Shown here one piece after another: positions 1 through 64,000 of a stretch of 64,000 nucleotides of DNA. The notes under the pieces were generated by a model. That model ran no database searches. It had not been told where the DNA came from and saw only the letters and a list, made by a program, of their open reading frames with translations. The stretch lies in contig JAZPZJ010000093.1 in NCBI GenBank assembly GCA_045544635.1, positions 2,632 to 66,631 of the forward strand. The letters run 5' to 3'. A program made the position numbers and the translations under genes. This DNA comes from Oscillospiraceae bacterium. Lineage in GTDB: Bacteria > Bacillota > Clostridia > Oscillospirales > Ruminococcaceae. The first letter of the stretch is position 1. Every line of letters begins with the position of its first letter.

Positions 1-916
1 CACGGCCTGCATTCGCATAGGAAGATGCGATGTCGCCCGGGCGTCTGTCCGCAATGCGGAAGTTGATCGGCTTGCCGCATGCCTTTTCATAGGCATGCAC
101 CATCTCCAGCACGCTTACACCCTGCCCCGTGCCGAGGTTGATCGGCATGAAGCCCGCATTGTCCTTTGCGTAATTGACCGCCAGCACATGACCCTTTGCC
201 AGATCCACCACATGGATGTAGTCACGCACGCCTGTGCCGTCGGGGGTATCGTAGTCATCACCGAAGACGGAGAGCTGCTGCAGCTTGCCCACTGCCACCT
301 GACCGATATAGGGCAGGAGGTTGTTCGGGATGCCGTTGGGGTCTTCACCGATCAGACCGCTTTTGTGTGCACCGATCGGGTTGAAGTAACGCAGTGCTAC
401 CACATGGAACTCCGGATCGGAAATGCACAGATCATGCAGGATCTGCTCGATCATGACCTTGGTATAGCCGTAGGGATTCGTTGCCGATGTGGGCATGTCC
501 TCCACATAGGGAACGGGATTGTGCATGCCATAAACAGTTGCAGAGGAGGAGAATACAATGGTCTTGCAGCCGAATTCACGCATCACCTGCAGCAGCACAA
601 AGGTGCCGCCGATGTTGTTTTCGTAGTATTCCAGCGGCTTTGCCACGGATTCTCCGACTGCCTTGAGACCTGCGAAATGTACCACAGCATCGATCTGCTG
701 TTCCTCGAAAATCTTTCTCACAGCCGCCACGTCACGCATATCCGCCTTGTAGAAATCCACGGTTTTCCCGGTGATCTGTTCGATCCGGCGGATGCTTTCC
801 TCCTTGGAGTTGGAGAGGTTGTCCATCACAACGATGGAAAAGCCAGCCTCCAGAAATTCCACACACGCATGGCTGCCGATAAAGCCGGCACCGCCCGTAA
901 TCAGAATCTTGCCCAT
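1..916 (-). CDS. galE: UDP-glucose 4-epimerase (partial; C-terminus beyond left window edge)
   Basis: Absent from the ORF track because there is no stop in the window. Hand translation from ATG 916..914 gives MGKILITGGAGFIGSHACVEFLEAGF..., later NPYGYTK (YxxxK), and stays open to position 1. Lies directly downstream of galK. Confidence 0.88.
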   Translation of the reverse strand, partial: MGKILITGGAGFIGSHACVEFLEAGFSIVVMDNLSNSKEESIRRIEQITGKTVDFYKADMRDVAAVRKIFEEQQIDAVVHFAGLKAVGESVAKPLEYYENNIGGTFVLLQVMREFGCKTIVFSSSATVYGMHNPVPYVEDMPTSATNPYGYTKVMIEQILHDLCISDPEFHVVALRYFNPIGAHKSGLIGEDPNGIPNNLLPYIGQVAVGKLQQLSVFGDDYDTPDGTGVRDYIHVVDLAKGHVLAVNYAKDNAGFMPINLGTGQGVSVLEMVHAYEKACGKPINFRIADRRPGDIASSYANAGR

Positions 917-944
917 TGTCATTTTCTCCTTTTATGGTTTTGTG

Positions 945-2231
945 TTATTCGCATACATGTACGCCGCCCACGCTGCGGATGCGCAGGACATGGCACCGTC
1001 CTTCACCAAGTACCTTTTCGGTTTCGCTGCGGAATGTTTCCAGCATGTCCAGCGGAACGAATGCCTGTACAGTTCCGGCAAATCCGCCGCCGTGTACACG
1101 CACCGCACCCCTGCCGCCAAGCAGCGCTTCACAAAGCGCAATGGTCAGTGCGACCTCCTGCTTTGCAGGCTCACGGTAGGTGCAGACGTTCTGCAGATAC
1201 ATGAACGAGGACTGTCCGGAAGCACGGACTTCTGCCAGAAATCTGTCAAAATCGCCGTTCCGGAGCGCATCTGCTTCCCGGGATACACGAGCGTCATCCC
1301 CGAAGAAATGCAGCGCACGCATCACCGCACGGTCGCCGCAGGTTTTCCGCAGCATCGGGAGATGTGCGAGTACCGCTGTTCTGTCCGTCCGGGAGAGCAC
1401 TGCCTTGCCGAGTGCTGCCGCAACTGCCCGCATTTCTGCCGGGATGGCAGCATAGTCGTCCGTCAGGTCAGCATGATCCGCACCGCTGTCGAGGATGCAC
1501 AGCGCATAGCCCTGTGCGGTGAGATCAACGTTTGTCCGTGTGATGACGGGATCCTCCGTTTTGAAATCAATGGCGATAATGCCGCCGATGGAACATGCCA
1601 TCTGATCCATCAGACCGCAGGGCTTGCCGAAGAAGACGTTCTCCGCATACTGCCCGATCTGTGCGATCTGTACAGCGTCCACGCTGCCCTCTGCAAAGAA
1701 TGTATTACAGATGTTGCCTACGAGTACCTCAAAGGCGGCGGAGGACGAAAGTCCCGAGCCACGCAGCACATTGGAGGTGGTATAGGCGTCAAAGCCCGTG
1801 ACGGGATGTCCCAGATCCGAGAATTTTGCCGCAATGCCCCGCAGCAGGGCAGCAGAGGTATTCACCTCGGACGGCTGGGGCGAGAACGCAGAAAGCGTCA
1901 CGCTTTCCATGTCGAAGCCCTCGGATTTCAGACGGATGGTGCCGTTCTGGTTCCTTGCCGCCACAGCGATGATGTCCAGATTCACACTGCCGGCAAGCAC
2001 ATGACCGCCCTGGTGGTCGGTATGGTTGCCGCCCAGCTCCGTTCTGCCCGGAGCGGAAAACAGTGCGATCTCCCGTGCATCGCCGAACTGCGCACGGAAT
2101 GCCGCAATGGCATCCAGGTAACGCTGCCGGTAGGGCGCAAGCGCCTCGCCCGTGCAGTCGTACATGTCGGAAAGACAGCGGTCATAAGCGCCGCTTTCCA
2201 ACTGCTGAATGGTTTGTTCAATTGTTGTCAT
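945..2231 (-). CDS. galK: galactokinase (GHMP kinase)
   Basis: 428-aa ORF with GRTELGGNHTDHQGG and GSGLSSSAA GHMP motifs; adjacent to galE. Confidence 0.9.
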   Translation of the reverse strand: MTTIEQTIQQLESGAYDRCLSDMYDCTGEALAPYRQRYLDAIAAFRAQFGDAREIALFSAPGRTELGGNHTDHQGGHVLAGSVNLDIIAVAARNQNGTIRLKSEGFDMESVTLSAFSPQPSEVNTSAALLRGIAAKFSDLGHPVTGFDAYTTSNVLRGSGLSSSAAFEVLVGNICNTFFAEGSVDAVQIAQIGQYAENVFFGKPCGLMDQMACSIGGIIAIDFKTEDPVITRTNVDLTAQGYALCILDSGADHADLTDDYAAIPAEMRAVAAALGKAVLSRTDRTAVLAHLPMLRKTCGDRAVMRALHFFGDDARVSREADALRNGDFDRFLAEVRASGQSSFMYLQNVCTYREPAKQEVALTIALCEALLGGRGAVRVHGGGFAGTVQAFVPLDMLETFRSETEKVLGEGRCHVLRIRSVGGVHVCE

Positions 2232-2355
2232 TTGAAAACTCCTGCAATGGTAGTATTGAGCGCAGAAAAAAGCCGCTCATTATTAGTATATAATAATCAG
2301 CGGCATTTTGCAAGCATTTTTTCACAGTTTTTTTAAAAATCAGGAAATGGGGCAT

Positions 2356-3555
2356 TTATTTTCCCATTTCTTCCAGGATCTTTCCGAAGATCCTGTCCGC
2401 TGCGTCCTCCTTGGACATGCAGGGAAGCTCCTCGCTGCCCTCTCTGGTGATGAGGGTGAGGATGTTGGTGTCCGTGCCGAAGCCGGCACCTTCCTGTCGG
2501 AGAGAATTGGCACAGATCATGTCGGCATTTTTTTTGAACAGTTTTTTTTGCGAATTTTCGAGCATGTTTTCCGTTTCCATTGAGAATCCGCACAGGAATT
2601 GTTTTTCCTTTTTCTGCTGTCCCAGATATGCCAGAATATCCTGCGTTCTTGTCAGGGGAATGGACAGATCACTGTCGGATTTCTTCATCTTTTCCGTTGC
2701 GACCGCAGCCGGACGGTAATCTGCGACCGCTGCCGCCATGACGATGATATCCTGCGCATCGGAAACACTTGTGACTGCATCGAACATCTCCGCTGCACTC
2801 TCGATCTGCACGACCTCTACAAAGGGCGGCGGCGCAAGGGCGGTCTTTCCGGTGACAAGTGTGACCTGTGCACCACGGAGCATTGCCATTTTTGCCAGTG
2901 CGTAGCCCATTTTTCCGGTGGATCGATTCGTGATATACCGCACGGGATCCATGCGTTCGCAGGTCGGACCTGCCGTGATCAGCACACGCTTACCTTCCAT
3001 GGTTTTTTCGCAGGCGATCGCCCGTTCAATATAGGAAAGCAGCACTGCCTCGGAGGGCATTTTGCCGTCCCCGATATCGCCGCAGGCAAGATAGCCGCAG
3101 TCGGGCGGAATCACCGTAAAGCCGTAGCCTGCGAGCGTTTTCAGATTATCCTGCACGATGGGATTGCGGTACATGTTCGTGTTCATGGCGGGCGCTATGA
3201 TCTTCGGGCAGGGGCATGCCAGCAGTGTTGTGGTGAGCATATCATCCGCAATGCCGTGTGCTGCCTTGGCGATGACGTTCGCCGTTGCCGGTGCAACCAG
3301 CACCACATCCGCACGCTTGGCAATTGCCACATGTTCCACGCTGTACTGGAAATTGCGGTCAAATGTGTCGATCAGGCACTTGTTGCCCGTGAGTGTTTCA
3401 AAGGTGATGGGGTTGATGAATTGTGTGGCGTTCTCGGTCATGGTGACGACCACATCCGCCCCTGTTTTTTTCAGAGTACTGGCAAGTCCGGCGATCTTGT
3501 ATGCAGCAATGCCGCCCGTCACTGCCAGAACCACGCATTTTCCTGTAAGATTCAT
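2356..3555 (-). CDS. coaBC: bifunctional phosphopantothenoylcysteine decarboxylase / phosphopantothenate-cysteine ligase
   Basis: 399-aa ORF. The N-terminal flavoprotein start is VVLAVTGGIAAYK. Length and context (downstream of coaX) fit CoaBC. Confidence 0.92.
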   Translation of the reverse strand: MNLTGKCVVLAVTGGIAAYKIAGLASTLKKTGADVVVTMTENATQFINPITFETLTGNKCLIDTFDRNFQYSVEHVAIAKRADVVLVAPATANVIAKAAHGIADDMLTTTLLACPCPKIIAPAMNTNMYRNPIVQDNLKTLAGYGFTVIPPDCGYLACGDIGDGKMPSEAVLLSYIERAIACEKTMEGKRVLITAGPTCERMDPVRYITNRSTGKMGYALAKMAMLRGAQVTLVTGKTALAPPPFVEVVQIESAAEMFDAVTSVSDAQDIIVMAAAVADYRPAAVATEKMKKSDSDLSIPLTRTQDILAYLGQQKKEKQFLCGFSMETENMLENSQKKLFKKNADMICANSLRQEGAGFGTDTNILTLITREGSEELPCMSKEDAADRIFGKILEEMGK

Positions 3556-3558
3556 GGA

Positions 3559-4329
3559 TTAAGCCCTCCTGTTTCGTTCGTAAATCAGCCGCAGGCCCTG
3601 CAGCAGCAGCTCATCGTTCAGCAGAATATCATGACTGCAGTGCGGTACCACCGCATGTGCAAGTCCTCCCGTTGCCGCAACAGCGGTCTCGTAGCCCAGT
3701 TCCTCCCAGATCCGGTCGATCATGCCGTCAAGCGTCGCCGCACTCCCGTAGAGTACGCCGCTCTTCATGCAGTCCACCGTGTTCTTCCCAATGACCCGGT
3801 CAGGGACATTCAGTCCGATCTTAGGGAGCTGTGCGGTGCCGGAAACGAGGGAATCCAGCGAAATTCTTGCACCGGGCAGAATGATGGTCCCCACATAGGC
3901 GCCGTCCTTTGCGACCACGGAAAGTGTGGTGGCGGTGCCCATATCAATGACGATGACGGGTGCGCCGTAGGCATCCACCGCTGCGACCGCATCCACGATC
4001 AGGTCGCTGCCGACAGAAGCCGGATGATCCATGCGCAGTTCCAGCCCGGTTTCGATCTCTGTACCGACGACCATCACAGAAATATCCGAAAGCTTTGCGA
4101 TCGCCTTTTTCAGAATCGGTACCAGCGGCGGAACCACGGAGGAGATGATCGCACCTTCGAGCTGCTGCGGGGTGATGGCATAAAGCTCCAGCACAGTCCT
4201 GATTCCGATGGCATATTCCAGTTCCGTCTTGCGCAGGTCGGTTTCCATCCGCTCAGTAAACAGCACCTTTGTCCCTTCAATGCAGCCGAGTACAATGTTG
4301 GTGTTTCCCATATCAATTGCAAGGATCAT
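3559..4329 (-). CDS. coaX: type III pantothenate kinase, copy 1
   Basis: Internal ATG at 4329..4327 gives MILAIDMGNTNIVLG..., VGSDLIV and IDMGTATT. The 52-codon upstream extension in the ORF track overlaps the neighbouring gene and is discarded. Confidence 0.88.
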   Translation of the reverse strand: MILAIDMGNTNIVLGCIEGTKVLFTERMETDLRKTELEYAIGIRTVLELYAITPQQLEGAIISSVVPPLVPILKKAIAKLSDISVMVVGTEIETGLELRMDHPASVGSDLIVDAVAAVDAYGAPVIVIDMGTATTLSVVAKDGAYVGTIILPGARISLDSLVSGTAQLPKIGLNVPDRVIGKNTVDCMKSGVLYGSAATLDGMIDRIWEELGYETAVAATGGLAHAVVPHCSHDILLNDELLLQGLRLIYERNRRA

Positions 4330-4330
4330 A

Positions 4331-5119
4331 TCAGTTCGCCTCCGTTTCGCAGGGACGGTTCTTTTCGTACAGGATCCGCAGTCCCTTGAGCGGCAGTGCG
4401 CCGTCCGCAATGATGGTGCGGCGGCAGCAGGGAAGAATGGCGTCCGCCATATCTCCGGTGGCAACCACAGCGGTTTCGTAGCCAAGCTCCTTCTGCATGC
4501 GGTCGATCATGCCGTCAATGGCGGCGGCATTTCCGAACAGGACGCCGCTGCGCATGGAATCCACAGTGTTTGTCCCGAGGACGTGGGAAGGCTTTGTCAG
4601 GCTGATATTCGGGAGCTGCGCCGTTCCGGAAACCAGGGAATTCAGGGAAACCTGCACGCCGGGCAGAATGGCGCCGCCGATATAGCAGCCATTCCGGTCG
4701 ATTACGGAAAGCGTGGTCGCAGTACCAAGGTCGATCACGATCACAGGTGCACCGTACACGGCAACTGCCGCAGCTGACTCTACGATCAGGTCGCTGCCGA
4801 CCTGTTCGGGATGGTCAAGAAGCACGGGCATACCGGTTTCGATGGTATTATCCACGGTCAGGATATTGACCTCCGGTGCGATTTTTGCTACCGCTTCACG
4901 CAATACATGCAGAAGCGGCGGCACAACGGAAGAAATCACTGCCCCCTCCAGCTGCTGCGGCGTAGTAGCGTGCAGCTCAAGCACCGCCTTCAGGACAATG
5001 GCATATTCCAGCTCAGTTTTGCGCAGATCCGTGGAAACGCGTTCCGTAAATACGATCTGCTTGCGGTCAAAGCAACCCACGACAAGATGGGAGTTTCCGA
5101 TATCAATGGCGAGAATCAT
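4331..5119 (-). CDS. coaX: type III pantothenate kinase, copy 2 (diverged paralogue)
   Basis: 262-aa ORF MILAIDIGNSHLVVG..., VGSDLIV, IDLGTATT. Its stop is 1 nt from the start of copy 1. Confidence 0.88.
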   Translation of the reverse strand: MILAIDIGNSHLVVGCFDRKQIVFTERVSTDLRKTELEYAIVLKAVLELHATTPQQLEGAVISSVVPPLLHVLREAVAKIAPEVNILTVDNTIETGMPVLLDHPEQVGSDLIVESAAAVAVYGAPVIVIDLGTATTLSVIDRNGCYIGGAILPGVQVSLNSLVSGTAQLPNISLTKPSHVLGTNTVDSMRSGVLFGNAAAIDGMIDRMQKELGYETAVVATGDMADAILPCCRRTIIADGALPLKGLRILYEKNRPCETEAN

Positions 5120-5182
5120 AAGGCAGCTTCCTTTCCTCTGGATGGAAGGGGCTTCCGCCCTACGGCAAAAGCCCCTGTGAGA

Positions 5183-5836
5183 TTATGCGTTTCTTTCAGT
5201 GTAGAGCGGCTTGATCTTCCGCAGAATCGGGCATACAGCCGCCGTGATCAGGCAGGCTACGATTGCCTCCGGAACGCCGTTCATGCCAATGATGGTGAGA
5301 ATGGCGCCGTACAGTGCGTCAAAGTTTCTGCCCGTTGCTTCCGCATAGGATTCGCCGTACAGCAGGTAGATGCCATGCATTACAAAGATGGTATTGGCAA
5401 GGGAACCGGCAAGTCCGCCCAGCAGATAGGCAGGTGCTTTTTTCTGCTTGAAGAGCTTGTAGAACAGAGCGAACACATAGTATGCTGCCACACCGATCAG
5501 GATTCTTGGGAGAAAGCAGATGCACAGGCTCTTGATCGCTGCGAAAAATGCGTTGTCCTCCAGCCCTGCAGAGAGGAACGGAGAGAAAACGAAAGAAGTC
5601 GCACTCGGACGGAAGGTGTTGTTCAGCAGACTTGTCATGCCGAACATTGCCCCTAGAAATGCGCCTTTTTTCGGCCCGAGAAAAATGGCGCCGATGATAA
5701 CGGGAATGTGGATCGTGGTTGCATTAATGACGCCAAGCGGAATGTAGCCCAGATAGGGGACGAATGCCAGCAAAAAGATAATTGCCGTAAACATGGCGGT
5801 TAATACAAAATCCTTGGTTCTTTCTGTTGTGTTCAT
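5183..5836 (-). CDS. ECF transporter S component, probably pantothenate-specific (PanT-like) by context
   Basis: 217-aa polytopic membrane ORF with the typical ECF-S N-terminus (KDFVLTAMFTAIIFLLAFVPYLGYIPLG). It is the first gene of the coaX-coaX-coaBC strand. Confidence 0.65.
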   Translation of the reverse strand: MNTTERTKDFVLTAMFTAIIFLLAFVPYLGYIPLGVINATTIHIPVIIGAIFLGPKKGAFLGAMFGMTSLLNNTFRPSATSFVFSPFLSAGLEDNAFFAAIKSLCICFLPRILIGVAAYYVFALFYKLFKQKKAPAYLLGGLAGSLANTIFVMHGIYLLYGESYAEATGRNFDALYGAILTIIGMNGVPEAIVACLITAAVCPILRKIKPLYTERNA

Positions 5837-6358
5837 GAAATCATCTCCTTATTATTTTGCAAAACATGCGGTTACTTGTTAGTGCGCTGAAACAGTAAAA
5901 CGTTACAAGAGTGAAATAAGTATCGGAAAAAAAGAGAAGGCGCACCACTCCTGTTTCTATTATAGCATGGATTTCCATGCTTGTCCAGCATTTTTTGGAA
6001 AAACCCGCCGCAGGTTCATCCGTGCGCATATTTATATTATAAATAGGTATCAGATCAGGAAATACATATGGGATATGAAAAAGCTGTTTCCTGCCTGTGA
6101 ACAGAAGCGCTGATCTTATGTTTCCTGCGGATGAATATAAAAAAGCACAATCATGTTTGAAATGTGATTTGTTATTTGTCTAACATGTACAAAGAAAATG
6201 GACGGTTTTTGTCAATGGAAGTTAAAAAAATTAACTAATATAATGATTATTGCCAATTTCGGAAATATTTTTTTGGAAAATAATACTTCTTGTATAACAA
6301 TTATGAACATTTAGTGATTATTTCTAAAAAAAAGCATGGGATTTATGTAAAAATACAG

Positions 6359-6387
6359 TTGCAATTTCAAAACGCAGATGGTATAAT
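6359..6387 (+). promoter_or_regulatory. sigma-A type promoter for the pil operon (TTGCAA-17 nt-TATAAT)
   Basis: Hexamers read at 6359-6364 and 6382-6387 with a 17-nt spacer, about 70 nt upstream of the pilC ATG. Lies inside a ~600-bp AT-rich intergenic region. Confidence 0.5.
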
Positions 6388-6455
6388 TATGATACTGGAG
6401 TATTATGCTGTAATATACTCACTAATCAAACACAAAAATCATTGGAGGTGGTCGA

Positions 6456-7652
6456 ATGAAGAGTTTTTCCTACGTTGCGAAAACTGCCGCTGATAAGCAA
6501 GTGAAGGGCACGATCAACGCAGAAGATGAGAGGGAATTCAGTGCTAAGCTCAGAGAAAAGGGACTGATCCTGATCAGCTTCGAGGAAAAAGAAGTCGGCG
6601 CAAAGAAAACTGTGAAGAAGTTCAAGACCAAGGAGCTGGCATTTAACTGCCGTCAGCTTGCAGCGATGCTGACATCCGGTCTGACGCTGGTAAAGGCACT
6701 TGATATTCTGAGCAAGGAGCAGCCAAATGATGCTTCCAAGGCAATTTGGCAGAGTGTGTACGAGAATGTACAGAAGGGTGAATCGTTCTCCGCTTCACTG
6801 GAAATGTACAAGGGCGTATTCCCGGACTTCCTGATTTCCATGGTTGCGGCAGGTGAGTCGAGTGGTTCTCTGGACGTTATCATGCAGAGAATGTCCGACC
6901 ATTACGCAAAGGAAAACAAGATGAACAATACCATCAAGGGTGCGATGACTTACCCGATTGTACTGATGGTGCTTTGTATCGCCATTGTCATCGGTATGTT
7001 CACCTTCATTATGCCGACGTTTGCTGGTCTGTTCGAGAGTCCGGATGCGATGCCGGCACTGACCAGAGTCATGATGGGCTTCAGTGACTCGCTGGTAAAT
7101 TACTGGTTTATTTACATAGCTGTCATTGTTGCGCTGGTATTCGGTGCGATCTACATGCTGAAGATCCCGTCTACCAGACTCAAGTGGGATAAGTTCATTA
7201 TCAAGGGACCGGGCTTCGGACCTCTGGTTGTGAAGATCTACACTGCACGTTTTTCAAGAACCCTGGCGTCTTTGTACTCCAGTGGTATCCCGATGGTAGA
7301 GTGTCTGCAGAGATCCTCCTCCATCCTCGGCAACCGTTATATCGACCAGTGCTTCGAGAACGTTGTCGATGAGGTAAAGCAGGGTGAAACACTGTCTGCC
7401 TCCATTCAGAGAACGGAGATCTTTGACTCCATGTTCTGCTCCATCATTTTCGTCGGTGAAGAAGCCGGTGCGCTGGATACCATCCTGCAGAAGACTTCTG
7501 ACTACTATGACGAAGAAGCAGACTCCGCTGTTGGCCGTCTGGTCGGCATGCTTGAACCGCTCATGATCATCATCATGGGTATTGCAGTAGGTCTGGTTGT
7601 TGCATCCGTACTTCCTGCACTGTATGGCTCCTTCGACGCTGTCGCAGGTTAA
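6456..7652 (+). CDS. pilC: type IV pilus platform protein (GspF/PilC family)
   Basis: 398 aa with a duplicated T2SS-F architecture and three hydrophobic segments. GGAGGTGG RBS upstream. Confidence 0.9.
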   Translation: MKSFSYVAKTAADKQVKGTINAEDEREFSAKLREKGLILISFEEKEVGAKKTVKKFKTKELAFNCRQLAAMLTSGLTLVKALDILSKEQPNDASKAIWQSVYENVQKGESFSASLEMYKGVFPDFLISMVAAGESSGSLDVIMQRMSDHYAKENKMNNTIKGAMTYPIVLMVLCIAIVIGMFTFIMPTFAGLFESPDAMPALTRVMMGFSDSLVNYWFIYIAVIVALVFGAIYMLKIPSTRLKWDKFIIKGPGFGPLVVKIYTARFSRTLASLYSSGIPMVECLQRSSSILGNRYIDQCFENVVDEVKQGETLSASIQRTEIFDSMFCSIIFVGEEAGALDTILQKTSDYYDEEADSAVGRLVGMLEPLMIIIMGIAVGLVVASVLPALYGSFDAVAG

Positions 7653-7680
7653 ACTTAACAAACGAGAGGTGGAAAAATAA

Positions 7681-9297
7681 ATGCTTTCATTTGATATTAC
7701 CGACAGAAATATACGAATCATTAAGGGTACCGAGAGCAACGGCAAGATCAAGATCAGCGCTGCTGCAACCCTTGACCTGGAAGAGGCAGTAATCGTCAAC
7801 GGTCATGTCAACGACATCAACCGTGTGGCAATGATGATCAATCAGGTGCTCAAGCAGAATAACATGCCTGACAAGGAGGCGATCGTAAGTATCTCCTCCA
7901 ACCAGACCGTGTTCAAGGAACTGCTCATCCCGCCGAATGCGAAGGAAAGCGAGTTCATGAAGAGCGTTCGTCACGAGCTGCAGATGCAGATCAATGTTGA
8001 CGATTCCTATTCCGTAGGTTACCTGGTTGTGGGTGATCCGGAAGAGAGCGAGAACGGTGAGAGACTCCAGAAGATCCTCGCAACCGCTTGCCCGTATGAT
8101 GTAGTAGATTGCTACAAGCGTATCTTCCATATGCTTGGTATCAGCCTGAAGTCCGTTATGATCGGATGTAATGCGATCACAAAGGTACTGCTCGCCGATG
8201 TTAAGGTGAAGAACCTCATGCCTCTGCTGGCAGTGCAGATCGACAGCAACTTCATCAGCTTGAACCTGTATGAGAACAATCAGCTGTCCTTCTCCCGTTT
8301 TGCTTCCATCGATCCTGAGGACTATGACGATCCCGATGACTATGTATTCGAGGCAGTGAACGAGAACATCTTCCGTATGCTGCAGTTTGCAAGAAGCCGT
8401 GGCTCCGATGTGATCGAAAACGTTGTATTCTACGGTGACATTACCGTTTCCCCGAACCTCTACAACCGTCTGGTTGATGAAATGTCCAACAATGACATCA
8501 ATGTCAGCCAGCTTAACGTACCGCCGCAGATCCATGGTTATCAGAACCTTGAGTTCTCTGTATATGCCAATGCAGTGGGTGCGATGTTCAAGCGTAACAA
8601 GGTAACTGAGCACATCAACCTGCTCGAGACCGAGGGCAATAGTGCTGTCAAGGCAAAGGGCGGCGACCAGAAGGGCGTTGGTCTGATGGCTGTTGCAGCT
8701 GTTGCAAGCCTGCTGATCGTTGGCGGTGTATGGGGCTTCATGGCAATCATGGACAGCAACGTAGTCAAGGAGACTGAGAAGTTGCAGGCAGATATCGACA
8801 GCCCTGAAACCGCTGCAAAACTCCAGCAGTATGACGATCTGCAGGTACTGCAGGATAAGGTGCGTGATTATGCGACAAAGCTGAACAACGCAACCGAGGC
8901 ATTCAAGTCCCAGCCCATCATTACCCGTGACTGCTACAACGCAGTGGATGATGCACTCCTGACAGTAATGCAGAATAATGATGCAACTGCAGAAGAAGCT
9001 CTTGTACTCGCTGTTGAATATGCAGAAGGCGTTGTTTCCTTCCCGGTTCAGATCGAGTCCACGGATGAATTCTCTCAGAAGTATCCGGCAGAGGTTGTGA
9101 AGTATCTGTATGATACCTACGGCGATATGTTCGCAGGGGTTCAATATGAAGGCTACAATGTTACCAAGATCGTGGATCCGCTCAACCCGCTCGAGGAGAT
9201 CAATCAGATCAATTTTGAGCTCGTGATTACGATGTACGGCGACGAAGCACCGAGTCTGACAACAGATGATGAAGCAACTGATGAAACAGCAGAATAA
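7681..9297 (+). CDS. pilM: PilM-like actin-fold assembly ATPase fused to a PilN-like membrane/periplasmic segment
   Basis: 538 aa. The N-terminal ~330 aa are PilM-like (LSFDITDRNIRIIKG...). A single TM (GVGLMAVAAVASLLIVGGVWGFMAIM, about nt 8680-8750) is followed by ~180 aa in the position usually occupied by PilN. Confidence 0.7.
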   Translation: MLSFDITDRNIRIIKGTESNGKIKISAAATLDLEEAVIVNGHVNDINRVAMMINQVLKQNNMPDKEAIVSISSNQTVFKELLIPPNAKESEFMKSVRHELQMQINVDDSYSVGYLVVGDPEESENGERLQKILATACPYDVVDCYKRIFHMLGISLKSVMIGCNAITKVLLADVKVKNLMPLLAVQIDSNFISLNLYENNQLSFSRFASIDPEDYDDPDDYVFEAVNENIFRMLQFARSRGSDVIENVVFYGDITVSPNLYNRLVDEMSNNDINVSQLNVPPQIHGYQNLEFSVYANAVGAMFKRNKVTEHINLLETEGNSAVKAKGGDQKGVGLMAVAAVASLLIVGGVWGFMAIMDSNVVKETEKLQADIDSPETAAKLQQYDDLQVLQDKVRDYATKLNNATEAFKSQPIITRDCYNAVDDALLTVMQNNDATAEEALVLAVEYAEGVVSFPVQIESTDEFSQKYPAEVVKYLYDTYGDMFAGVQYEGYNVTKIVDPLNPLEEINQINFELVITMYGDEAPSLTTDDEATDETAE

Positions 9298-9313
9298 AGG
9301 AGCGTGATGAAAG

Positions 9314-10102
9314 ATGAAAATGGAAATGAGCTATAGAGATAAAATGATCGCGCTGGGTCTGCTGATCGTCATTATTCTGGCAGCAGGTTTCTTTGCGCTG
9401 ATCAAGCCTACTTATGAAAAATGGCAGAAACATAAGGAAACTTACCAGACCACAAAGGAAGAATGGGATGGCATCGACATGAAGCTTCAGGCTATTGAAC
9501 CCCTGAAGAAGACCATCACCAGAGATTATGAGGATGCTGAAAAGAAGGCAGATGTTTTCATTAACACTGCATTTGCAACTGCAAATGAAACCTTTACCAA
9601 TGAAAAGACCAGCTATGAGATGGACCAGTACCTGCAGGCTGCAATCGATGAGTGCAAGCTTGAAGTGACTGCAATGGACATCCCGGCAGTGACTGCTGAG
9701 ACAATGGAGTATTACTTCTATACTCCCGATGTACTGACCTACTCCCTGCTCGAAGCTGCTGACGTGAACCAGGATTATGCAAAGATGGTTGCACTGAAGA
9801 TGGCTGAAAGCATTATTCTCCCTGAGCGTGAGGCTGTTCAGCTGATGACTGAGTCCATCACACTGACTGTGGATGGTACCAAGGAAAATCTGATGCTGTT
9901 CCTGGATAAGATCAACGAAGACAATAATGCAGTCCTGGTCAACAGCGTAAGCATTGACGATTATCAGTTCCTCGGCGGACTGGAGATCGGACCTGACGGT
10001 GAACCGATCATCACTCCCGGTGCAGAGGGCACTTCCCCGATTACTCTGGAGATCAGCTTCTACAATGCAAAGGAGATCGACAAACCGAACCTTGGCGATT
10101 AA
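9314..10102 (+). CDS. PilO-like pilus assembly protein
   Basis: 262 aa with an N-terminal TM (MIALGLLIVIILAAGFFALI) followed by a coiled segment. Position after pilM/N matches PilO. Confidence 0.5.
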   Translation: MKMEMSYRDKMIALGLLIVIILAAGFFALIKPTYEKWQKHKETYQTTKEEWDGIDMKLQAIEPLKKTITRDYEDAEKKADVFINTAFATANETFTNEKTSYEMDQYLQAAIDECKLEVTAMDIPAVTAETMEYYFYTPDVLTYSLLEAADVNQDYAKMVALKMAESIILPEREAVQLMTESITLTVDGTKENLMLFLDKINEDNNAVLVNSVSIDDYQFLGGLEIGPDGEPIITPGAEGTSPITLEISFYNAKEIDKPNLGD

Positions 10103-10152
10103 TGAATGAAGGAAGTGACATTTGACACAACTTCATCAGAAAGGTGGTTAGG

Positions 10153-12837
10153 ATGATGAAGGAAAAAGTTAGATCGACAAAACTGAAAGGTACTGTCCTG
10201 TATACTGTCATTTCCGTGCTCATGGTGCTCATCGTATTTCTGATGGGCACCCTGGCGCTTGCTGCAACGGCGAGCAACCGGGCGATGAATAGCTATAATT
10301 CAGCGCAGACGCAGTATACTGCAAAGGCGGGCGTTCAGGCGATCATGTCTGCGATGCAGAACAACAAGGATATCGCAAAGGAAATTGCGAATGTTGACGC
10401 AGATTATCCGCTCGTTAACGTGGCGGTTGATTTTGGTGCTGCGGATGCCGTTACTGGTGAAAACGAAGCAGCCAGCCTTGGCCGTATCACATCCGCAACT
10501 GCGGAGTTTGCTGGTACAAAGTGGGTACTGAATACCGACACCGAGGACGAGAACTACGGAAAGATGGAAGAAAAGGTGGTTGTCAAGATTTCTGCGACTG
10601 CACAGCAGGGCAGAGAGTCCTCCACCGTTTCTGCATATGTGCTCAGAGATGCTGAGCCGAAGGAAAGCTCTGCCGGCGGCGGCGGCGGCTTCGTGTCTAC
10701 GGGTTCTGCTGAGAACGGAACCAAGACCTCTGCATTCGGCGGTACCTACATCGGTTATGATGGTGCTGGCGTTGGTGCGGATATGGACGTTGTCAATGGT
10801 AATACCGTATACGAATCCGATTTCCATGTAAATGGCAATCTGAATATTGAGGTAAATCTTGACCTTGTGATCAAGGAACCCGGAACCGGTGTAACAGTCT
10901 GGAAAGATTTGACTCTGAATAATGGTGGTATTACCATTTCCACCCGCAATGCAAATAAGCTGGCGTTCCAGAACAAGGAAATTCCTTATACTGATATTCC
11001 TTATATCTATGTAGACGGAACCTTTAATGGAGGATCAAGCACATCATTAACTCTTGGATCTAAAGATATTCCACTGAATATTTTCTGCGGTACGCTTGTG
11101 ACACCCGGTTCTGACAATAAAGTTTATGCAGATATCTATTGCTACGACGAGAATGGAACAAGTTTTCTGAGAGGCAAAAACAGATCCAGACTCTATTCCT
11201 GGATCGCACAGGTTGTGGATGCTGACAATGTAAAGGGTGACCATTATGCTGGTAGTATTTATACAAAGGGCAATCTTGTGATCGAAGGTGGTTCTAAAAC
11301 TATTGATGGGGATGTTTTTGTTGAAAAGGATCTGACCATTACACAGGATACCGACATATATGGCGATATCTACGTTGGTGGCACGTTCAATCTTAATTCT
11401 GGCAATCTTCGTATGTTTGGTGGAACCATCTATTGCGACAATGTTGCTCAGAATGGCGGTAGCATCACTGCATATGTTGATGGTCTTTCTGTTGAGTATG
11501 GGCATAAGGAATTAATAACGGGTTATGAAACTGAAACGAAAGACGATGCTGTTCCCGGTACTTTAAATGGAGAGTGGTACTGGTGCCGACCGGATGGTAC
11601 GACGCTTCAGCCGACTTACATTGGTTCGATTACAACTGGTGTTGATGCTGAGGGCAAAACGATTTATATCAACCAATGGGGCGGAACTGTTACACCCCCG
11701 TCATACACAGTTTACTATGATCCAACCGGAGCTGAAATCAGTAAGGCGGACTATGACGCAAATGCATATCTTGATATCCCAGATCGTTATTATGATGAGT
11801 TTGGCAACTTGTATGTGTATGAGGATGGAAGTCCTGCAAAGGAGGAGCATTTGCCTGAGGCTCTGAAAAAACTTACTGCTCCAATTGAACCCTTCGGTGA
11901 TGCAAAGTTCCCGGCAGAGTATGAAAAGGATATCATCCTTGGTAATGCAACGCTTCCGGGTCACGAGAACACAGACAGTACAAAGATCATCACAACCGTA
12001 GCGGATGTCATGGCAGGTGCGATCAACCCCTACAACACCTTGACAGAAGTACCGGATACCTATAAACCAGATGTTGAATCCAACGTGAAGTATTATAACT
12101 CCGGTGAGAAGGTAGAGGAAACAATCGAAGAATCCTGTACGATTTACGGAAATATCAAGCTTGGCAGCAAGCTGTATTTCAAGGTAAAGACCGGCGAAGA
12201 GATCTGGGTTGTAATTGGCAAGGATGGAACTGGCCTGACATGTAATAACGCATCTCAGCTGGTGCTTCTTGATGATGATCCTGAATACCAGGGCACAGTG
12301 AATTTCCTGATCAATGGTAATGTAACATTTGATTCTAATGGCGGAACATTCCCCTTTACCACATCCACCATTCAGAATCTGATGAAGACCAATACAGATT
12401 TCCAGATTTATACCAATTCCAAGTATGCAGTAGATGATGTAGAAAAGGTAATCGATCCGATTCGCCTGAATATCTATTGTGCAAAGAATGGTGGTAATGG
12501 ATATACGCTGAACATCGGTAACTCTACCATGCTTGCTGCGAATATCACAGCACCCTATCTGGAACTGGCACTTGGTTCCGGTAACTATGGGTACCGTAAT
12601 CATGGCGATGACAGCATGAATATCTATTATAACGGTTTTAACATCTATGATGATTATCCTACCAGCAGATATAATCAGATTGGTTGTATCGGTTGCTGCG
12701 TCATCCGTGTGCTGACCGGTCAGTCCAATGACTTCATGCTGCTCTATGTTCCGAAGGATACAGGAGCTCCTGATCCTGGCGATTGGGAAGACGCCCTCAT
12801 GACAAGCTGGCGTATTCTCTACTACGAGAACTATTAA
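10153..12837 (+). CDS. large PilX-N-terminal-domain-like pilus-associated protein (candidate tip/adhesin component)
   Basis: ATG at 10153 after AAAGGTGG. The N-terminal hydrophobic helix GTVLYTVISVLMVLIVFLMGTLALAATASNRAMNSYNSAQTQYTAKAG resembles the PilX N-domain. The remaining ~840 aa are Gly/Asn/Thr/Asp/Tyr-rich with short degenerate turns (IDGDVFVEKDLTITQDTDIYGDIYVGGTFNL). Confidence 0.6.
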   Translation: MMKEKVRSTKLKGTVLYTVISVLMVLIVFLMGTLALAATASNRAMNSYNSAQTQYTAKAGVQAIMSAMQNNKDIAKEIANVDADYPLVNVAVDFGAADAVTGENEAASLGRITSATAEFAGTKWVLNTDTEDENYGKMEEKVVVKISATAQQGRESSTVSAYVLRDAEPKESSAGGGGGFVSTGSAENGTKTSAFGGTYIGYDGAGVGADMDVVNGNTVYESDFHVNGNLNIEVNLDLVIKEPGTGVTVWKDLTLNNGGITISTRNANKLAFQNKEIPYTDIPYIYVDGTFNGGSSTSLTLGSKDIPLNIFCGTLVTPGSDNKVYADIYCYDENGTSFLRGKNRSRLYSWIAQVVDADNVKGDHYAGSIYTKGNLVIEGGSKTIDGDVFVEKDLTITQDTDIYGDIYVGGTFNLNSGNLRMFGGTIYCDNVAQNGGSITAYVDGLSVEYGHKELITGYETETKDDAVPGTLNGEWYWCRPDGTTLQPTYIGSITTGVDAEGKTIYINQWGGTVTPPSYTVYYDPTGAEISKADYDANAYLDIPDRYYDEFGNLYVYEDGSPAKEEHLPEALKKLTAPIEPFGDAKFPAEYEKDIILGNATLPGHENTDSTKIITTVADVMAGAINPYNTLTEVPDTYKPDVESNVKYYNSGEKVEETIEESCTIYGNIKLGSKLYFKVKTGEEIWVVIGKDGTGLTCNNASQLVLLDDDPEYQGTVNFLINGNVTFDSNGGTFPFTTSTIQNLMKTNTDFQIYTNSKYAVDDVEKVIDPIRLNIYCAKNGGNGYTLNIGNSTMLAANITAPYLELALGSGNYGYRNHGDDSMNIYYNGFNIYDDYPTSRYNQIGCIGCCVIRVLTGQSNDFMLLYVPKDTGAPDPGDWEDALMTSWRILYYENY

Positions 12838-12849
12838 GGAGGTGCTGTT

Positions 12850-13305
12850 ATGAAAAAACTTCGTAAGAAGAATTACAAGTGCAAAGGTATGACGCTTGTA
12901 GAAATCATCATCTCCTTGTTCATCTTTACAGTCATGGCAGCAATGATGGTGCAGATCGGTGAGGTAATCAACAACCTCACCCGAAATGCAAACCACGTTA
13001 ACCGTAAGGTTGCTGCAGAAGCACCGCTTGCAGAAAATGAAGTCACAAACAGTGCCAATGGTCTGACAACTGTGACGGATGACAATCTGAAGATTCAGGT
13101 GCAGGTTGGCGCCTATACGGCGTATGTCAAGGGGCAAACTTACTCTACCAATGGCGCTGTTGCTGGTGATGCTTTTGCAGATACTAACGCAAATATTGAT
13201 CTGGAATTTGTCGCTGTAGACCTCCAGAAAAAGACCGGTGAGAACCTCTGGAAGGATCCGGATGCGGAAGATCCCGATGCAGAAGAGCCGGCTCCGGGAA
13301 CATAA
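12850..13305 (+). CDS. prepilin-type minor pilin/pseudopilin
   Basis: Class III signal ...KCKG|MTLVEIIISLFIF (Gly-1, Glu+5). Confidence 0.8.
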   Translation: MKKLRKKNYKCKGMTLVEIIISLFIFTVMAAMMVQIGEVINNLTRNANHVNRKVAAEAPLAENEVTNSANGLTTVTDDNLKIQVQVGAYTAYVKGQTYSTNGAVAGDAFADTNANIDLEFVAVDLQKKTGENLWKDPDAEDPDAEEPAPGT

Positions 13306-13320
13306 GATGGGAGGTGCTGC

Positions 13321-14481
13321 ATGAAAATGAATAAAACCGTAAAAGGTTTCACATTGATCGAGCTGATCATCGTTATGGCGACCTTTTCCATCATTATGTT
13401 TGGTGCGTTCCAGCTGATGGATCCGGTAGGCAGGATCTTCAACAAAGCGTATCATCAGGAGAGCATGTCCGCCTCCGTGGATAATATCAAGCGCTATGTT
13501 GAGGGAAATCTGCGTTATGCAGAATATGTGCAGATTACGAGTACTCAGCCAACCGATGACGACCTGAAAAAGTTCATTGATAACTATTATAATGGCAGAT
13601 ATTATTATCAGAAGGATGCCAGCGACAATCTCGGTTTCTCCCTTGCAAACGGCGATCTCTATGTGATGAAGATTGACAATGCAAACGGCGGAAAGATCAG
13701 CCAGTGGAAGTATACTTATCAGGCTGGCGATCTGAAGGCTGACCCGAAGCATCTGCCGCATCCGGATGATCTAGCAAATCCCGATCTTGAAGAAGCGGAT
13801 TACAGATATTATTTCTGGGGTCCGGGCGAAGTACCTGCAATTGTTGAATCCAAGTGGATTCCGACCAGCAAGGATGATATCCCTACAACGGTAACTGCTG
13901 TAAGCGGCGGCTATCAGGAATGGGCAATCAACAAAGCAATGTATGATGATTACCATTTCAACATTTCTTTGGGCATGTACGAGCTGGTGGACAATCAGTT
14001 GGTTTGGAATTCAGGTTATTATGATCTGGTCAACACCGATGGTGATACGGTTGTTGGTTCCTTTGATCAGGATAATTTCAGCCTGACGATCACCGCATAC
14101 GATGTTCCCACTGCTGAAAATCCGAGACTTCCCAGTGAAGAAAACGGACGTTTCATTTATGATCCCGGCTATGTTCACAGCGCAAGCATTTCGCTGCCGA
14201 ATATCAGCACGGACGAGGACTCCTATTATACCTATGAGTGGGAGTGGGTGCTTGATGATCCTGCAAATCCGACAGATGTCATCAGTAATGCAAAAAATAT
14301 GGATGACAGCACACAGGTGAAGATCATTGACAAGCAGAAAGACGGCAGTGTTGAGAATCCGTTCTTCTGTGAGCTGACTCGTGCCTTGGATGATGAAGGC
14401 AATATGGTTGACGAATTCATTGAACCCAATGAGTTCTACATCATTTACTCCTATCCCGGTGAAGATATTATCAAACCCTAA
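13321..14481 (+). CDS. prepilin-type minor pilin (large, 386 aa)
   Basis: MKMNKTVKG|FTLIELIIVMATF prepilin cleavage/methylation motif. Confidence 0.8.
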   Translation: MKMNKTVKGFTLIELIIVMATFSIIMFGAFQLMDPVGRIFNKAYHQESMSASVDNIKRYVEGNLRYAEYVQITSTQPTDDDLKKFIDNYYNGRYYYQKDASDNLGFSLANGDLYVMKIDNANGGKISQWKYTYQAGDLKADPKHLPHPDDLANPDLEEADYRYYFWGPGEVPAIVESKWIPTSKDDIPTTVTAVSGGYQEWAINKAMYDDYHFNISLGMYELVDNQLVWNSGYYDLVNTDGDTVVGSFDQDNFSLTITAYDVPTAENPRLPSEENGRFIYDPGYVHSASISLPNISTDEDSYYTYEWEWVLDDPANPTDVISNAKNMDDSTQVKIIDKQKDGSVENPFFCELTRALDDEGNMVDEFIEPNEFYIIYSYPGEDIIKP

Positions 14482-14495
14482 AAGAATACAAAAAA

Positions 14496-14529
14496 CCGGC
14501 AGTCGGAAGGATTGCTTCCGACTGCCGGG
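14496..14529. terminator. bidirectional hairpin between convergent pilin gene and pilD
   Basis: CCGGCAGTCGGAAG-GATT-GCTTCCGACTGCCGG, preceded by AAAAA. Confidence 0.6.
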
Positions 14530-14541
14530 CTTGTATTGAGT

Positions 14542-15372
14542 TTACTGCACTGCGTATGGATCATAGGTAAGCATGCCAATGTACCAATCCACCAGCGCAT
14601 CTCCGAACAGGGCGCCGATGAATAATCCCATGGCAAGGAACGGACCAAATGCAAATTTGGATTCGCCGCTGCGGTACTTGTTAATGATGCCGCAGACCGC
14701 TGCGATGGCGATGCCGAAGAATGCGGAAGCCACAACGGCTTTCCAGCCGATCAATGCACCGCTGACTGCCATCAGGATCGTGTCGCCAAGCTCAATGCCA
14801 CGAATCTTTTCCCCCGTCTTCTTCTTGATGATTGCACCGCTGATCTCACCGATGAGGAAGAACGGCACACTGATGCAGACAAGTCCGATCAGACGTGACG
14901 GCAGGCTGACTGCATCCGACAAAAGCGCACTCGGTACGGCAAGCACCAGAATCAGGAGCAACAGCCGGATGTCCATTTCCATTGTATCCCAATCAATAAA
15001 TCCGATGCAGATCAGGAGTGAGAAGAACAGACAATAGAGAATGGACTGCGCATTGAAATCCAGCACCGTAAATGTGACAACATAAACGATTCCGTTCAGT
15101 GCTTCCACAATGGGGTAACGGGGCGAGATCTTTTCACCGCAGCTGTGACATTTTCCCTTGAGGAACAGCCAGCTGAAAATCGGTATGAGATCCCGGATCC
15201 TGATTTTGGTTCCACATGTCATGCAGTGGGATGCACGCTTGATCAGAGATTCGTTTTTCGGCAGACGGAAAATGACAACATTCAGAAAACTGCCGATGCA
15301 AATACCATAGAAAAATACGATAGGGTAGAACATGATGTAGAAACCGATGTCCATAAATTCGCTGTGAAGCAT
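14542..15372 (-). CDS. pilD: prepilin peptidase / N-methyltransferase (A24 family)
   Basis: 276 aa, polytopic, with Cys cluster CMTCGTKI...CHSCGEKISPRYPIVE typical of PilD. Confidence 0.9.
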   Translation of the reverse strand: MLHSEFMDIGFYIMFYPIVFFYGICIGSFLNVVIFRLPKNESLIKRASHCMTCGTKIRIRDLIPIFSWLFLKGKCHSCGEKISPRYPIVEALNGIVYVVTFTVLDFNAQSILYCLFFSLLICIGFIDWDTMEMDIRLLLLILVLAVPSALLSDAVSLPSRLIGLVCISVPFFLIGEISGAIIKKKTGEKIRGIELGDTILMAVSGALIGWKAVVASAFFGIAIAAVCGIINKYRSGESKFAFGPFLAMGLFIGALFGDALVDWYIGMLTYDPYAVQ

Positions 15373-15464
15373 GATGTATGCCCTCCTTAAAGTCGATTAT
15401 ACATATATTATATCATAATGATACATTTTTTACAAGTGCAAAATCAAAGTATGGAGGTTATTGT

Positions 15465-17135
15465 ATGAGAAACATTCGAATCGGTGATTATCTTGTTGAA
15501 CAGAAGTTAATCACGCCCGACCAGCTGGATAAGGTTCTGGCAGCACAGAAGGAAGCGCAGGACGGCAAGCGTTTCGGTGAACTGGTTGTGGAGATGGGTT
15601 TCATTTCTGAGATCCGTCTGGCACAGGCACTCGCCGGCAAGCTTCGTGTACCCTTTGTGGATCTCGCAAACATCGAGATCGACGAGGAAGCAGTTCGTAA
15701 GATTCCGGAGAATCTGGCGAAGAAGTACACCGTTATTGCGATCAATGTGCAGGGCCGCCGACTGACAGTTGCAACGGATGACCCGATCAACTTCAACATT
15801 CTGGAAGATATCAAGATGCAGACCGGTATGGATACTATCCCGGTACTGGCTACCAGAACTGCCATCAACAAGGCAATCGGCCACCTGTACTCTATGGAGA
15901 ACGTAGACAGCGTACTCGAGAGCGTAACGCAGTATGGTTCTGTGGATACCGAGGATGAGGAATCCCGTGACCGTGTTGAAAGTGCGCCGATCGTAAAGCT
16001 GGCAACTACCATCATCGAGAACTCCTACAGAGCAGAGGCAACCGATATTCATATCGAGCCCTTTAAGACCTACACCCGTATCCGTATCCGTGTTAACGGT
16101 GACCTTGTAGAGCTCATGAACGTTTCCAACGTGGTACATAATGCACTGACCACCCGTCTCAAGCTCATTTCCGGTATGAACATCGCCGAGAAGCGTATCC
16201 CGCAGGACGGCCGTTTCACACAGGTTGTTGACGGCACCACACTTGACGTCCGTGTATCCTCACTGCCGACGGTTAACGGTGAGAAGATCGTAATCCGTAT
16301 TCTGTCCACCGGTCAGATTGCTCTGCGTAAGATCACTGACCTGGGTATGTCCGATTATAACTACCAGCTGTTTGAATCCATGATCAAGTGCCCGCACGGC
16401 GTTATCCTGGTAACAGGGCCTACCGGTTCCGGTAAGACAACCACTCTGTACGCTGCGCTCGGTGAGCTGGCAAAGCCCCATGTAAACGTTATTACTGTTG
16501 AAGACCCGGTCGAGAAGGCGATCGACGGTATCAATCAGGTACAGGTAAACTCCAAGGCAGGTATGACTTTTGCGGCTGCTCTGCGTTCCATCCTCCGTCA
16601 GGACCCGGATATCGTTATGATCGGTGAGATGCGTGACTCTGAGACTGCGGATATCGGTATCCGTGCCGCTATCACAGGTCACTTGGTACTCTCCACGCTG
16701 CATACCAACGATGCAGCTTCCACCATTGTCCGTCTCGTTGACATGGGCGTTGCTCCCTACATGGTAGCAACCTCTCTGATCGGCGTTATTGCACAGCGAC
16801 TGGTTAAGGTACTGTGCCCGAAGTGCAAGAAGCAGCGTATGTCCACTGATGAAGAAAACGGTCTGATGAAGATCCCGGCATCCGTACCGGTATGCGAAGC
16901 AGGCGGCTGCAGTGAGTGCAACAACACCGGCTACAGAGGCAGAACTGCGATTCATGAAATCATCCACTGCACATCCGGTATTTCTACCATTGTTGCTAGA
17001 AACGGCAGCAAGGAAGAGATCGAGGAACAGGCGAAGAAGAACGGCACAAAGCTCCTGCGTGACAACGTATCGGAACTGGTACAGAAGGGCGTTACTTCCA
17101 TGGATGAGCTGGTTCGTGTAACCTACGCTGTATAA
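15465..17135 (+). CDS. pilB: type IV pilus extension ATPase (GspE/PilB family)
   Basis: ATG 15465 after GGAGG. MRNIRIGDYLVEQKLITPDQLDKVL (T2SSE_N), Walker A GPTGSGKTTT, and C-terminal CPKC...CSEC zinc motif. Confidence 0.93.
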   Translation: MRNIRIGDYLVEQKLITPDQLDKVLAAQKEAQDGKRFGELVVEMGFISEIRLAQALAGKLRVPFVDLANIEIDEEAVRKIPENLAKKYTVIAINVQGRRLTVATDDPINFNILEDIKMQTGMDTIPVLATRTAINKAIGHLYSMENVDSVLESVTQYGSVDTEDEESRDRVESAPIVKLATTIIENSYRAEATDIHIEPFKTYTRIRIRVNGDLVELMNVSNVVHNALTTRLKLISGMNIAEKRIPQDGRFTQVVDGTTLDVRVSSLPTVNGEKIVIRILSTGQIALRKITDLGMSDYNYQLFESMIKCPHGVILVTGPTGSGKTTTLYAALGELAKPHVNVITVEDPVEKAIDGINQVQVNSKAGMTFAAALRSILRQDPDIVMIGEMRDSETADIGIRAAITGHLVLSTLHTNDAASTIVRLVDMGVAPYMVATSLIGVIAQRLVKVLCPKCKKQRMSTDEENGLMKIPASVPVCEAGGCSECNNTGYRGRTAIHEIIHCTSGISTIVARNGSKEEIEEQAKKNGTKLLRDNVSELVQKGVTSMDELVRVTYAV

Positions 17136-17158
17136 TTTGACTGCTTGGAGGAAAAACT

Positions 17159-18226
17159 ATGAATATTGATATCAACCGCATTCTGAACGAAGCACGTGTA
17201 ATTGGCTGCTCGGACTTGCATTTCACTTACGGCATCACGCCCATCGTTCGTCTGAACGGTGCACTCCGTAAGATGAGCAAGTACCCCGAGATGGACGAGG
17301 AGACCATCCTCTCCATCGTGGATCAGATGACCAACGAAACCCAGCGTGCAAGCGTTCGTGCGCATAGAGATACCGACTTCTCTTTCACCACATCCGCAGG
17401 CTATCGTCACCGTGTGAACGTGTATTTCCAGAGAGGAAAGACCGCGATTGCGATCCGTCTGCTGCGTAACGATATCCCGACACTGGACGATCTGAGCCTG
17501 CCGCCGGTACTGGCAGACTTTGCAATGCGTCCCCGTGGTCTGGTGCTGGTAACCGGTCCTACCGGTTCCGGTAAGTCCACCACACTGGCTGGTATGATCG
17601 ACTACATCAACGTAAACCGCAGTGCACATATCATTACCATTGAGGACCCGATCGAGTATGTGCACCAGCACAAGCTCTGCATGATCAACCAGAGAGAAGT
17701 TGGCGACGACGTTCCGGACTTCGCATCTGCGCTCCGTGCTGCCCTCCGTGAGGACCCGGACGTAATCCTCGTAGGTGAGATGCGTGACTTCGAGACCATC
17801 ACCGCTGCGGTAACCGCTGCGGAAACCGGTCACCTTGTATTGTCCACCCTGCATACTACCTCTGCTGCTGATACCATCAACCGTATCATCGACGTATATC
17901 CTGAGCATCAGCAGGGTCAGATCCGTACCCAGCTTGCGAATACCCTCGTTGGCGTTATCTCTCAGACACTGCTCCCGAAGCGTGACGGCAGCGGCCGAAT
18001 CGCAGCAATGGAGATCCTGAGTGTAACCGACGCCTGCGCAGCGATGATCCGTGATGACAAGGTACACCTGCTGCTGTCTGCAATCCAGTCCGGTAAGCAG
18101 TATGGTATGATGTGTCTTGACCAGGAGCTGGCTCGTCTGGCAAAGCGCGGCGTTGTTACCGAGAGCGATGCAATCGACAAGTGCCAGAGCAAGCAGGAGT
18201 TCTACCGTTATCTCAACGGTCAGTAA
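17159..18226 (+). CDS. pilT: twitching-motility retraction ATPase
   Basis: 355 aa with SDLHF, GPTGSGKSTT and the GHLVLSTLHT PilT signature. Confidence 0.93.
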   Translation: MNIDINRILNEARVIGCSDLHFTYGITPIVRLNGALRKMSKYPEMDEETILSIVDQMTNETQRASVRAHRDTDFSFTTSAGYRHRVNVYFQRGKTAIAIRLLRNDIPTLDDLSLPPVLADFAMRPRGLVLVTGPTGSGKSTTLAGMIDYINVNRSAHIITIEDPIEYVHQHKLCMINQREVGDDVPDFASALRAALREDPDVILVGEMRDFETITAAVTAAETGHLVLSTLHTTSAADTINRIIDVYPEHQQGQIRTQLANTLVGVISQTLLPKRDGSGRIAAMEILSVTDACAAMIRDDKVHLLLSAIQSGKQYGMMCLDQELARLAKRGVVTESDAIDKCQSKQEFYRYLNGQ

Positions 18227-18253
18227 GAAGCTTGCGGCGAATACTGCAATATA

Positions 18254-18283
18254 CCCCCGTTCCACAAGGAACGGGGGTTTTGT
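18254..18283 (+). terminator. rho-independent terminator after pilT
   Basis: CCCCCGTTCC-ACAA-GGAACGGGGG followed by TTTTGTG. Confidence 0.7.
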
Positions 18284-18304
18284 GCCGCATGCCTTCAGAG
18301 AATG

Positions 18305-18337
18305 AAAAACGCCCCATATTCCGCGGAATATGGGGCG
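18305..18337 (-). terminator. rho-independent terminator after the DUF4364 gene
   Basis: CGCCCCATATTCC-GC-GGAATATGGGGCG, with a T-run on the minus strand (AAAAA at 18305-18309). Confidence 0.65.
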
Positions 18338-18343
18338 TACATA

Positions 18344-18949
18344 CTAATTATCACTCAGATCCAGCGGCTCTGCTTCATTTTTCATCGCCGCCTCCAGTAC
18401 ATTGTGATAGAATACGGAGGGATTGGACAGGACTCTCTCCCCCAGCAGCTTTGCCTGCTTCAGATCGGGAGTAAAGAGCGTCAGCTCCAGAAGCGTCACG
18501 GACTGATCCGTGATGCGTACCCGCAGGTGGCAGCCCTGCTCCAATGGCAGATATTCCACCTTGACATCATTTTCGTTGCGGCGGCGTTCCATGGCACGCT
18601 TTGCCGCCAGTACGATATGGTCACGGTAGGACTTCGCTGCAAAGGTCTTTAGCCTGCGTGCGCAGTCCACACCCGTTTCAGTGAGGGTGTAGATCGTCTC
18701 GCCCTTTTCATTCTGTTTGGTTGTGACGGAACCATTTTCCTGCAGGGACTGCAATGCGTCCTGATAGGTGAAGTAATTGATAATGCCCTCGGTTACGGCA
18801 ATATCATAGAGCAGCTCGGATTCCACCGGCTCCTTCACACGATAGAGCATATAGCAGAGCAGGACATTGGCAACGGAGGAATCCGTTACGCTGCGGTCGG
18901 CGAGTTCGGAGATTTTCAAGAGGTTCTCGTCACGCATCTGCTTCTTCAT
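18344..18949 (-). CDS. DUF4364-like putative regulator
   Basis: Start MKKQMRDENLL at 18949. Its ATG overlaps the aroC stop by 1 nt (TAATG). The sequence ...LLCYMLYRVKEPVESELLYDIAVTEGIINYFTYQDALQSLQENG resembles the DUF4364 family as I recall it. Confidence 0.55.
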   Translation of the reverse strand: MKKQMRDENLLKISELADRSVTDSSVANVLLCYMLYRVKEPVESELLYDIAVTEGIINYFTYQDALQSLQENGSVTTKQNEKGETIYTLTETGVDCARRLKTFAAKSYRDHIVLAAKRAMERRRNENDVKVEYLPLEQGCHLRVRITDQSVTLLELTLFTPDLKQAKLLGERVLSNPSVFYHNVLEAAMKNEAEPLDLSDN

Positions 18950-20052
18950 TATTCTACAAAATGGGGGTAGTCCAGCATGTGGGACAGCAGTGCAATATTC
19001 ACCGCAGCTTCCACACACGGCACAGCACGGGCTACGATGCAGGGATCGTGTCTGCCCTTGATCACGAGTGTATCATTGGTCATGGAACTCATATTCACGG
19101 TCTGCTGCGGCTGACTGATGGAAGCAGTCGGCTTGATGGCAACCCGCATGGTGATCGGCATACCGGAGGAAATACCGCCGAGGATGCCGCCGTGGTTGTT
19201 GGACAGGGTTCTCACATGACCACGCTCATCCACATAAAAGCTGTCGTTGTTCTGGCTGCCGACCATCTTGGCAACCTCGAATCCTGCGCCGAATTCCAGA
19301 CCCTTTACCGCAGGAATGCCGAATACCAGCTGGGAAATGGTGTTCTCAAGGCCATCGAACATCGGGGAACCGATGCCTGCCGGTACATTGATCGCAACGC
19401 ATTCGATGATGCCGCCGAGGGATTCGCCGCCCTCACGGGCTGCGAGGATATCCTCCTGCATCTTCTTGCCCTGCGTATTTTTGATTACGGGGAAGCCCTT
19501 TCCACGCACAGCCAGAATATCGTCCTTTGTGACGTTTACATGATCGAATTCTTCATCCTTGATGCCGTGGATCTCGGCAATATGAGCACCGACATAGATC
19601 CCTCTGCGCTCGAGGATCTGTCCGCAGACAGCACCTGCAAAGCAGAGCGGTGCAGTGAGTCTGCCGGAGAAATGGCCGCCGCCTCTGACATCGTTGAAGC
19701 CCTTGTAACGCAGTGCGCCGGTGTAGTCCGCATGTCCGGGACGGGGGAGCTTCATCAGGTTGGAATAATCCTTGGAACGGGTGTCCGTATTCTGGATGAA
19801 GGCGCACAGGGGTGTGCCCGTGGTGCGGTCATTCATCAGACCGGACATGATCTGGTTCAGATCCTTTTCCTTGCGGGGCGTGGTAGTACCGTCGCTCTTG
19901 GGCGCACGACGCTCCATGAACTGGTGGAGCTTCTCAAGATCAATATATTCACCGGGCGGCAGATTGTCGATCGTAACGCCGATCGCCGGTCCATGTGATT
20001 CGCCGAAAATCGAAATGGAGATGCGGTTATTCCAGAATGATGCCATTGGCAA
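18949..20052 (-). CDS. aroC: chorismate synthase
   Basis: 367 aa: FGESHGPAIGVTIDNLPPG, RPGHADYTG, GRHDPCIV. Confidence 0.95.
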   Translation of the reverse strand: MPMASFWNNRISISIFGESHGPAIGVTIDNLPPGEYIDLEKLHQFMERRAPKSDGTTTPRKEKDLNQIMSGLMNDRTTGTPLCAFIQNTDTRSKDYSNLMKLPRPGHADYTGALRYKGFNDVRGGGHFSGRLTAPLCFAGAVCGQILERRGIYVGAHIAEIHGIKDEEFDHVNVTKDDILAVRGKGFPVIKNTQGKKMQEDILAAREGGESLGGIIECVAINVPAGIGSPMFDGLENTISQLVFGIPAVKGLEFGAGFEVAKMVGSQNNDSFYVDERGHVRTLSNNHGGILGGISSGMPITMRVAIKPTASISQPQQTVNMSSMTNDTLVIKGRHDPCIVARAVPCVEAAVNIALLSHMLDYPHFVE

Positions 20053-20136
20053 TACCTCCTAATAGTAAATCCTCATGAATGCAGCGGTCTGCGACAGCTG
20101 CGGTTATTTCTATTATAACATAAATTATCGAAGATT

Positions 20137-21189
20137 TCAACCGTTTTCTTTCACAAACAGGTGGTGGAATTCCTGCAGAGTAGCACTGCGGATCTCTGCA
20201 TTGCCGATGGGATCGCAGACGACATAGCGCAGGGTACCGCCGGCACGCTTTTTGTCATTGCTGCACAGGGGAACCAGCTCCGCAATGGGGGCGTCCACAT
20301 GTGTGGGCAGCTGATACGCATTTACGCATGCGCAGAGATTCATATACTGGTCGGTCGTACCGCAGTACTTCGTCATCAGGCACATGCCTGCAGCAACAGC
20401 GCTGCCGTGGGTGTAGGTTTCGTAGTGGTAGTACGCTTCGATGGCGTGACCGAGCGTGTGGCCGAAATTCAGGATCATGCGTTCGCCCTTGTCAAAAGGA
20501 TCATGCTCGACTACATCACGCTTGATGGCGATGCAGGCAGGGATGATCTCGTCAAATTTCTCGGATACCGTATCCAGTGTGCAGCCGCACAGCAGATCAA
20601 AGAGCTGTTCATCACGGATCATGCCGTATTTGATCACCTCACCCATGCCGTCCGCCAGGAAGAGCTTTGGCAGGGTGGAAAGTGCGTCTGGATCGCAGAG
20701 TACCACGATCGGCTGCTTGAAAGCGCCGACGAGGTTCTTGCCGTGGGGCAGGTCAATGGCGGTCTTTCCGCCGACGGAGGAATCCACCTGTGCGAGCAGG
20801 GTGGTCGGGATCTGCACATACTGCATGCCGCGCAGGAAGGTTGCCGCTGCAAAGCCAGTGATGTCACCGACTACGCCGCCGCCGAGGGCGATCAGGCAGT
20901 CGCTTCGTGTGATGTGGTGCTCGCAGAGAAATGCATAGATATCCAGCAAAGTCTGGGCATTCTTGGAGCTTTCCCCGTGGGGAAATACGAACTTCACCAC
21001 GGAAAAGCCGCAAGCTTCAAGAGAAGCAGTCACAGCATCCGCATAGAGTGCGTTCACATTGTCATCGGTGATGATGGCGCAGGTCTCTGCTTTGGTCAGC
21101 GGACGGATGTATTCGCCGCATTGCGGCAGGATGCCCCGTGCAATATGGACATCATAGGGCTGCGCTGTATGTACAGAAATGGTTTTCAT
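20137..21189 (-). CDS. aroB: 3-dehydroquinate synthase
   Basis: Start MKTISVHT at 21189 after GGAGG. GGGVVGDITGFAAATFLRG and HTLGHAIE motifs. Confidence 0.92.
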   Translation of the reverse strand: MKTISVHTAQPYDVHIARGILPQCGEYIRPLTKAETCAIITDDNVNALYADAVTASLEACGFSVVKFVFPHGESSKNAQTLLDIYAFLCEHHITRSDCLIALGGGVVGDITGFAAATFLRGMQYVQIPTTLLAQVDSSVGGKTAIDLPHGKNLVGAFKQPIVVLCDPDALSTLPKLFLADGMGEVIKYGMIRDEQLFDLLCGCTLDTVSEKFDEIIPACIAIKRDVVEHDPFDKGERMILNFGHTLGHAIEAYYHYETYTHGSAVAAGMCLMTKYCGTTDQYMNLCACVNAYQLPTHVDAPIAELVPLCSNDKKRAGGTLRYVVCDPIGNAEIRSATLQEFHHLFVKENG

Positions 21190-21595
21190 AAAAGCCTCCG
21201 TTCCGCAGTGCACTGCACTGCATACGATCAGTATTACCTATTTATTATGATATCGGATTTTCGCACATTTGTCAAGGGGTTTTCACTATTTAAAGCAATA
21301 AAATTTGCAACTCATGATACATCGCAATTTGTTGAATTCCGTAAATTCCGGACTGCTTTCGGGGGATCCGGACGAATCGCTTGACGCAGGAGAAAAACTC
21401 TGCTATACTGAATATGGGTCCGGAAAAACCGGATACTATATGCTCTACACAAGCCGCCTCCGTCACCTCGGGGGCGGCAAATTCATGCGCCCGCACCGCT
21501 CTGAAATTGTCAATTCTGACGAAAAATACTTGCCTTTTGTTTTAAAATATGGTATAATTAAAATAATAGGATACCCGTTCGTAAGGGAGGATTTG

Positions 21596-23155
21596 ATGAA
21601 GAATACAATGCATAAACTGTCCGCTGCAGCGGCAGCCGCAGTGCTGCTTCTTACAGGTGCCGGATTCTGGCAGCAGGGACCGGATCGGCTGCTGGCGGCA
21701 GAAACACAGCAGTTGGATTATCTGGCACTTGGTGACAGTATTTCCGCTGCCTATGGGCTTGCAGACCCCGGCACGGAGGGCTTTCCCTATCTGATTGCCG
21801 GCGAAGCGGCATATACCATTTCCAATCATGCAGTCAGCGGTTACACGGCGGAGGATATTGCCGTGCAGCTTGCAAGCGGTACACTGGATGATACGATCGC
21901 AGATGCAGAGCTGATTACGATCACCTGCGGCGGCAATGATCTGATGGGACTGCTTTACGAAAGAATCGCTGCACGCTATAATATGCAGATGAACACCAAT
22001 ATTACGGCACAGGATGTCGTAAATGTGATGATCGGCGGTTCTTCTGCGGCAAACCGTACCATGCTCATTCTTTGTGCAAAATGGGTACTCCTCGGTGAAG
22101 AGAACAAGGGTACGCTGCCTTTTGCGGAAAGTGCGGAATTTGACGCAGGACTTGCGGAATATACCGGGCATATGGAGGAGGTCATGGCATACATCCGCAG
22201 CCGGAATGACCGTGCGAATGTGATCGTGGCAACCCAGTACAATCCCTACAAGCTGTTTGCCGGCAGCGATTTCGAAGCGCTGGCGATCGGCTGCGGCGAT
22301 GGCGCAAAGCGTCTGAGCGAGACGATCACGAATAATGCGGCGGCATTCGATTACGTGACGGCGGATGTGTACACCGCCTTTGAAACGGCGGAGGAAAACC
22401 TCTGCAATGCAGCACTTTCGCCGCTGAATATTGATTTTCACCCGAATGCGGCAGGGCATGCAGTGATTGCGGAGACCTTCCTTTCTGTGCTGGAAACACT
22501 GCCCGTGCCGGAGCAGCCCACCACAGAACCGACTCCGGAACCCACTCCGGAACCCACTCCAGAACCGACACCTCCGCCCATATTCAGCGGTTACCGCTAC
22601 GAGGCGCAGTGCCGGGAACAGTATTATCTTTCCGAGAATGTGCAGGAATTTGATCCGGCGGATCTGATCACCTCTTTGCTGCGCATCGAGGTCTTTTCGC
22701 CCGGCGGTGATGGTGCGGTACAGACGATGACGGATGTTTCTGTTGTAGATTTTGAGGGCTTGACGCCGCAGCAGGTCTACGCACAGCGGGATGCACCCTA
22801 TTATCGGGGAAATCTCACTGCGATGGTTTCTTCGCAGGTGATCGAGCTCGGTCCCGTTTCGATTGGTCTGAAAGGGGACGCAAATCTTGACGGTGTGCTC
22901 AATGCCGGGGACGCTTCAGCGATCCTTGTTTATGCAACGCTCAATGGCGCAGATCTCGAAAGCTTCCTCTATTCCGCAGAAGATACATCACTGGAGCGGT
23001 TTGCTTATTATCTGGCGGATGTGACTGGGGAATCGAAGGATCATGGTGCCGATGGTTCGGCGCTGAATGCAGTGGACGCTGCCGCTGTACTGACCTATGC
23101 AGCCGTGCAGGGTGCGCAGGGTTCTGCTGACTGGGCGGAGATCCTGGCTTCTTGA
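21596..23155 (+). CDS. secreted SGNH/GDSL-family esterase with Thr/Pro linker and C-terminal dockerin
   Basis: ATG 21596 after GGGAGG. Signal peptide, GDSIS block I, a TEPTPEPTPEPTPEPTPP linker (about 22520-22575), and duplicated dockerin segments GDANLDGVLNAGDASAIL / DHGADGSALNAVDAAAVL. Confidence 0.8.
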   Translation: MKNTMHKLSAAAAAAVLLLTGAGFWQQGPDRLLAAETQQLDYLALGDSISAAYGLADPGTEGFPYLIAGEAAYTISNHAVSGYTAEDIAVQLASGTLDDTIADAELITITCGGNDLMGLLYERIAARYNMQMNTNITAQDVVNVMIGGSSAANRTMLILCAKWVLLGEENKGTLPFAESAEFDAGLAEYTGHMEEVMAYIRSRNDRANVIVATQYNPYKLFAGSDFEALAIGCGDGAKRLSETITNNAAAFDYVTADVYTAFETAEENLCNAALSPLNIDFHPNAAGHAVIAETFLSVLETLPVPEQPTTEPTPEPTPEPTPEPTPPPIFSGYRYEAQCREQYYLSENVQEFDPADLITSLLRIEVFSPGGDGAVQTMTDVSVVDFEGLTPQQVYAQRDAPYYRGNLTAMVSSQVIELGPVSIGLKGDANLDGVLNAGDASAILVYATLNGADLESFLYSAEDTSLERFAYYLADVTGESKDHGADGSALNAVDAAAVLTYAAVQGAQGSADWAEILAS

Positions 23156-23368
23156 GTATTTGTGAGATTCCTGTGACGCCATTGTGAAAATGCAGCATCA
23201 TGTTTGAAATTAACGAGAAAATTTAAAATATTTGTGCAGGTTTAAGTTTATTTTAAGAGACTGTCGATATAATGGAAACATAGAACAGAACAGGAAACCT
23301 CCGGCAGTTTGCCGGACGTGGCGGAAAGGAGAGAAGACACCTGGACGAGGTCCTCGAGGTCGAAAGGT

Positions 23369-24139
23369 ATGGCAATCAGTACATTTCAGCGAAAAGAAAT
23401 CAAATTCATGCTTTCGGTGGAGCAGTATGAAGCACTGCTGGAAGAAATACATAAGTACATGGAGCCGGATAAATACTGCGTCGGCGGCAAGGAGTACGGG
23501 ATCTATAATATCTATTATGATACCCCCGATGATTATCTGATCCGGGAATCCATCGCAAAGCCCTATTACAAGGAGAAGATTCGCCTGCGAAGCTATTTTT
23601 CTCCTGCAGAGCCGGGCGATAAGGTCTTTCTGGAGATCAAGAAAAAGGTCGGCGGCATCGTGACAAAACGCCGTGTGACCATGACACTTGCAGAAGCGGA
23701 TGCGTATATCCAGCAGCACCAGAAGCCCATGGATATGAGCAAGTACCTGCAAAAGCAGATCTTCAGCGAGCTGGACGTCTTTCTGGCGCACTATCCGGTA
23801 CAGCCGAAGCAGTATATCAGCTACCAGCGCAGTGCGTTCTTCGGTAAGGAGGACAAGGACTTCCGCCTGACCTTTGACCGCCAGATCACGGAGCGCCGCT
23901 ACGATTTGTCGCTCTCCATGCCCAGCTACGGAGCACAGATCATTGCGCCGAACCAGCGCCTGATGGAAGTAAAGATCGCAGGCGCAATGCCCCTGTGGCT
24001 TTCCCAGAAGCTTGCGGAGCTGCAGATTTACAAAATGAGCTTTTCCAAATACGGCAAAGCATACCAGAGATATATCAGAAATCAGCTGTATCAGGAGCAT
24101 CGGCTGAACGCAGAGAAAGGAAGTATTTTACATGTTTGA
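23369..24139 (+). CDS. VTC-domain (polyphosphate polymerase-like) protein
   Basis: MAISTFQRKEIKFMLS...YNIYYDTPDDYLIRES...KEKIRLRSY matches the bacterial VTC/CYTH-like family pattern as I recall it. Confidence 0.7.
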   Translation: MAISTFQRKEIKFMLSVEQYEALLEEIHKYMEPDKYCVGGKEYGIYNIYYDTPDDYLIRESIAKPYYKEKIRLRSYFSPAEPGDKVFLEIKKKVGGIVTKRRVTMTLAEADAYIQQHQKPMDMSKYLQKQIFSELDVFLAHYPVQPKQYISYQRSAFFGKEDKDFRLTFDRQITERRYDLSLSMPSYGAQIIAPNQRLMEVKIAGAMPLWLSQKLAELQIYKMSFSKYGKAYQRYIRNQLYQEHRLNAEKGSILHV

Positions 24140-24833
24140 TTCCATTTTGACATACGACGCAGTAACCGGTTCCGTGGTGAATATGACCATTGGTCAGTTC
24201 GCAGTTGTGATTCTCTCTTCCCTGGTCATCGGCTTTGGCATCAGCCTGCTGTATCTGCTGACCCATCGTAAGGAAGGCTTTGCACAGAGCTATGCGCTGA
24301 CAACCATCATGCTCGCTCCCATTGTTGCCATTCTGCTGATGCTCATCAGCACCACTGCAGGCGGTCTTGCGCTGGCTGGCGTATTCACCCTCTGCCGTTT
24401 CAGAAGTATCCCGGCTGACCCGAAGGATGTCAGCTATGTATTCCTCTCCATGGCAAGCGGCGTGATCTGCGGCAAGGGCTATGTGGCGATCGCATTTGTC
24501 TTCTTCATTCTGCTGGCAGTGGTAATGTATGTGCTGCATCTGACAAACTATGCTGCACCGAAAACCAGCGATATGACCCTGAAGATCTCCATTCCGGAGA
24601 ATCTCAACTATGAGGGGCTCTTTGACGCAGTACTGAACAAGTACACCGCAAGCTGGAAGCTCCGCAGAGTCAAGACCACAAACTTCGGTTCCATGTTCGA
24701 CTGCATCTACAGCATCCAGCTGCCGGATAATGTGGAACAGAAGAAGTTCCTCGATGAACTGCGCACGCTCAACGGCAACATGACCATTACCCTGACCATG
24801 TTCCGCTATGAGGATAAGATCTACGAAAAGTAA
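24132..24833 (+). CDS. DUF4956-like membrane protein
   Basis: 233 aa with 4-5 hydrophobic helices and a soluble tail. Its start overlaps the VTC stop by 8 nt. This is the usual partner of bacterial VTC proteins. Confidence 0.65.
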   Translation: MFDSILTYDAVTGSVVNMTIGQFAVVILSSLVIGFGISLLYLLTHRKEGFAQSYALTTIMLAPIVAILLMLISTTAGGLALAGVFTLCRFRSIPADPKDVSYVFLSMASGVICGKGYVAIAFVFFILLAVVMYVLHLTNYAAPKTSDMTLKISIPENLNYEGLFDAVLNKYTASWKLRRVKTTNFGSMFDCIYSIQLPDNVEQKKFLDELRTLNGNMTITLTMFRYEDKIYEK

Positions 24834-24902
24834 GCATACAGCAAGCGACCGGATGGGATTCCGTCCGGTCCTTTTGTCATAAACACGGAAAGGATGATTC
24901 TG

Positions 24903-26333
24903 ATGAAAATTCTGAGAAACTGGATGTGCCTTCTGACCGTGCTGGCACTGGTGGGCAGCATGGCAGCATGCGGACAGCAGAAGGAAGAGCTGAACAGCAC
25001 GGATTCTGCGGTTTCCTCCGCAGAGGACGAAGCACAGAACAAGATCGACGATGATGCGGATGTGGAGGAGATTCTCGCTGAGACCGACGCCCCCGATGAA
25101 GATGCCCCCATTGATCGTGATACACTTGTTGTACAGGGACAGGAACCGACGGACGCACCGCAGCAGGATACGACCGAAGCTGCCACAAAGGCTGCAGTGC
25201 AGAACCAGAATAGTCAGGCTGACAGCAAGCCCGAACAGAACGTGAACAACCAGACTGACAGTAAGACGGATAGTAAACCGGATCAGACCCAGAGTCAGGC
25301 ACCTGCACAAAATTCGAAGCCGGATGCGGCAGAATCCACGACCTCCTCGCAGGCGGCAACACAGCCGTCCACGGAAGCTCCTACTGAAGCATCGACCGAA
25401 GCACCGACCGAAGCTGTGGATCCGGAGAACGTGGTGGCAGGTATCATTGATCTGAATAACGGCATTTCCTATGAGGGCACCGGCATTACCGTCAGCGGCA
25501 ATGTGATAACGATCACAGGCGAGGGAACCTATATCGTCAGCGGCACACTGCCCGACGGCATGATCGAGGTGAACACCTCCCTGAAGGTCAAGCTCAAAAT
25601 GAATGGCGTGAATATCACCAATTCCACGGGACCTGCGATTCTGGTCGCCAATGCCAAGCGTCTGACAATGACCCTGATCGAAGGCACGGAGAATTATCTG
25701 ACCGGCGGCAGTATTGCAAATGATGGTGCGCTGTGCACGAATGACACCCTCGAAATCAAGGGTGCCGGCACACTGCATGTGAACGGAACGGTCGAACATG
25801 GTATTTCCAGCGATGACGATATCATCGTGAAAAACGGCATCATTCATGTCAATGCGGTCAAGACGGGCATGATGGCGAATGATGATATTACCGTTGCAGG
25901 CGGTGAACTGCATGTGGTCGGCAACACCAATGGTATCAAATCCAAGGGCACGCTCAATATCTCCGGCGGCAGCGTATGGACAGTGGGCGGACCGAAGGAG
26001 ACCAAGAGTGCGCTGTATTGTGCAACGGGCTTTACCCTGACAGGCGGCAGCATTTATGCAGTCGGCTGCGGCGCAACCGAACCGGACATGTCCACTTCCA
26101 CACAGCGTGCGCTGAGCGTGAAATTCTCGCCCTCTCTGACGGGCGGCAGCACGGCAGTGATCAGCAGCGGCGGCAGCGTTCTGCTGGAGACCACCCCGAC
26201 CTATGCGTACAATACGATCTTTATTTCCACACCGGGTCTTGCGGAGGGTATGACGTTCAATGTGACTGCGAACGGCACGGATCTGGGTACACATACGCTG
26301 AACGGCATTGTGACGAGTGTGACAGTTGGCTAA
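24903..26333 (+). CDS. lipoprotein with acidic/polar linker and beta-helix carbohydrate-binding-like domain (Cthe_2159-like)
   Basis: Lipobox LALVGSMAAC. About 150 aa of low-complexity D/E/Q/T/S linker. Then repeated ~25-aa turns (ITVSGNVITITGEGTYIVSG, IIVKNGIIHVNA, ITVAGGELHVVG, LNISGGSVWTVG). Confidence 0.6.
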   Translation: MKILRNWMCLLTVLALVGSMAACGQQKEELNSTDSAVSSAEDEAQNKIDDDADVEEILAETDAPDEDAPIDRDTLVVQGQEPTDAPQQDTTEAATKAAVQNQNSQADSKPEQNVNNQTDSKTDSKPDQTQSQAPAQNSKPDAAESTTSSQAATQPSTEAPTEASTEAPTEAVDPENVVAGIIDLNNGISYEGTGITVSGNVITITGEGTYIVSGTLPDGMIEVNTSLKVKLKMNGVNITNSTGPAILVANAKRLTMTLIEGTENYLTGGSIANDGALCTNDTLEIKGAGTLHVNGTVEHGISSDDDIIVKNGIIHVNAVKTGMMANDDITVAGGELHVVGNTNGIKSKGTLNISGGSVWTVGGPKETKSALYCATGFTLTGGSIYAVGCGATEPDMSTSTQRALSVKFSPSLTGGSTAVISSGGSVLLETTPTYAYNTIFISTPGLAEGMTFNVTANGTDLGTHTLNGIVTSVTVG

Positions 26334-26386
26334 ATTTGAACACAATGTGTATTGATATTTAAATGTCCGCTCTTAAATATTTATTC

Positions 26387-26428
26387 ATCGGATTTCATGC
26401 GATTTTGCGTGAAATCCGATATTTTGTT
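26387..26428 (+). terminator. rho-independent terminator after the beta-helix lipoprotein gene
   Basis: ATCGGATTTCA-(12 nt)-TGAAATCCGAT followed by ATTTTGTTT. Confidence 0.65.
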
Positions 26429-26471
26429 TAAAAATTGGATAGAATCATTTAGTTTTAAATAGAAATGTGCA

Positions 26472-26500
26472 TTGAAACGGTTTCGTAAATCCTGTATAAT
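26472..26500 (+). promoter_or_regulatory. near-consensus sigma-A promoter (TTGAAA-17 nt-TATAAT) with no ORF downstream
   Basis: Hexamers at 26472-26477 and 26495-26500, spacer counted as 17 nt. Confidence 0.55.
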
Positions 26501-26506
26501 ATAAAA

Positions 26507-26774
26507 AACAGCAAAACACTGGTCCTATTCGTGCAGAGACTTCACGGAACTTCCCCCTCTCATAGTTCTGAAAGTCATCTAGGATTAAAGAATTGCTGTT
26601 GAAAAATTAAATCATTTAACTTAGCGCAGAGGAAGCCCGGCTTCCGGTTGAGTGGTTTCATTTTTCAAAGTAACAGCTTGCAGTGCAGATGAGATAATCT
26701 CATAATATAAGCTGTACATTTTTACCTTCCTCTTTATGAAAACTTCCGACATTGGTCGGGAGTTTTTATTTTAT
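26507..26774 (+). ncRNA. candidate ~270-nt small RNA (family unknown)
   Basis: Bounded by the promoter above and a strong terminator (10-bp stem 26741-26750/26755-26764, loop ATTG, then TTTATTTTAT). No plus-strand ORF with an RBS. Several internal hairpins are present (GGAAGCCCGGCTTCC; ATGAGAT-A-ATCTCAT). Confidence 0.3.
26621..26719 (-). CDS. possible 32-aa small ORF antisense to the candidate sRNA
   Basis: Hand translation: AAGAGGAAGG, 5 nt, then ATG(26719) giving MYSLYYEIISSALQAVTLKNETTQPEAGLPLR*. It has a strong SD, but I could find no convincing minus-strand promoter. Confidence 0.2.
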   Translation of the reverse strand: MYSLYYEIISSALQAVTLKNETTQPEAGLPLR

Positions 26775-26863
26775 GCGGATCCCATGTGACGGCTGTGTCC
26801 TAGAGAATGCAGTTTTAAGAATATGACCTTGTTTCAAAACTCGTAAATAAATTTATATAAACC

Positions 26864-26904
26864 CCTTGACAAGTTATAACGAACGTGCTATAATAATGTC
26901 AAGG
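26864..26904 (+). promoter_or_regulatory. consensus promoter (TTGACA-17-TATAAT, 26866-26894) embraced by 8-bp inverted repeat CCTTGACA / TGTCAAGG
   Basis: Inverted-repeat arms at 26864-26871 and 26897-26904. One arm overlaps the -35 and the other lies just after the -10. Located upstream of the RHH-clpB operon. Confidence 0.55.
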
Positions 26905-26960
26905 TTAAACTTGATGCATAAATTAATAATCCGAAGCACAAATTGATAGAAGGTGAAGAG

Positions 26961-27602
26961 ATGAAAAAGAGCATTTACAGTCTGGTGCTGATGGATGATG
27001 TTGTGGAGGCCGTGGATCGCATGGCGTATGCGATGCACACCAGCCGCTCGAATCTTATCAACCAGATCCTTGCGGAGCATCTGTCGTGCGTCACGCCCGA
27101 GATGCGGATGCAGTCGGTATTCTCCCGCATGGAACAGCAGATGCTGCAGCAGTTCCGCATGCTGGAGCAGACCTCGGCACATGTGCTGGCACTGCAAAGC
27201 CCGCTGGCATACAAGTACAAGCCCACCATCCAGTACAGCGTGGAACTGTACCGTGCGCCGAAGGACGGCGCAGACGGGAGGCTGCGTGTGCAGCTGCGGA
27301 CACAGAACCGGGAGCTTCTGGCGATGCTGGACGGATTTTTCCGGTTCTGGATGCTGCTTGAGCAGGAGACGGCACCGCCGGGGACAGCGTACCGTATTTC
27401 CCCCGGACGGCTCGAACGGACGCTGCAAATGCCCGAAGGCGGCTCCACGGAAGTATTCGGTGAGCTGATCGGGCTGTATATCAATCGGCTGGATGCCGAT
27501 ATTAAGGCATACTTTGCCGGGGCAGCAGCCCCAGAGGAAACGCTGGCACAGCTGCAGCAGCGTTACCATAAAGAACAGCAGCAGCAACCATTGTATCTAT
27601 AA
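26961..27602 (+). CDS. ribbon-helix-helix (CopG/Arc-like) N-terminal domain protein, function unknown
   Basis: ATG 26961 after GAAGGTGAAG. MKKSIYSLVLMDDVVEAVDRMAYAMHTSRSNLINQILAEHL fits the RHH beta-alpha-alpha pattern. The ~170-aa C-terminal part is unrecognised. Its stop is 24 nt before clpB. Confidence 0.55.
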   Translation: MKKSIYSLVLMDDVVEAVDRMAYAMHTSRSNLINQILAEHLSCVTPEMRMQSVFSRMEQQMLQQFRMLEQTSAHVLALQSPLAYKYKPTIQYSVELYRAPKDGADGRLRVQLRTQNRELLAMLDGFFRFWMLLEQETAPPGTAYRISPGRLERTLQMPEGGSTEVFGELIGLYINRLDADIKAYFAGAAAPEETLAQLQQRYHKEQQQQPLYL

Positions 27603-27626
27603 GGAACACATGAGGAGGTATGCGTA

Positions 27627-30233
27627 ATGAATGCACAGAAACTGACACAGAAATCTATGGAAGCGATCCGTGAAGCACAGACCATTGCCGTGACGGCACA
27701 GAATATGCAGATCGAACAGCTGCATCTGTTTCTGGCGCTGGTGCAGCAGGAGCAGGGGCTGATCGGTCAGCTCATGGAACGGCTGCAGGTGGATGTTCCG
27801 GCACTGCGGCAGGAATTGCAGCGTGCCATTGATGCCATGCCGGCAGTGACGGGCAGCGGCAGACAGCCCGATTCCGTCTATGTCTCCCGTGATGTGGACG
27901 CTGTGTTTGCTGCTGCGGAGCAGATCGCAGCGAACATGAAGGATGAATATGTCTCGGTGGAGCATCTTTTCCTTGCGCTGCTGGAAAAGCCCGACCATGC
28001 GGTGAAGAAACTCCTGCAGCAGTTCGGTATCCGTAAGGACGCCTTTCTGCAGGCGCTGCAGCAGGTGCGTGGGAATACCCGAGTGACGAGCGAAAATCCT
28101 GAGGAGACCTATGATGTCCTGACAAAATACGGACAGGATCTGGTGGAACTTGCCCGACAGAACAAGCTTGACCCCGTGATCGGGCGTGACAGCGAGATCC
28201 GCAATGTGATCCGCATTCTTTCGAGAAAATCCAAGAATAACCCCGTGCTCATCGGTGAGCCGGGTGTCGGCAAGACCGCCATTGCAGAGGGTCTGGCGCT
28301 GCGTATCGTCCGTGGAGATGTACCCGACAGCCTGCGTGACCGCAGGATCTTCTCCCTCGACCTTGGTGCGCTGGTCGCAGGTGCGAAGTACCGTGGTGAG
28401 TTCGAGGAACGCCTGAAGGCAGTGCTGGCGGAAATCAAGAAGAGCGAGGGCGGCATCATCCTCTTCATTGACGAGCTGCACACGATCGTGGGTGCCGGCA
28501 AAACCGATGGTGCGATGGATGCCGGCAATCTCCTCAAGCCCATGCTGGCGAGGGGTGAACTGCACTGCATCGGTGCGACTACGCTCAATGAGTACCGTCA
28601 GTATATTGAGAAGGATGCGGCACTTGAGCGCCGATTCCAGCCCGTACTGGTTGCCGAGCCGACGGTGGAGGATACCATTTCCATCCTGCGTGGACTGAAG
28701 GAGCGTTACGAGGTGTTCCACGGTGTCAAGATTCACGACGGTGCGCTGCTGGCGGCGGCAACGCTTTCCGACCGCTATATTTCGGATCGCTTCCTTCCGG
28801 ATAAGGCGATCGACCTTGTGGACGAAGCATGTGCCATGATCCGCACGGAGATGGATTCCATGCCCACGGAGCTGGATGATATCTCCCGTCAGGTGATCCG
28901 CCTTGAGATCGAGGAAACGGCACTGAAGAAGGAGACCGACAAGCTTTCGCAGGAGCATCTGGCGGAAATTCAGCGTGAGCTGGCGGCACTGCGGGAACGT
29001 TTTGCGGAGATGAAGGCGAAGTGGGAAAACGAGCGCAGCAGCATTTCAAAGGTGCAGAAGCTTCGTGAGGAGATCGAGCAGGTGACGGCGCAGATCGAAA
29101 AGGCGGAACGGGAATATGACCTCAACAAGGCGGCAGAGCTGAAATACGGCAGACTTCCTGCGCTGCAGAAATCACTTTCCGAGCAGGAAACTCTGGCGGA
29201 GCAGTCCACGGGCAGGGAAAGCCTGCTGCGTGATTGCGTGACTGAGGAGGAGATCGCCCGGATCGTGGGCAGATGGACGGGCATTCCCGTGTCGAAGCTC
29301 ATGGAGGGCGAGCGTGAGAAGCTCCTGCGGCTCGAAGAGATCCTGCATGAGCGTGTGATCGGGCAGCACGAGGCAGTGGAAAAGGTGAGCGAAGCGATCC
29401 TGCGCTCCCGTGCCGGAATTCAGGATCCCGACAAGCCCATCGGTTCGTTCCTGTTCTTGGGACCCACGGGTGTGGGTAAGACGGAGCTTGCCAAGGCACT
29501 GGCGCAGGCGCTTTTCGATGATGAGAACAGCATGGTGCGCATTGATATGAGCGAGTATATGGAGAAATTCAGCGTCAGCCGTCTGATCGGAGCGCCTCCC
29601 GGCTATGTGGGCTATGAGGAGGGTGGACAGCTCACCGAGGCAGTACGCCGCAAGCCCTACTGTGTGCTGCTGCTGGACGAGGTGGAGAAAGCGCATCCCG
29701 ATGTGTTCAACATCCTCCTGCAGGTGCTCGATGACGGCAGAATTACCGATTCGCAGGGCAGAACAGTGGATTTCAAGAATACCATCATCATCCTGACCTC
29801 GAACCTTGGTTCTCCCTGTATTCTGGAGGGGATCGGAGCGGACGGCGAGATTTCGCAGAGTGCAAGGGAACAGGTGAATGCGCTCCTGCGGCAGCAGTTC
29901 CGTCCGGAGTTCCTGAACCGTCTGGATGAAATCGTGTTCTACAAGCCCCTGCAGCGTGACGAGATCTTCCGCATTGTGGATCTGCTGCTTGCCGATCTGC
30001 GGCGCAGACTTGCGCAGAAGCAGCTGGACGTGGAGGTAACGGATGCGGCAAAGGACGCCATTGTGGAGCAGAGCTACGATGTGAGCTACGGCGCACGTCC
30101 GCTCAGACGCTTCCTGCAGCGCAAGCTGGAGACGATGATTGCACGTCACATCATCGCCGGCGATCCTGCCCCCGGAATGATTCTGGCGGTGGACTACCGG
30201 AATGGGGACTTTGTGATGGAAGCAAAGCAGTAA
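27627..30233 (+). CDS. clpB: ATP-dependent chaperone/disaggregase ClpB
   Basis: 868 aa with two AAA+ modules ([10 protein letters not shown]; [10 protein letters not shown]), a long coiled-coil middle domain, and a Clp_N start. Confidence 0.95.
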
Positions 30234-30244
30234 AAATAGACATG

Positions 30245-30282
30245 AAGCAGCACTCCGTTTTTCAGCGGAGTGCTGCTTTTCC
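30245..30282 (+). terminator. rho-independent terminator after clpB
   Basis: AAGCAGCACTCCG-(8 nt)-CGGAGTGCTGCTT followed by a T-run. Confidence 0.7.
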
Positions 30283-30401
30283 CATTGCCCTGTCTTTTAC
30301 GGGTTTTGAATAAACGATCTCGGATCGTGGAGCGGCATACAGAAAAACGGGGGGCGGACAAAGGGTCTTTTGGTCATTTTTCTGAAAGTTCTGCGCTTTT
30401 C

Positions 30402-30430
30402 TTGCATTCCACGGGCAGTTGTGGTATAAT
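30402..30430 (+). promoter_or_regulatory. sigma-A promoter TTGCAT-17-TATAAT upstream of GH95
   Basis: Hexamers at 30402-30407 and 30425-30430, with TG at the extended -10 position (TGGTATAAT). Confidence 0.5.
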
Positions 30431-30479
30431 GAGAAGATAGAGAATGGATCGTCTTACGCAAAAGACAACGGAGGAAATT

Positions 30480-32822
30480 ATGAATACAGAACAGACACTC
30501 TGGTATACGAAAGCGGCACCTGATTTTGACCGCGCCCTGCCCATCGGCAATGGCAGGATCGGCGGTATGGTGTTCGGCGGCGCAGAAAAGGAAACCATCA
30601 AACTCAACGAGGATTCCATCTACTCCGGTGGTATGCGTGAGCGCATCAACCCCAGAGCCTATGAAGGCATGCAGGAGATCCGACAGCTTCTGCTTGCGGA
30701 ACGCATTGCAGAAGCAGAAAAGCTGACGTTCCAGAAAATGCAGGGCGTGACTCCCAATTCCCGTCACTATATGCCGCTCGGTGAGCTGACGATGTTTTTC
30801 GGCTTTACGGGTAAGGCACGGGAATATGTCCGCACGCTCGATCTGCAGCGTGCTGTTGCAGGTGTACAGTTCCATGATGATGCCGGTGTGCAGTTTGCAC
30901 GGGAATGCTTTGTGTCCCATCCTGCACAGCTTCTGGTGATACATCTGACCTGCAGCGAGGCAGGAAAGCTGCATTTCTCCGCTGCCATTGATGGTCGGGA
31001 TGATTATTATGATGACAATCGTCCTGTGGAGGAGAATGTGATCCTCTACACGGGCGGCACGGGCAGCCGTGACGGTATTTTCTTTGCCGCAGGTATGACC
31101 GCTGTGGTCAAGGGCGGCAGTGTGGAGACCATCGGCAATGCCGTGAGCGTGAGCAATGCGGATGAGGCACTGCTGCTCATTTCTGCGGAGACCAGCTTCT
31201 ATCACGGTGAGGATTATCAGCACATTGCACTTGAGCGTCTGCATGCGGTGACGGACGGCGCAGCGGATGTTTCTGCACTGGCACAGCAGCTGCTTGCCGA
31301 TCATATTGCGGATTACACGGCGCTCTATGACCGTGTGAAATTCACGCTCAGCGATAACAGCGAGGGTGAAGCGGATCGTCTCCCTACGGATGCAAGAATC
31401 GCACGTCTGCGGGGCAATGACGAGGACAACAAGGAGTGCAAGGGACATATCCACGACAACAAGCTTGCCGTCCTCTATTACAACTATGGCAGATATCTCA
31501 TGATCGCTGCAAGCCGTCCCGGTACACAGCCGATGAACCTGCAGGGGATCTGGAATCAGGATATGTGGCCGGCGTGGGGCTGCCGTTTTACCATCAATAT
31601 CAACACCCAGATGAACTACTGGGGCGCAGAAAGCGGCAATCTCTCCGAATGCCACCTGCCCCTCTTTGACCTGATCGAGCGGATGCGGCCGCACGGCAGA
31701 AAAACGGCACAGGAGATGTACCATGCCAAGGGCTTCTGCTGCCACCACAATACGGATATCTGGGGCGATTGTGCGCCGCAGGATCTATGGATGCCGGCGA
31801 CCATCTGGCCGATGGGTGCGGCATGGCTGTGTCTGCATATTTTTGAGCATTATCGTTTTACACAGGATCTCGATTTCCTGAAGGCGCATTTCGATGCGCT
31901 GTGTGAGGCGGCGGAATTCTTCACAGATTACCTCTTTGAAAACAAGCAGGGACAGCTTGTGACGGGACCATCCACTTCTCCGGAAAATACCTATCTGACA
32001 AAGAGCGGCACCAAGGGCAGCCTGTGTATCGGGCCTTCCATGGACACACAGATCATTACCGTGCTGTTCCATGATGTGATCGCTGCTTCCAGGCTGCTGG
32101 GAGAACGGCAGGAGCTGGCTGCACAGCTTGCGGAAATGCTTCCGAAGCTGCCGCCCATTACCATTGGAAAGTACGGACAGATCATGGAGTGGGCAGAGGA
32201 TTATGATGAGGTTGAGATCGGACACCGCCATATTTCGCAGCTCTTTGCACTGCATCCGGCTGATCTGATCACACCGCATAAAACGCCAAAGCTTGCGGCT
32301 GCTGCAAGAGCAACCATGATCCGCCGCCTGATTCACGGAGGCGGTCATACGGGTTGGAGCTGCGCATGGATCATCAATATGTGGGCAAGACTCCACGATG
32401 CCGAGATGGTTTATGAGAACCTCCAGAAGCTGCTGGCACATTCCACAAACCCGAACCTGCTCGATTCCCATCCGCCCTTCCAGATCGACGGCAATTTCGG
32501 AGGTTCCGCAGGTATCGCCGAGGCGCTGCTGCAGAGTCACAGCGAAGAGCTGCATCTGCTGCCTGCGCTGCCCGATGAATGGGCAAACGGCAGTATCAGC
32601 GGTCTGCGTGCAAGGGGCGGCTTTGAGATTTCAATGCAGTGGCAGAACGGAACGCTCGTTTCTGCGGAGATCCTCTCGCTGCACGGCAATCCCTGCTGTC
32701 TGCGGACGGAAGCGGTGGTCAGTGTGACCTGTGCGGATGGATCCGATGTGAATGCACAGCTCAGGGACGGAACGATCCGATTCGACACCAAGTGCGGTGC
32801 ACTGTACCGTGTGAAAGCATAG
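30480..32822 (+). CDS. glycoside hydrolase family 95 (alpha-L-fucosidase-type)
   Basis: ATG 30480 after GGAGGA. LWYTKAAPDFDRALPIGNGRIGGMVFGG...IKLNEDSIYSGG is the typical GH95 N-terminus. About 780 aa. Confidence 0.82.
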   Translation: MNTEQTLWYTKAAPDFDRALPIGNGRIGGMVFGGAEKETIKLNEDSIYSGGMRERINPRAYEGMQEIRQLLLAERIAEAEKLTFQKMQGVTPNSRHYMPLGELTMFFGFTGKAREYVRTLDLQRAVAGVQFHDDAGVQFARECFVSHPAQLLVIHLTCSEAGKLHFSAAIDGRDDYYDDNRPVEENVILYTGGTGSRDGIFFAAGMTAVVKGGSVETIGNAVSVSNADEALLLISAETSFYHGEDYQHIALERLHAVTDGAADVSALAQQLLADHIADYTALYDRVKFTLSDNSEGEADRLPTDARIARLRGNDEDNKECKGHIHDNKLAVLYYNYGRYLMIAASRPGTQPMNLQGIWNQDMWPAWGCRFTININTQMNYWGAESGNLSECHLPLFDLIERMRPHGRKTAQEMYHAKGFCCHHNTDIWGDCAPQDLWMPATIWPMGAAWLCLHIFEHYRFTQDLDFLKAHFDALCEAAEFFTDYLFENKQGQLVTGPSTSPENTYLTKSGTKGSLCIGPSMDTQIITVLFHDVIAASRLLGERQELAAQLAEMLPKLPPITIGKYGQIMEWAEDYDEVEIGHRHISQLFALHPADLITPHKTPKLAAAARATMIRRLIHGGGHTGWSCAWIINMWARLHDAEMVYENLQKLLAHSTNPNLLDSHPPFQIDGNFGGSAGIAEALLQSHSEELHLLPALPDEWANGSISGLRARGGFEISMQWQNGTLVSAEILSLHGNPCCLRTEAVVSVTCADGSDVNAQLRDGTIRFDTKCGALYRVKA

Positions 32823-32833
32823 GAGCGTGACAT

Positions 32834-34570
32834 ATGAAACGGAATATATGGCTGCTGATCGCCGCAGGCGTGATGGTTGCGGCAGCAGTAATCTTTATGA
32901 TCGTGATGGGATTGCGGTCGAAGCCGGCAAAGCCTCCGACGACCTCACCCACGGATGCACAGATGTCATCCACGGTACAGCCGGAAGCGGAGACACTTCC
33001 GGCAATGACGGAGCAGACCGGTCCGAGCTATCCGATGGTGGAGCTTGAGGTGCCGCCGATCGAAACACAGGAAACTAAGATCATCATGGAAGCCGAGGAG
33101 GCACAGTATACCGGACTTCTGATGGTCGAATCCCTTCTGCCGGGTTTCAGCGGCGAGGGATATCTTGCCGGCTTTGGTGTAAACCCCGGTGATGTTGTTG
33201 TGGCAAAATGCGAAATCCCTGCCGCACAGCATTATGACGTGACCATCAGCGTGTATGCGGATACCGTCGTGACCAATGCACTCCTCGTGAATGATACGGA
33301 GATCGGGGAATTTACCATCGAGGAGGGCGGACATTTTGTGCGTGTTACCTTCTCGGGTGTGTATCTGCCGCAGGGCGAAGCGACCTTCTCCATCCGTGAG
33401 ATTGACGGCATGTTCTCCCTTGATTATTTCGAAGTTTCGGATTATTCCGAGATGTATCAGATCGAATACCGTGAGTCCTACAAGCTCAGTGACAAGGATG
33501 CTTCGGAACAGGCGCAGAAGCTCATGGAGTATATGAGTATGCATTACGGCGCCAAGGTGCTGACAGGACAGTATGCGGCAAGTGACGCCAACACGGAGGC
33601 GGATCTGCTTTTCCGTCTTACAGGTAAGTATCCTGCGATCCGTTTCGGCGATCTGGAGGGCTGCACGGTGAATACGACCGCCAGAAAGAGCGACGCCATC
33701 GCCGCTTCGCAGGCATGGTGGGAGCGTGGCGGCATTGTCGGACTGATGTGGCACTGGGACGCACCGACGGGTGTTGCTTCGGTGTATGCACAGGAAACAG
33801 ATTTCTCGCTGGAAAGCGCCATGACCGATCAGGATGTGGCATCCCTTTCCCAGACGGAGATCGACAAGCTTTTCGAGGACGGCGTGATCACAGAGGAATG
33901 CCACGCCATCCTGCGTGATATTGACAGCGTGGCAGCGGAGCTGAAAATTCTGGCAGAGCAGGATATTCCCGTGCTCTGGCGTCCGCTGCATGAAGCAAGC
34001 GGCGACTGGTTCTGGTGGGGGGCGGATGGTCCGGATGCTTACCGGTGGCTCTGGGAGCTGCTGTATGAGCGTCTGACGCAGTACCACGAGCTGCACAATC
34101 TGATCTGGATCTGGAATGGACAGAGCGAACATTATCTGATGGATGCGGATCTGTATGACATTGCGTCTTTGGATATTTACCTGCCCGAAGGAACGGATTA
34201 CGGCAGCCGTTACGAACAGTTTGTGCTGCTGTCGAGAATGACGGGCGGTGAAAAGATGCTGGCGCTGAGTGAGACAAGCAGTGTGCCCTCGATGAATGCG
34301 ATGTTCCGTGACAACTGTATCTGGAGTTTTTTCGGGCTGTGGTACGGGGATTATCTGATCGGTGAGGACGGTGCGTATTCCGAACAGTATACCGGATCGG
34401 AAGCGATGGTGGCGATATATAATTCCGAGGCGGCACTGACGCTTTCGGATACGGCGGCGTATTTCCTGGACGAACAGGAACCGGAGGCACTTACTAAGCC
34501 CACGGTGCCGCAGGAACCGGAAACAGAAGCAGTGGCCGAGGAAACCACGGAGACTGCGGGAGAAGAATAA
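32834..34570 (+). CDS. membrane-anchored GH26 beta-mannanase-type enzyme with N-terminal CBM-like module
   Basis: N-terminal TM. CBM6/35-like segment (EAEEAQYTG...GEGYLAGF...FSLDYFEV). GH26 signature VLWRPLHEASGDWFWWG. Confidence 0.78.
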   Translation: MKRNIWLLIAAGVMVAAAVIFMIVMGLRSKPAKPPTTSPTDAQMSSTVQPEAETLPAMTEQTGPSYPMVELEVPPIETQETKIIMEAEEAQYTGLLMVESLLPGFSGEGYLAGFGVNPGDVVVAKCEIPAAQHYDVTISVYADTVVTNALLVNDTEIGEFTIEEGGHFVRVTFSGVYLPQGEATFSIREIDGMFSLDYFEVSDYSEMYQIEYRESYKLSDKDASEQAQKLMEYMSMHYGAKVLTGQYAASDANTEADLLFRLTGKYPAIRFGDLEGCTVNTTARKSDAIAASQAWWERGGIVGLMWHWDAPTGVASVYAQETDFSLESAMTDQDVASLSQTEIDKLFEDGVITEECHAILRDIDSVAAELKILAEQDIPVLWRPLHEASGDWFWWGADGPDAYRWLWELLYERLTQYHELHNLIWIWNGQSEHYLMDADLYDIASLDIYLPEGTDYGSRYEQFVLLSRMTGGEKMLALSETSSVPSMNAMFRDNCIWSFFGLWYGDYLIGEDGAYSEQYTGSEAMVAIYNSEAALTLSDTAAYFLDEQEPEALTKPTVPQEPETEAVAEETTETAGEE

Positions 34571-34576
34571 ACCAAA

Positions 34577-34604
34577 CCCCTCTGTTTCGTCAGAAACAGA
34601 GGGG
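34577..34604. repeat. 28-bp hairpin CCCCTCTGTTTCGTCAGAAACAGAGGGG, copy 1 (direct repeat flanking the MITE-like element)
   Basis: Exact 28-mer recurs at 34805-34832. This copy extends to a 17-bp stem (34572-34609). Confidence 0.9.
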
Positions 34605-34609
34605 TTTGG

Positions 34610-34804
34610 CTGTCAAAAAGTCCCGTTCAGCCAGCGCGCCTTACGGCGCACGGCTGGACTAGTTTTTTATTCTTAGTTGCTCCTTCGGCGCATGTAGGGG
34701 GCTTCTCCCCCTACAACCCCCAGTGTATAGCCAAAAAGCGCTCCGCAGGAGGGCGGGGTAGGGTGCGGCAAATTTAAGTGAAATTATACTTTTCGACAAG
34801 CTGA
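34610..34804 (+). repeat. MITE-like ~195-bp structured repeat, copy A
   Basis: Hand alignment to the reverse complement of 42848-43070. About 128 nt at one arm show ~9 substitutions and 1 indel; ~40 nt at the other arm show 1 substitution and a 2-nt indel; the centre is divergent. Contains hairpins (GTAGGGGG-CTTCT-CCCCCTAC) and a hairpin plus T6 terminator-like module. Confidence 0.8.
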
Positions 34805-34832
34805 CCCCTCTGTTTCGTCAGAAACAGAGGGG
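34805..34832. repeat. 28-bp hairpin, copy 2
   Basis: Identical to 34577-34604. It abuts the ...CGACAAGCTGA end of the element with no spacer. Confidence 0.9.
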
Positions 34833-34839
34833 GTATTTG

Positions 34840-35601
34840 TTATTTTACCGGTGCCATCAGGATCTTTCCCTTGCCACGGAAGACATTGACCAGACCCTCG
34901 CCGGAAGCAGCGGATCCAAGCAGTGTCTTGGTGGTGCGCTCCACTGTGAATTTCAGGGATTCGCTCCATGCGATCGCCATATTGCCGTCGATCTTTACGA
35001 CATCATTTGCATCCGTCAGTTCCATCACGATCAGCTCATCCCTCGGTACGGGGCTTTCCAGTACCGCAATGCCCGTGCCCGTCAGGCAGGCATTGAACAG
35101 ACCCTCGCCGCCCATTGCTGCAGAGGACAGTGTGCTGCGCATCACGACTTTGGTATTGACGGTGTCCTCGCATGCGTAGAACAGGGAATCCTCAATCACC
35201 ATGCCGCCCCATTTTGACACATCCTCGAACAGAACATACTTGTAGGTCGGCTCCAGTACGATCGTGCCGTAGCCATGGTATCTGGGCTTCACAGCCGCTT
35301 CGCCCGTGACCTTGCTGCCGATGAGCTTCTTCGCAAAGTCGCCGGCACCCTTTACATTGGTTGCAGCGTCCACATTGCCGGCAGTCCACTGCATAGCACC
35401 TGCCTGTACGATGATGCCGTTGCCGTTCAGATTCGCAACCACCTGGCGCTTATGCACGCCCATTTTTGATGCGAAATATTCGCTTGCGGCAGTCTGGTGG
35501 TTAACGGAGATATCCTTGCTGAATTCCAGCAGACTGAAGCAGCCGCTCTGCTCCACGATCTTACGGCAGGCAGTCTCCTGCATGATGTTGGTTGTTACCA
35601 T
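34840..35601 (-). CDS. AIM24-family (TIGR00266/DUF124-like) protein
   Basis: 253 aa: GIIVQAGAMQWTAGNV...GYGTIVLEPTY...GEGLFNACLTGTGIAVLES...GEGLVNVFRGKGKILMAP. This is the characteristic AIM24 beta-rich pattern. Confidence 0.8.
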   Translation of the reverse strand: MVTTNIMQETACRKIVEQSGCFSLLEFSKDISVNHQTAASEYFASKMGVHKRQVVANLNGNGIIVQAGAMQWTAGNVDAATNVKGAGDFAKKLIGSKVTGEAAVKPRYHGYGTIVLEPTYKYVLFEDVSKWGGMVIEDSLFYACEDTVNTKVVMRSTLSSAAMGGEGLFNACLTGTGIAVLESPVPRDELIVMELTDANDVVKIDGNMAIAWSESLKFTVERTTKTLLGSAASGEGLVNVFRGKGKILMAPVK

Positions 35602-35646
35602 AGAAATGACCTTCCTTTCTCAGAGCTGATCGCTCAATTGATGCTG

Positions 35647-36690
35647 TTATTCGGCGGTTTTCTGTGCCTTTGCCTTTTCCTGACAATCGGCAAAGAGCTT
35701 CTTTGCTTCTTCGTCATTGGTCAGATCGGCGAATACACGCAGATAGAAGCATGCATTTTCCCATTCTTCCTTCTCCATTGCCTGTTCGCCCAGTGCTGCT
35801 GCAACACCCAGTACGTTCTGGCTGGGACCATTCGGGATCTCCAGTGAAGCAAATGCCTGCAGGACTTCTTCTCGCTTGGGGGGATGGATCTTCTTGCCCA
35901 TCATCTGTGCAACATGTGTCAGTTCCATACGGACTGTCTGTGTGTGGGAATAGATCAGGCTCTCGAAATAGAAGCAGATCGCCTTTTCGAATTCCTTCAC
36001 ATCCACGCAGTAGTAGCCCAGATTTGCATAGCAGCGTGCAATTGCATGGGGTGATGCGCAGACCGGCAGCGTCTCACGGATGACGGTCAGCAGCTTTTCG
36101 TGTTCATGCATCAGCTTGTAGATCTCTGCCAGTTCGAAACGGGGATCGGGGCAGACCGGATTGAAGCGGATCGCTTCTTCCAGCACCGGGATCGCCTCGG
36201 ACGGACGACGCATTTCCACCAGATTGAAGGCGTGCGCCATCAGGAATCTGACGAAATCGAACGGTGCCTTTTCCAGACGCTTGGTCGGGTGATACATCAC
36301 ATAGTAGAGATTGGATTCGAGCAGATTACGGAAACTGAAGATTCTCGCATCCTCTGTTTCCATAAATTCTGTGCGGATCTTGTCATAGATCTGTGTGGTC
36401 AGCACGATCGCCTTGTCGTACTGCCTCTGCTGCATCAGTGCAGCGGCTTCGCCGTACACGGCATCCAGACGGCGTTCACCGATGTAAAGCTTCTGCTTCA
36501 TGAAGTCCAGATGCTGCTGGGGCATCAGGCTCATAGCGAGATCGGTCAGTTCCTTTGCGATGGCAGCGCCATCCTCCTGCTGTGCGTAACGGCTGACTTC
36601 CGCTTCGATCATGACCATATCCTTGGTCAGGTCGCCGGTGAGCCGGCTGCGGACGGACGCCACGATTGCAATTCTTTCGTTTTCAGTCAT
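35647..36690 (-). CDS. TPR-like helical repeat protein, function unknown
   Basis: Start MTENERIA at 36690 after AAAGGAG. Helical-repeat composition (AIPVLEEAIRFNP..., ARCYANLGYYCVDVKEFEKAICFYFESL). Confidence 0.55.
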   Translation of the reverse strand: MTENERIAIVASVRSRLTGDLTKDMVMIEAEVSRYAQQEDGAAIAKELTDLAMSLMPQQHLDFMKQKLYIGERRLDAVYGEAAALMQQRQYDKAIVLTTQIYDKIRTEFMETEDARIFSFRNLLESNLYYVMYHPTKRLEKAPFDFVRFLMAHAFNLVEMRRPSEAIPVLEEAIRFNPVCPDPRFELAEIYKLMHEHEKLLTVIRETLPVCASPHAIARCYANLGYYCVDVKEFEKAICFYFESLIYSHTQTVRMELTHVAQMMGKKIHPPKREEVLQAFASLEIPNGPSQNVLGVAAALGEQAMEKEEWENACFYLRVFADLTNDEEAKKLFADCQEKAKAQKTAE

Positions 36691-36724
36691 GGTATACTCC
36701 TTTGGGATTTGATAATGCTGCAAA

Positions 36725-36752
36725 GAGTCCCACGCCGTATGGCGTGGGACTC
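36725..36752 (-). terminator. 12-bp perfect hairpin between the repeat-protein gene and the TPR gene
   Basis: GAGTCCCACGCC-GTAT-GGCGTGGGACTC. Only a short T-run follows on the minus strand, so it may act as a partial terminator or processing site. Confidence 0.4.
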
Positions 36753-36781
36753 CCTACGGTATGTTGTTCATCGGGAATGGA

Positions 36782-39412
36782 TCAGAAGCCTCTCTTTGCA
36801 AGATCCTTCTTGAATTTCGCATTGATCTTTTCTTCACGCTTCTGACGCTTGAGTTCTTCCTTGGTCAGAGGACGAGCAGGCTCAGCAGGCTTTTCTTCGG
36901 CAGCCTGCTTCGGAGCGGCTTCCTTCTTTGCTTTCGGCTTGTACTCACGGTACTGCAGCTCAACCTTCGGCTCTTCCTTCTTCTTGTACTTGGAAGTATC
37001 CTCGCCCATCATGGAGAGAATATCTTCTACGCTGTCAACGATTGCAACGTTGCCATCCTGCTGGTCGAAGATATTACCCTGCGGCGCAGCGGACTTGGAA
37101 ACAGCGGAACGGATGTAATCAGGCATATCGGGGTTGGTTTCGATCTTGGAAACACGAACGCCTTGGGACTTTCTCTTCTTGCCGTAGGTCATCGGCTCGA
37201 CAGTCGGATGCTCGGTATCCTCGGGCAGAGCGTAGGTTCCCATGGTAGGTACCTCTGCGGTCATCGGAGAAATGAGCGGTGCTTTCTTCTTCGGTGCAGG
37301 CGGTGCTTCCTGTACGGGGGCAGCTTCCTGAACCGGAGCCGGTGCGGGCTGCGGAGCAACAGGTGCAGGCTGCGGTGCTACGGGTGCAGGCTGGGGTGCT
37401 AAGGGTGCAGGCGGCGGTGCTACGGGTGCAGGCTGGGGCATTACCGGTGCCTGCTGCATGGGCGGAACCTGCTGCGCATAGGGCTGCGGAGCAACCTGCG
37501 CATATACGGGCTGACCATTTGCGTCATAACCCATGAACTGCGGCATTACCTGCTGCATGAAGCCATAAACGGGCTGACCGTTTGCATCGTATCCCATAAA
37601 CTGCGGAACCTGCTGTACGTTCTGCGGCATGCCCTGCATCGGAGCTTGTGCATACTGCGGCTGCATGGTGGGCATGGGTGCAGCAGGAATCGGCTGGGGT
37701 GCAGGTGTTTCCGGAACGGGCGCAGTGAACGCCGGAACCTCGGGAACTGTAACCTCTTCGATTGCCTCGGGCAGTTCCTCAACAGCCGGAGCAGTGAACG
37801 CCGGAACCTCGGGAACCGTAACCTCTTCGATCGCCTCGGGCAGTTCCTCAACAGCCGGAGCAGTGTATGCCGGAACTTCGGGAATCAGTTCCTCCAGATC
37901 GGGAACGGTGATGTTTTCGGGTTCGATTACAGGGATCTCCGGTTCTGCAGTCAGATCCGGAACTGTAATATTTTCGGGAGCGATCACAGGGATTTCCGGT
38001 TCTGCAGCCGCTGCAAGTTCTTCCAGATCCGGAACAGTGATCTGCTCGGGCGTAATTACGGGGATTTCAGGCTCGGAAACCGGAATGACTTCTACGTCCT
38101 CGATCTCTTCAGCAGGTGCTGCTGCCATATTCATCACAGCTGCAAACGGATCATCATCCTCTACAACCTCGGCAACAACTGCAGATGCAGGAGTTTCCTC
38201 CACGGAAGAATCGCCGAACATGCGGTTTGCGATCTCATCGAATTCCATGAATGCGTGGCTCTCGGCATTGCCTGCCAGCATTTCTTCTTCAAATTCAGCA
38301 GTGGTCTCAACGATATCAAATTCGGGGCTTTTTGTCTCCGGTGCTGCTGCGGGTTCTGCTACAGCGTCCGGAATGCTGAACTGTGCCATGATATCGTCCG
38401 TTTCCTCGGGGACGGGAGCTGCTTCCGGTGCAGTCTGCGGCATTGCAAACTGTGCCATGATATCGTCCATATCCTCCAGTACAGGTGCTGCAGGTGTATC
38501 CTCAGCAACGGGTGCAGGTGCTTCTTCAGCAGCCTCTTCCTCAGCTGCAGGAGCGGAGATACCAAACTGTGCCATGATGTCATCGAGTGTCTCAACAGCA
38601 GGTGCTTCCTCGACGGGTGCCGGAGCAGGTGCAGCCTGCGGCATTGCGAACTGTGCCATGATATCATCCGGATCATCGAGTACCGGTGCAGACACAGGTT
38701 CCTGCGGCATTTCTGCCTTTGCGGCTTCCTGCTGCTGTGCAAGGATGTTCGGGTTCTTGCCCTCATTTGCAGCAAAGGCAGCGGCAGTCGGATCCACTGC
38801 GGTCTTGGGCAGTGCGAACTGCGCCAGATCTCCGTCGAGTGCAAAGCCGCCGAAGGATGTCTGCGTCGGGGGCGGTGCAGCTGCGGGAGCAGCGGGCTTC
38901 TTCACCGGGGGTACATACTGTTCAAATTCAGGAACGGGTGCATCGTCCACACCATGGATCTCAGCCAGGGGCGGCGTTGCAGCAGCCTCTTCGGCTTCTC
39001 TTGCAGCCTTTGCCTCTTCTTCGGCTCTGGCAGCCTCCTCAGCGGCACGGCGTTCAGCGATCGCAGCGTTGCGTTTGTCACGCAATTCCTGCTTCTGACG
39101 CTCCTGCTGTACCTCGGCGAGGGATACCATATTCGGATCTTCACCCATAGTCTTCGTACGCTTTTTCTCTTCTTTCAGCATACGATTCATTTCTTTACGG
39201 TCTGCTTTCAGAATTCTCTTGGTAAACACGGTCTGGCACTTTTCGCAAGTTACCTCTGTCATCAGGCCGAATGCATCATCGACGGTTCCGCCGACGCTGT
39301 ATTTTGCCGCACTGTCAGGTCGTTGAAGATTGATGCCGCAGCCGGTTCTTTTATTGTTATCCGTTGCATGCACCGCGTTGCCCTTGGATTCGCGGATCAG
39401 AAAAAACTGCAT
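36782..39412 (-). CDS. 876-aa repeat-rich, Ala/Pro/Glu/Val-rich predicted disordered protein, function unknown
   Basis: ATG 39412 after GGAGG (MQFFLIRESKG...). No TM or signal peptide seen. N-terminal ~70 aa with Cys at GCG and CEKC. Charged coiled segment, at least five families of in-frame tandem repeats, and a Lys-rich C-terminus. Confidence 0.7.
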   Translation of the reverse strand: MQFFLIRESKGNAVHATDNNKRTGCGINLQRPDSAAKYSVGGTVDDAFGLMTEVTCEKCQTVFTKRILKADRKEMNRMLKEEKKRTKTMGEDPNMVSLAEVQQERQKQELRDKRNAAIAERRAAEEAARAEEEAKAAREAEEAAATPPLAEIHGVDDAPVPEFEQYVPPVKKPAAPAAAPPPTQTSFGGFALDGDLAQFALPKTAVDPTAAAFAANEGKNPNILAQQQEAAKAEMPQEPVSAPVLDDPDDIMAQFAMPQAAPAPAPVEEAPAVETLDDIMAQFGISAPAAEEEAAEEAPAPVAEDTPAAPVLEDMDDIMAQFAMPQTAPEAAPVPEETDDIMAQFSIPDAVAEPAAAPETKSPEFDIVETTAEFEEEMLAGNAESHAFMEFDEIANRMFGDSSVEETPASAVVAEVVEDDDPFAAVMNMAAAPAEEIEDVEVIPVSEPEIPVITPEQITVPDLEELAAAAEPEIPVIAPENITVPDLTAEPEIPVIEPENITVPDLEELIPEVPAYTAPAVEELPEAIEEVTVPEVPAFTAPAVEELPEAIEEVTVPEVPAFTAPVPETPAPQPIPAAPMPTMQPQYAQAPMQGMPQNVQQVPQFMGYDANGQPVYGFMQQVMPQFMGYDANGQPVYAQVAPQPYAQQVPPMQQAPVMPQPAPVAPPPAPLAPQPAPVAPQPAPVAPQPAPAPVQEAAPVQEAPPAPKKKAPLISPMTAEVPTMGTYALPEDTEHPTVEPMTYGKKRKSQGVRVSKIETNPDMPDYIRSAVSKSAAPQGNIFDQQDGNVAIVDSVEDILSMMGEDTSKYKKKEEPKVELQYREYKPKAKKEAAPKQAAEEKPAEPARPLTKEELKRQKREEKINAKFKKDLAKRGF
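37320..38700 (-). repeat. in-frame coding tandem repeats (several families)
   Basis: A 69-bp unit occurs 2.3 times at 37722-37882 (PEVPAFTAPAVEELPEAIEEVTV). EPEIPVIxPExITVPDL occurs 4 times (about 37885-38090). DDIMAQFxxP occurs 4 times plus 1 degenerate copy (about 38385-38700). APQPAPVA 24-bp units lie at about 37330-37440. PQFMGYDANGQPVY occurs twice (about 37500-37610). Confidence 0.85.
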
Positions 39413-39682
39413 AGCAATCCTCCTATTCAAATATACTCTATTCTTATCATAACACATTTCTAACATAAAATCAACTCTTTTTTTAAAAAAAATTTGATAT
39501 TTTACCGAAAGTATTACAAAAGGTTGAAATCGGGTAAAATTTTATGCGTTCCATTACGCTCTGAACAATTTGCAATTTCCGACAAAATGTGCTACAATAA
39601 AACAGAATGGATGCAGCGGCGGGAATATACCGGATGTGATCCGTAAGCCTGCCCATTATAATATGTATCGGAGGGATCTGAC

Positions 39683-40276
39683 ATGAGTAAAGTGATCTGG
39701 AAGGGAAGTGCACTGCTTGGACCCGTACCGCCGGCACTTGTGACCTGCGGTACGATGGAACAGCCGAACGTGCTGACCATCGCATGGACGGGGATCGTCT
39801 GCACACACCCGGCAATGACCTATATTTCTGTGCGCCCGTCAAGGCATTCCTATGGAATGATCCGGGAAAGCGGTGAGTTCGTGATCAATCTGCCAACCTC
39901 GGCAATGGCGAAAATCACGGATTACTGCGGCATGAAGAGCGGTGCCAAGGAGAATAAGATCCAGAAATGCAAGCTTTCGCTCTGCGAGGGTTCCGTGGTT
40001 GCGGCACCCGTGCTGGCGGATTGTCCTGTGAGTCTGGAATGCCGTGTCACAGAGGAGAAACCGCTTGGTTCCCACAGCATGTTTCTGGCGGAAATCGTTG
40101 CGGTGCAGGTGGAAGAACGCTTCCTCGACAGCAAGGGAAAGCTCAATCTCCAGCAGGCAGGCCTGCTTGCCTATGCGCATGGCGAGTACTTTGCGCTGGG
40201 TAGAAAATGCGGAGATTTTGGGTTTGCAGTGAAAAAGAAGAAAAAAATCAATAAAATCCAGACAAAAAAGCAATAA
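39683..40276 (+). CDS. flavin reductase-like (FMN-binding split-barrel) protein
   Basis: 197 aa: PALVTCGT...NVLTIAWTGIVCTHPAMTYISVRPSRHSYGMIRESGEFVINLP. Lys-rich tail. Confidence 0.8.
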   Translation: MSKVIWKGSALLGPVPPALVTCGTMEQPNVLTIAWTGIVCTHPAMTYISVRPSRHSYGMIRESGEFVINLPTSAMAKITDYCGMKSGAKENKIQKCKLSLCEGSVVAAPVLADCPVSLECRVTEEKPLGSHSMFLAEIVAVQVEERFLDSKGKLNLQQAGLLAYAHGEYFALGRKCGDFGFAVKKKKKINKIQTKKQ

Positions 40277-40375
40277 ATTCTATTAAAAATGATTGACAAT
40301 CCTGTAAAAATGTTCTATAATAAAACTACAAGTAATTCGTGAATTTTCAATGAACGATGAGGAGGAAGGATTTCT

Positions 40376-42811
40376 ATGAAAATGACCATGACCGAGCGTA
40401 TCCGCCGTGCGGCAAACTGCGGCATTGCGGTGCTGATGGCAACTGCGTTCACAGCGCAGATGTCGGCGGTTCTTATACCTGCCAAAATCGCAAAGCCGGT
40501 ACAGCTGGAAACATCCGCAGCGGAAAGCTATGACTACGCAAAGCTTCTGCAGTATTCCATGTATTTCTACGATGCGAATATGTGCGGTACGGGGGTTGAT
40601 GAGAACACCCGCTATGTCTGGAGAGGGGACTGCCATACCTATGATGCGCAGGTGCCCATGCAGCCGATTGATGAAAAAAACGTCGGTACAAATCTCTCAC
40701 AGGCATTTCTGGATCAGCATAAGGATGTACTGGACCCGGATGGTGATGGCTATATCGACGTCGCAGGCGGTATGCATGATGCCGGTGACCATGTGAAATT
40801 CGGTATGCCGGAGAACTACTCCGCTGCAGCGCTTGGCTGGGGCTACTATGAGTTCCGTGATTCCTATGTAAAAACCGGACAGGACGAACATATTGAAACG
40901 ATCCTGCGGTATTTCAATGACTATCTGATGAAGTGTACCTTCCGTGACGACAGCGGTACTGTGATCGCACACTGCTATCAGGTCGGTGACGGCGATATCG
41001 ACCACCAGTACTGGAATTCCCCCGAAGTGGATGAGATGGCAAGACCGGCATTCTTCCTGACTGCCGACAAGCCTCAGACGGACTATGTTGTATCTGCGGC
41101 AGGTTCTCTGGCGATCAACTATATGAACTTCAAGGATACCGATCCGGAGTATGCGGAAAAGTCCCTTGACTATGCATTGGCACTCTGGGATTTTGCCAAT
41201 GACAATCCCAAGGAACTGAGTGACAATGCGGATGGTCCGAAGCAGTACTACAAGTCCAACAAGTGGGAGGACGACTACTGCTGGACTGCAGCATGGCTGT
41301 TCCTCTGCACAGAAGATAAGTCCTATCTGGAACAGGCGGCGCCTTATGTGGACTATTATGCTCCCTCCGGCTGGTGCTACTGTTGGAACGATATGTGGAG
41401 CGGTGCGAATTCCCTGTGGGGTATCATCAACCAGACCTATCCGGAGCTTGGACTTGTGGATATGGTAAGAGCTGCACAGGGCAAGAACCAGTATGTTTTT
41501 GATAACTTCTGGGATGAAGTAGAAAAGTGCTTTCCCACATGGCAGGCACTGGAATCCCCCGGCGGCTACGCATTCCTGAGTACGTGGGGCAGTGCAAGAT
41601 ATAACACCGCAATGCAGCTGATCGCCTATGTCTATGATAAGTACAACAACAACGGAAAGCCCGGTGAATACAGTGACTGGGCAAAGAGTCAGATGGATTA
41701 TCTCCTCGGTGATAATCCCCTTGACCGCTGCTATGTGGTCGGCTACAGCGATAATTCTGCAAAATTCCCGCATCATCGTGCGGCATCGGGTCTGACTAAG
41801 TGCGAAGATCCGGACGAACATCGCTATGTCCTCTACGGCGCACTGGTCGGCGGTCCGGACGGGTCCGACCAGCACAGCGACACCACCGCTGACTGGGTTT
41901 ACAACGAAGTTACCATCGACTACAATGCGGCATTCGTTGGCGCAGCAGCCGGCATCTATGCATTCTACGGCACAGAGGACATGGAAGTGACGCCTGATTT
42001 CCCGCCGGAGCCGGAATATGGCGGCGATGAGAACGGCGGCACAAGCTATTGGGTGGAGGCATGCGGCATCGATGATCCGAAGGACGCTGGTGCAGGCGTG
42101 ACCAAGGTCTCCCTGATGGTCAAGACCACTGCGACCACAAAGCTTGACAACATCTCCATCCGTTACTATTTTGACGGTTCCGAGATGTCCAATCCCATGG
42201 GACTGACCTGCGGCGAACTGTATGACCAGGCGGCAACTGAGGCAGCACCGGCTGACGGTGTGGTCAGCGGCCCGTACAAGTACGACAAGATGGACAATGT
42301 TTATTACTTTGAAGTGACCTATGACGGTTACAATTTCGCAAACTCCGCAAAGAAGTACCAGTTCTGGATGGGTACCTATTATGGCGACAAATGGACGCCG
42401 GACAATGACTGGAGCTATCAGGGGCTGACGATGTTTGACAACGACTCTGCCTTCTCCGGCACTGGCAATGAAGTGCGCACCGATTACATCTGTGTTTACA
42501 CAGATGACACCCTGATCGGCGGTATTGAGCCGGATGGCTCCCAGCCTGCAACGGATCCGACCACGGAACCCACCACGGAACCCACTACGGAACCGTCGGA
42601 TACTGAGAACATCTATGGTGATGCGAACTGCGATGGTGAGGTAGATGTTCTGGACATTATCGTCCTGAACAAGAATCTGCTTGGCGGCGGTTCCCTTTCC
42701 GAGCAGGGAAAAATCAATGCGGACGTTGACGGCAGCGGCGAGGCAGACCCCAATGACTCCCTGAACATTATGAAGTTTATCGTCAAGCTGATTGATACAC
42801 TGCCTGTATAA
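40376..42811 (+). CDS. cellulosomal GH9 endoglucanase with CBM3-like module and C-terminal dockerin
   Basis: YDYAKLLQYSMYFYDANMCG, GGMHDAGDHVKFGMP and FPHHRAASG (GH9). A CBM3c-like segment, a TEPTTEPTTEP linker, and dockerin GDANCDGEVDVLDIIVL...ADVDGSGEADPNDSLNIMKF. Confidence 0.9.
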   Translation: MKMTMTERIRRAANCGIAVLMATAFTAQMSAVLIPAKIAKPVQLETSAAESYDYAKLLQYSMYFYDANMCGTGVDENTRYVWRGDCHTYDAQVPMQPIDEKNVGTNLSQAFLDQHKDVLDPDGDGYIDVAGGMHDAGDHVKFGMPENYSAAALGWGYYEFRDSYVKTGQDEHIETILRYFNDYLMKCTFRDDSGTVIAHCYQVGDGDIDHQYWNSPEVDEMARPAFFLTADKPQTDYVVSAAGSLAINYMNFKDTDPEYAEKSLDYALALWDFANDNPKELSDNADGPKQYYKSNKWEDDYCWTAAWLFLCTEDKSYLEQAAPYVDYYAPSGWCYCWNDMWSGANSLWGIINQTYPELGLVDMVRAAQGKNQYVFDNFWDEVEKCFPTWQALESPGGYAFLSTWGSARYNTAMQLIAYVYDKYNNNGKPGEYSDWAKSQMDYLLGDNPLDRCYVVGYSDNSAKFPHHRAASGLTKCEDPDEHRYVLYGALVGGPDGSDQHSDTTADWVYNEVTIDYNAAFVGAAAGIYAFYGTEDMEVTPDFPPEPEYGGDENGGTSYWVEACGIDDPKDAGAGVTKVSLMVKTTATTKLDNISIRYYFDGSEMSNPMGLTCGELYDQAATEAAPADGVVSGPYKYDKMDNVYYFEVTYDGYNFANSAKKYQFWMGTYYGDKWTPDNDWSYQGLTMFDNDSAFSGTGNEVRTDYICVYTDDTLIGGIEPDGSQPATDPTTEPTTEPTTEPSDTENIYGDANCDGEVDVLDIIVLNKNLLGGGSLSEQGKINADVDGSGEADPNDSLNIMKFIVKLIDTLPV

Positions 42812-42820
42812 TTCAAATCA

Positions 42821-42846
42821 ACTCCCATTCCGGATGGAATGGGAGT
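42821..42846 (+). terminator. 11-bp perfect hairpin after GH9
   Basis: ACTCCCATTCC-GGAT-GGAATGGGAGT. The MITE-like copy B starts 2 nt later. Confidence 0.55.
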
Positions 42847-42847
42847 T

Positions 42848-43070
42848 TCAGCTTGTCGAAAAAAGTATACTTTCACTTAAATTTGCCCCACAGCTAACAC
42901 GTCCTACGGGTGCCCATGATCCCCTCCCCAAAGGGGAGGACTTTTCGGTTATATACTGGGGGCTGTAGGGGGCGAAGCCCCCTACATGCGCCGAAGGCGC
43001 AACTAAGAATAAAAAACTAGTCCAGCCGTGCGCCGTAAAGCGCACTGGCTGCACGGGACTTTTTTGACAG
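42848..43070 (-). repeat. MITE-like structured repeat, copy B (inverted relative to copy A)
   Basis: See copy A. It has the same terminal sequences (TCAGCTTGTCGAAAA... and ...GGGACTTTTTTGACAG) and a longer, divergent centre with hairpin CCTCCCC-TTTG-GGGAGG. Confidence 0.8.
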
Positions 43071-43370
43071 ACTGCAGGGATACACAAAACAGCATCGGCG
43101 CTGTGCACCGATGCTGTTGCTTTTTATAAAATAAACCGCCTTGCCGTCATATAGCGAAATAAAACCAAGCTTTCGCCAGGTGGGTATCCGCCTGTATGCT
43201 GCACGCTCCCTTCATCCGGGATCCGCAGGAGGTATGCCAAGCACCCTTTGCTGCAGGTCGGGAGGTCTGCACTTCACATCCAGAGCTAAATTCCCTTAAT
43301 TTAAGTGTTGGATTATAAAAACTATAATTACCCGAACAAGGCAGAATATTTCACAGTGTGGTGGGTGGGA

Positions 43371-43682
43371 TTACTCCTCGTCCTCGCATGCTTCCTCAAG
43401 CATCTCGGAGATGCGGTCGATGAAGATGTTGCCGATGCGGTCGTATTCCTCGTCATTGTCAATTGTGGTCAGGAAGTCCACGCCATCCTCGTCTGCGCCA
43501 GCCTTCAGGATCACAAGCTCAGTGTCCTCTTCCAGTGCAGCCTCGGGATCCTCGGAATAAGGAACGAGGGCGTAGTATGTATTGCCGTCAACTTCCATGA
43601 CATCCATCAATTCGAATTCATGCTCGTTGCCCTCTTCGTCTGTTAAGGTAAAGATCTCGGGATTGAAATTCATTTCTTCCAT
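43371..43682 (-). CDS. DUF1292-family small acidic protein
   Basis: 103 aa: FTLTDEEGNEHEFELMDVMEVDGNTYYALVP... is the typical DUF1292 pattern. Confidence 0.8.
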   Translation of the reverse strand: MEEMNFNPEIFTLTDEEGNEHEFELMDVMEVDGNTYYALVPYSEDPEAALEEDTELVILKAGADEDGVDFLTTIDNDEEYDRIGNIFIDRISEMLEEACEDEE

Positions 43683-43857
43683 ATTTGACTCCTATCTGCC
43701 TCGAGGGCTGTGTTTTTTGCTGTGTTTATATTATACTATATTTTCACCAAAAAATCAAGAGGGAAATTCAGTTTTTTTAGATATTTTTTGGAGATGTATC
43801 CGGAATGGCGAAACTGCGCAGTTTAAAGAGAAAAATGCAGAATCTTTTTGTTTTTTG

Positions 43858-43886
43858 TTGCCACGGCGGTTTTTTTGTGCTATAAT
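43858..43886 (+). promoter_or_regulatory. sigma-A promoter TTGCCA-17-TATAAT for the giant helicase gene
   Basis: Hexamers at 43858-43863 and 43881-43886, spacer counted as 17 nt. Confidence 0.5.
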
Positions 43887-43931
43887 GAGGAAAAGCGTAT
43901 CCCTATATATTGTATGAAAGAAGTGAAGATC

Positions 43932-46900
43932 ATGGAACCGAAGATCCAAGCCGAAGTGCAGCTGACCCCCAGCATCAGTTTTGCCATGCAGCAGAATTAC
44001 GTTCCCGTTATCCGCAGCCTGCGTCTGACGAATTTAACCGATCTGCCGCTGTCGCAGCTCACGGTGAAGCTGACTGCCGAACCGGAATTCGCCCATCCTT
44101 TTGAAGCAAAATTGGAACAGCTCCTGCCGGACATGCCGCTGGAGATTGCGCCTGTGAAAATTGCAGTTTCCCCCGAATATCTCTACAGCCTGACGGAGAA
44201 AGTGGCAGCGCTCCTGCATCTGGAAGTGCTGTGCGGTGCGGAATGCGTCTGCCGGGAGGAGTATGCCGTGGAACTGCTGGCTGCCGACCAGTGGCAGGGG
44301 ATCCTGCGGCTGCCGGAAATGACGGCAGCATTTGTGACGCCGAATCATCCGAAGGTGACCGAGCTTGTCGGAAAGGCGGCACAGTATCTGCAGAAATGGA
44401 CGGGGGATCCGTCCTTTACGGGGTATCAGAGCCGCAACCCCAATATCGTAAAGAAACAGGCGGCGGCGATTTATGCTGCGCTGCAGGCGGAGAATATTGC
44501 GTATACCATGCCGCCCGCAAGCTACGAGACAGCGGGACAGCGCATCCGTCTTCCCCATGCGGTGCTGGAACAGAAATGCGGTACCTGTCTGGATCTCGCT
44601 GTGCTTTATGCGGCATGTCTGGAGGCGGTGCATCTGCGTCCGCTGATTGTTTTCATCAAAGGACATGCGTTTGCCGGCTGCTGGCTGGAGGAGGAGACCT
44701 TCCCCGAGTGTGTTGAGGATGATGTGACCGCTCTCACAAAGCGCATTGCTGCCGGCATCGACAGCCTGTGCCTTGTGGAATGTACGGATGTGACCGCCGG
44801 CAAGACCTGTGATTTTGACCGCACAGAGCAGCATGCAGCTGCACATCTGGAGGATCCGTCACAATTTGATCTGGCACTCGATATTCTGCGCTGCCGCTGC
44901 AGCGGCATCCGTCCCATGCCGACCCGGGTTGCGTCGGATGGTATCTTCGAAGCGGCTGATTTCGGAGAACGCAGCAGCCGGGAGATCACCGCAGCCCCCA
45001 GAGAACTGGATCTGCAGCTCCATGGCGCCGAAGCGGAGGCACAGGTAATTACCCGTCAGGGGATCTGGGAGCGCAAGCTTCTGGATCTGAGCCTGCGCAA
45101 CAGTCTGCTGAATTTCCGCCCCAGTTCCTCGAATGTCCAGTTCATGACGGCGGATATGGCAAAAATCGAGGACGATATGGCAAAGGGCACCGATTTCGGG
45201 ATCCTGCCGGTTCCGCAGGATATTACACTTACGCTTGGCAGCAGCAAGATGTATGAGATTGAGAATGACAGGGATCTGATCACGACCATTGCCGAGGCAG
45301 AATTCCGCAACAAGCGTCTGCGTACGTTTCTCAGTGCCGCAGAGCTGGAAAAGAGCCTGAAAAAGCTGCATCGTCAGGCAAAGGTGAGTCTGGAGGAAAA
45401 CGGTGCCAATACACTCTACCTTGCGCTTGGCTTCCTCAGATGGTATGAGACCGATCAGAGTGAACGTCCCCGTTATGCGCCGTTGGTGCTGGTGCCGGTG
45501 GATCTGATCCGCAAGGTGCAGAATCGTTCCTACACGCTGCGTATCCGTGGCGAGGAAACGCAGATGAATATCACCCTGCTTGAGATGCTGCGCCAGTTTT
45601 TCGGCATCCGCATCAGCGGTCTGCAGCCGCTGCCGATGGATGAGAGCGGCATTGATCTGCCCCTTGTTTACAATACCGTTCGCAAAGCGGTCATGTCCCG
45701 CAAGGGCTGGGATATTGTAGAATATGCTTTCCTTGGACAATTTTCGTTCAGCCAGTTCATCATGTGGAACGATATCCGCAACCGCAGTGAGGAGCTGCAG
45801 CGCAACAAGGTGGTCTCCTCTCTGATCGAAGGAAAACTGACCTGGACACCGCAGCAGATCGAAGCGACCGCAGCGGAGCTTGACAGCAGGATCGCTCCTG
45901 CGGATATGGCAGTCCCCACGAGTGCCGATTCCTCTCAGCTTGCGGCGATCTATGCCGCTTCCAAGGGAGAGAGCTTCGTGCTGCACGGCCCGCCCGGAAC
46001 GGGTAAATCCCAGACCATTACCAATATGATCGCCAATGCGCTCTATCAGGGGAAATCCGTGCTCTTTGTGGCTGAGAAAATGGCGGCACTTTCCGTGGTG
46101 CAGAAACGTCTGGCAGCCATCGGACTTGATCCGTTCTGTCTGGAGCTGCATTCGAACAAATCACAGAAAAAAGCAGTCCTCGGACAGCTTGCCCGCACGC
46201 TTGAAGTGGGACATATCAAATCCCCCGAGGAGTATGAGAAAACAGCGGAATCCCTCAAGGTACAGCGTGAAGCACTCAATGCCGTCATGGAACAGCTGCA
46301 CGGCATGCAGCCGATCGGCATGTCCATGTATGATGCGATCGTCCGCTATGACACCAATCTGAAATACAAGGGAACCATCGGCTTTGATGCGGATTTTGCT
46401 GCAGCATGCACCCCCGATGCCTATGCCGCATATCTGGATGCCGCTGCGAAAACGGCAACTGCGGGTAAGGAATGCGGCGGTTATCTGGCGTCATCGCTGC
46501 GGGATTACTGCCGCACGGATTATTCCATGGAGATCCGTGATGCATTTGAGCAGCATGCGCACCATTTGAAGAAACTTGCGGAAACGGAACGTGCACAATG
46601 GCAGACACTTTGCAGTCAGCTGCACCTTTCGCCTGAAATGCGCTATGAAGACTATGCTGCATTGACGGAGCTGCTGTATTCTGTGCGGCACGGTGATTAT
46701 CTCGGCGGCATGTTCTGCGAAGGTGCAAGACAGAAGGATGCACAGCTTTCGCAGCTGCTCCGAGATGGCACACAGTATGCCGGACTGCATGAAAAGCTTT
46801 CGTCCGAATATGAAAATTCGGTGTTCAGCGTGGACGCAGCCGCTGCAAAGCTTGACTGGAAACGCAATGAACAGAAGTGGTTCCTCCCGAAATTCTTCGG

Positions 46901-49727
46901 CAGAAAGCGCCTTCTCAAGGAATTGGCACTGCATGCCAAAACGCCTGCTGCAGTCACGGCAGAAAACTATCTTTCCATTTGTGATACACTTGAGCGGTAT
47001 GCATTGCGCAAGCAGACCATCAGCACTGCGGATGGGGCATTGACGGATGTATTCGGCAGCAGCTGGAACGGTGTGGATACCGATTTTGCAGCACTTTCCG
47101 GGTGCTATGGAAATTCTGTGCGGCTCTGCGATCTGGCACAGAAACTGCCGCAGTCGGCAGAGATCTGTAAAGCACTCCGTTCTATGGCGGATGATTCTGC
47201 ACTGCGAGAGGAAATTGCCCAGCGCTGCGCAGGCGCTTCGGAACTGACTGCCCTGCTGCAGCAGCTGCAAACAGAATATGCTGTGGATACGGCACGGCTG
47301 CTCGGAGATGCGGACTGGTTTGCGCTGCTTTGTGAGACAGCGGAGGGCTGGTGCCGTGATATTGCACTACTGCGTGAACGTACCGTTCTGCAGAATGCGA
47401 TGGATACGCTCAAGGAGCTTGGGCTTTCGAAGCTTCTGGATGCTTACAGGAACGGCACGCTGTATGAGGAGGATCTGGTGCCTGCACTGGAATGTGAGAC
47501 ATGTCGTGCGGTGATCGCTGATGTCTTCCGCAGGCATCCGTCCCTGACTTCGTTCCAGGAAGCGCAGTTCGAAGCACAGGTGGACAAATATCGTGAGACA
47601 ACGGAACAGTTTGCACGCCTGACAATTCAGGAGCTTGTGGCAAGACTTTCTGCGAAGGTACCCGTAGTCGGTACGGGCGGTGCGGCTTCTTCAGAGATCG
47701 CCATTCTGCAGAGAGCCATCCGCAGCGGCGGCAGAATGCTGCCGATCCGCAAACTCTTTGACAGCATCCCCAATCTGCTGCGCCGCATGTGTCCGTGCAT
47801 GCTTATGAGTCCGATCTCCGTGGCGCAGTACATTGATCCGGCATTTCCGAAATTTGATCTTGTCATCTTCGACGAGGCGTCCCAGCTTCCGACCAGTGAA
47901 GCAGTCGGTGCCATCGCAAGGGGCGAGAATGTGATCGTTGTGGGTGATCCCCGTCAGCTTCCGCCGACCAGCTTCTTTACTTCCAATCAGGTCGATGAGG
48001 AAAATTATGAGAAGGAAGATCTGGAGAGTGTGCTGGATGATTGCCTGGCACTGTCCATGCCGCAGAAACATCTGCTCTGGCATTACCGCTCCCGTCATGA
48101 GAGCCTGATCGCCTTCAGCAACGCCCGGTTCTATGAGAATAAGCTCCTGACCTTCCCGTCCCCTGCGGATCAGGTATCCGAGGTGAAGTGGGTGCATGTG
48201 GACGGCTATTACGATAAGGGCAAGACCAAACAGAATCCTGCAGAGGCAAATGCCGTAGTTGCAGAGATCGTTCGCCGTCTGAGGGATGAGAAGCTCCGTC
48301 AAGAGAGCATCGGCGTGGTGACATTCAGCGTGGTGCAGCAGAATCTGATCGATGATCTGCTCGCGGAGGAATACATCAGGGATCCGGAGCTGGAGGAGAT
48401 CGCCAATGCCATGTACGAGCCGATATTTGTCAAGAACCTCGAAAATGTACAGGGCGATGAGCGTGATGTGATCCTGTTCAGCGTGGGTTATGGCCCCGAC
48501 AAGAACGGTAAGGTTTCCATGAATTTCGGACCGCTCAACCGTGACGGCGGCTGGCGCAGACTGAATGTTGCCGTGTCCCGTGCACGCAAGGGCATGATGG
48601 TATTTTCCGTCATCCGTCCCGAACAGATCGACCTGTCACGCACCCGTTCCGACGGTGTGGCACAGCTGCGTGCGTTCCTGGAATTTGCCGCAAGGGGAAA
48701 ATCCGCATTGGCGGTCAATGCGGCAAACGGTACGGTGCAGTCCGATGTCTTTGCCGAAGCACTGGCGCAGGAGCTGCACAAATGCGGGTTCGATGTCAAA
48801 TGCGGCATCGGCTGCTCCGGCTACAAAATTGACGCTGCGATCGTCAATCCCGACGCACCGCAGGAATACCTGCTCGGTCTGCTCTGCGACAGCGGCAGCA
48901 TGAAGGATACGACAACAGCGAGGGACAGAAACATCCTGCAGCCTTCCGTGCTGCGTGGACTTGGCTGGAATCTTTACCATGTGCATATTCTGGAATGGCT
49001 TGACAACAAGGAACGTCTGATCGGGCATATTAAGGATGCAGCAGAGCAGGCGCTTGCGGATTACCGCAGGGCGCCCGAGGAGCGCAAGCCTGCAGAGTCC
49101 GTGCAGAAGCCTCAGGATTACAGCAGTTTTTCCTTCGAGAAAGAGGAAGTACCTTCCGTGACAGAATGCTGTGAGCCCTATGTACCCTGCCATTTGCCGC
49201 AGATGGGCGAACCGGAGGAATTCCAGGCGGAAGCCGCAATGCCGATGATCGTCAGCTGCATCAAGAAGATCGTACTGCGGGAGGCCCCTGTGAGCCGTCA
49301 TCTTGTGCTGAAGAAGGTCATTGCGGTGTGGGGTATCACCCGAAGCGGCAGCCGTACCGAGCGCATTTTTGATGAAGCGGTCGCTAAGGCTGGTGTGAAG
49401 ATCACCGAATCGAACGGTGCGCAGTTCTTCTGGCGTGATGATCAGGAACCGGCGGCATATGAAAGCTGCCGTATTCCGGCTGCGGACGGTGAAAAACGCA
49501 GTATGGAGGAGATCTGTGCCGAAGAGATTGCAGCGGGCGTCATGTGCGTTCTGCGCAGCCAGATCAGTGCGGCGAGAGCCGATCTGATCCGTGAGACTGC
49601 AAAACTGTTCGGTTATACCCGAAGCGGCGGCGTGATCGAGCAGGCAGTGAACGCAGGCATTGCGTGTGCAGCGCAGCGTAGTCTGCTGACCGTGGAAGCG
49701 GACGACAGGATCGTGCTGAAATCGTAA
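43932..49727 (+). CDS. giant multidomain protein: transglutaminase-like N-domain + DUF4011-like + SF1 (Upf1/DNA2-like) helicase + degenerate PD-(D/E)xK nuclease-like module + DUF3320-like tail
   Basis: Continuous ORF of 1,931 aa from ATG 43932. GTCLDLAVLYAAC / KGHAF / ECTD; WERKLLDLSLRNSLLNF and NTLYLALGFLRWYE. Walker A GPPGTGKSQT (45987-46016), Walker B VIFDEASQ (47862-47885), VVGDPRQLPPT, GDERDVILFS, LNVAVSRARKG. GYKIDAAIV...GLLCDSGS...ARDRNILQPSVLRGLGWNLYHVHILEW. Confidence 0.85.
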   Translation: MEPKIQAEVQLTPSISFAMQQNYVPVIRSLRLTNLTDLPLSQLTVKLTAEPEFAHPFEAKLEQLLPDMPLEIAPVKIAVSPEYLYSLTEKVAALLHLEVLCGAECVCREEYAVELLAADQWQGILRLPEMTAAFVTPNHPKVTELVGKAAQYLQKWTGDPSFTGYQSRNPNIVKKQAAAIYAALQAENIAYTMPPASYETAGQRIRLPHAVLEQKCGTCLDLAVLYAACLEAVHLRPLIVFIKGHAFAGCWLEEETFPECVEDDVTALTKRIAAGIDSLCLVECTDVTAGKTCDFDRTEQHAAAHLEDPSQFDLALDILRCRCSGIRPMPTRVASDGIFEAADFGERSSREITAAPRELDLQLHGAEAEAQVITRQGIWERKLLDLSLRNSLLNFRPSSSNVQFMTADMAKIEDDMAKGTDFGILPVPQDITLTLGSSKMYEIENDRDLITTIAEAEFRNKRLRTFLSAAELEKSLKKLHRQAKVSLEENGANTLYLALGFLRWYETDQSERPRYAPLVLVPVDLIRKVQNRSYTLRIRGEETQMNITLLEMLRQFFGIRISGLQPLPMDESGIDLPLVYNTVRKAVMSRKGWDIVEYAFLGQFSFSQFIMWNDIRNRSEELQRNKVVSSLIEGKLTWTPQQIEATAAELDSRIAPADMAVPTSADSSQLAAIYAASKGESFVLHGPPGTGKSQTITNMIANALYQGKSVLFVAEKMAALSVVQKRLAAIGLDPFCLELHSNKSQKKAVLGQLARTLEVGHIKSPEEYEKTAESLKVQREALNAVMEQLHGMQPIGMSMYDAIVRYDTNLKYKGTIGFDADFAAACTPDAYAAYLDAAAKTATAGKECGGYLASSLRDYCRTDYSMEIRDAFEQHAHHLKKLAETERAQWQTLCSQLHLSPEMRYEDYAALTELLYSVRHGDYLGGMFCEGARQKDAQLSQLLRDGTQYAGLHEKLSSEYENSVFSVDAAAAKLDWKRNEQKWFLPKFFGRKRLLKELALHAKTPAAVTAENYLSICDTLERYALRKQTISTADGALTDVFGSSWNGVDTDFAALSGCYGNSVRLCDLAQKLPQSAEICKALRSMADDSALREEIAQRCAGASELTALLQQLQTEYAVDTARLLGDADWFALLCETAEGWCRDIALLRERTVLQNAMDTLKELGLSKLLDAYRNGTLYEEDLVPALECETCRAVIADVFRRHPSLTSFQEAQFEAQVDKYRETTEQFARLTIQELVARLSAKVPVVGTGGAASSEIAILQRAIRSGGRMLPIRKLFDSIPNLLRRMCPCMLMSPISVAQYIDPAFPKFDLVIFDEASQLPTSEAVGAIARGENVIVVGDPRQLPPTSFFTSNQVDEENYEKEDLESVLDDCLALSMPQKHLLWHYRSRHESLIAFSNARFYENKLLTFPSPADQVSEVKWVHVDGYYDKGKTKQNPAEANAVVAEIVRRLRDEKLRQESIGVVTFSVVQQNLIDDLLAEEYIRDPELEEIANAMYEPIFVKNLENVQGDERDVILFSVGYGPDKNGKVSMNFGPLNRDGGWRRLNVAVSRARKGMMVFSVIRPEQIDLSRTRSDGVAQLRAFLEFAARGKSALAVNAANGTVQSDVFAEALAQELHKCGFDVKCGIGCSGYKIDAAIVNPDAPQEYLLGLLCDSGSMKDTTTARDRNILQPSVLRGLGWNLYHVHILEWLDNKERLIGHIKDAAEQALADYRRAPEERKPAESVQKPQDYSSFSFEKEEVPSVTECCEPYVPCHLPQMGEPEEFQAEAAMPMIVSCIKKIVLREAPVSRHLVLKKVIAVWGITRSGSRTERIFDEAVAKAGVKITESNGAQFFWRDDQEPAAYESCRIPAADGEKRSMEEICAEEIAAGVMCVLRSQISAARADLIRETAKLFGYTRSGGVIEQAVNAGIACAAQRSLLTVEADDRIVLKS

Positions 49728-49730
49728 AAA

Positions 49731-49760
49731 AGCAGCCCCCATAAAAATATGGGGGCTGCT
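49731..49760. terminator. bidirectional terminator between the helicase gene and the SBP gene
   Basis: AGCAGCCCCC-(10 nt)-GGGGGCTGCT, flanked by A-run and T-run. Confidence 0.7.
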
Positions 49761-49765
49761 TTCTG

Positions 49766-51418
49766 TTAATCACTGAAATGTTTCGCATGCCGGAAATCCG
49801 CCACGCCTGCAAATGCGTCAAACGCAATGTCCTCATTGCCCGCTGTACAGACCAGGTAGGAGTTCTTGTAGAACAGCGGAATGAAGGTGTTTGTCTCCAG
49901 AATTGCCTGCTCTGCCGCGCCATAGAGCGGCACAGCGTCTGCAAGGCGGCTTGTGCTGGCAAGCTGTGCCATGATGCCGGTGAAGCCGGCGCTTTCAAAG
50001 CCCAGCAGCTTTTTCTGTTCCACAAACTGCCGCAGTACCTCATAGCAGCTGCTGCGGTCAGCATGGATGCCGTAGAGCGCAATGGTATAATCGCCCGATG
50101 CAAGGCGGCTTTCGTATTCGGTCGGCGTAACGGTCTCGATGCCGATATACTGTCCGAACAGTGTCTGCCATTCCTGACAGATGGTCAGCAGTGCGTCGGT
50201 GTCCGTGATCTCATTCGATACCATGATGCGGATACTGTTGAGTGAATTCATCTGCAGATCATCCATGACCTGCCCGAACAATGCCGCTGACTGCTCCGGA
50301 TCATAGGGAAGTGCAAGCGGCTCGTCCGCATATTGTTCACGGTACGGACTGCCCAGCAGGTTGACCGCCGGAGGAATGATGCCATAGGCAGGCTCCAGAT
50401 CCGTACTGACCACCGGTGCATAAGCAGCACGGTTGATGCCGTAAGCAAGCGCCAGACGGAAATTCTTCTGCTGCAGCACCGCATTTTCCGAATTCGGATT
50501 GAAGATCAGCCCGAGCGTGATGGCACGTTCGCTTTTCAGCGTGTAATCATCAGAATCCGCATATTCTGCATGATAGCTGTTCGTCAGGAGAATATCAGCA
50601 TTTCCTTCCGCAAACGCCTTATCCGCTGCCGTGCGGGATTTCATGATGGTGTAGGTCAGACCGCTCGGGGCGGTGCTTTCCGCATCGTGATAGGTCGGAT
50701 TCGGGCGGAATGAAAGGAAATTTTCATCGCTGTAAGCGTCGTAATTCCATTTTGACAGGTAGAACGGACCGTTGCACATCACCGTGTCCATATCCAGTCC
50801 GTATCTGCCGTTCGTCGAACGGAAAAAGGCTTCGTTGCAGGGGACGGTGCAGGGCTGCGTCAGGAGACTGAGAAATTCAGCATTTGTGTATTCCAGCTCG
50901 AACATGACGGTTTCCGCATCCGGTGCGGAAATACCCAGCGACTCCGTGCCCATGCTGCCCGCCATAATGGCGGCGGCATTTTTCAGACAAGCGAAATCCG
51001 TTGCATGCGGTGACTGCGTGACGGGATCGAGCAGGCGGCGGAACGCATAGACATAATCCTGTGCCGTCACGGGGATGGCGTCCTCTTCGTCCATACTGCT
51101 GTGATACCAAAAGCTGTTCTCCCGCAGATTGAACATATAATAAAGCCCGTCGTCGGATACGGTAAAGCTTTCAGCGCCGGCTTCCACAGGAACGCCGTTT
51201 TCATCCAGACGCAGCAGACCTTCCATGATGTTGGCAATCACGATGTTGGCGTTTTCGCTGCGGGTGTACTGCGGATCCAGACAATCCGGATTTTCAGCAA
51301 GTACGGTGGTGAACTGAAAGCCGATGCCGGTCTCCTCTTCCTCTGAGCAGGCAGTGCATGCAAGCAGCATACCCGCCAGAAACAGGGAGGAGACGGAACG
51401 GAAAATTCTTTTGAACAT
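49766..51418 (-). CDS. ABC transporter substrate-binding lipoprotein (family 5, peptide/oligosaccharide type), orphan
   Basis: 550 aa with lipobox LLACTAC and SBP_bac_5-like length and pattern. No permease or ATPase genes are adjacent. Confidence 0.78.
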   Translation of the reverse strand: MFKRIFRSVSSLFLAGMLLACTACSEEEETGIGFQFTTVLAENPDCLDPQYTRSENANIVIANIMEGLLRLDENGVPVEAGAESFTVSDDGLYYMFNLRENSFWYHSSMDEEDAIPVTAQDYVYAFRRLLDPVTQSPHATDFACLKNAAAIMAGSMGTESLGISAPDAETVMFELEYTNAEFLSLLTQPCTVPCNEAFFRSTNGRYGLDMDTVMCNGPFYLSKWNYDAYSDENFLSFRPNPTYHDAESTAPSGLTYTIMKSRTAADKAFAEGNADILLTNSYHAEYADSDDYTLKSERAITLGLIFNPNSENAVLQQKNFRLALAYGINRAAYAPVVSTDLEPAYGIIPPAVNLLGSPYREQYADEPLALPYDPEQSAALFGQVMDDLQMNSLNSIRIMVSNEITDTDALLTICQEWQTLFGQYIGIETVTPTEYESRLASGDYTIALYGIHADRSSCYEVLRQFVEQKKLLGFESAGFTGIMAQLASTSRLADAVPLYGAAEQAILETNTFIPLFYKNSYLVCTAGNEDIAFDAFAGVADFRHAKHFSD

Positions 51419-51534
51419 GATGGCTCCTTTGGTTGTGTTTCTATTTTCACTTTCTATTTAATATTATACCATTCATCCGTTGCGATGGCAACTATTTTTG
51501 CAAAGGAAATTTTATATATTTTCGTAATTAACTA

Positions 51535-51563
51535 TTGACAAAATGTGAATTGTGCGGTATAAT
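51535..51563 (+). promoter_or_regulatory. consensus sigma-A promoter TTGACA-17-TATAAT for pilin gene 1
   Basis: Hexamers at 51535-51540 and 51558-51563. Confidence 0.6.
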
Positions 51564-51631
51564 GAAAATATATAATTGCAGCATCCGGGGGATGCTTCCG
51601 AAAATACAACGGGAAATGCTGAGGGGATATT

Positions 51632-52105
51632 ATGAGAAAAAATTATATTAAGGGTTTTACACTCGTGGAACTCATCGTGGTAATTGCGATTATCGGTGTG
51701 TTGGCAGCAATTCTGGTGCCGACTATGTTCGGTTATGTCAGCAAAGCAAAATTCACAAATGCGAATGCTGCGGCGAAAAGCCTTTATAGTGCTGCGATGA
51801 CGACGCTGCGTGAACTAGATGAAGAAGTGATTGTAGAAGATGGTATTTATTCCTCCGATGCGTCGGAAACGAATGAAAAAAAGTTCGAGGAAGGATTGTA
51901 CCGTTATTGTGAGGAAGCACGGGGTGCGTCCTGGGCAGTTCAGATTCAAGACGATGTTGTGGTAGCGACCTGCTATCAGGAAAAGAAAGATGATCCGTAT
52001 CTTGGAACTTATCCGCAGCAGAACAATGAGAAAAAAGCGTCTTCTGAATTTGCGGATTTTCTCAGCTATGCTTTAAGCGGATCTTGGGATGGTGAAAACA
52101 GCTAA
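51632..52105 (+). CDS. type IV pilin (candidate major pilin)
   Basis: MRKNYIKG|FTLVELIVVIAIIGVLAAILVP prepilin motif; 157 aa. Confidence 0.85.
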   Translation: MRKNYIKGFTLVELIVVIAIIGVLAAILVPTMFGYVSKAKFTNANAAAKSLYSAAMTTLRELDEEVIVEDGIYSSDASETNEKKFEEGLYRYCEEARGASWAVQIQDDVVVATCYQEKKDDPYLGTYPQQNNEKKASSEFADFLSYALSGSWDGENS

Positions 52106-52158
52106 AAAACGGCTTCGAATTTTGTGAATCCTGCGCCGTGCAAAATTCATGAAATCGG

Positions 52159-52187
52159 TTGACTTTTTTATGCTGAAATGGTATACT
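52159..52187 (+). promoter_or_regulatory. sigma-A promoter TTGACT-17-TATACT for pilin gene 2
   Basis: Hexamers at 52159-52164 and 52182-52187. Confidence 0.5.
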
Positions 52188-52238
52188 TTTAATAAGTGGC
52201 AAGATTTTTCGATCTGATTGACAGAGAGGTGTTTGAAT

Positions 52239-52916
52239 ATGCGTAATCGTAAACGTGTAAGCGGTTTTACCATTGTGGAACTGATTGTAGTAATTGCAAT
52301 CATCGGTGCGCTGGCAGGTGTGCTTGCGCCGAATATGATTTCTTATTACCGCAATTCCAGAGTCCGTGATGTGAATTCCAAGGCAAAGCTGATCTATAAC
52401 GCAGCACAGACAGAGGTACAGAAGTTCATCAGCATTGACCGTGCGGCAGATGCAGAGGGCATTTTCGGCGGTCTGATCGTGCTTTCCTACAGAGGGGATA
52501 CCGGAGCGATCAGTATGACCAGTGCTGGAATTGAATCCGGTCTGATCTCTGTTGCAGGTACAGAGAACGAAGCTGCCTGCCAGCAGGTAGTGGAGTCCAT
52601 GAACAGAGTCATCTCCGATGGTGCGGATCTCAACTGGACGATCTGCATTGAGGATTACATTGTAAAGGGCTGTATGTGTACCGATCAGTACACCAGCCGC
52701 TATGTTGGTACTTATTCTGCACGCATGGGTGATGGCACTAAGTCCCCGGCAACCGAAATGGCAGACGAGAGCTATGAATCCCTGATCAGCAGCGGCTCCA
52801 AGCTGCAGGCAGCAGGTTCCATTATGGAATTCTCTGAGCAGTTCTATGGTGTGGATGGCTACGGCGATCCGGCTGAAGAGGGTGAAGGCGGCGAAGGAGA
52901 AGAAGGCGCAGAGTAA
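52239..52916 (+). CDS. type IV pilin with acidic Gly/Glu C-terminal tail
   Basis: ATG 52239 after GAGAGG. MRNRKRVSG|FTIVELIVVIAIIGALAGVLAP. The C-terminus is ...DPAEEGEGGEGEEGAE. Confidence 0.85.
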   Translation: MRNRKRVSGFTIVELIVVIAIIGALAGVLAPNMISYYRNSRVRDVNSKAKLIYNAAQTEVQKFISIDRAADAEGIFGGLIVLSYRGDTGAISMTSAGIESGLISVAGTENEAACQQVVESMNRVISDGADLNWTICIEDYIVKGCMCTDQYTSRYVGTYSARMGDGTKSPATEMADESYESLISSGSKLQAAGSIMEFSEQFYGVDGYGDPAEEGEGGEGEEGAE

Positions 52917-52994
52917 CCCTGATCCCGAATGACAAACGTAATGAAAAAAGTCGGTAATTTACCGGCTTTTTTCTGTGTATGATGGAGGAAGCAT

Positions 52995-54167
52995 ATGAAA
53001 CGAATTCTGGCTGCCGCATGTGCGGCGTCCATGCTGCTGACGGGGTGCGGCAGCAATGACACATCGTCCGGGCCGACAGAAACAACCTGCGCACGGACGG
53101 AAACCACCACAACATCAACGACAGCGGCAACAACTACAACGACGACCACCACCACCACCACTACTACCACGACGACCACAACAACAACCGAAACGACGAT
53201 CATTGTTCCCGTTCCGGAGGTGCCGCAGACGGATCACGCACTGCAGACGGAGACGGTCACCGGCAGTGTGACAATGCATGGCGGCGTGATGGTCGTGGAC
53301 AGTGGAACGCCGCAGGCACGGGCACTCGAGATCTTTTCGGGCAGTTATAAAACCGGTTCCCGCTATGCACAGGCACTCAATCGCTATAAGGCGGCACTGG
53401 GCGAGGGGGTCAATGTGTACTGTATGGTGGTGCCCACTTCGGCGGCATTTTACATGCCGGCGGAAGCGGCGGCGCAGTACGGCAACCAGCTTGACCATTA
53501 CAACAACATTGCGGGACAGCTTGATGGTGTGATCGGGGTGCCGGTCTATTCAGCGATCGCAGCGCACACAGAGGAGTATCTCTATTCCCGCACCGATTAC
53601 CACTGGCAGCCGCTTGCGGCGTACTATGCCGGAGAGCAGTTTGCTGCCAGTGCAGGTGTGCCGTACGCACCGCTGGAAACCTATACTCCCGTTGTCCGGG
53701 AGGGTTATGTGGGGGCGTTCTATGCGGTCAATAAGGTCAATGAACTGCAGAATGCGCCGGATACCTTTACTTATTATAAACCGCAGAATCTCGATCGCAT
53801 TACCTGCACCTATTATAACACGGCGTTTGCAAATCCGAGGGAAAGCTCGCTGTTCTTTGAAAATAACAGCATCGGGGCAAGCTATACCGTTTTTGTCGGA
53901 CGGGATGACTGCATCCTGCGTGTGGATACCGATGCGGACAATGAGCGTGTGCTGGTCATTTTTAAAGACAGCTACGGCAATGCGCTGGTGCCGTTCCTGA
54001 CGGAATCTTTTTCCACAATTTATCTGTGCGATTTCCGCTATTTCGACCGCAACGCTATCTCGTTTATGCAGGAAGTCGGTGCAACTGACCTCCTCTTCGC
54101 CATGTCCACGGTGGCATGCACGACCTCGGGCAAGGTGGATAAGGTGGAGAATAATCTCACAAAATAG
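52995..54167 (+). CDS. DHHW-family (AlgX/DltD-like SGNH-fold) lipoprotein with poly-Thr linker
   Basis: Lipobox LLTGCGS. 20 consecutive Thr codons at 53130-53189. SRTDYHWQP sits at the DHHW motif position. Confidence 0.65.
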   Translation: MKRILAAACAASMLLTGCGSNDTSSGPTETTCARTETTTTSTTAATTTTTTTTTTTTTTTTTTTTETTIIVPVPEVPQTDHALQTETVTGSVTMHGGVMVVDSGTPQARALEIFSGSYKTGSRYAQALNRYKAALGEGVNVYCMVVPTSAAFYMPAEAAAQYGNQLDHYNNIAGQLDGVIGVPVYSAIAAHTEEYLYSRTDYHWQPLAAYYAGEQFAASAGVPYAPLETYTPVVREGYVGAFYAVNKVNELQNAPDTFTYYKPQNLDRITCTYYNTAFANPRESSLFFENNSIGASYTVFVGRDDCILRVDTDADNERVLVIFKDSYGNALVPFLTESFSTIYLCDFRYFDRNAISFMQEVGATDLLFAMSTVACTTSGKVDKVENNLTK

Positions 54168-54454
54168 CGAAAAAACTGAATTCTGAAAAACGGATCGCCA
54201 AATCATGGTAACTACAAATTGTAAACACTTGTCGGGAAATTTTCAACATCGTCGGAAATTGACGTGGGCAAGCCTGTTTTCCACCGTTTCAACAGATCTT
54301 TCAACAAATGAGTGCTGAAAAAAGCGTGGAGTTCACATTCTTTTCCACACGTATGTTGAAAACAGGGTGGAAAAATTTGAATACAGCTTGTATATTGTTG
54401 AAAAAGTCCGGCAATCCTAAGGTGGAAGACAAAGATGAAAGGCGGTTTTCCACA

Positions 54455-54709
54455 ATGATCAAAGGCGTCAGCAGAAATATCATCGAGATCAATCATCCCG
54501 ACAGTGCTTATTTTGAACGGGCAGTGCTCTACCTCAAACCCGGCTTGACCGACGTCCCCCTCCATGCAGCGCAGAGTGAAACGGATTCCTATTTTGCACA
54601 GGAGCTGCCGCTGCGTGCCCGTGGCAGAATGTGGAGCTGGCGGCAGTTTTTGCTTGGAATGGCAACGTCCGGGTGCGTCTGTGCACTTCTTGTATGGCTG
54701 CTTGGGTAA
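54455..54709 (+). CDS. small C-terminally membrane-anchored hypothetical protein
   Basis: MIKGVSRNIIEINHPDSAYFERAVLYLKP... with C-terminal TM FLLGMATSGCVCALLVWLL. The start choice is uncertain and the RBS is weak. Confidence 0.35.
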   Translation: MIKGVSRNIIEINHPDSAYFERAVLYLKPGLTDVPLHAAQSETDSYFAQELPLRARGRMWSWRQFLLGMATSGCVCALLVWLLG

Positions 54710-54866
54710 AATTTTGCGCAAATCCAAAAATTAATGTGAAAAAATTCAGGAAGTGTGTGAAAAGGACTTGTAATTTTTCTGTAACCATGGTATAATATTT
54801 ACGGAAAAGTTGACGCAGAGGATAGTTGCGCAAAAATACACCATACCAAGTGAAGAAGGGTGAAAT

Positions 54867-55613
54867 ATGCCGAGAAAAGAAACGACGATTTCCGAAAAGG
54901 AAAATATGATTATCGGACGTAATCCTGTTCGTGAGGCACTGCTGAGCGGACAGGCGATTGATACAGTATATGTCAGCGGCGGCGCAGGCTTGCATGAAAT
55001 CCGCACGCTTGCACAGGAAAAGGGCGCTGTGGTGAAAACTGTCAGTGACCAGAAGCTTTCTCAGATGACCGAGGGTGTGCATCAGGGCGTGATTGCGTTC
55101 GGTGCATGTGCTGCCTATGTGACAGTGGAAGATCTGCTGGAGGTATCTGCAAAGAAGGGAACAGCACCGTTCATCATCATCTGCGATGAGATCGAGGATC
55201 CCCATAATCTGGGGGCCATCATCCGGACGGCGGAAACTGCCGGTGCGGACGGGATCATTATCCCGAAGCGCCGCAGTGCCATGCTGACCCCCACCGTACA
55301 TAAGACCTCCGCCGGTGCGGCAAGCTGGCTGCCCGTTGCGAGAGTCTCAAACCTTGCAGCTGCCATTGAAAAGCTCAAGAAAGCGGGTGTCTGGATCTAT
55401 GGTACGGATATGGACGGTACGCTCTATACGCAGACAAGCTTTGATGGTGCCGTGGCATTGGTCATCGGTTCAGAGGGATTCGGCATGAGCCGCCTGATCC
55501 GTGAAAAGTGCGATTTCCTTGTCAAGCTTCCGATGCTGGGAAAGATCACATCCCTGAATGCGTCGGTTGCAGCAGGAATTTTCATGTATGAAGTGGTACG
55601 GCAGAGAGGATAG
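54867..55613 (+). CDS. rlmB: 23S rRNA (guanosine-2'-O)-methyltransferase, TrmH/SpoU family
   Basis: 248 aa: IIGRNPVREAL (SpoU_sub_bind), DEIEDPHNLGAIIRTAE, LNASVAAGI. Confidence 0.88.
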   Translation: MPRKETTISEKENMIIGRNPVREALLSGQAIDTVYVSGGAGLHEIRTLAQEKGAVVKTVSDQKLSQMTEGVHQGVIAFGACAAYVTVEDLLEVSAKKGTAPFIIICDEIEDPHNLGAIIRTAETAGADGIIIPKRRSAMLTPTVHKTSAGAASWLPVARVSNLAAAIEKLKKAGVWIYGTDMDGTLYTQTSFDGAVALVIGSEGFGMSRLIREKCDFLVKLPMLGKITSLNASVAAGIFMYEVVRQRG

Positions 55614-55627
55614 GAGTACATAGAACA

Positions 55628-58147
55628 ATGGGAAAGCAAAACATGACGCTGGAGGAGATCCTCAAGGAATACTCCCCCGATGCTGCCGGAACACAGAAAG
55701 ATGCGGCGGCGTCCAATGGAAAAACTGCACCGACCCTGACTGCCGAGGCACAGGAAACGGTGTCCGAACTGATGGAACAGCAGCAGTATAAAGACGCCTT
55801 TGCACAGGCGGAGGCACAGCGGAAGGCACAGCCGCATTATGCGAGCCGCCGTCCCCCGATGGAGCTGAACCGTACCAAGGTCTCCTTCATCCAGTCTGCA
55901 GCAATGGAATCGGATTCGATGCCCATGCGTGTGAACCTGCCCACGGGCAATGCCCGCACCATGCAGGAGCAGAAAGCAGCAGAGCCGGTGGTGAATGATA
56001 CCCCCAAGATCCGCCGCATGAGCGATTCCACCCGTGCAAGGGAAATCGAAAAACGCAAAAAGCGCAAGAACCGGGCACGTTCCGAGGAAGAATTCTATAC
56101 TTATGAAAAGGAACGTCCGGACGGCGAGTATCTCTACACCCAGATCCACGGTGCCAAGCGTGCACGCAACCGCAAAAAGGTGACGGAGCGTGATATCACC
56201 GCAGTGGGTACTGAGACACTCCATCTGAATACGATCGACATTGTTTCCGTGGCACAGAAGCCACGTCCCGAACCGGTACAGCCGGCGGATATCCCGCCCG
56301 CACCGAGAGCAGAAAAAACCAGCATCAACCTTGGTGCCGGCAGTCTGCAGAATGCGGCGGATCTGGATATCAGCATCAGCGTAACGCCCGAAGAGGCGGA
56401 AGCGGAGGCTAGACGCATCGAGCTGCTCAATCACAAAATGGAGATGGAGGATGTCTCCGATATCCGCAGTGATATCGACGAGCTGCGCAATGCCATTTCC
56501 TTCCGTGTGATGGCGCTGACACTGGTGCTGCTCATCAGCGGTTATCTTTCCGTGGGTGAAATGTTCTCCGTGACTTGGATTGAAAATCTTTCTGCAGGCA
56601 TGTTTGCCACGCTGCAGACCTTGCTCGGCTTTGCGGCAGGCGTGGTCTGCTTTCCCGTGCTGAAAAACGGACTCAGACGTCTGCTGACGCTCCGTGCAGA
56701 TACGGACAGCCTTGCGGCGGTGTCTCTGCTTGGCTGCGAAGCGGCTTCCGTTGCCGCTTTGTTCAACCCCGAGGTGATCGCTGGGGGTGCAGTGCAGCTT
56801 TACATGCCCTGTGCGGTATTGGTGCTGCTGCTCCATTCCATCGGCAAGCTCCTGATCGTCAGCCGTGAGGAGACCAACCTGCGTCTGGCAGCAAAGAAAT
56901 TCGATTGCTACGGTCTGACCGTGGTGGAGCATGAACAGCGTGCCGAAGCAATGACCCGTGGTGTGCTGGGGGATTTCCCGATTCTTGCCACCATGCGCCA
57001 TACCGATTCCCTCGCGGATTTCCGCAAGTATACCTATTCCGCCGATCTGGCAGACCGCTTCTGCCGTCCTGTGGCACCGCTGAGCCTGCTGCTTGCAGTG
57101 CTTGCGGCGGTCGTGATGACCCTGCTCAAGGCGGAGAGCGCTGCCTATGGACTGATGCTGTTCTCCATGCTGTCCTCCGCATGCGGCTGCGCAGCCATCA
57201 CCTTTGTGGTGAATCTGCCGCTGTATAAGGCGACTAAGCGCATGTCGAAGAACGGTGCGCTCATGCTGGGTTATCAGAGTGTGGACGATTTCTATGATGT
57301 CAATTCCATCATGCTGGATGCGTCTGCGATGTTCCCCGATGGTTCTGTGAAGCTTTCGGGTGTGAAGGTGTTCTCCGACATTAAGGTGGATGAGACGCTG
57401 CTGGCAGCTGCAAGTCTTTCCAGACATGCAGGAAGCGTGTTCAGCAGCATTTTCAAGGAAGTGCTCGCAGGTAAGGAGCAGAAGCTCTATCCTGTGGAGA
57501 ACTATGTCTATGAGGATTCCATGGGTCTGTGCGGCTGGATCAACAACCAGCGTGTGCTGCTGGGCAACCGTGAGCTGATGGTCAGTCACAATATCGAGGG
57601 TATGCCCTCCAGAGGCAAAGAAGCAGAGCTGCTCGGCAGCGGCAAGGAAGCGGTGTATCTCTCCGTTTCGGGTAATCTGTCCGCCATGTTTCTCGTTGAA
57701 CTGACAGCGGATAAGCAGGTCAAGTACTGGGCACAGCAGACCATCCGCAACAATATCTGCATCCTGCTGCACAGCGTGGATGCGATGATCACATTGCACG
57801 GTATTTCCGAATTGTTCGATATTCCGCAGGAAATGGTAAAAATCATTCCGTCCAAGATGGATCAGGAATATTATGAGGAAACGGCTTCGCAGGAGAATAT
57901 GAGCGCTTCGATGGCATGCACCGGCACCTTCTGCAGCATGGCGCAGCTGATCATCGGCACCAAGCTCATTCGCCGTGTCGCAACCTTTGGTATTATTATT
58001 CAGGCGGTATTCCTCCTGCTCGGCATTGGTCTGATCCTGCTCGAGGAGCTGCTCCATGTCGGTATGACGCCGGTATGGCTGATGGCTCTGCAGACAGCCG
58101 CAGCATTGCTGACGCTTCTTTCCGTGAATATCCGACGTATTTGCTAA
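55628..58147 (+). CDS. P1B-type ATPase homologue with degenerate catalytic motifs and a long basic N-terminal extension
   Basis: 839 aa, colinear by eye with CopA-type pumps (RADTDSLAAVSLLG; SACGCAAITF in the CPC position; VLLGNRELMVSHNIEG). DKTGT is replaced by DASAM (D codon 57317-57319). No TGES is seen. TGDN becomes HSVDA. GDGxND is absent. Confidence 0.65.
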   Translation: MGKQNMTLEEILKEYSPDAAGTQKDAAASNGKTAPTLTAEAQETVSELMEQQQYKDAFAQAEAQRKAQPHYASRRPPMELNRTKVSFIQSAAMESDSMPMRVNLPTGNARTMQEQKAAEPVVNDTPKIRRMSDSTRAREIEKRKKRKNRARSEEEFYTYEKERPDGEYLYTQIHGAKRARNRKKVTERDITAVGTETLHLNTIDIVSVAQKPRPEPVQPADIPPAPRAEKTSINLGAGSLQNAADLDISISVTPEEAEAEARRIELLNHKMEMEDVSDIRSDIDELRNAISFRVMALTLVLLISGYLSVGEMFSVTWIENLSAGMFATLQTLLGFAAGVVCFPVLKNGLRRLLTLRADTDSLAAVSLLGCEAASVAALFNPEVIAGGAVQLYMPCAVLVLLLHSIGKLLIVSREETNLRLAAKKFDCYGLTVVEHEQRAEAMTRGVLGDFPILATMRHTDSLADFRKYTYSADLADRFCRPVAPLSLLLAVLAAVVMTLLKAESAAYGLMLFSMLSSACGCAAITFVVNLPLYKATKRMSKNGALMLGYQSVDDFYDVNSIMLDASAMFPDGSVKLSGVKVFSDIKVDETLLAAASLSRHAGSVFSSIFKEVLAGKEQKLYPVENYVYEDSMGLCGWINNQRVLLGNRELMVSHNIEGMPSRGKEAELLGSGKEAVYLSVSGNLSAMFLVELTADKQVKYWAQQTIRNNICILLHSVDAMITLHGISELFDIPQEMVKIIPSKMDQEYYEETASQENMSASMACTGTFCSMAQLIIGTKLIRRVATFGIIIQAVFLLLGIGLILLEELLHVGMTPVWLMALQTAAALLTLLSVNIRRIC

Positions 58148-58240
58148 GACAGCACCGCACAAAGACCGCCTGACGAACAATCTGACTACGCAATACACGC
58201 ACCTTCTCTATGCGTGATTGCCTTTAGAAAGAGGTAATCC

Positions 58241-59620
58241 ATGGCAGATTCTCCGAACCGCAGCCAAAGCAGCGGCTCTGATTTACCAAGACCCAAGAAC
58301 CACCAGCCGGGGAAAACTCCGGTACAGCGGCAGCAGCCCCGCAGAAACTACAGCAGCGATACGATGCAGTTTACGGCACCGCCGTTTTCAGAAGAGGATA
58401 TGTCCTATCCGCAGCAGCGTCCTGTGCAATCGGACAGACCCCGGCAGAACCGTCCGCCGCAGCGCCCTGTGCAATCGGACAGACCGCAGAATCGTCCGCC
58501 GCAGCGTTCCGCACAATCGGACAGACCCCGGCAGAGCCGTCCGCCGCAGCGTCCTGCGCAATCGGACAGACCGCATCAGAACCGTCCGCCGCAGCGCCCT
58601 GCACAATCCGGCAGACCACCGCAGCGGCATGCGGCACCGCCGCCTCCGCCGAAGAAGAAACGACGCAGAAAAACGAGCTTGCTTGGACGTGTGCTGCGAG
58701 GGATTGCGGCACTGGCAGCAGGCGTGTTCCTGCTCTATTCCGCTGTGGCGCTTTTGCTGATCGGACGACTGGAAAAGCTTCCGAAAGCCGACCGAACCGT
58801 GACAAGCGGTGCGCTGGAGGAATCCTATGTGCGCAGCATCCTGCTCATCGGCACCGATGCTAGGGATGTGACGACGGAAAAGGGGCGTTCGGATTCCATG
58901 ATCCTGGTATCCCTCAACAGCAGAACGGATACCATGTACCTGACCTCCTTCATGCGGGATGCCTATGTGGAAATTCCGGGGCATGGCAATGCAAAGCTCA
59001 ATGCGGCGTATTCGTTTGGCGGCGCAGAGCTTCTGATGGACACGCTGGAGCTGAATTATGGGGTCAGCATTGATGATTATCTGTGTGTGAGCTTTGTTGG
59101 ATTTGCCGGCGTGATCGACGCCTTCGGCGGCGTGGAAATTACCCTGAGCGAATCCGAAGCCAAGGCAGTCAATGATATTCTCCTGAGCGAGGTCAACGAG
59201 CTGATGGGGGATGCACCGGACTCCGATTTCCTGCAGGGCGGCGGCACCTATGTGCTCGACGGCAAGCAGGCGCTGTCCTACAGCCGTATCCGCTATGTCG
59301 GTAATGCCGATTTTGAGCGTACCTCCCGTCAGCGTGAGGTCATGACGCAGCTGTTTGCCAACCTGAAAACACGGGCTGCAACAGCAGTGCCGAAGCTGAT
59401 CTCCTCCGCACTGCCCCATGTGGGGACAAATATGTCCACCAGGGAGCTGTACTTCCTCTCCCTGCGTGCACCTTCTGCACTCGGCTATGAGATCGAACAG
59501 ATCCAGATCCCGGCGGACGGCACCTGGAGCGGTCAGACCGTGGACGGGCAATCCGTGCTGGTCGTGGACTTTGCACAGAACACAGCACTTCTGCAGGACA
59601 CTGTCTATGCAGCAGAATAA
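58241..59620 (+). CDS. LytR-CpsA-Psr (LCP) family glycopolymer transferase with repetitive Pro/Gln/Arg-rich cytoplasmic N-terminus
   Basis: SILLIGTDAR...GRSDSMILVS...NAAYSFGG...GFAGVIDAFGGVEI. One TM after the repeat region. Confidence 0.88.
   Translation: MADSPNRSQSSGSDLPRPKNHQPGKTPVQRQQPRRNYSSDTMQFTAPPFSEEDMSYPQQRPVQSDRPRQNRPPQRPVQSDRPQNRPPQRSAQSDRPRQSRPPQRPAQSDRPHQNRPPQRPAQSGRPPQRHAAPPPPPKKKRRRKTSLLGRVLRGIAALAAGVFLLYSAVALLLIGRLEKLPKADRTVTSGALEESYVRSILLIGTDARDVTTEKGRSDSMILVSLNSRTDTMYLTSFMRDAYVEIPGHGNAKLNAAYSFGGAELLMDTLELNYGVSIDDYLCVSFVGFAGVIDAFGGVEITLSESEAKAVNDILLSEVNELMGDAPDSDFLQGGGTYVLDGKQALSYSRIRYVGNADFERTSRQREVMTQLFANLKTRAATAVPKLISSALPHVGTNMSTRELYFLSLRAPSALGYEIEQIQIPADGTWSGQTVDGQSVLVVDFAQNTALLQDTVYAAE
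58409..58630 (+). repeat. in-frame 42-45-bp tandem repeat, about 5 units (RPPQRPxQSDRPxQN)
   Basis: CGTCCGCCGCAGCG recurs at 58451, 58493, 58538 and 58583 (spacings of 42, 45 and 45 nt). Confidence 0.85.
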
Positions 59621-59694
59621 ATGAACGGATGGGGGACCGCCGCCGGTACGGGCGGGGGGCCTCTTGTATTGTCCGAAGTAGAAAAGGAGAGCCT

Positions 59695-60300
59695 ATGCGA
59701 ATTTTGATGGCAGTCACAGCGATGCTGTGCGCTTTTTGTATAACCGCATGCAGCAGCGGAAAAGCCGATGATTCCATAACAGAAGAAACAGCGGCATCCG
59801 AAACGGCGCAGGTGCACCCAACCGAAACCATACCGGCTCCGACTGTACCGCCATTGCCACCGGCGGAGCGTGTGCAGGATGCGGATGCAGCGCAGCATCT
59901 TTTCGATGAATGCAGCGTGCTGAAAGAAACGGCTGCACTCGAGGAAACCGCAGCAGCGCTTGCGGAACAGTATGGGATCCGGATTGCTGTGGTGATCACG
60001 CAGGAGCTTTGCGGGCTGTCACCGGATGCATTCGCAGCGGAATATTACCATGCGCTCCATGGTAACGAAAATTCAGGCTTTCTGGTGCTCATCAATAATG
60101 AAACCAACCGGGATACCGTATATACCGCCGGCACCTGTGCACAGTTTGTGACACAGCCGGAAATTGCCCTTGCCATTGCGCAGGCAACGCCCTTCCTTGC
60201 GGAGGGGGAGTATGACACCGCAGTTAAACGGCTTTTGCAGCTCGGGGAATGCATGGCGCAGGCGCCCGATGCGGAGCCGACAGAAACAGACCATACATAA
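59695..60300 (+). CDS. TPM-domain-like lipoprotein
   Basis: ATG 59695 after AAGGAGA. Lipobox FCITACSS. ...YGIRIAVVITQEL...GFLVLINNETNRDTVYTAG resembles the TPM (DUF477) pattern. Confidence 0.55.
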   Translation: MRILMAVTAMLCAFCITACSSGKADDSITEETAASETAQVHPTETIPAPTVPPLPPAERVQDADAAQHLFDECSVLKETAALEETAAALAEQYGIRIAVVITQELCGLSPDAFAAEYYHALHGNENSGFLVLINNETNRDTVYTAGTCAQFVTQPEIALAIAQATPFLAEGEYDTAVKRLLQLGECMAQAPDAEPTETDHT

Positions 60301-60313
60301 TGGAGGGATCACA

Positions 60314-61258
60314 ATGCAGAAAGATGTCAGAAGCATATTAGACAGTGCCGCAAAGGTCATTGTCGGGAAGGATGAAACCATATTACAGGCAGTTACCGCT
60401 ATGCTCTGCGGCGGTCATGTCCTGCTTGAGGACGTGCCCGGTGTGGGAAAGACCCAGCTTGCCGCAGCGCTTTCCAAGTCCGTCGGCGGTGTGTTCAACA
60501 GAATCCAGCTCACCCCCGACATCATGCCGTCCGATATCACGGGTTATTCCGTGGTCAATCAGGCGGATGGTACGCTTGAATACCGTGAGGGTGCTGCGAT
60601 CTGTAATTTCCTCTTAGCCGATGAGATCAACCGTGCTTCCCCCAAGGTGCAGTCCGCACTGCTCGAAATCATGGAGGAGCATCAGATCAGTCTGGATGGG
60701 CAGACCCATGTGCTTCCCGAGCCCTTCATGGTCATTGCCACGCAGAATCCCGTGGAAACCTATGGTACTTATCACCTGCCCGAAGCACAGATGGATCGTT
60801 TCTTTATGAAGATCTCCATGGGCTATCCCACCCTGCAGGAGGAATTTGCCATCCTCGACCGCAACGGTGAGAAGAATCCCATTTCCAATATCACAGAGCC
60901 CGTCGTGGCCACTGCGCAGGTATGCGAACTGCAGCGGCAGGTGACGGAGGTGCGTGTCTCGGATGCGGTCAAGTCGTACATTCTTGCGATTGTCCGTGCG
61001 ACTCGTGAAAGTGATCTGACGACGCTCGGCGTCAGCCCGAGAGGCAGTATCGCCTGCTTTAAGGCGGTGCGTGCGTCCGCATTTGTGCACGGCAGAAGCT
61101 TTGCGACCCCCGATGATGTGAAGGCGCTGGCAATTCCGGTGCTGGCACACCGTATTCTCCTGTCCCCGAAGGGACGCAACAGTCTGGGCAGCCCCGAGGC
61201 ACTGGTTCAGCAGCTGCTGGATACCATTCCCGTGCCGTCGGATGCCGCAGCACGCTGA
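60314..61258 (+). CDS. MoxR-family AAA+ ATPase
   Basis: ATG 60314 after GGAGGG. LLEDVPGVGKTQLA (Walker A), LLADEINRASPKVQSALLEIMEE (Walker B region). Confidence 0.92.
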   Translation: MQKDVRSILDSAAKVIVGKDETILQAVTAMLCGGHVLLEDVPGVGKTQLAAALSKSVGGVFNRIQLTPDIMPSDITGYSVVNQADGTLEYREGAAICNFLLADEINRASPKVQSALLEIMEEHQISLDGQTHVLPEPFMVIATQNPVETYGTYHLPEAQMDRFFMKISMGYPTLQEEFAILDRNGEKNPISNITEPVVATAQVCELQRQVTEVRVSDAVKSYILAIVRATRESDLTTLGVSPRGSIACFKAVRASAFVHGRSFATPDDVKALAIPVLAHRILLSPKGRNSLGSPEALVQQLLDTIPVPSDAAAR

Positions 61259-61262
61259 TGCA

Positions 61263-62462
61263 ATGAAGGCGTTTATGAAAAAGCTGTCGGCAATCGTTTC
61301 GCTTTGCAAGCTGATTGCGGCGCTTCTGATGATGTTTGCCATGGCGTATGTGTTCACCGCCTATCTTGACGGTGACATTGGCGTGGTAATCTGGAGCTTT
61401 TTGCTCATTGCACCGTTTTTGTCGTTTCTGCTGACATTTCTGTGCCGGAAGCAGGTACATGTGCAGCTTTCCGCACCGGCGTATGTTGCCAAGGGCAGGC
61501 GTTTTGCGGCCAATATCCGTCTCCGTGCAGACGGCAGACTTCCGGTACCGTTCCTGCGGCTGCAGTGCAGTCCGGAGGCTGCATTCCTGTCCGACGACGA
61601 CCGTACTGTGCAGACAGCGCTGATGCCGCAGCAGGAACAGGAAATTCCGTATATGATGACCGCTGCCTATGCCGGCTGCGGTGAAATTGCACTTACTGCC
61701 GTGCGTGTCACGGATTATCTCGGGCTGATCAGCTTTTCGCAGACATTGCCCGCACCTGTCAAGGTGGGCGTGATCCCCGAGATTCCATCCCTGACCAACG
61801 CCGGACTGATGCTGCATGCTGTCAGTGATGTGGTCATGACGCAGGATGACGAGGAGGAGGAATCCTCCGCTGCATTTTCTGCGGTGTCCATGCCGGGGTA
61901 TGTGCATCGTGATTATGTCCCCGGCGATAATCTTCGCCGCATTAACTGGAAGCTTTCTGCCAAGCGTAACCGTCTGATGGTGCGCATGGATGAGGCGGCG
62001 GCAACGGTTCGCCCATCCGTGATGCTGGATCTGTCCAAAGCGGATACGGCACCTGCACTGCGGATGCGTGAGACCCTCATGGAAGGGGCGCTCGGTTTTC
62101 TGATGCTGCTCGTGCGGCAGGGGATCGCCTGCAGCCTTCGCTTTGCAGCGGAGGGCAGCTGGAAATGCCTTGTGCTCGAGAATGAAGAGGCTGTCCGTAC
62201 AGCAGCAGTGGAGCTTGCAATGGCGGATTTTGTCCATGATGGCTGCCGTCTGGATCGCAGTGCGCTGTCAGAGAAAACGGGCGCATACCTGATCTATACC
62301 GCAAATCCCGATGCGGAGCTTGCGGCGGCAGCAGCGGATTTCCGCAATCAGGGCGATCTGTATGCTGTGATCCCCCAGTCCCTGCAGGAGACGGCACTTC
62401 CGTCCATGCATGCGGTCTGGACGCTGTCGGATGATTTCACCATGACAGCGGTGCAGAAGTGA
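61263..62462 (+). CDS. DUF58-family protein (MoxR partner)
   Basis: N-terminal TM pair. HRDYVPGDNLRRINWKLSAKRNRLMVR is the DUF58 signature. Confidence 0.85.
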   Translation: MKAFMKKLSAIVSLCKLIAALLMMFAMAYVFTAYLDGDIGVVIWSFLLIAPFLSFLLTFLCRKQVHVQLSAPAYVAKGRRFAANIRLRADGRLPVPFLRLQCSPEAAFLSDDDRTVQTALMPQQEQEIPYMMTAAYAGCGEIALTAVRVTDYLGLISFSQTLPAPVKVGVIPEIPSLTNAGLMLHAVSDVVMTQDDEEEESSAAFSAVSMPGYVHRDYVPGDNLRRINWKLSAKRNRLMVRMDEAAATVRPSVMLDLSKADTAPALRMRETLMEGALGFLMLLVRQGIACSLRFAAEGSWKCLVLENEEAVRTAAVELAMADFVHDGCRLDRSALSEKTGAYLIYTANPDAELAAAAADFRNQGDLYAVIPQSLQETALPSMHAVWTLSDDFTMTAVQK

Positions 62463-62472
62463 GGTGGCTGTG

Positions 62473-64000
62473 ATGTGGAAGAAGCTTCAAGAAGCTGCGC
62501 AGCATCCTGCGGTGCAGTTTGTCAAAAAAATCTGCGGTGATCCCGTACAGCTCTATATCGTGCTGCTCATGACCAGCATCATGCAGTACTACCACAGCGG
62601 TCTGAACTGGCTGTATACCATCATTACCGTATTCCTGAGCTATGCCGTGCTCCGGTTCTATGACTTTGTTGCAAAGCACCGGTTTATCGGACCTTTGGTC
62701 TATCTGGCATATCTCTTCCTCGGGCTGTGCGGTGTCTCGCTTATGACAACGCAGGGCATGGCAGCATACCCGATCTCGTTCGGTGTCTGGTTCCTGACGC
62801 CCCAGAGCGTTGTGGATTTCAGCATCTGGTATACACTTGCCATTTATTTGCTGATGCTGGGATTTCTCAGCAGTGCGGTGTATTATTTTGCCAAGGTGCG
62901 CTATCGCATGGTGATGCAGTTCCTGATCATGCTCATTCCCTTGAGCTTGTACGCAAAGGAAGGTATCCAGATGCCGGCACTGCTGGTCATTGTTCTGCTT
63001 TCGTCCTATTTCCTGCTGATGGTCTATTGTCGTCAGCTTCGTGAGGACGGTCATGTCCGCCGTCTGCACAGTCTGCAGGGGAGTATGTCCGTTGCCTGCT
63101 ATGTACTGGCATTCAGTATTCTGGCGGCGGTTGTCCCGAAGCCGAAGGTTGAGGCAGACCGAACCTTCATCGAGAACGCCATGTCCTATAGTGCACTTTC
63201 CGACATCCTGATGGACGCCATCGGCATGTTTACCGAGAGCACGGACAACAGCGTGTCACTGAGCAATACCCAGCGGACGGTGTATTTCCTGAATTCGCCG
63301 GAGCCGCTGCGTCTGCGCACGCAGAGTTTTTCCTTTTATCTGGAGGATGATTCGTGGAATACGGTCGAGGAATATGACCTGCCTTCCGAGAACTTTTCTT
63401 CACTGACGCTCTATCAGCCACGGGCACTTTTGCAGGCGATCCTTGATGCCGCTGCAGCAGATGCGGATTTTGCCGCAGAGTACGGACTGACACCGTTCAT
63501 CGGCACAACGCTCCCCGAACAGGAGAGCAGGATGCTGCTGATCGTGCCGAATTTCAGCGGCGGACGAATGCTGCCGGCACCGACACGCTTTGAAACCTTT
63601 TCGAAAACCAACAATGCACTGGTTTCGGCGCATGGCGCATTTACGCCCATTACCGGTGGTTATTCCCGTTATGAGCAGCTGTACATGACGTTCTATTCCG
63701 AGACCTATGCACATGACAGCCGCATCTGCAGTGTGCTCGGTGCACTGCATGCGGATACCTACAGCTCGCTCCTGCAGGAGGCGGCTGCCATTCTTGCGGA
63801 ACGTGATCCCGAAGCGGCAGCACTTCTGACGGAGTGCCATGCGGAGCAGGCGGATGCCATGGCGTATCTGCAGCGCTGCAAGGCGCAGGATTTCCAGTCG
63901 GATGTGATTGATGCGCTGGCAGCCGAGATCACTGCAGGACTTGATTCCGATTACGAAAAAGCAAAGGCGATCGAGCAGTATTTCCAGCAGACGGGCTTCC
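62473..64000 (+). CDS. polytopic membrane protein, probably the transglutaminase-domain third member of the MoxR/DUF58 module (partial; continues beyond window)
   Basis: Absent from the ORF track because there is no stop. Hand translation from ATG 62473 (after GAGGTGG) reads MWKKLQEAAQHPAVQFVKKICGDPVQLYIVLLMTSIMQYYH... and stays open to 64000. Several N-terminal TM helices are present. The transglutaminase core itself was not seen within the window. Confidence 0.55.
   Translation, partial: MWKKLQEAAQHPAVQFVKKICGDPVQLYIVLLMTSIMQYYHSGLNWLYTIITVFLSYAVLRFYDFVAKHRFIGPLVYLAYLFLGLCGVSLMTTQGMAAYPISFGVWFLTPQSVVDFSIWYTLAIYLLMLGFLSSAVYYFAKVRYRMVMQFLIMLIPLSLYAKEGIQMPALLVIVLLSSYFLLMVYCRQLREDGHVRRLHSLQGSMSVACYVLAFSILAAVVPKPKVEADRTFIENAMSYSALSDILMDAIGMFTESTDNSVSLSNTQRTVYFLNSPEPLRLRTQSFSFYLEDDSWNTVEEYDLPSENFSSLTLYQPRALLQAILDAAAADADFAAEYGLTPFIGTTLPEQESRMLLIVPNFSGGRMLPAPTRFETFSKTNNALVSAHGAFTPITGGYSRYEQLYMTFYSETYAHDSRICSVLGALHADTYSSLLQEAAAILAERDPEAAALLTECHAEQADAMAYLQRCKAQDFQSDVIDALAAEITAGLDSDYEKAKAIEQYFQQTGF

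What the first reader, a model, noticed from the sequence alone, without database searches (positions are those of the whole stretch)
34572..34832. MITE-like element inserted at a terminator hairpin, with an exact 28-bp duplication of the hairpin on both sides
Between the convergent GH26 and AIM24 genes, the 28-mer CCCCTCTGTTTCGTCAGAAACAGAGGGG occurs twice in direct orientation (34577-34604 and 34805-34832). The two copies immediately bracket a ~195-bp highly structured non-coding element (34610-34804). Removing the element plus one hairpin copy would reconstruct a classic bidirectional terminator with T-rich flanks on both strands. A second, inverted copy of the element (42848-43070) starts 2 nt after another perfect terminator hairpin (42821-42846), with the same TCAGCTTGTCG end proximal to the hairpin. 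So in both cases the same end sits directly 3' of a stem-loop. This pattern is reminiscent of hairpin- or terminator-targeting elements such as IS200/IS605-derived PATE/MITEs and class C group II introns. No transposase lies in the window, and a 28-bp duplication is far longer than normal target-site duplications.
Basis: seen in the sequence. Interest (0 to 1): 0.6.

Follow-up and report, generated by a model that had tools for sequence, protein, structure and literature searches.

The report
IS1182-type MITE duplicating terminator hairpin
The 200-bp insert between the two convergent genes is a small, gene-less transposon derived from IS1182-family insertion sequences, which land on terminator hairpins and copy the whole hairpin to both sides; it is real and tidy, but it is an ordinary member of a kind of mobile element already on record.

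Summary
The 28-mer hairpin occurs exactly twice (34577-34604 and 34805-34832) and brackets a 200-bp non-coding element. A second, inverted copy lies at 42849-43074.

The element is a MITE with 17-18-bp terminal inverted repeats, consensus CAGYYTGTCRAAAAAGT. It has about 9 full-length or near-full-length copies plus about 10 fragments in this 2.35-Mb Ruminococcus MAG, and is found in 3 of 25 genomes of the genus searched with the element.

At most complete copies the flanking direct repeat is a whole terminator stem-loop of 19-43 bp, different at each locus. I counted 40 such cases across Oscillospirales genomes.

Full-length insertion sequences with the same ends, a similar hairpin-plus-T-run just inside the left repeat, and the same hairpin duplication encode IS1182-family DDE transposases (NF033551, 358-390 bits). 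Two are in the same genus. None is in this assembly.

The IS200/IS605 and group II intron analogy does not.

This scan has reached the same conclusion many times on other genomes. The element is a new member of a known kind, of low interest.

The parts
34577..34604 (.). Left copy of the duplicated target: a terminator stem-loop with a 12-bp stem and GTCA loop. With its flanks CCAAA/TTTGG the stem extends to 17 bp. It keeps the T-rich tail that serves the minus-strand AIM24 gene.
34605..34804 (+). MITE copy 1 (family A), 200 bp, with no ORF. The interior is a string of GC-rich hairpins.
34606..34621 (+). Left terminal inverted repeat, TTGGCTGTC-AAAAAGT. The outermost 3-4 nt are degenerate relative to the consensus CAGYCTGTCRAAAAAGT. 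It is followed by the subterminal hairpin plus T-run TCAGCCAGCGCGCC..GGCGCACGGCTGGACTAGTTTTTT (34627-34667; the stem's first base is C in most other copies, GTCCAGCC).
34788..34804 (-). Right terminal inverted repeat. It reads TCAGCTTGTCGAAAAGT on the minus strand.
34805..34832 (.). Right copy of the duplicated terminator stem-loop. It keeps the T-rich tail GTATTTGTTATTTT that serves the plus-strand GH26 gene.
42820..42847 (.). GH9/dockerin gene terminator hairpin AACTCCCATTCC-GGAT-GGAATGGGAGTT. It abuts MITE copy 2 and is not duplicated.
42849..43074 (-). MITE copy 2 (family A, a longer variant with an extra internal module), 226 bp, inverted relative to copy 1. Its TIRs are CAGCTTGTCGAAAAAAGT and CAGTCTGTCAAAAAAGT. 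It has no target duplication.
43088..43118 (.). A second, unrelated hairpin 13 nt beyond copy 2. It is the terminator of the 6S RNA gene (43129-43350, minus strand).

Best explanation
The element is a non-autonomous miniature transposon (MITE) derived from a lineage of IS1182-family insertion sequences common in Oscillospirales. An IS1182-family DDE transposase supplied in trans binds the 17-18-bp terminal inverted repeats (CAGYYTGTCRAAAAAGT). It chooses targets by DNA structure (a hairpin or cruciform, in practice intrinsic terminators), not by sequence. The two 3'-OH ends of the element are joined to the two strands at the 5' feet of the extruded stem-loops. Those points are adjacent in a cruciform but a whole hairpin apart in linear DNA. 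Gap repair therefore copies the entire stem-loop to both sides, so the hairpin sets the length of the target duplication, 28 bp here. Shown: the repeats, the copy number, the hairpin-length duplications at many independent loci, and identity of the ends with transposase-bearing ISs that make the same duplication. Inferred: the cruciform-foot chemistry, mobilisation in trans, and the consequence that each convergent gene now meets a tail-less hairpin first and its T-tailed terminator only beyond the MITE, so the element is probably transcribed on both strands as 3'-UTR.
For: (1) The 28-mer hairpin is exactly duplicated around a 200-bp ORF-less element. (2) It is a dispersed family, with about 9 full-length or near-full-length copies plus about 10 fragments in G000, many at contig ends. 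It is present in 3 of 25 genus genomes searched with the element and in 0 of 16 other families of the order. G022 has 117 TIR hits and G005 has 40. (3) Other G000 copies are flanked by their own duplicated hairpins: C51 25 bp, C32 24 bp, and C73 and C5 decayed. The same holds for G005 copies at 19-24 bp. In a tabulation, 40 elements from many genomes have 20-43-bp flanking direct repeats that all fold as hairpins, while about 150 spurious TIR-like pairs have none. (4) Several MITE families with unrelated interiors share the TIR and the behaviour. (5) Three full-length ISs have the same TIRs and hairpin duplications. L123:2389-3900 is 1512 bp with a duplication of about 38 bp. G056:C171, in the same genus, is 1473 bp with about 30 bp. 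G014:C6, also in the same genus, is 1532 bp with 31 bp. (6) Their ORFs are IS1182-family transposases: NF033551 at 389.6 and 357.8 bits against a cut-off of 270, and Pfam DUF772 plus DDE_Tnp_1_6. (7) IS and MITE left ends align through the TIR, and both then carry a hairpin followed by a T-run. (8) The orthologous GH26/AIM24 junction in G058 and G017 holds one hairpin and no element. (9) Literature supports the habit. IS1182-family ISCbo5 sits in hairpins at gene ends (PMC3098183). IS1272/TnSha1 target terminator hairpins without sequence specificity (PMC4923244). The model in which attack at the 5' feet of a cruciform duplicates the whole stem-loop is published (PMC5678879, Fig. 13 pathway b).
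Against: No IS1182-family transposase is in G000, G005 or G022, so no mobilising enzyme is shown for these copies. These assemblies are draft MAGs 77-99% complete, and repeats break the assemblies. The outermost nucleotides of the left TIR in G000 copies deviate from CAG (GAGG, TTGG, AAGG), and copies are only 80-92% alike, so this subfamily may be inactive. Copy 2, C56 and L017 lack a duplication. The strand-transfer geometry has never been shown biochemically for this family, as far as the papers read here say.
Confidence: 0.9

Rival explanations
1. The element would be a hairpin-guided single-strand transposon derivative (an IS200/IS605 PATE), or a terminator-seeking class C group II intron remnant, that lands just 3' of a stem-loop.
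For: One end of each window copy sits directly next to a terminator hairpin. The element is rich in hairpins.
Against: The element has 17-18-bp terminal inverted repeats and flanking target duplications, which neither of those classes makes. Hairpins abut both ends. Elements with the same ends that carry a gene encode IS1182 DDE transposases, not TnpA/TnpB or a reverse transcriptase. Rfam gives no group II intron or other ribozyme hit.
Confidence: 0.01
2. This would be a local duplication or recombination artefact: the hairpin was duplicated in place, and the 200 bp between the copies is not a mobile insertion.
For: A perfect 28-bp repeat could arise by slippage. Copy 2 has no duplication.
Against: The same 200-bp sequence recurs at about 20 loci, each with a different duplicated hairpin. 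The family is patchy among congeners. Other species have a single hairpin at this junction.
Confidence: 0.01
3. This would be a MITE of a different hairpin-duplicating family, such as IS30-type elements like IS1630 of Mycoplasma fermentans, and not of IS1182.
For: [quoted passage not shown] No transposase of any kind was tied to these copies inside G000.
Against: Every transposase-bearing element found with these TIRs is IS1182 family. That covers three complete ISs and four partial ones. The hairpin-plus-T-run architecture just inside the left TIR also matches.
Confidence: 0.03
4. The repeat would be primarily a structured RNA gene or regulatory 3'-UTR module (a relative of the Rfam Clostridiales-2 motif) spread by recombination, with mobility secondary.
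For: There are sub-threshold Rfam hits to RF02937 on the core of both window copies: 35.2 and 30.8 bits against a gathering score of 58.6, E 2e-5 and 4e-4. The element probably lies inside the 3'-UTRs of both convergent genes.
Against: The hits are below threshold and cover 51 nt with a 31-nt deletion relative to the model. Interiors are mosaic, and MITE families sharing the TIRs have unrelated interiors. Only the TIRs and the first subterminal hairpin are conserved. No expression data could be obtained.
Confidence: 0.05

Closest known systems
Hairpin-targeting IS1182-family insertion sequences, e.g. ISCbo5/ISBma2 of Clostridium botulinum group III and C. novyi-NT (Skarin et al. 2011, PMC3098183)
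   Same: The transposase of the full-length relatives is an IS1182-family DDE enzyme. Insertion sites are inverted repeats forming hairpins at gene ends, which are terminators. The element ends up surrounded by the hairpin. Insertions are intergenic and do not disrupt genes.
   Different: The window element has no transposase (it is a MITE). It belongs to an Oscillospirales lineage with its own TIR, CAGYYTGTCRAAAAAGT. No cognate IS is present in its assembly.
IS1272 and TnSha1 of staphylococci (IS1182 family; Furi et al. 2016, PMC4923244; Wan et al. 2017, PMC5678879)
   Same: They recognise the target by structure (stem-loops and terminators) with no sequence consensus, and repeatedly insert into the same hairpin. 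Wan et al.'s model explicitly includes an outcome (pathway b) in which the whole stem-loop is duplicated.
   Different: IS1272 deletes or replaces the stem-loop and leaves no duplication. The elements here duplicate it, although copy 2 has none.
IS1630 of Mycoplasma fermentans (IS30-type; Calcutt, Lavrrar & Wise 1999, J Bacteriol 181:7597, cited in PMC2853133)
   Same: [quoted passage not shown]
   Different: It belongs to a different transposase family (IS30), has different ends and is autonomous.
Rfam RF02937 Clostridiales-2 RNA motif
   Same: A 51-nt core of the MITE (34678-34728, minus strand) resembles the motif's first hairpin and flanks.
   Different: The score is 35 bits against a gathering threshold of 58.6, and 31 nt of the model are missing. 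It is not a member by Rfam's criterion.

Membership tests
MITE (miniature inverted-repeat transposable element) | Short (under about 500 bp) and without a transposase ORF | tested here: met
   The copies are 200 bp and 226 bp. No ORF of 80 aa or more lies in 34605-34804, and only spurious overlapping frames cross copy 2.
MITE (miniature inverted-repeat transposable element) | Terminal inverted repeats | tested here: met
   The repeats are CAGYYTGTCRAAAAAGT and its complement. They are clean in G005 and G022 copies and in copy 2. The outer 3-4 nt are degenerate in copy 1.
MITE (miniature inverted-repeat transposable element) | Flanking target-site duplication that differs between loci | tested here: met
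   The duplication is 28 bp here. It is 19-43 bp at 40 elements, with a different sequence at each locus. Copy 2 lacks one.
MITE (miniature inverted-repeat transposable element) | Multiple dispersed copies, with presence or absence varying among relatives | tested here: met
   There are about 20 loci in G000. The family is in 3 of 25 genus genomes searched with the element. Other species have a single hairpin at the orthologous junction. An identical empty site in a sister strain was not obtained.
MITE (miniature inverted-repeat transposable element) | An autonomous element with matching ends exists | tested here: met
   Matching full-length elements are L123:2389-3900, G056:C171 (L169:125-1597) and G014:C6 (L171:1422-2953). 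None is in the same genome.
IS1182 family (derivative of) | The cognate transposase matches the IS1182 family model (NCBIfam NF033551; Pfam DUF772 plus DDE_Tnp_1_6) | tested here: met
   Scores are 389.6 bits (L123) and 357.8 bits (G056) against a cut-off of 270. The G014 copy is split in two, at 201 and 184 bits. This applies to the full-length relatives, because the MITE itself encodes nothing.
IS1182 family (derivative of) | Targets palindromes or hairpins, with long, variable direct repeats (ISfinder lists 0-60 bp for the family; this figure is from my memory and was not checked) | tested here: met
   Hairpin duplications of 19-43 bp occur at MITEs and full-length ISs. Hairpin targeting is documented in PMC3098183, PMC4923244 and PMC5678879.
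IS1182 family (derivative of) | Mobilised by that transposase | not testable with these tools
   This needs a transposition assay. No transposase is present in G000.
IS200/IS605 PATE | No terminal inverted repeats, no target duplication, and asymmetric subterminal hairpins inserted 3' of a fixed tetra- or pentanucleotide | tested here: not met
   TIRs and duplications are present, and no fixed target motif is seen.
Class C group II intron | Ribozyme domains (including domain V) and, in full-length copies, an intron-encoded reverse transcriptase; inserted after terminators without duplication | tested here: not met
   There is no group II intron hit in Rfam at E up to 10 over the element. The element is 200 bp long and a duplication is present.
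Rfam RF02937 Clostridiales-2 RNA | Score at or above the gathering threshold of 58.6 bits | tested here: not met
   Scores are 35.2 and 30.8 bits.

The most novel reading that the evidence does not exclude
The duplication length is set purely by DNA geometry. A DDE transposase attacks the two feet of an extruded cruciform, so any hairpin from 19 to 43 bp is copied whole. Each insertion therefore makes two targets out of one. That would let elements pile up at one terminator, as in hairpin-MITE A-hairpin-MITE B-hairpin at G005:C39, and could explain the bursts (over 100 TIRs in G022) with little harm to genes. The very abundant, near-identical G022 copies would be a natural system for showing this chemistry, which has only been drawn as a model for IS1272.
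Probability: 0.4. Interest if true: 0.4.

Novelty: new member of a known kind. Interest (0 to 1): 0.2.

Why it matters
For annotation, these 150-400-bp repeats and their duplicated terminators explain many odd 'double hairpins' and many contig breaks in Ruminococcus and Oscillospiraceae MAGs. Nearly every contig end of G022 lies in this element.

For gene expression, the insertion separates each convergent gene from the T-tail of its terminator, which probably extends both 3'-UTRs across the element on opposite strands.

For transposon biology, it adds a large, clean data set of 40 structure-defined target duplications. These come from several MITE families and three full-length ISs, for a family whose target choice is described in only a few papers. 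It does not reveal a new principle.

Tried and rejected
I tried the following, and none of it changed the main reading.

- **Rfam.** I scanned the element and the nested inserts. Only sub-threshold Clostridiales-2 hits and noise came back, with no ribozyme or intron.
- **Autonomous copy in the three carrier genomes.** I looked for a pair of TIRs 0.5-5 kb apart in G000 and in G005 and G022. An apparent 5.6-kb pair in G005:C19 turned out to be two separate family-B MITEs. A 793-bp pair in G005:C6 turned out to be a solo TIR next to a truncated serine-recombinase fragment plus a family-B MITE.
- **Transposase searches.** A search with the NF033551 model and a tblastn with the L123 transposase found none in G000, G005 or G022.
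- **Exact empty site.** Congeners are only 70-83% identical, so only the single-hairpin architecture could be compared, not the sequence.
- **Recombination partner for copy 2.** Its two flanking hairpins occur only once each in the assembly, so the missing duplication stays unexplained. It could be IS1272-like replacement, a later deletion, or loss of the partner.
- **Casposon or CRISPR-repeat-like (Cas1) integration.** I considered this as a source of long duplications and dropped it once the DDE transposase was found.

Full report
**1.

The 28-mer CCCCTCTGTTTCGTCAGAAACAGAGGGG occurs exactly twice in the window, at 34577-34604 and 34805-34832, in direct orientation. None of 100 shuffles produced even one match. 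The 200 bp between the copies (34605-34804) has no ORF.

Joining the flanks gives AAACCAAA-hairpin-GTATTTGTTATTTT, a bidirectional terminator between the convergent GH26 (32834-34570, +) and AIM24-like (34840-35601, -) genes. The consensus terminator scan flags the right hairpin copy for the + strand and the left copy for the - strand.

The second copy is real, inverted, and about 80% identical with one extra internal module. I place it at 42849-43074. It starts 1 nt after the GH9/dockerin gene's terminator hairpin (42820-42847) and has no flanking duplication. Beyond its other end lies the terminator of a 6S RNA gene (43129-43350, minus strand; Rfam 60.2 bits against a gathering score of 46.4).

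**2. It is a dispersed repeat family with inverted ends**

The window lies in a 2.35-Mb, 109-contig, 51% G+C genome. blastn of the two copies against it finds about 9 full-length or near-full-length copies: C93 twice, C51, C5, C32, C56, C73, plus C15 and C92 with nested inserts. It also finds about 10 fragments, several cut by contig ends.

The ends are inverted repeats. They are cleanest in two congeners: TCAGTCTGTCGAAAAAGT ... ACTTTTTTGACAAGCTGA.

In G000 the outer 3-4 nt of the left repeat have drifted: GAGG in four copies (C5, C32, C51, C73), TTGG in two (copy 1 and C102), and AAGG in two (C92 and C98). Copies are 80-92% identical, so this subfamily is not young.

Among 24 other genomes of the genus searched with the element, only G005 and G022 carry the family, and none of 16 other families of the order does. 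G005 is 'Ruminococcus sp. SIG550' by contig identity with L137. G022 has 117 TIR matches, most of them 35-55 nt from contig ends, and G005 has 40. The element is therefore what breaks those assemblies.

**3. The whole-hairpin duplication is the rule, not an accident of this locus**

- In G000, C51 has aaggacgatgcagcgcatcgtcctt on both sides and C32 has aacaRctccctttcgggagctgtt. C73 and C5 have decayed versions.
- In G005, six copies are bracketed by their own 19-24-bp stem-loops, a different one at each locus.
- A second MITE family (family B, interior GGGGTTAGCACCCC...GGTTCAAAGGACG) shares the TIRs and the behaviour. Examples are G005:C19, G005:C6 and G000:C92:11480-11635.
They are overwhelmingly Oscillospiraceae, Ruminococcus, Oscillibacter, Pseudoflavonifractor, Faecousia and Agathobaculum.
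- In a tabulation over all fetched loci, 40 elements have 20-43-bp flanking direct repeats, with a few nt of boundary ambiguity. Each repeat folds as a hairpin (-7 to -35 kcal/mol). About 150 spurious TIR-like pairs have none.

**4. The autonomous relatives are IS1182-family insertion sequences**

Three complete ISs carry the same ends and the same kind of duplication.

| Element | Length | Flanking duplication | Evidence |
|---|---|---|---|
| L123:2389-3900 (Oscillospiraceae bacterium S32_Bin2) | 1512 bp | about 38-bp hairpin, aaagatcgtctttgcattttcttgcaaagacgaccttt | |
| G056:C171 (same genus as the window) | 1473 bp | about 30-bp hairpin | |
| G014:C6 (same genus as the window) | 1532 bp | 31-bp hairpin | |

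- The L123 ORF matches NCBIfam NF033551 'IS1182 family transposase' at 389.6 bits (cut-off 270). It also matches Pfam DUF772, DDE_Tnp_1 and DDE_Tnp_1_6.
- The G056 ORF scores 357.8 bits on NF033551. The G014 gene is split into two ORFs, at 201 and 184 bits.
- Partial transposase genes follow the same TIR in four further genomes.
- IS and MITE left ends align through the 18-bp repeat. Both then carry a hairpin followed by a T-run: GTCCAGCC..GCTGGAC TTTTT in the IS, and a longer hairpin that begins and ends with GTCCAGCC and GGCTGGAC in the MITE.
- Ten of 50 genomes of the genus hold homologues of this transposase, mostly fragments. G000, G005 and G022 hold none.

**5. Mechanism**

Hairpin targeting is established for this family in the papers I read.

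- IS1272/TnSha1 insert into terminator hairpins with no sequence consensus and repeatedly into the same hairpins, but delete part of them. The paper cites Siguier et al. [quoted passage not shown]
- Wan et al. draw the model. [quoted passage not shown] Joining at the 3' feet replaces the stem-loop (PMC5678879, Fig. 13).

The elements here are the duplication outcome of that model. Copy 2 may represent the other outcome or a later deletion. That the strand transfer really happens at cruciform feet is inference, and I found no biochemistry for it in these papers.

An IS30-type element, IS1630, independently shows the same phenotype with 19-26-bp duplications of inverted repeats (Calcutt 1999, via PMC2853133).

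**6. Consequences at this locus (inferred)**

The duplicated unit is the stem-loop without its T-tails. GH26 transcripts therefore meet a hairpin followed by only TTTGG and reach the T-tailed copy after crossing the MITE. AIM24 transcripts do the mirror image. The element is thus probably transcribed on both strands as 3'-UTR.

**7. Empty-site evidence is only architectural**

Congeners are 70-83% identical in the flanking genes. In the two species where GH26 and AIM24 are adjacent and convergent (G058, G017), the spacer holds one bidirectional terminator hairpin and no element. An identical empty site in a sister strain was not obtainable.

**8. Comparison and novelty**

The sub-threshold similarity of the MITE core to Rfam Clostridiales-2 (35 bits against 58.6) does not make it a member.

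A look-up of this scan's earlier notes, made after I had reached the IS1182 assignment, shows that follow-up agents came to the same conclusion on many other genomes.

This is therefore a new member (an Oscillospirales/Ruminococcus MITE lineage) of a known kind. It is real and neat, useful for annotation, and of low surprise.

Noticed in passing
window 43129-43350 (-): This is a 6S/SsrS RNA gene (Rfam RF00013, 60.2 bits against a gathering score of 46.4). Its terminator hairpin (43088-43118) lies 13 nt from MITE copy 2, so the MITE sits between the GH9 and 6S terminators.
   Followed up: partly
L027:1333-1878 (G005:C39): Three copies of one 24-bp hairpin (CAGCCCGCAGCAATGYGGGCTGTT) alternate with two different MITEs (family A, then family B). 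Both MITEs carry the same aberrant outermost bases (ATT... ...CCGA instead of CAG... ...CTGA). This is either repeated insertion into the regenerated hairpin, or unequal crossing-over plus conversion. L024 shows a similar second, truncated element after the right hairpin copy.
   Followed up: partly
G000:C15:4195-4664, G000:C92:28435-28640; L017, L024, L027, L030: Some family-A copies carry extra 60-72-nt inserts exactly inside the loops of their internal hairpins. One is TGCCGACTCACATCC...CAGCTTAGGGCA in the GCGCC-TTCG-GGCGC loop. Another is GACTCCCCACGGGGTGGGGAG...GAGGGGACGG in another loop. There are no obvious duplications. They are low copy (4 in G005, 1-3 in G000) and Rfam finds nothing. 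They may be a second class of hairpin-seeking mini-element.
   Followed up: partly
L043, L049, L053, L058, L060, L064, L072, L076, L077, L082, L085, L096, L106, L118, L149: In many Oscillospirales genomes the two TIRs occur back to back as 31-43-bp palindromes (CAGCTTGTCGAAAAAGT..ACTTTTTCGACAAGCTG) with almost nothing between them. These are minimal elements or footprints. In five loci (L053, L076, L085, L096, L149) they are followed by a conserved stretch, TCAGACTTCGAGAAACACGCGCAGACGAGGAAAAAGCC, of unknown nature.
   Followed up: no
G022 (whole assembly): The genome has 117 TIR matches, most lying 35-55 nt from contig ends. This MITE family is the main cause of fragmentation of that 99%-complete MAG, and it implies well over 60 near-identical copies, consistent with a recent burst.
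   Followed up: partly
window 34678-34728 (-) and 42951-43001 (+): There are sub-threshold matches to Rfam RF02937 (Clostridiales-2 RNA; E 2e-5 and 4e-4). That Rfam motif may itself overlap a module of MITEs like this one.
   Followed up: no
L032:606-1080 (G005:C6): A solo TIR with a shortened subterminal hairpin is followed by what reads as the C-terminal part of a large serine recombinase (zinc-ribbon-like YRRVIYQCSSKFK ... LTVFHDGSRVFLFKDGTEIKI). That part is interrupted by one of the ~66-nt inserts.
   Followed up: no
window 34605-43074: The two window copies are inverted and bracket about 8.2 kb (five genes), as another first-stage note says. Copy 1 still has its intact matching duplication on both sides. 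An inversion between the two copies since copy 1 inserted is therefore unlikely.
   Followed up: partly

Follow-up and report, generated by a model that had tools for sequence, protein, structure and literature searches.

A ProA-family transglutaminase-like/DUF4011/SF1 helicase/Vsr-like nuclease gene with a partly eroded nuclease motif in a syntenic Oscillospiraceae lineage

The 64,000-nucleotide stretch of Oscillospiraceae DNA analysed here (the window) carries a gene that, judged from its profile matches, is a genuine and intact member of the already catalogued ProA family of single-gene proteins. The encoded ProA orthologue is probably a single-polypeptide, modification-independent nucleic-acid surveillance or defence protein. 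In this lineage, the gene lies in a stable housekeeping setting and the motif of its nuclease domain is partly eroded, as read from comparison with relatives.

An open frame was detected on the forward strand from 43848 to 49727, and the ATG at 43932 was taken as the start because homologues begin at the same position (Table 1). From this codon the frame is unbroken, in agreement with the sequence-only reading, which had described a single uninterrupted ORF of about 5.8 kb and 1,931 amino acids. The gene had also been credited with its own TTGCCA-17-TATAAT promoter. This site was recovered as a near-consensus match and would leave a 5' UTR about 40 nt long; taken as a class, promoter-like sites showed no excess, with 4 found and 4.8 expected from shuffles. 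The proposed bidirectional terminator was confirmed by its hairpin energy, z score and flanking tracts: the hairpin, directly 3' of the stop codon and between two convergent genes, has a 15-bp stem of -27.5 kcal/mol (z = -7.25, reached by 0 of 200 shuffles) and is preceded by an A-run and followed by a U-rich tract. Both flanking genes, DUF1292 upstream and a convergent SBP_bac_5 gene downstream, are on the reverse strand. Thus, the stand-alone organization that had been claimed, in which the gene lacks a same-strand partner and has a promoter and terminator to itself, was upheld.

Table 1. Coordinates of the ProA-family gene, its domains and its flanking elements in the window.
Feature	Coordinates	Strand	Basis or detail
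DUF1292 gene, divergent	43371..43682	-	Pfam; upstream neighbour of the ProA gene
Sigma-70-type promoter TTGCCA-17-TATAAT with TG extension	43858..43886	+	Predicted; 11/12 consensus matches
ProA-family gene	43932..49727	+	1,931 codons plus TAA stop; ATG 43932, stop 49725-49727
N-terminal beta-sandwich, about residues 1-122	43932..44297	+	AlphaFold2, pLDDT 84-95, all beta
Transglutaminase/papain-like core, about residues 123-330	44298..44921	+	AlphaFold2 model, Foldseek, conservation
DUF4011 domain, residues 382-553	45075..45590	+	Pfam PF13195, E = 2.6e-50, full profile length
SF1 helicase RecA1, N-terminal part	45927..46226	+	AAA_11 at residues 666-763; Walker A
All-alpha insertion inside RecA1, about 525 aa, residues 766-1290	46227..47801	+	AlphaFold2
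Remaining RecA1 with Walker B, and RecA2 (AAA_12, residues 1376-1558)	47802..48611	+	Pfam, motifs
Vsr-like restriction-endonuclease-fold domain MTES_1575, residues 1607-1700	48750..49031	+	Pfam PF18741
DUF3320, residues 1763-1808	49218..49355	+	Pfam PF11784, 33.6 bits (cut-off 25), E = 3.9e-8
Bidirectional intrinsic terminator hairpin	49729..49762	.	Common to the convergent SBP_bac_5 gene

Family identity was established with two curated libraries. The NCBIfam model NF058533, "anti-phage protein ProA", is an equivalog of 1903 positions with a curated cut-off of 1500 bits; the protein scored 2138.6 bits against it over the whole model length (residues 16-1897, profile positions 1-1903), and five segments of the protein each matched it separately and in order. 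The PADLOC HMM PDC-S37 matched at 1246.1 bits (residues 379-1919, profile positions 13-1538 of 1550), an assignment made at the level of this single HMM. Relatives in Bacteroides and on a Klebsiella IncF conjugative plasmid also passed the ProA cut-off, and the window protein scored as high as the plasmid-borne relatives. The earlier suggestion of a defence candidate agrees with both libraries; as far as these profiles go, the "anti-phage" label rests on the NCBIfam model name. Full-text literature searches returned no experiment on ProA and no source paper for NF058533, with matches to "ProA" confined to proline biosynthesis genes, Legionella ProA or unrelated words, and the recent defence-discovery papers searched made no mention of ProA, DUF4011 or Hhe.

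All five parts named in the sequence-only reading are present in the order claimed, as determined by Pfam, the structure model and motifs. This architecture is not new: it is contained in the ProA model, and a fusion of transglutaminase, SF-I helicase, Vsr nuclease and wHTH was described computationally in 2013, with modification-independent defence predicted for it (PMC3710099). The N-terminal transglutaminase-like addition, which had been regarded as undescribed, occupies positions 1-364 of the ProA profile.

The N-terminal module was modelled by AlphaFold2 with a pLDDT of 82. About 118 columns of its beta-sandwich were aligned by Foldseek, with a probability of 1.00, to FXIII, TG2 and protein 4.2, which are beta-sandwich-containing transglutaminases. 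The best match of the core was 3kd4, a putative protease, followed by TG2; matches to 3kd4, TG2, FXIII and protein 4.2 had E values from 2.6e-4. In the model, C219 opens helix 219-232, H245 opens strand 245-251 and E283 follows strand 279-282. Of 93 family representatives, 92 had C219 and 92 had H245, and at position 283 there was E in 82 and D in 11; among sampled relatives (n = 176), this position was E or D in all but two, which had Asn. Pfam Transglut_core, at 18.3-20.4 bits, did not reach its gathering score of 23, Transglut_core and DUF553 gave sub-threshold matches only, each in 5 of 23 diverse family members, and a profile of the module found no match among PDB sequences. Of the Cys-His-Asp N-terminus of transglutaminase/papain-like type that had been proposed, the fold was supported by the model and Foldseek, but not by Pfam. 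The Cys and His codons had been placed correctly at 44586-44588 (C219) and 44664-44666 (H245); the third residue had not, as the Asp of LVECTD (D286) is not conserved and E283 (44778-44780) is conserved instead. Collectively, structure prediction and conservation support a transglutaminase/papain-like fold with a predicted C219-H245-E283 triad.

The DUF4011 segments read from the sequence were verified at the E value given in Table 1. In the helicase, SF1 motifs I, II, III, V and VI were all found (GPPGTGKS, DEASQ, GDPRQLPP, QGDERD and RRLNVAVSRAR), AAA_11 and AAA_12 scored 68.1 and 67.9 (cut-off 27), and PDB sequence matches of the core were IGHMBP2, Upf1 and Sen1. Walker A (residues 686-693), which does not vary among the 93 family representatives, lies about 620 aa from Walker B (residues 1314-1318), also invariant in the family; these positions match the Upf1/DNA2-like SF1 core and the spacing that had been claimed. 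The remaining RecA1 and RecA2 had a dN/dS of 0.03-0.05. The insertion was helical throughout in the AlphaFold2 model (pLDDT 82.5), gave no Pfam match and nothing significant in a PDB fold search (best E = 0.22), and was the least conserved region (dN/dS 0.14-0.15). It had been singled out as a very large and undescribed peculiarity, a view that could not be sustained since such an insertion is family-wide and is longer in Hhe.

The C-terminal assignments were likewise substantiated. The PD-(D/E)xK/Vsr-like module corresponds to MTES_1575 (E = 2.7e-19; 69.5 bits against a Pfam gathering cut-off of 38.2), and the DUF3320-like tail exceeded its own Pfam cut-off; the DUF3320 region was assigned as wHTH in the 2013 domain analysis (PMC3710099). 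When the C-terminal 345 aa were searched against PDB sequences, nothing but a spurious fucose isomerase match came up.

Comparison of 93 representatives identified D1634, D1653-G1654, Y1657, D1665-R1666, R1683 and W1685 as the family-conserved residues of the nuclease domain. The window protein retains D1634, D1653, D1665 and R1666, and four conserved positions are replaced (G1654S, Y1657M, R1683H and W1685H). Within the window clade (n = 7), S1654, H1683 and H1685 were found in 7 of 7 members, and position 1653 was D in 4 and S in 3. In a clade in which ProA is linked to murT, D1653 of the conserved "DG" was lost in 27 of 27 species, and G1654, R1683 and W1685 were changed too. Given the four substituted positions and the loss of D1653 in close relatives, the nuclease activity of the window protein is uncertain. 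Whole-gene dN/dS was 0.086 against the 90% identical orthologue and 0.135 against the 76% identical one, with values of 0.01-0.22 across all domains and of 0.065-0.15 in the nuclease domain. These ratios indicate that purifying selection acts on every domain. Among 83 species-level orthologues that were translated, Walker A and B were invariant and the transglutaminase triad essentially so. Thus, the nuclease motif reads as partly eroded in the window lineage, which leaves the helicase and peptidase-like parts as the most securely functional.

The relatives with 90% and 76% identity have the gene at the same position. In the R. flavefaciens group, an RBS and murT-gatD come about 15 nt after ProA in 27 species, and there is no terminator. 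DUF1292 was linked to ProA in the 7 window-clade loci, including through an inversion, and absent at the other 74 loci; with linkage confined to this clade (7 of 81 loci), it was rejected as a functional partner. Neighbour clustering gave clade-specific synteny only, and a conserved partner gene was rejected as well. None of the 10 nearest genes in the window matched a PADLOC model. Among 89 neighbour proteins from 18 related Clostridia loci, PADLOC matches were few in counts made without a background control, and those listed (Cas1, Cas4, mad3, PDC-S04 and DEDDh) each came from one or two proteins. A match to the family was present in 490 plasmid records, 28 of them near full length, and the Klebsiella plasmid copy has IS elements on its flanks and an AbiJ-NTD4 gene nearby. 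A phage origin was rejected, as a full-length relative was found on one unannotated 11-kb "bacteriophage" contig only. The position of the gene differs between clades, which implies past mobility. Within the Oscillospiraceae/Ruminococcus lineage, gene order indicates that ProA is stably syntenic among housekeeping genes and vertically inherited. The sequence-only reading had held that orthologues strictly core and syntenic across the family, without enrichment near defence islands, would point to a housekeeping helicase. Part of this was seen: in the window lineage the orthologues are syntenic, with no clear enrichment, and this weakens the defence reading for this lineage without overturning it.

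These observations bear on an alternative that we regard as possible but rather unlikely, namely that ProA of the window lineage is an inherited surveillance or genome-maintenance factor, no longer primarily an anti-phage nuclease, in which the helicase and transglutaminase-like modules are in use and the Vsr domain is reduced to DNA binding. Its case is made by the retained locus position, the proximity of murT-gatD without an intervening terminator, the loss of D1653 throughout the murT-linked clade with the window clade intermediate, the near-invariance of triad and Walker motifs, and neighbours free of PADLOC matches; in addition, the core genes of P. aeruginosa include a DUF4011 gene (PMC10250203). 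However, the window protein keeps D1634, D1653 and D1665-R1666, its nuclease domain is still under purifying selection, its ProA-model score is as high as that of plasmid-borne relatives, the differing position of the gene between clades implies past mobility, and defence is compatible with a stable chromosomal location. The wider proposal, that ProA of rumen and gut Ruminococcus/Oscillospiraceae has been domesticated (vertical, operon-coupled to murT-gatD in 27 species, with "DG" lost and motor and triad kept), is entertained tentatively, as the less favoured view. Were it correct, the window protein would be an intermediate stage that still has the Asp but no longer the motif around it.

The eroded nuclease residues could also mark a decaying relic of a once mobile defence gene that is now non-functional. 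This is hardly credible for a 5.8-kb ORF that is unbroken, has a dN/dS of 0.086 overall and at most 0.22 in each domain, shares invariant helicase residues and an essentially invariant triad with its 83 translated orthologues, and retains its predicted promoter and terminator; a pseudogene or relic is contradicted by the dN/dS values and was rejected. It is only slightly less improbable that the protein is an Hhe system, the identity suggested in the sequence-only reading. Kinship with Hhe was evident in strong matches over DUF4011, helicase and nuclease domains (PADLOC PDLC02194, 567.7 bits; NCBIfam NF042953, 756.7 bits). Membership was rejected: the latter score is below the NCBIfam cut-off of 2000, the ProA model scores nearly three times higher, residues 1-380 and the DUF3320 tail are unmatched by the Hhe model, and the length of the insertion differs.

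For the preferred reading of a ProA surveillance or defence protein, a mechanism can be suggested by analogy with Hhe and the 2013 domain analysis. Defence by Hhe is lost upon the nuclease-site mutation E1731A (10.1101/2022.06.16.496414), and phage DNA-metabolism genes act as a trigger of Hhe (10.1101/2024.10.10.617714). In the ProA protein, the helicase together with the C-terminal wHTH would load onto foreign or aberrant DNA, for which replication or recombination intermediates arising from phage DNA-metabolism genes are candidates. The SF1 motor with its large helical arm would then translocate, driven by ATP, and license nicking or cutting by the Vsr-like nuclease. A second effector may reside in the transglutaminase-like cysteine peptidase domain, or this domain may be a module for regulation, sensing or autoprocessing. 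In the rumen Oscillospiraceae lineage, the gene has a constitutive placement between a predicted promoter and a terminator of its own, and its inheritance is vertical.

At face value, the gene is one more orthologue of a family already named by annotation pipelines and adds little; only its ordinary-gene setting and partly eroded DNA-cutting site are unusual. ProA-type proteins unite motor, nuclease and papain-like module in a single chain, and their relatives form a natural nuclease-site series that is intact in other Clostridia, half-eroded in the window clade and lost in the murT-linked clade, with helicase and triad intact along its whole length. This series could show which activity ProA needs, and whether immune helicases turn housekeeping. 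If domestication is true, either the effector has switched from DNase to peptidase/transglutaminase or an immune helicase has been co-opted to serve the host.

Among known systems, the protein shares with ProA (NF058533) the domain order, including the N-terminal transglutaminase-like module, but its lineage departs from the consensus at S1654, M1657, H1683 and H1685 and carries the gene in a stable housekeeping setting, not on plasmids or islands. The PDC-S37 profile begins at DUF4011 and leaves the N-terminal 380 residues outside; its status is that of a candidate and not a validated system. Hhe, reportedly described by Gao et al. in 2020 as a single-gene DUF4011 helicase with a Vsr nuclease, likewise has, within one gene, DUF4011, a Vsr-like nuclease and an SF1 helicase whose Walker A and Walker B are separated by a very large insertion. 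In contrast to the window protein, Hhe is without the beta-sandwich/transglutaminase-like N-terminus, its model leaves the DUF3320-bearing tail unmatched, and its insertion is longer, at about 940 profile positions (Walker A near position 350, Walker B near 1288) as against about 620 residues.

The fusion described in 2013 has the same core of transglutaminase, helicase, Vsr nuclease and wHTH/DUF3320, but carries an N-terminal HEPN domain that the window protein does not have (PMC3710099). Some relatives are extended N-terminally by about 200 aa, and one of the two extended variants scanned, P0259, gave a HEPN-type match (DUF4145 at residues 21-111). The closest solved helicase cores by sequence are those of the eukaryotic SF1B proteins Upf1, IGHMBP2 and Sen1, in which accessory domains are likewise inserted in RecA1 at a topologically similar place; in the window protein, however, the insertion is a wholly helical segment of about 525 aa for which no structural match was found, and the flanking domains are entirely different.

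The 1,931-residue window protein was matched end to end, at 2138.6 bits, by the 'anti-phage protein ProA' equivalog model of NCBIfam release 20 (NF058533; 1,903 positions, curated cut-off 1500). When five segments of the protein were searched separately, each matched the ProA model, in order. Hhe (NCBIfam NF042953; PADLOC PDLC02194), the architecture suggested in the sequence-only reading, proved a good lead, being clearly related by sequence, but the window protein scored 756.7 bits against the NCBIfam Hhe model, below the cut-off of 2000, and 567.7 bits against that of PADLOC. Further, the Hhe model matched neither the N-terminal 380 residues nor the tail bearing DUF3320. By these profile comparisons, the window protein is a ProA and not an Hhe. 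The suggested PADLOC search returned PDC-S37, a single-gene 'phage defence candidate' whose profile begins at DUF4011, as the best model (1246 bits), and no match for the ten nearest genes of the window. No publication behind the name ProA was found in a literature search; its anti-phage function is therefore presumed from the database label and by analogy.

The proposed Pfam search placed five domains above their gathering scores (table). The open frame, promoter-like site, hairpin and neighboring genes agree with the self-contained single-gene unit described from the sequence. All close homologs begin at the position of this ATG (consensus 'ME..I...'). Since the region as a whole holds no more promoter-like sites than shuffles do, the site is a plausible rather than a demonstrated promoter. 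The terminator hairpin, which lies between two convergent genes, has a folding energy of -27.5 kcal/mol (z = -7.25) that was reached by 0 of 200 shuffles.

Features of the ProA gene and its product (nucleotide positions are those of the window, residues those of the window protein; percentages are conservation over 93 family representatives)
Feature	Location	Strand	Details
GH9 cellulase gene	40376-42811	+	CBM3 and type I dockerin; upstream of ProA gene
DUF1292 gene	upstream of ProA gene		divergent
Open frame	43848-49727	+	single, uninterrupted
Candidate promoter TTGCCA-17-TATAAT	43858-43886	+	11 of 12 consensus positions; TG extension
ProA coding sequence	43932-49727	+	ATG start; 1,931 residues
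Terminator hairpin	directly after TAA stop		GC-rich, 15 bp; A-run before, U-rich tract after
Family-5 solute-binding protein gene	downstream of ProA gene		convergent
DUF4011	residues 382-553		Pfam, E = 2.6e-50
AAA_11	residues 666-763		Pfam; better-scoring of two pieces
Walker A	residues 686-693		GPPGTGKS
Insertion	residues 766-1290
Walker B	residues 1314-1318		DEASQ
AAA_12	residues 1376-1558		Pfam
REase_MTES_1575	residues 1607-1700		Pfam, E = 2.7e-19
Vsr-like domain position	D1634		92%
Vsr-like domain position	D1653-G1654		94% / 92%
Vsr-like domain position	Y1657		82%
Vsr-like domain position	D1665-R1666		97% / 98%
Vsr-like domain position	R1683		74%
Vsr-like domain position	W1685		91%
DUF3320	residues 1763-1808		Pfam; winged-helix by 2013 assignment

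The GH9-CBM3-dockerin gene points to a cellulosome-forming rumen or gut Oscillospiraceae/Ruminococcus-like bacterium as host. Elsewhere in the window, long open frames overlap on opposite strands at 55424-58198 (839 aa, +; 924 aa, -) and at 36782-39466 (894 aa, -; 605 aa, +). The 839-aa (+) and 894-aa (-) frames agree in strand and approximate length with genes called there in the 90% identical relative. Neither product matched PADLOC; the 894-aa product had no Pfam match, and the two corresponding genes of the relative have none on record. Positions 6001-16000 have a G+C content of 0.45-0.48, markedly below the rest of the window (0.50-0.58), and could represent an island or a gene cluster of different composition.

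Residues 16-380 correspond to ProA profile positions 1-364, and the N-terminal module thus belongs to the family definition. Its proposed transglutaminase/papain-like character met only sub-threshold support in Pfam, where Transglut_core and DUF553 scored 18-20 bits against cut-offs of 23 and 20.5; each gave sub-threshold matches in 5 of 23 diverse members. In an AlphaFold2 model built from 26 homologs (mean pLDDT 82, pTM 0.78), about residues 1-120 fold as a beta-sandwich and about 125-330 as an alpha/beta core, with a disordered linker after them. The best Foldseek match of this model in the PDB was 3kd4, a putative protease from Parabacteroides, and others were tissue transglutaminase, factor XIII and protein 4.2. 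E-values were modest (from 2.6e-4), and the long alignments had high rmsd, which would fit two domains differently oriented relative to each other. Stronger evidence came from conservation over 93 representatives of 50%-identity clusters: C219 and H245 were each present in 92, and position 283 was acidic in all 93 (E 82, D 11). D286, put forward earlier as the third triad residue, has to be replaced by E283, as position 286 is variable (A 31, L 14, C 11, others). Collectively, conservation, model and fold matches lead us to accept a transglutaminase/papain-like module within residues 1-380, with a predicted triad of C219-H245-E283.

The Walker motifs are split by about 620 residues, as had been noted. 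The insertion between them had no Pfam match, was predicted to be all helical (about 28 helices, pLDDT 82.5) and retrieved nothing significant in a fold search against the PDB (best E = 0.22). Conservation is lower here than anywhere else in the protein, yet a dN/dS of about 0.14 still shows purifying selection. Among helicases of solved structure, IGHMBP2, Sen1 and Upf1 are nearest in sequence, and we take the insertion site to be topologically that of the 1B/1C accessory domains of Upf1-like helicases. In Hhe the insertion is even longer, since its profile has Walker A near position 350 but Walker B only near 1288. The N-terminal addition and the insertion had both been thought undescribed; the former lies within the ProA model and the architecture of a 2013 survey, and the latter is a family trait. 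Thus, the window protein is a further member of a known family, for which architecture, defense prediction and curated model all already exist.

By tblastn, 490 plasmid records gave a match, which in 28 was near full length. One copy, on a conjugative IncF plasmid of Klebsiella, was flanked by IS elements and lay near an AbiJ-NTD4 gene; further copies were carried by Acinetobacter, Pseudomonas and rhizobial plasmids. The plasmid relatives and one Bacteroides relative all exceeded the ProA cut-off. Among phage-labelled records, a full-length relative occurred on only one, an unannotated 11-kb 'bacteriophage' contig. This contig (MT836269.1, 'Bacteriophage sp.', 11.4 kb, human feces) bears a near full-length match at 43% identity and 92% coverage; either the copy is phage-borne or the contig is bacterial and was mis-binned. 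The 45.8-kb Bacteroides finegoldii 'plasmid 29' (NZ_OY725931.1) carries rpsA, glutamine synthetase III and trxB, and is therefore probably a chromosomal fragment despite its label; a gene for a 'reverse transcriptase family protein' converges on its ProA homolog (41.5% identity) and ends 2 nt from it.

A scan of species-representative genomes yielded 80 loci, mostly from Ruminococcus, Oscillospiraceae and Lachnospiraceae MAGs of rumen and gut. Neighbors were identical in the window and the 90% relative. In 76% identical relatives (L002, L013 and L059; 10001-15787 and flanks), the DUF1292(-)/ProA(+) block was inverted as a unit relative to window 43371-49727, between the same flanks on both sides, the GH9-CBM3-dockerin cellulase and SBP_bac_5. 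In the R. flavefaciens group, 27 loci (orthologue locus L003, 13740-13830, loci L004 and L005, and 24 more), which come from 25 distinct species once two duplicate retrievals are allowed for, carried murT and the lipid II amidation gene gatD behind ProA on the same strand. At the three junctions read, ProA and the TTG-started murT lay about 15 nt apart, and the gap held a GGAG-type RBS but no hairpin. With no terminator between them, ProA-murT-gatD looks like an operon of a giant defense-type gene with cell-wall genes. Histidine biosynthesis genes lay upstream of ProA in two of the three murT-linked loci inspected. At the remaining 47 loci neighbors varied, and a conserved partner was not found. 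In a rough census, without matched control, of 89 neighbor proteins from 18 variable loci, the PADLOC families listed (Cas1, Cas4, mad3, PDC-S04 and DEDDh) each had only one or two matching proteins; the others were transporters, acetyltransferases and metabolic enzymes.

In the Vsr-like domain, the window protein keeps all three aspartates (1634, 1653 and 1665) and has S1654, M1657, H1683 and H1685 in place of the family residues. From a by-eye alignment to E. coli Vsr, D1634 presumably equals D51, D1653 equals H64 and D1665 falls in the ERD motif. Nuclease-site residues of 83 orthologs were sorted by synteny class. D1653 was lost at all 27 murT-linked loci (G 23, C 2, E 1, L 1), which lacked R1683 and W1685 throughout and kept G1654 in only 5. 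The seven DUF1292-linked loci of the window clade had D (4) or S (3) at 1653 and, without exception, S1654, H1683 and H1685. Among 47 other Clostridia, D1653 was kept in 40, G1654 in 39, R1683 in 31 and W1685 in 35. The transglutaminase-like triad and Walker A/B were essentially invariant across all classes. Loss of the nuclease motif is clearly tolerated in the lineage of the window protein. Both the lineage-specific erosion of this motif and, in related species, the operon coupling to murT-gatD are genuine features of the data. As for the window protein itself, nuclease activity may be either retained or lost.

Family membership, an intact motor, a conserved peptidase-like triad, a Vsr-fold domain, a DUF3320 tail and selection on all parts incline us to regard the window protein as a ProA-type, modification-independent surveillance protein. 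The winged helix and motor would engage foreign or aberrant DNA, translocation would license the nuclease, and the peptidase-like domain may act as a second effector or regulator. Domestication of the window lineage to a host function, or a switch of effector, is a less likely reading; synteny, the lack of defense neighbors and the eroded nuclease motif speak for it. Membership in Hhe is very improbable, the relationship notwithstanding, as the cut-offs contradict it. Least probable is a decaying relic. Nei-Gojobori dN/dS of the window gene was 0.086 against the 90% and 0.135 against the 76% identical ortholog, and 0.01-0.22 by domain (REase domain, 0.065-0.15), with dS near saturation for the more distant pair. 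These low values, overall and in every domain, indicate that the gene is functional and no relic.

Hhe has been suggested to respond to the activity of phage DNA-metabolism genes rather than to a single protein trigger (10.1101/2024.10.10.617714), and E1731A in its Vsr domain abolishes defense (10.1101/2022.06.16.496414). The Glu position of the 'ExDG' motif is L in about half of the ProA family and E in about a fifth; if E1731 is that Glu, ProA differs from Hhe there.

Searched exhaustively by HMMER, the N-terminal module gave 4,709 cluster representatives, of which 1,071 had E ≤ 1e-30. Most are about 1,900-2,300 residues long and carry the module N-terminally, and some have an extra extension of about 200 residues. 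Of two extended variants scanned, P0259 has a HEPN family, DUF4145, at its residues 21-111, and P0191 gave no HEPN-type match. The latter has a C-terminal I-HmuI NUMOD-like domain; in another variant, P0269, SAP and SseB-N domains precede the module. The 2013 HEPN superfamily survey described 'giant proteins' such as MTES_1575, which combine HEPN, a transglutaminase-like peptidase, an SF-I helicase, a Vsr-family REase and a wHTH overlapping DUF3320 (PMC3710099). These were predicted to be modification-independent and to recognize invading DNA via the wHTH, with protein cleavage by the transglutaminase domain as a possible additional layer of defense (PMC3710099). Of this architecture, the window protein represents the form that lacks HEPN.
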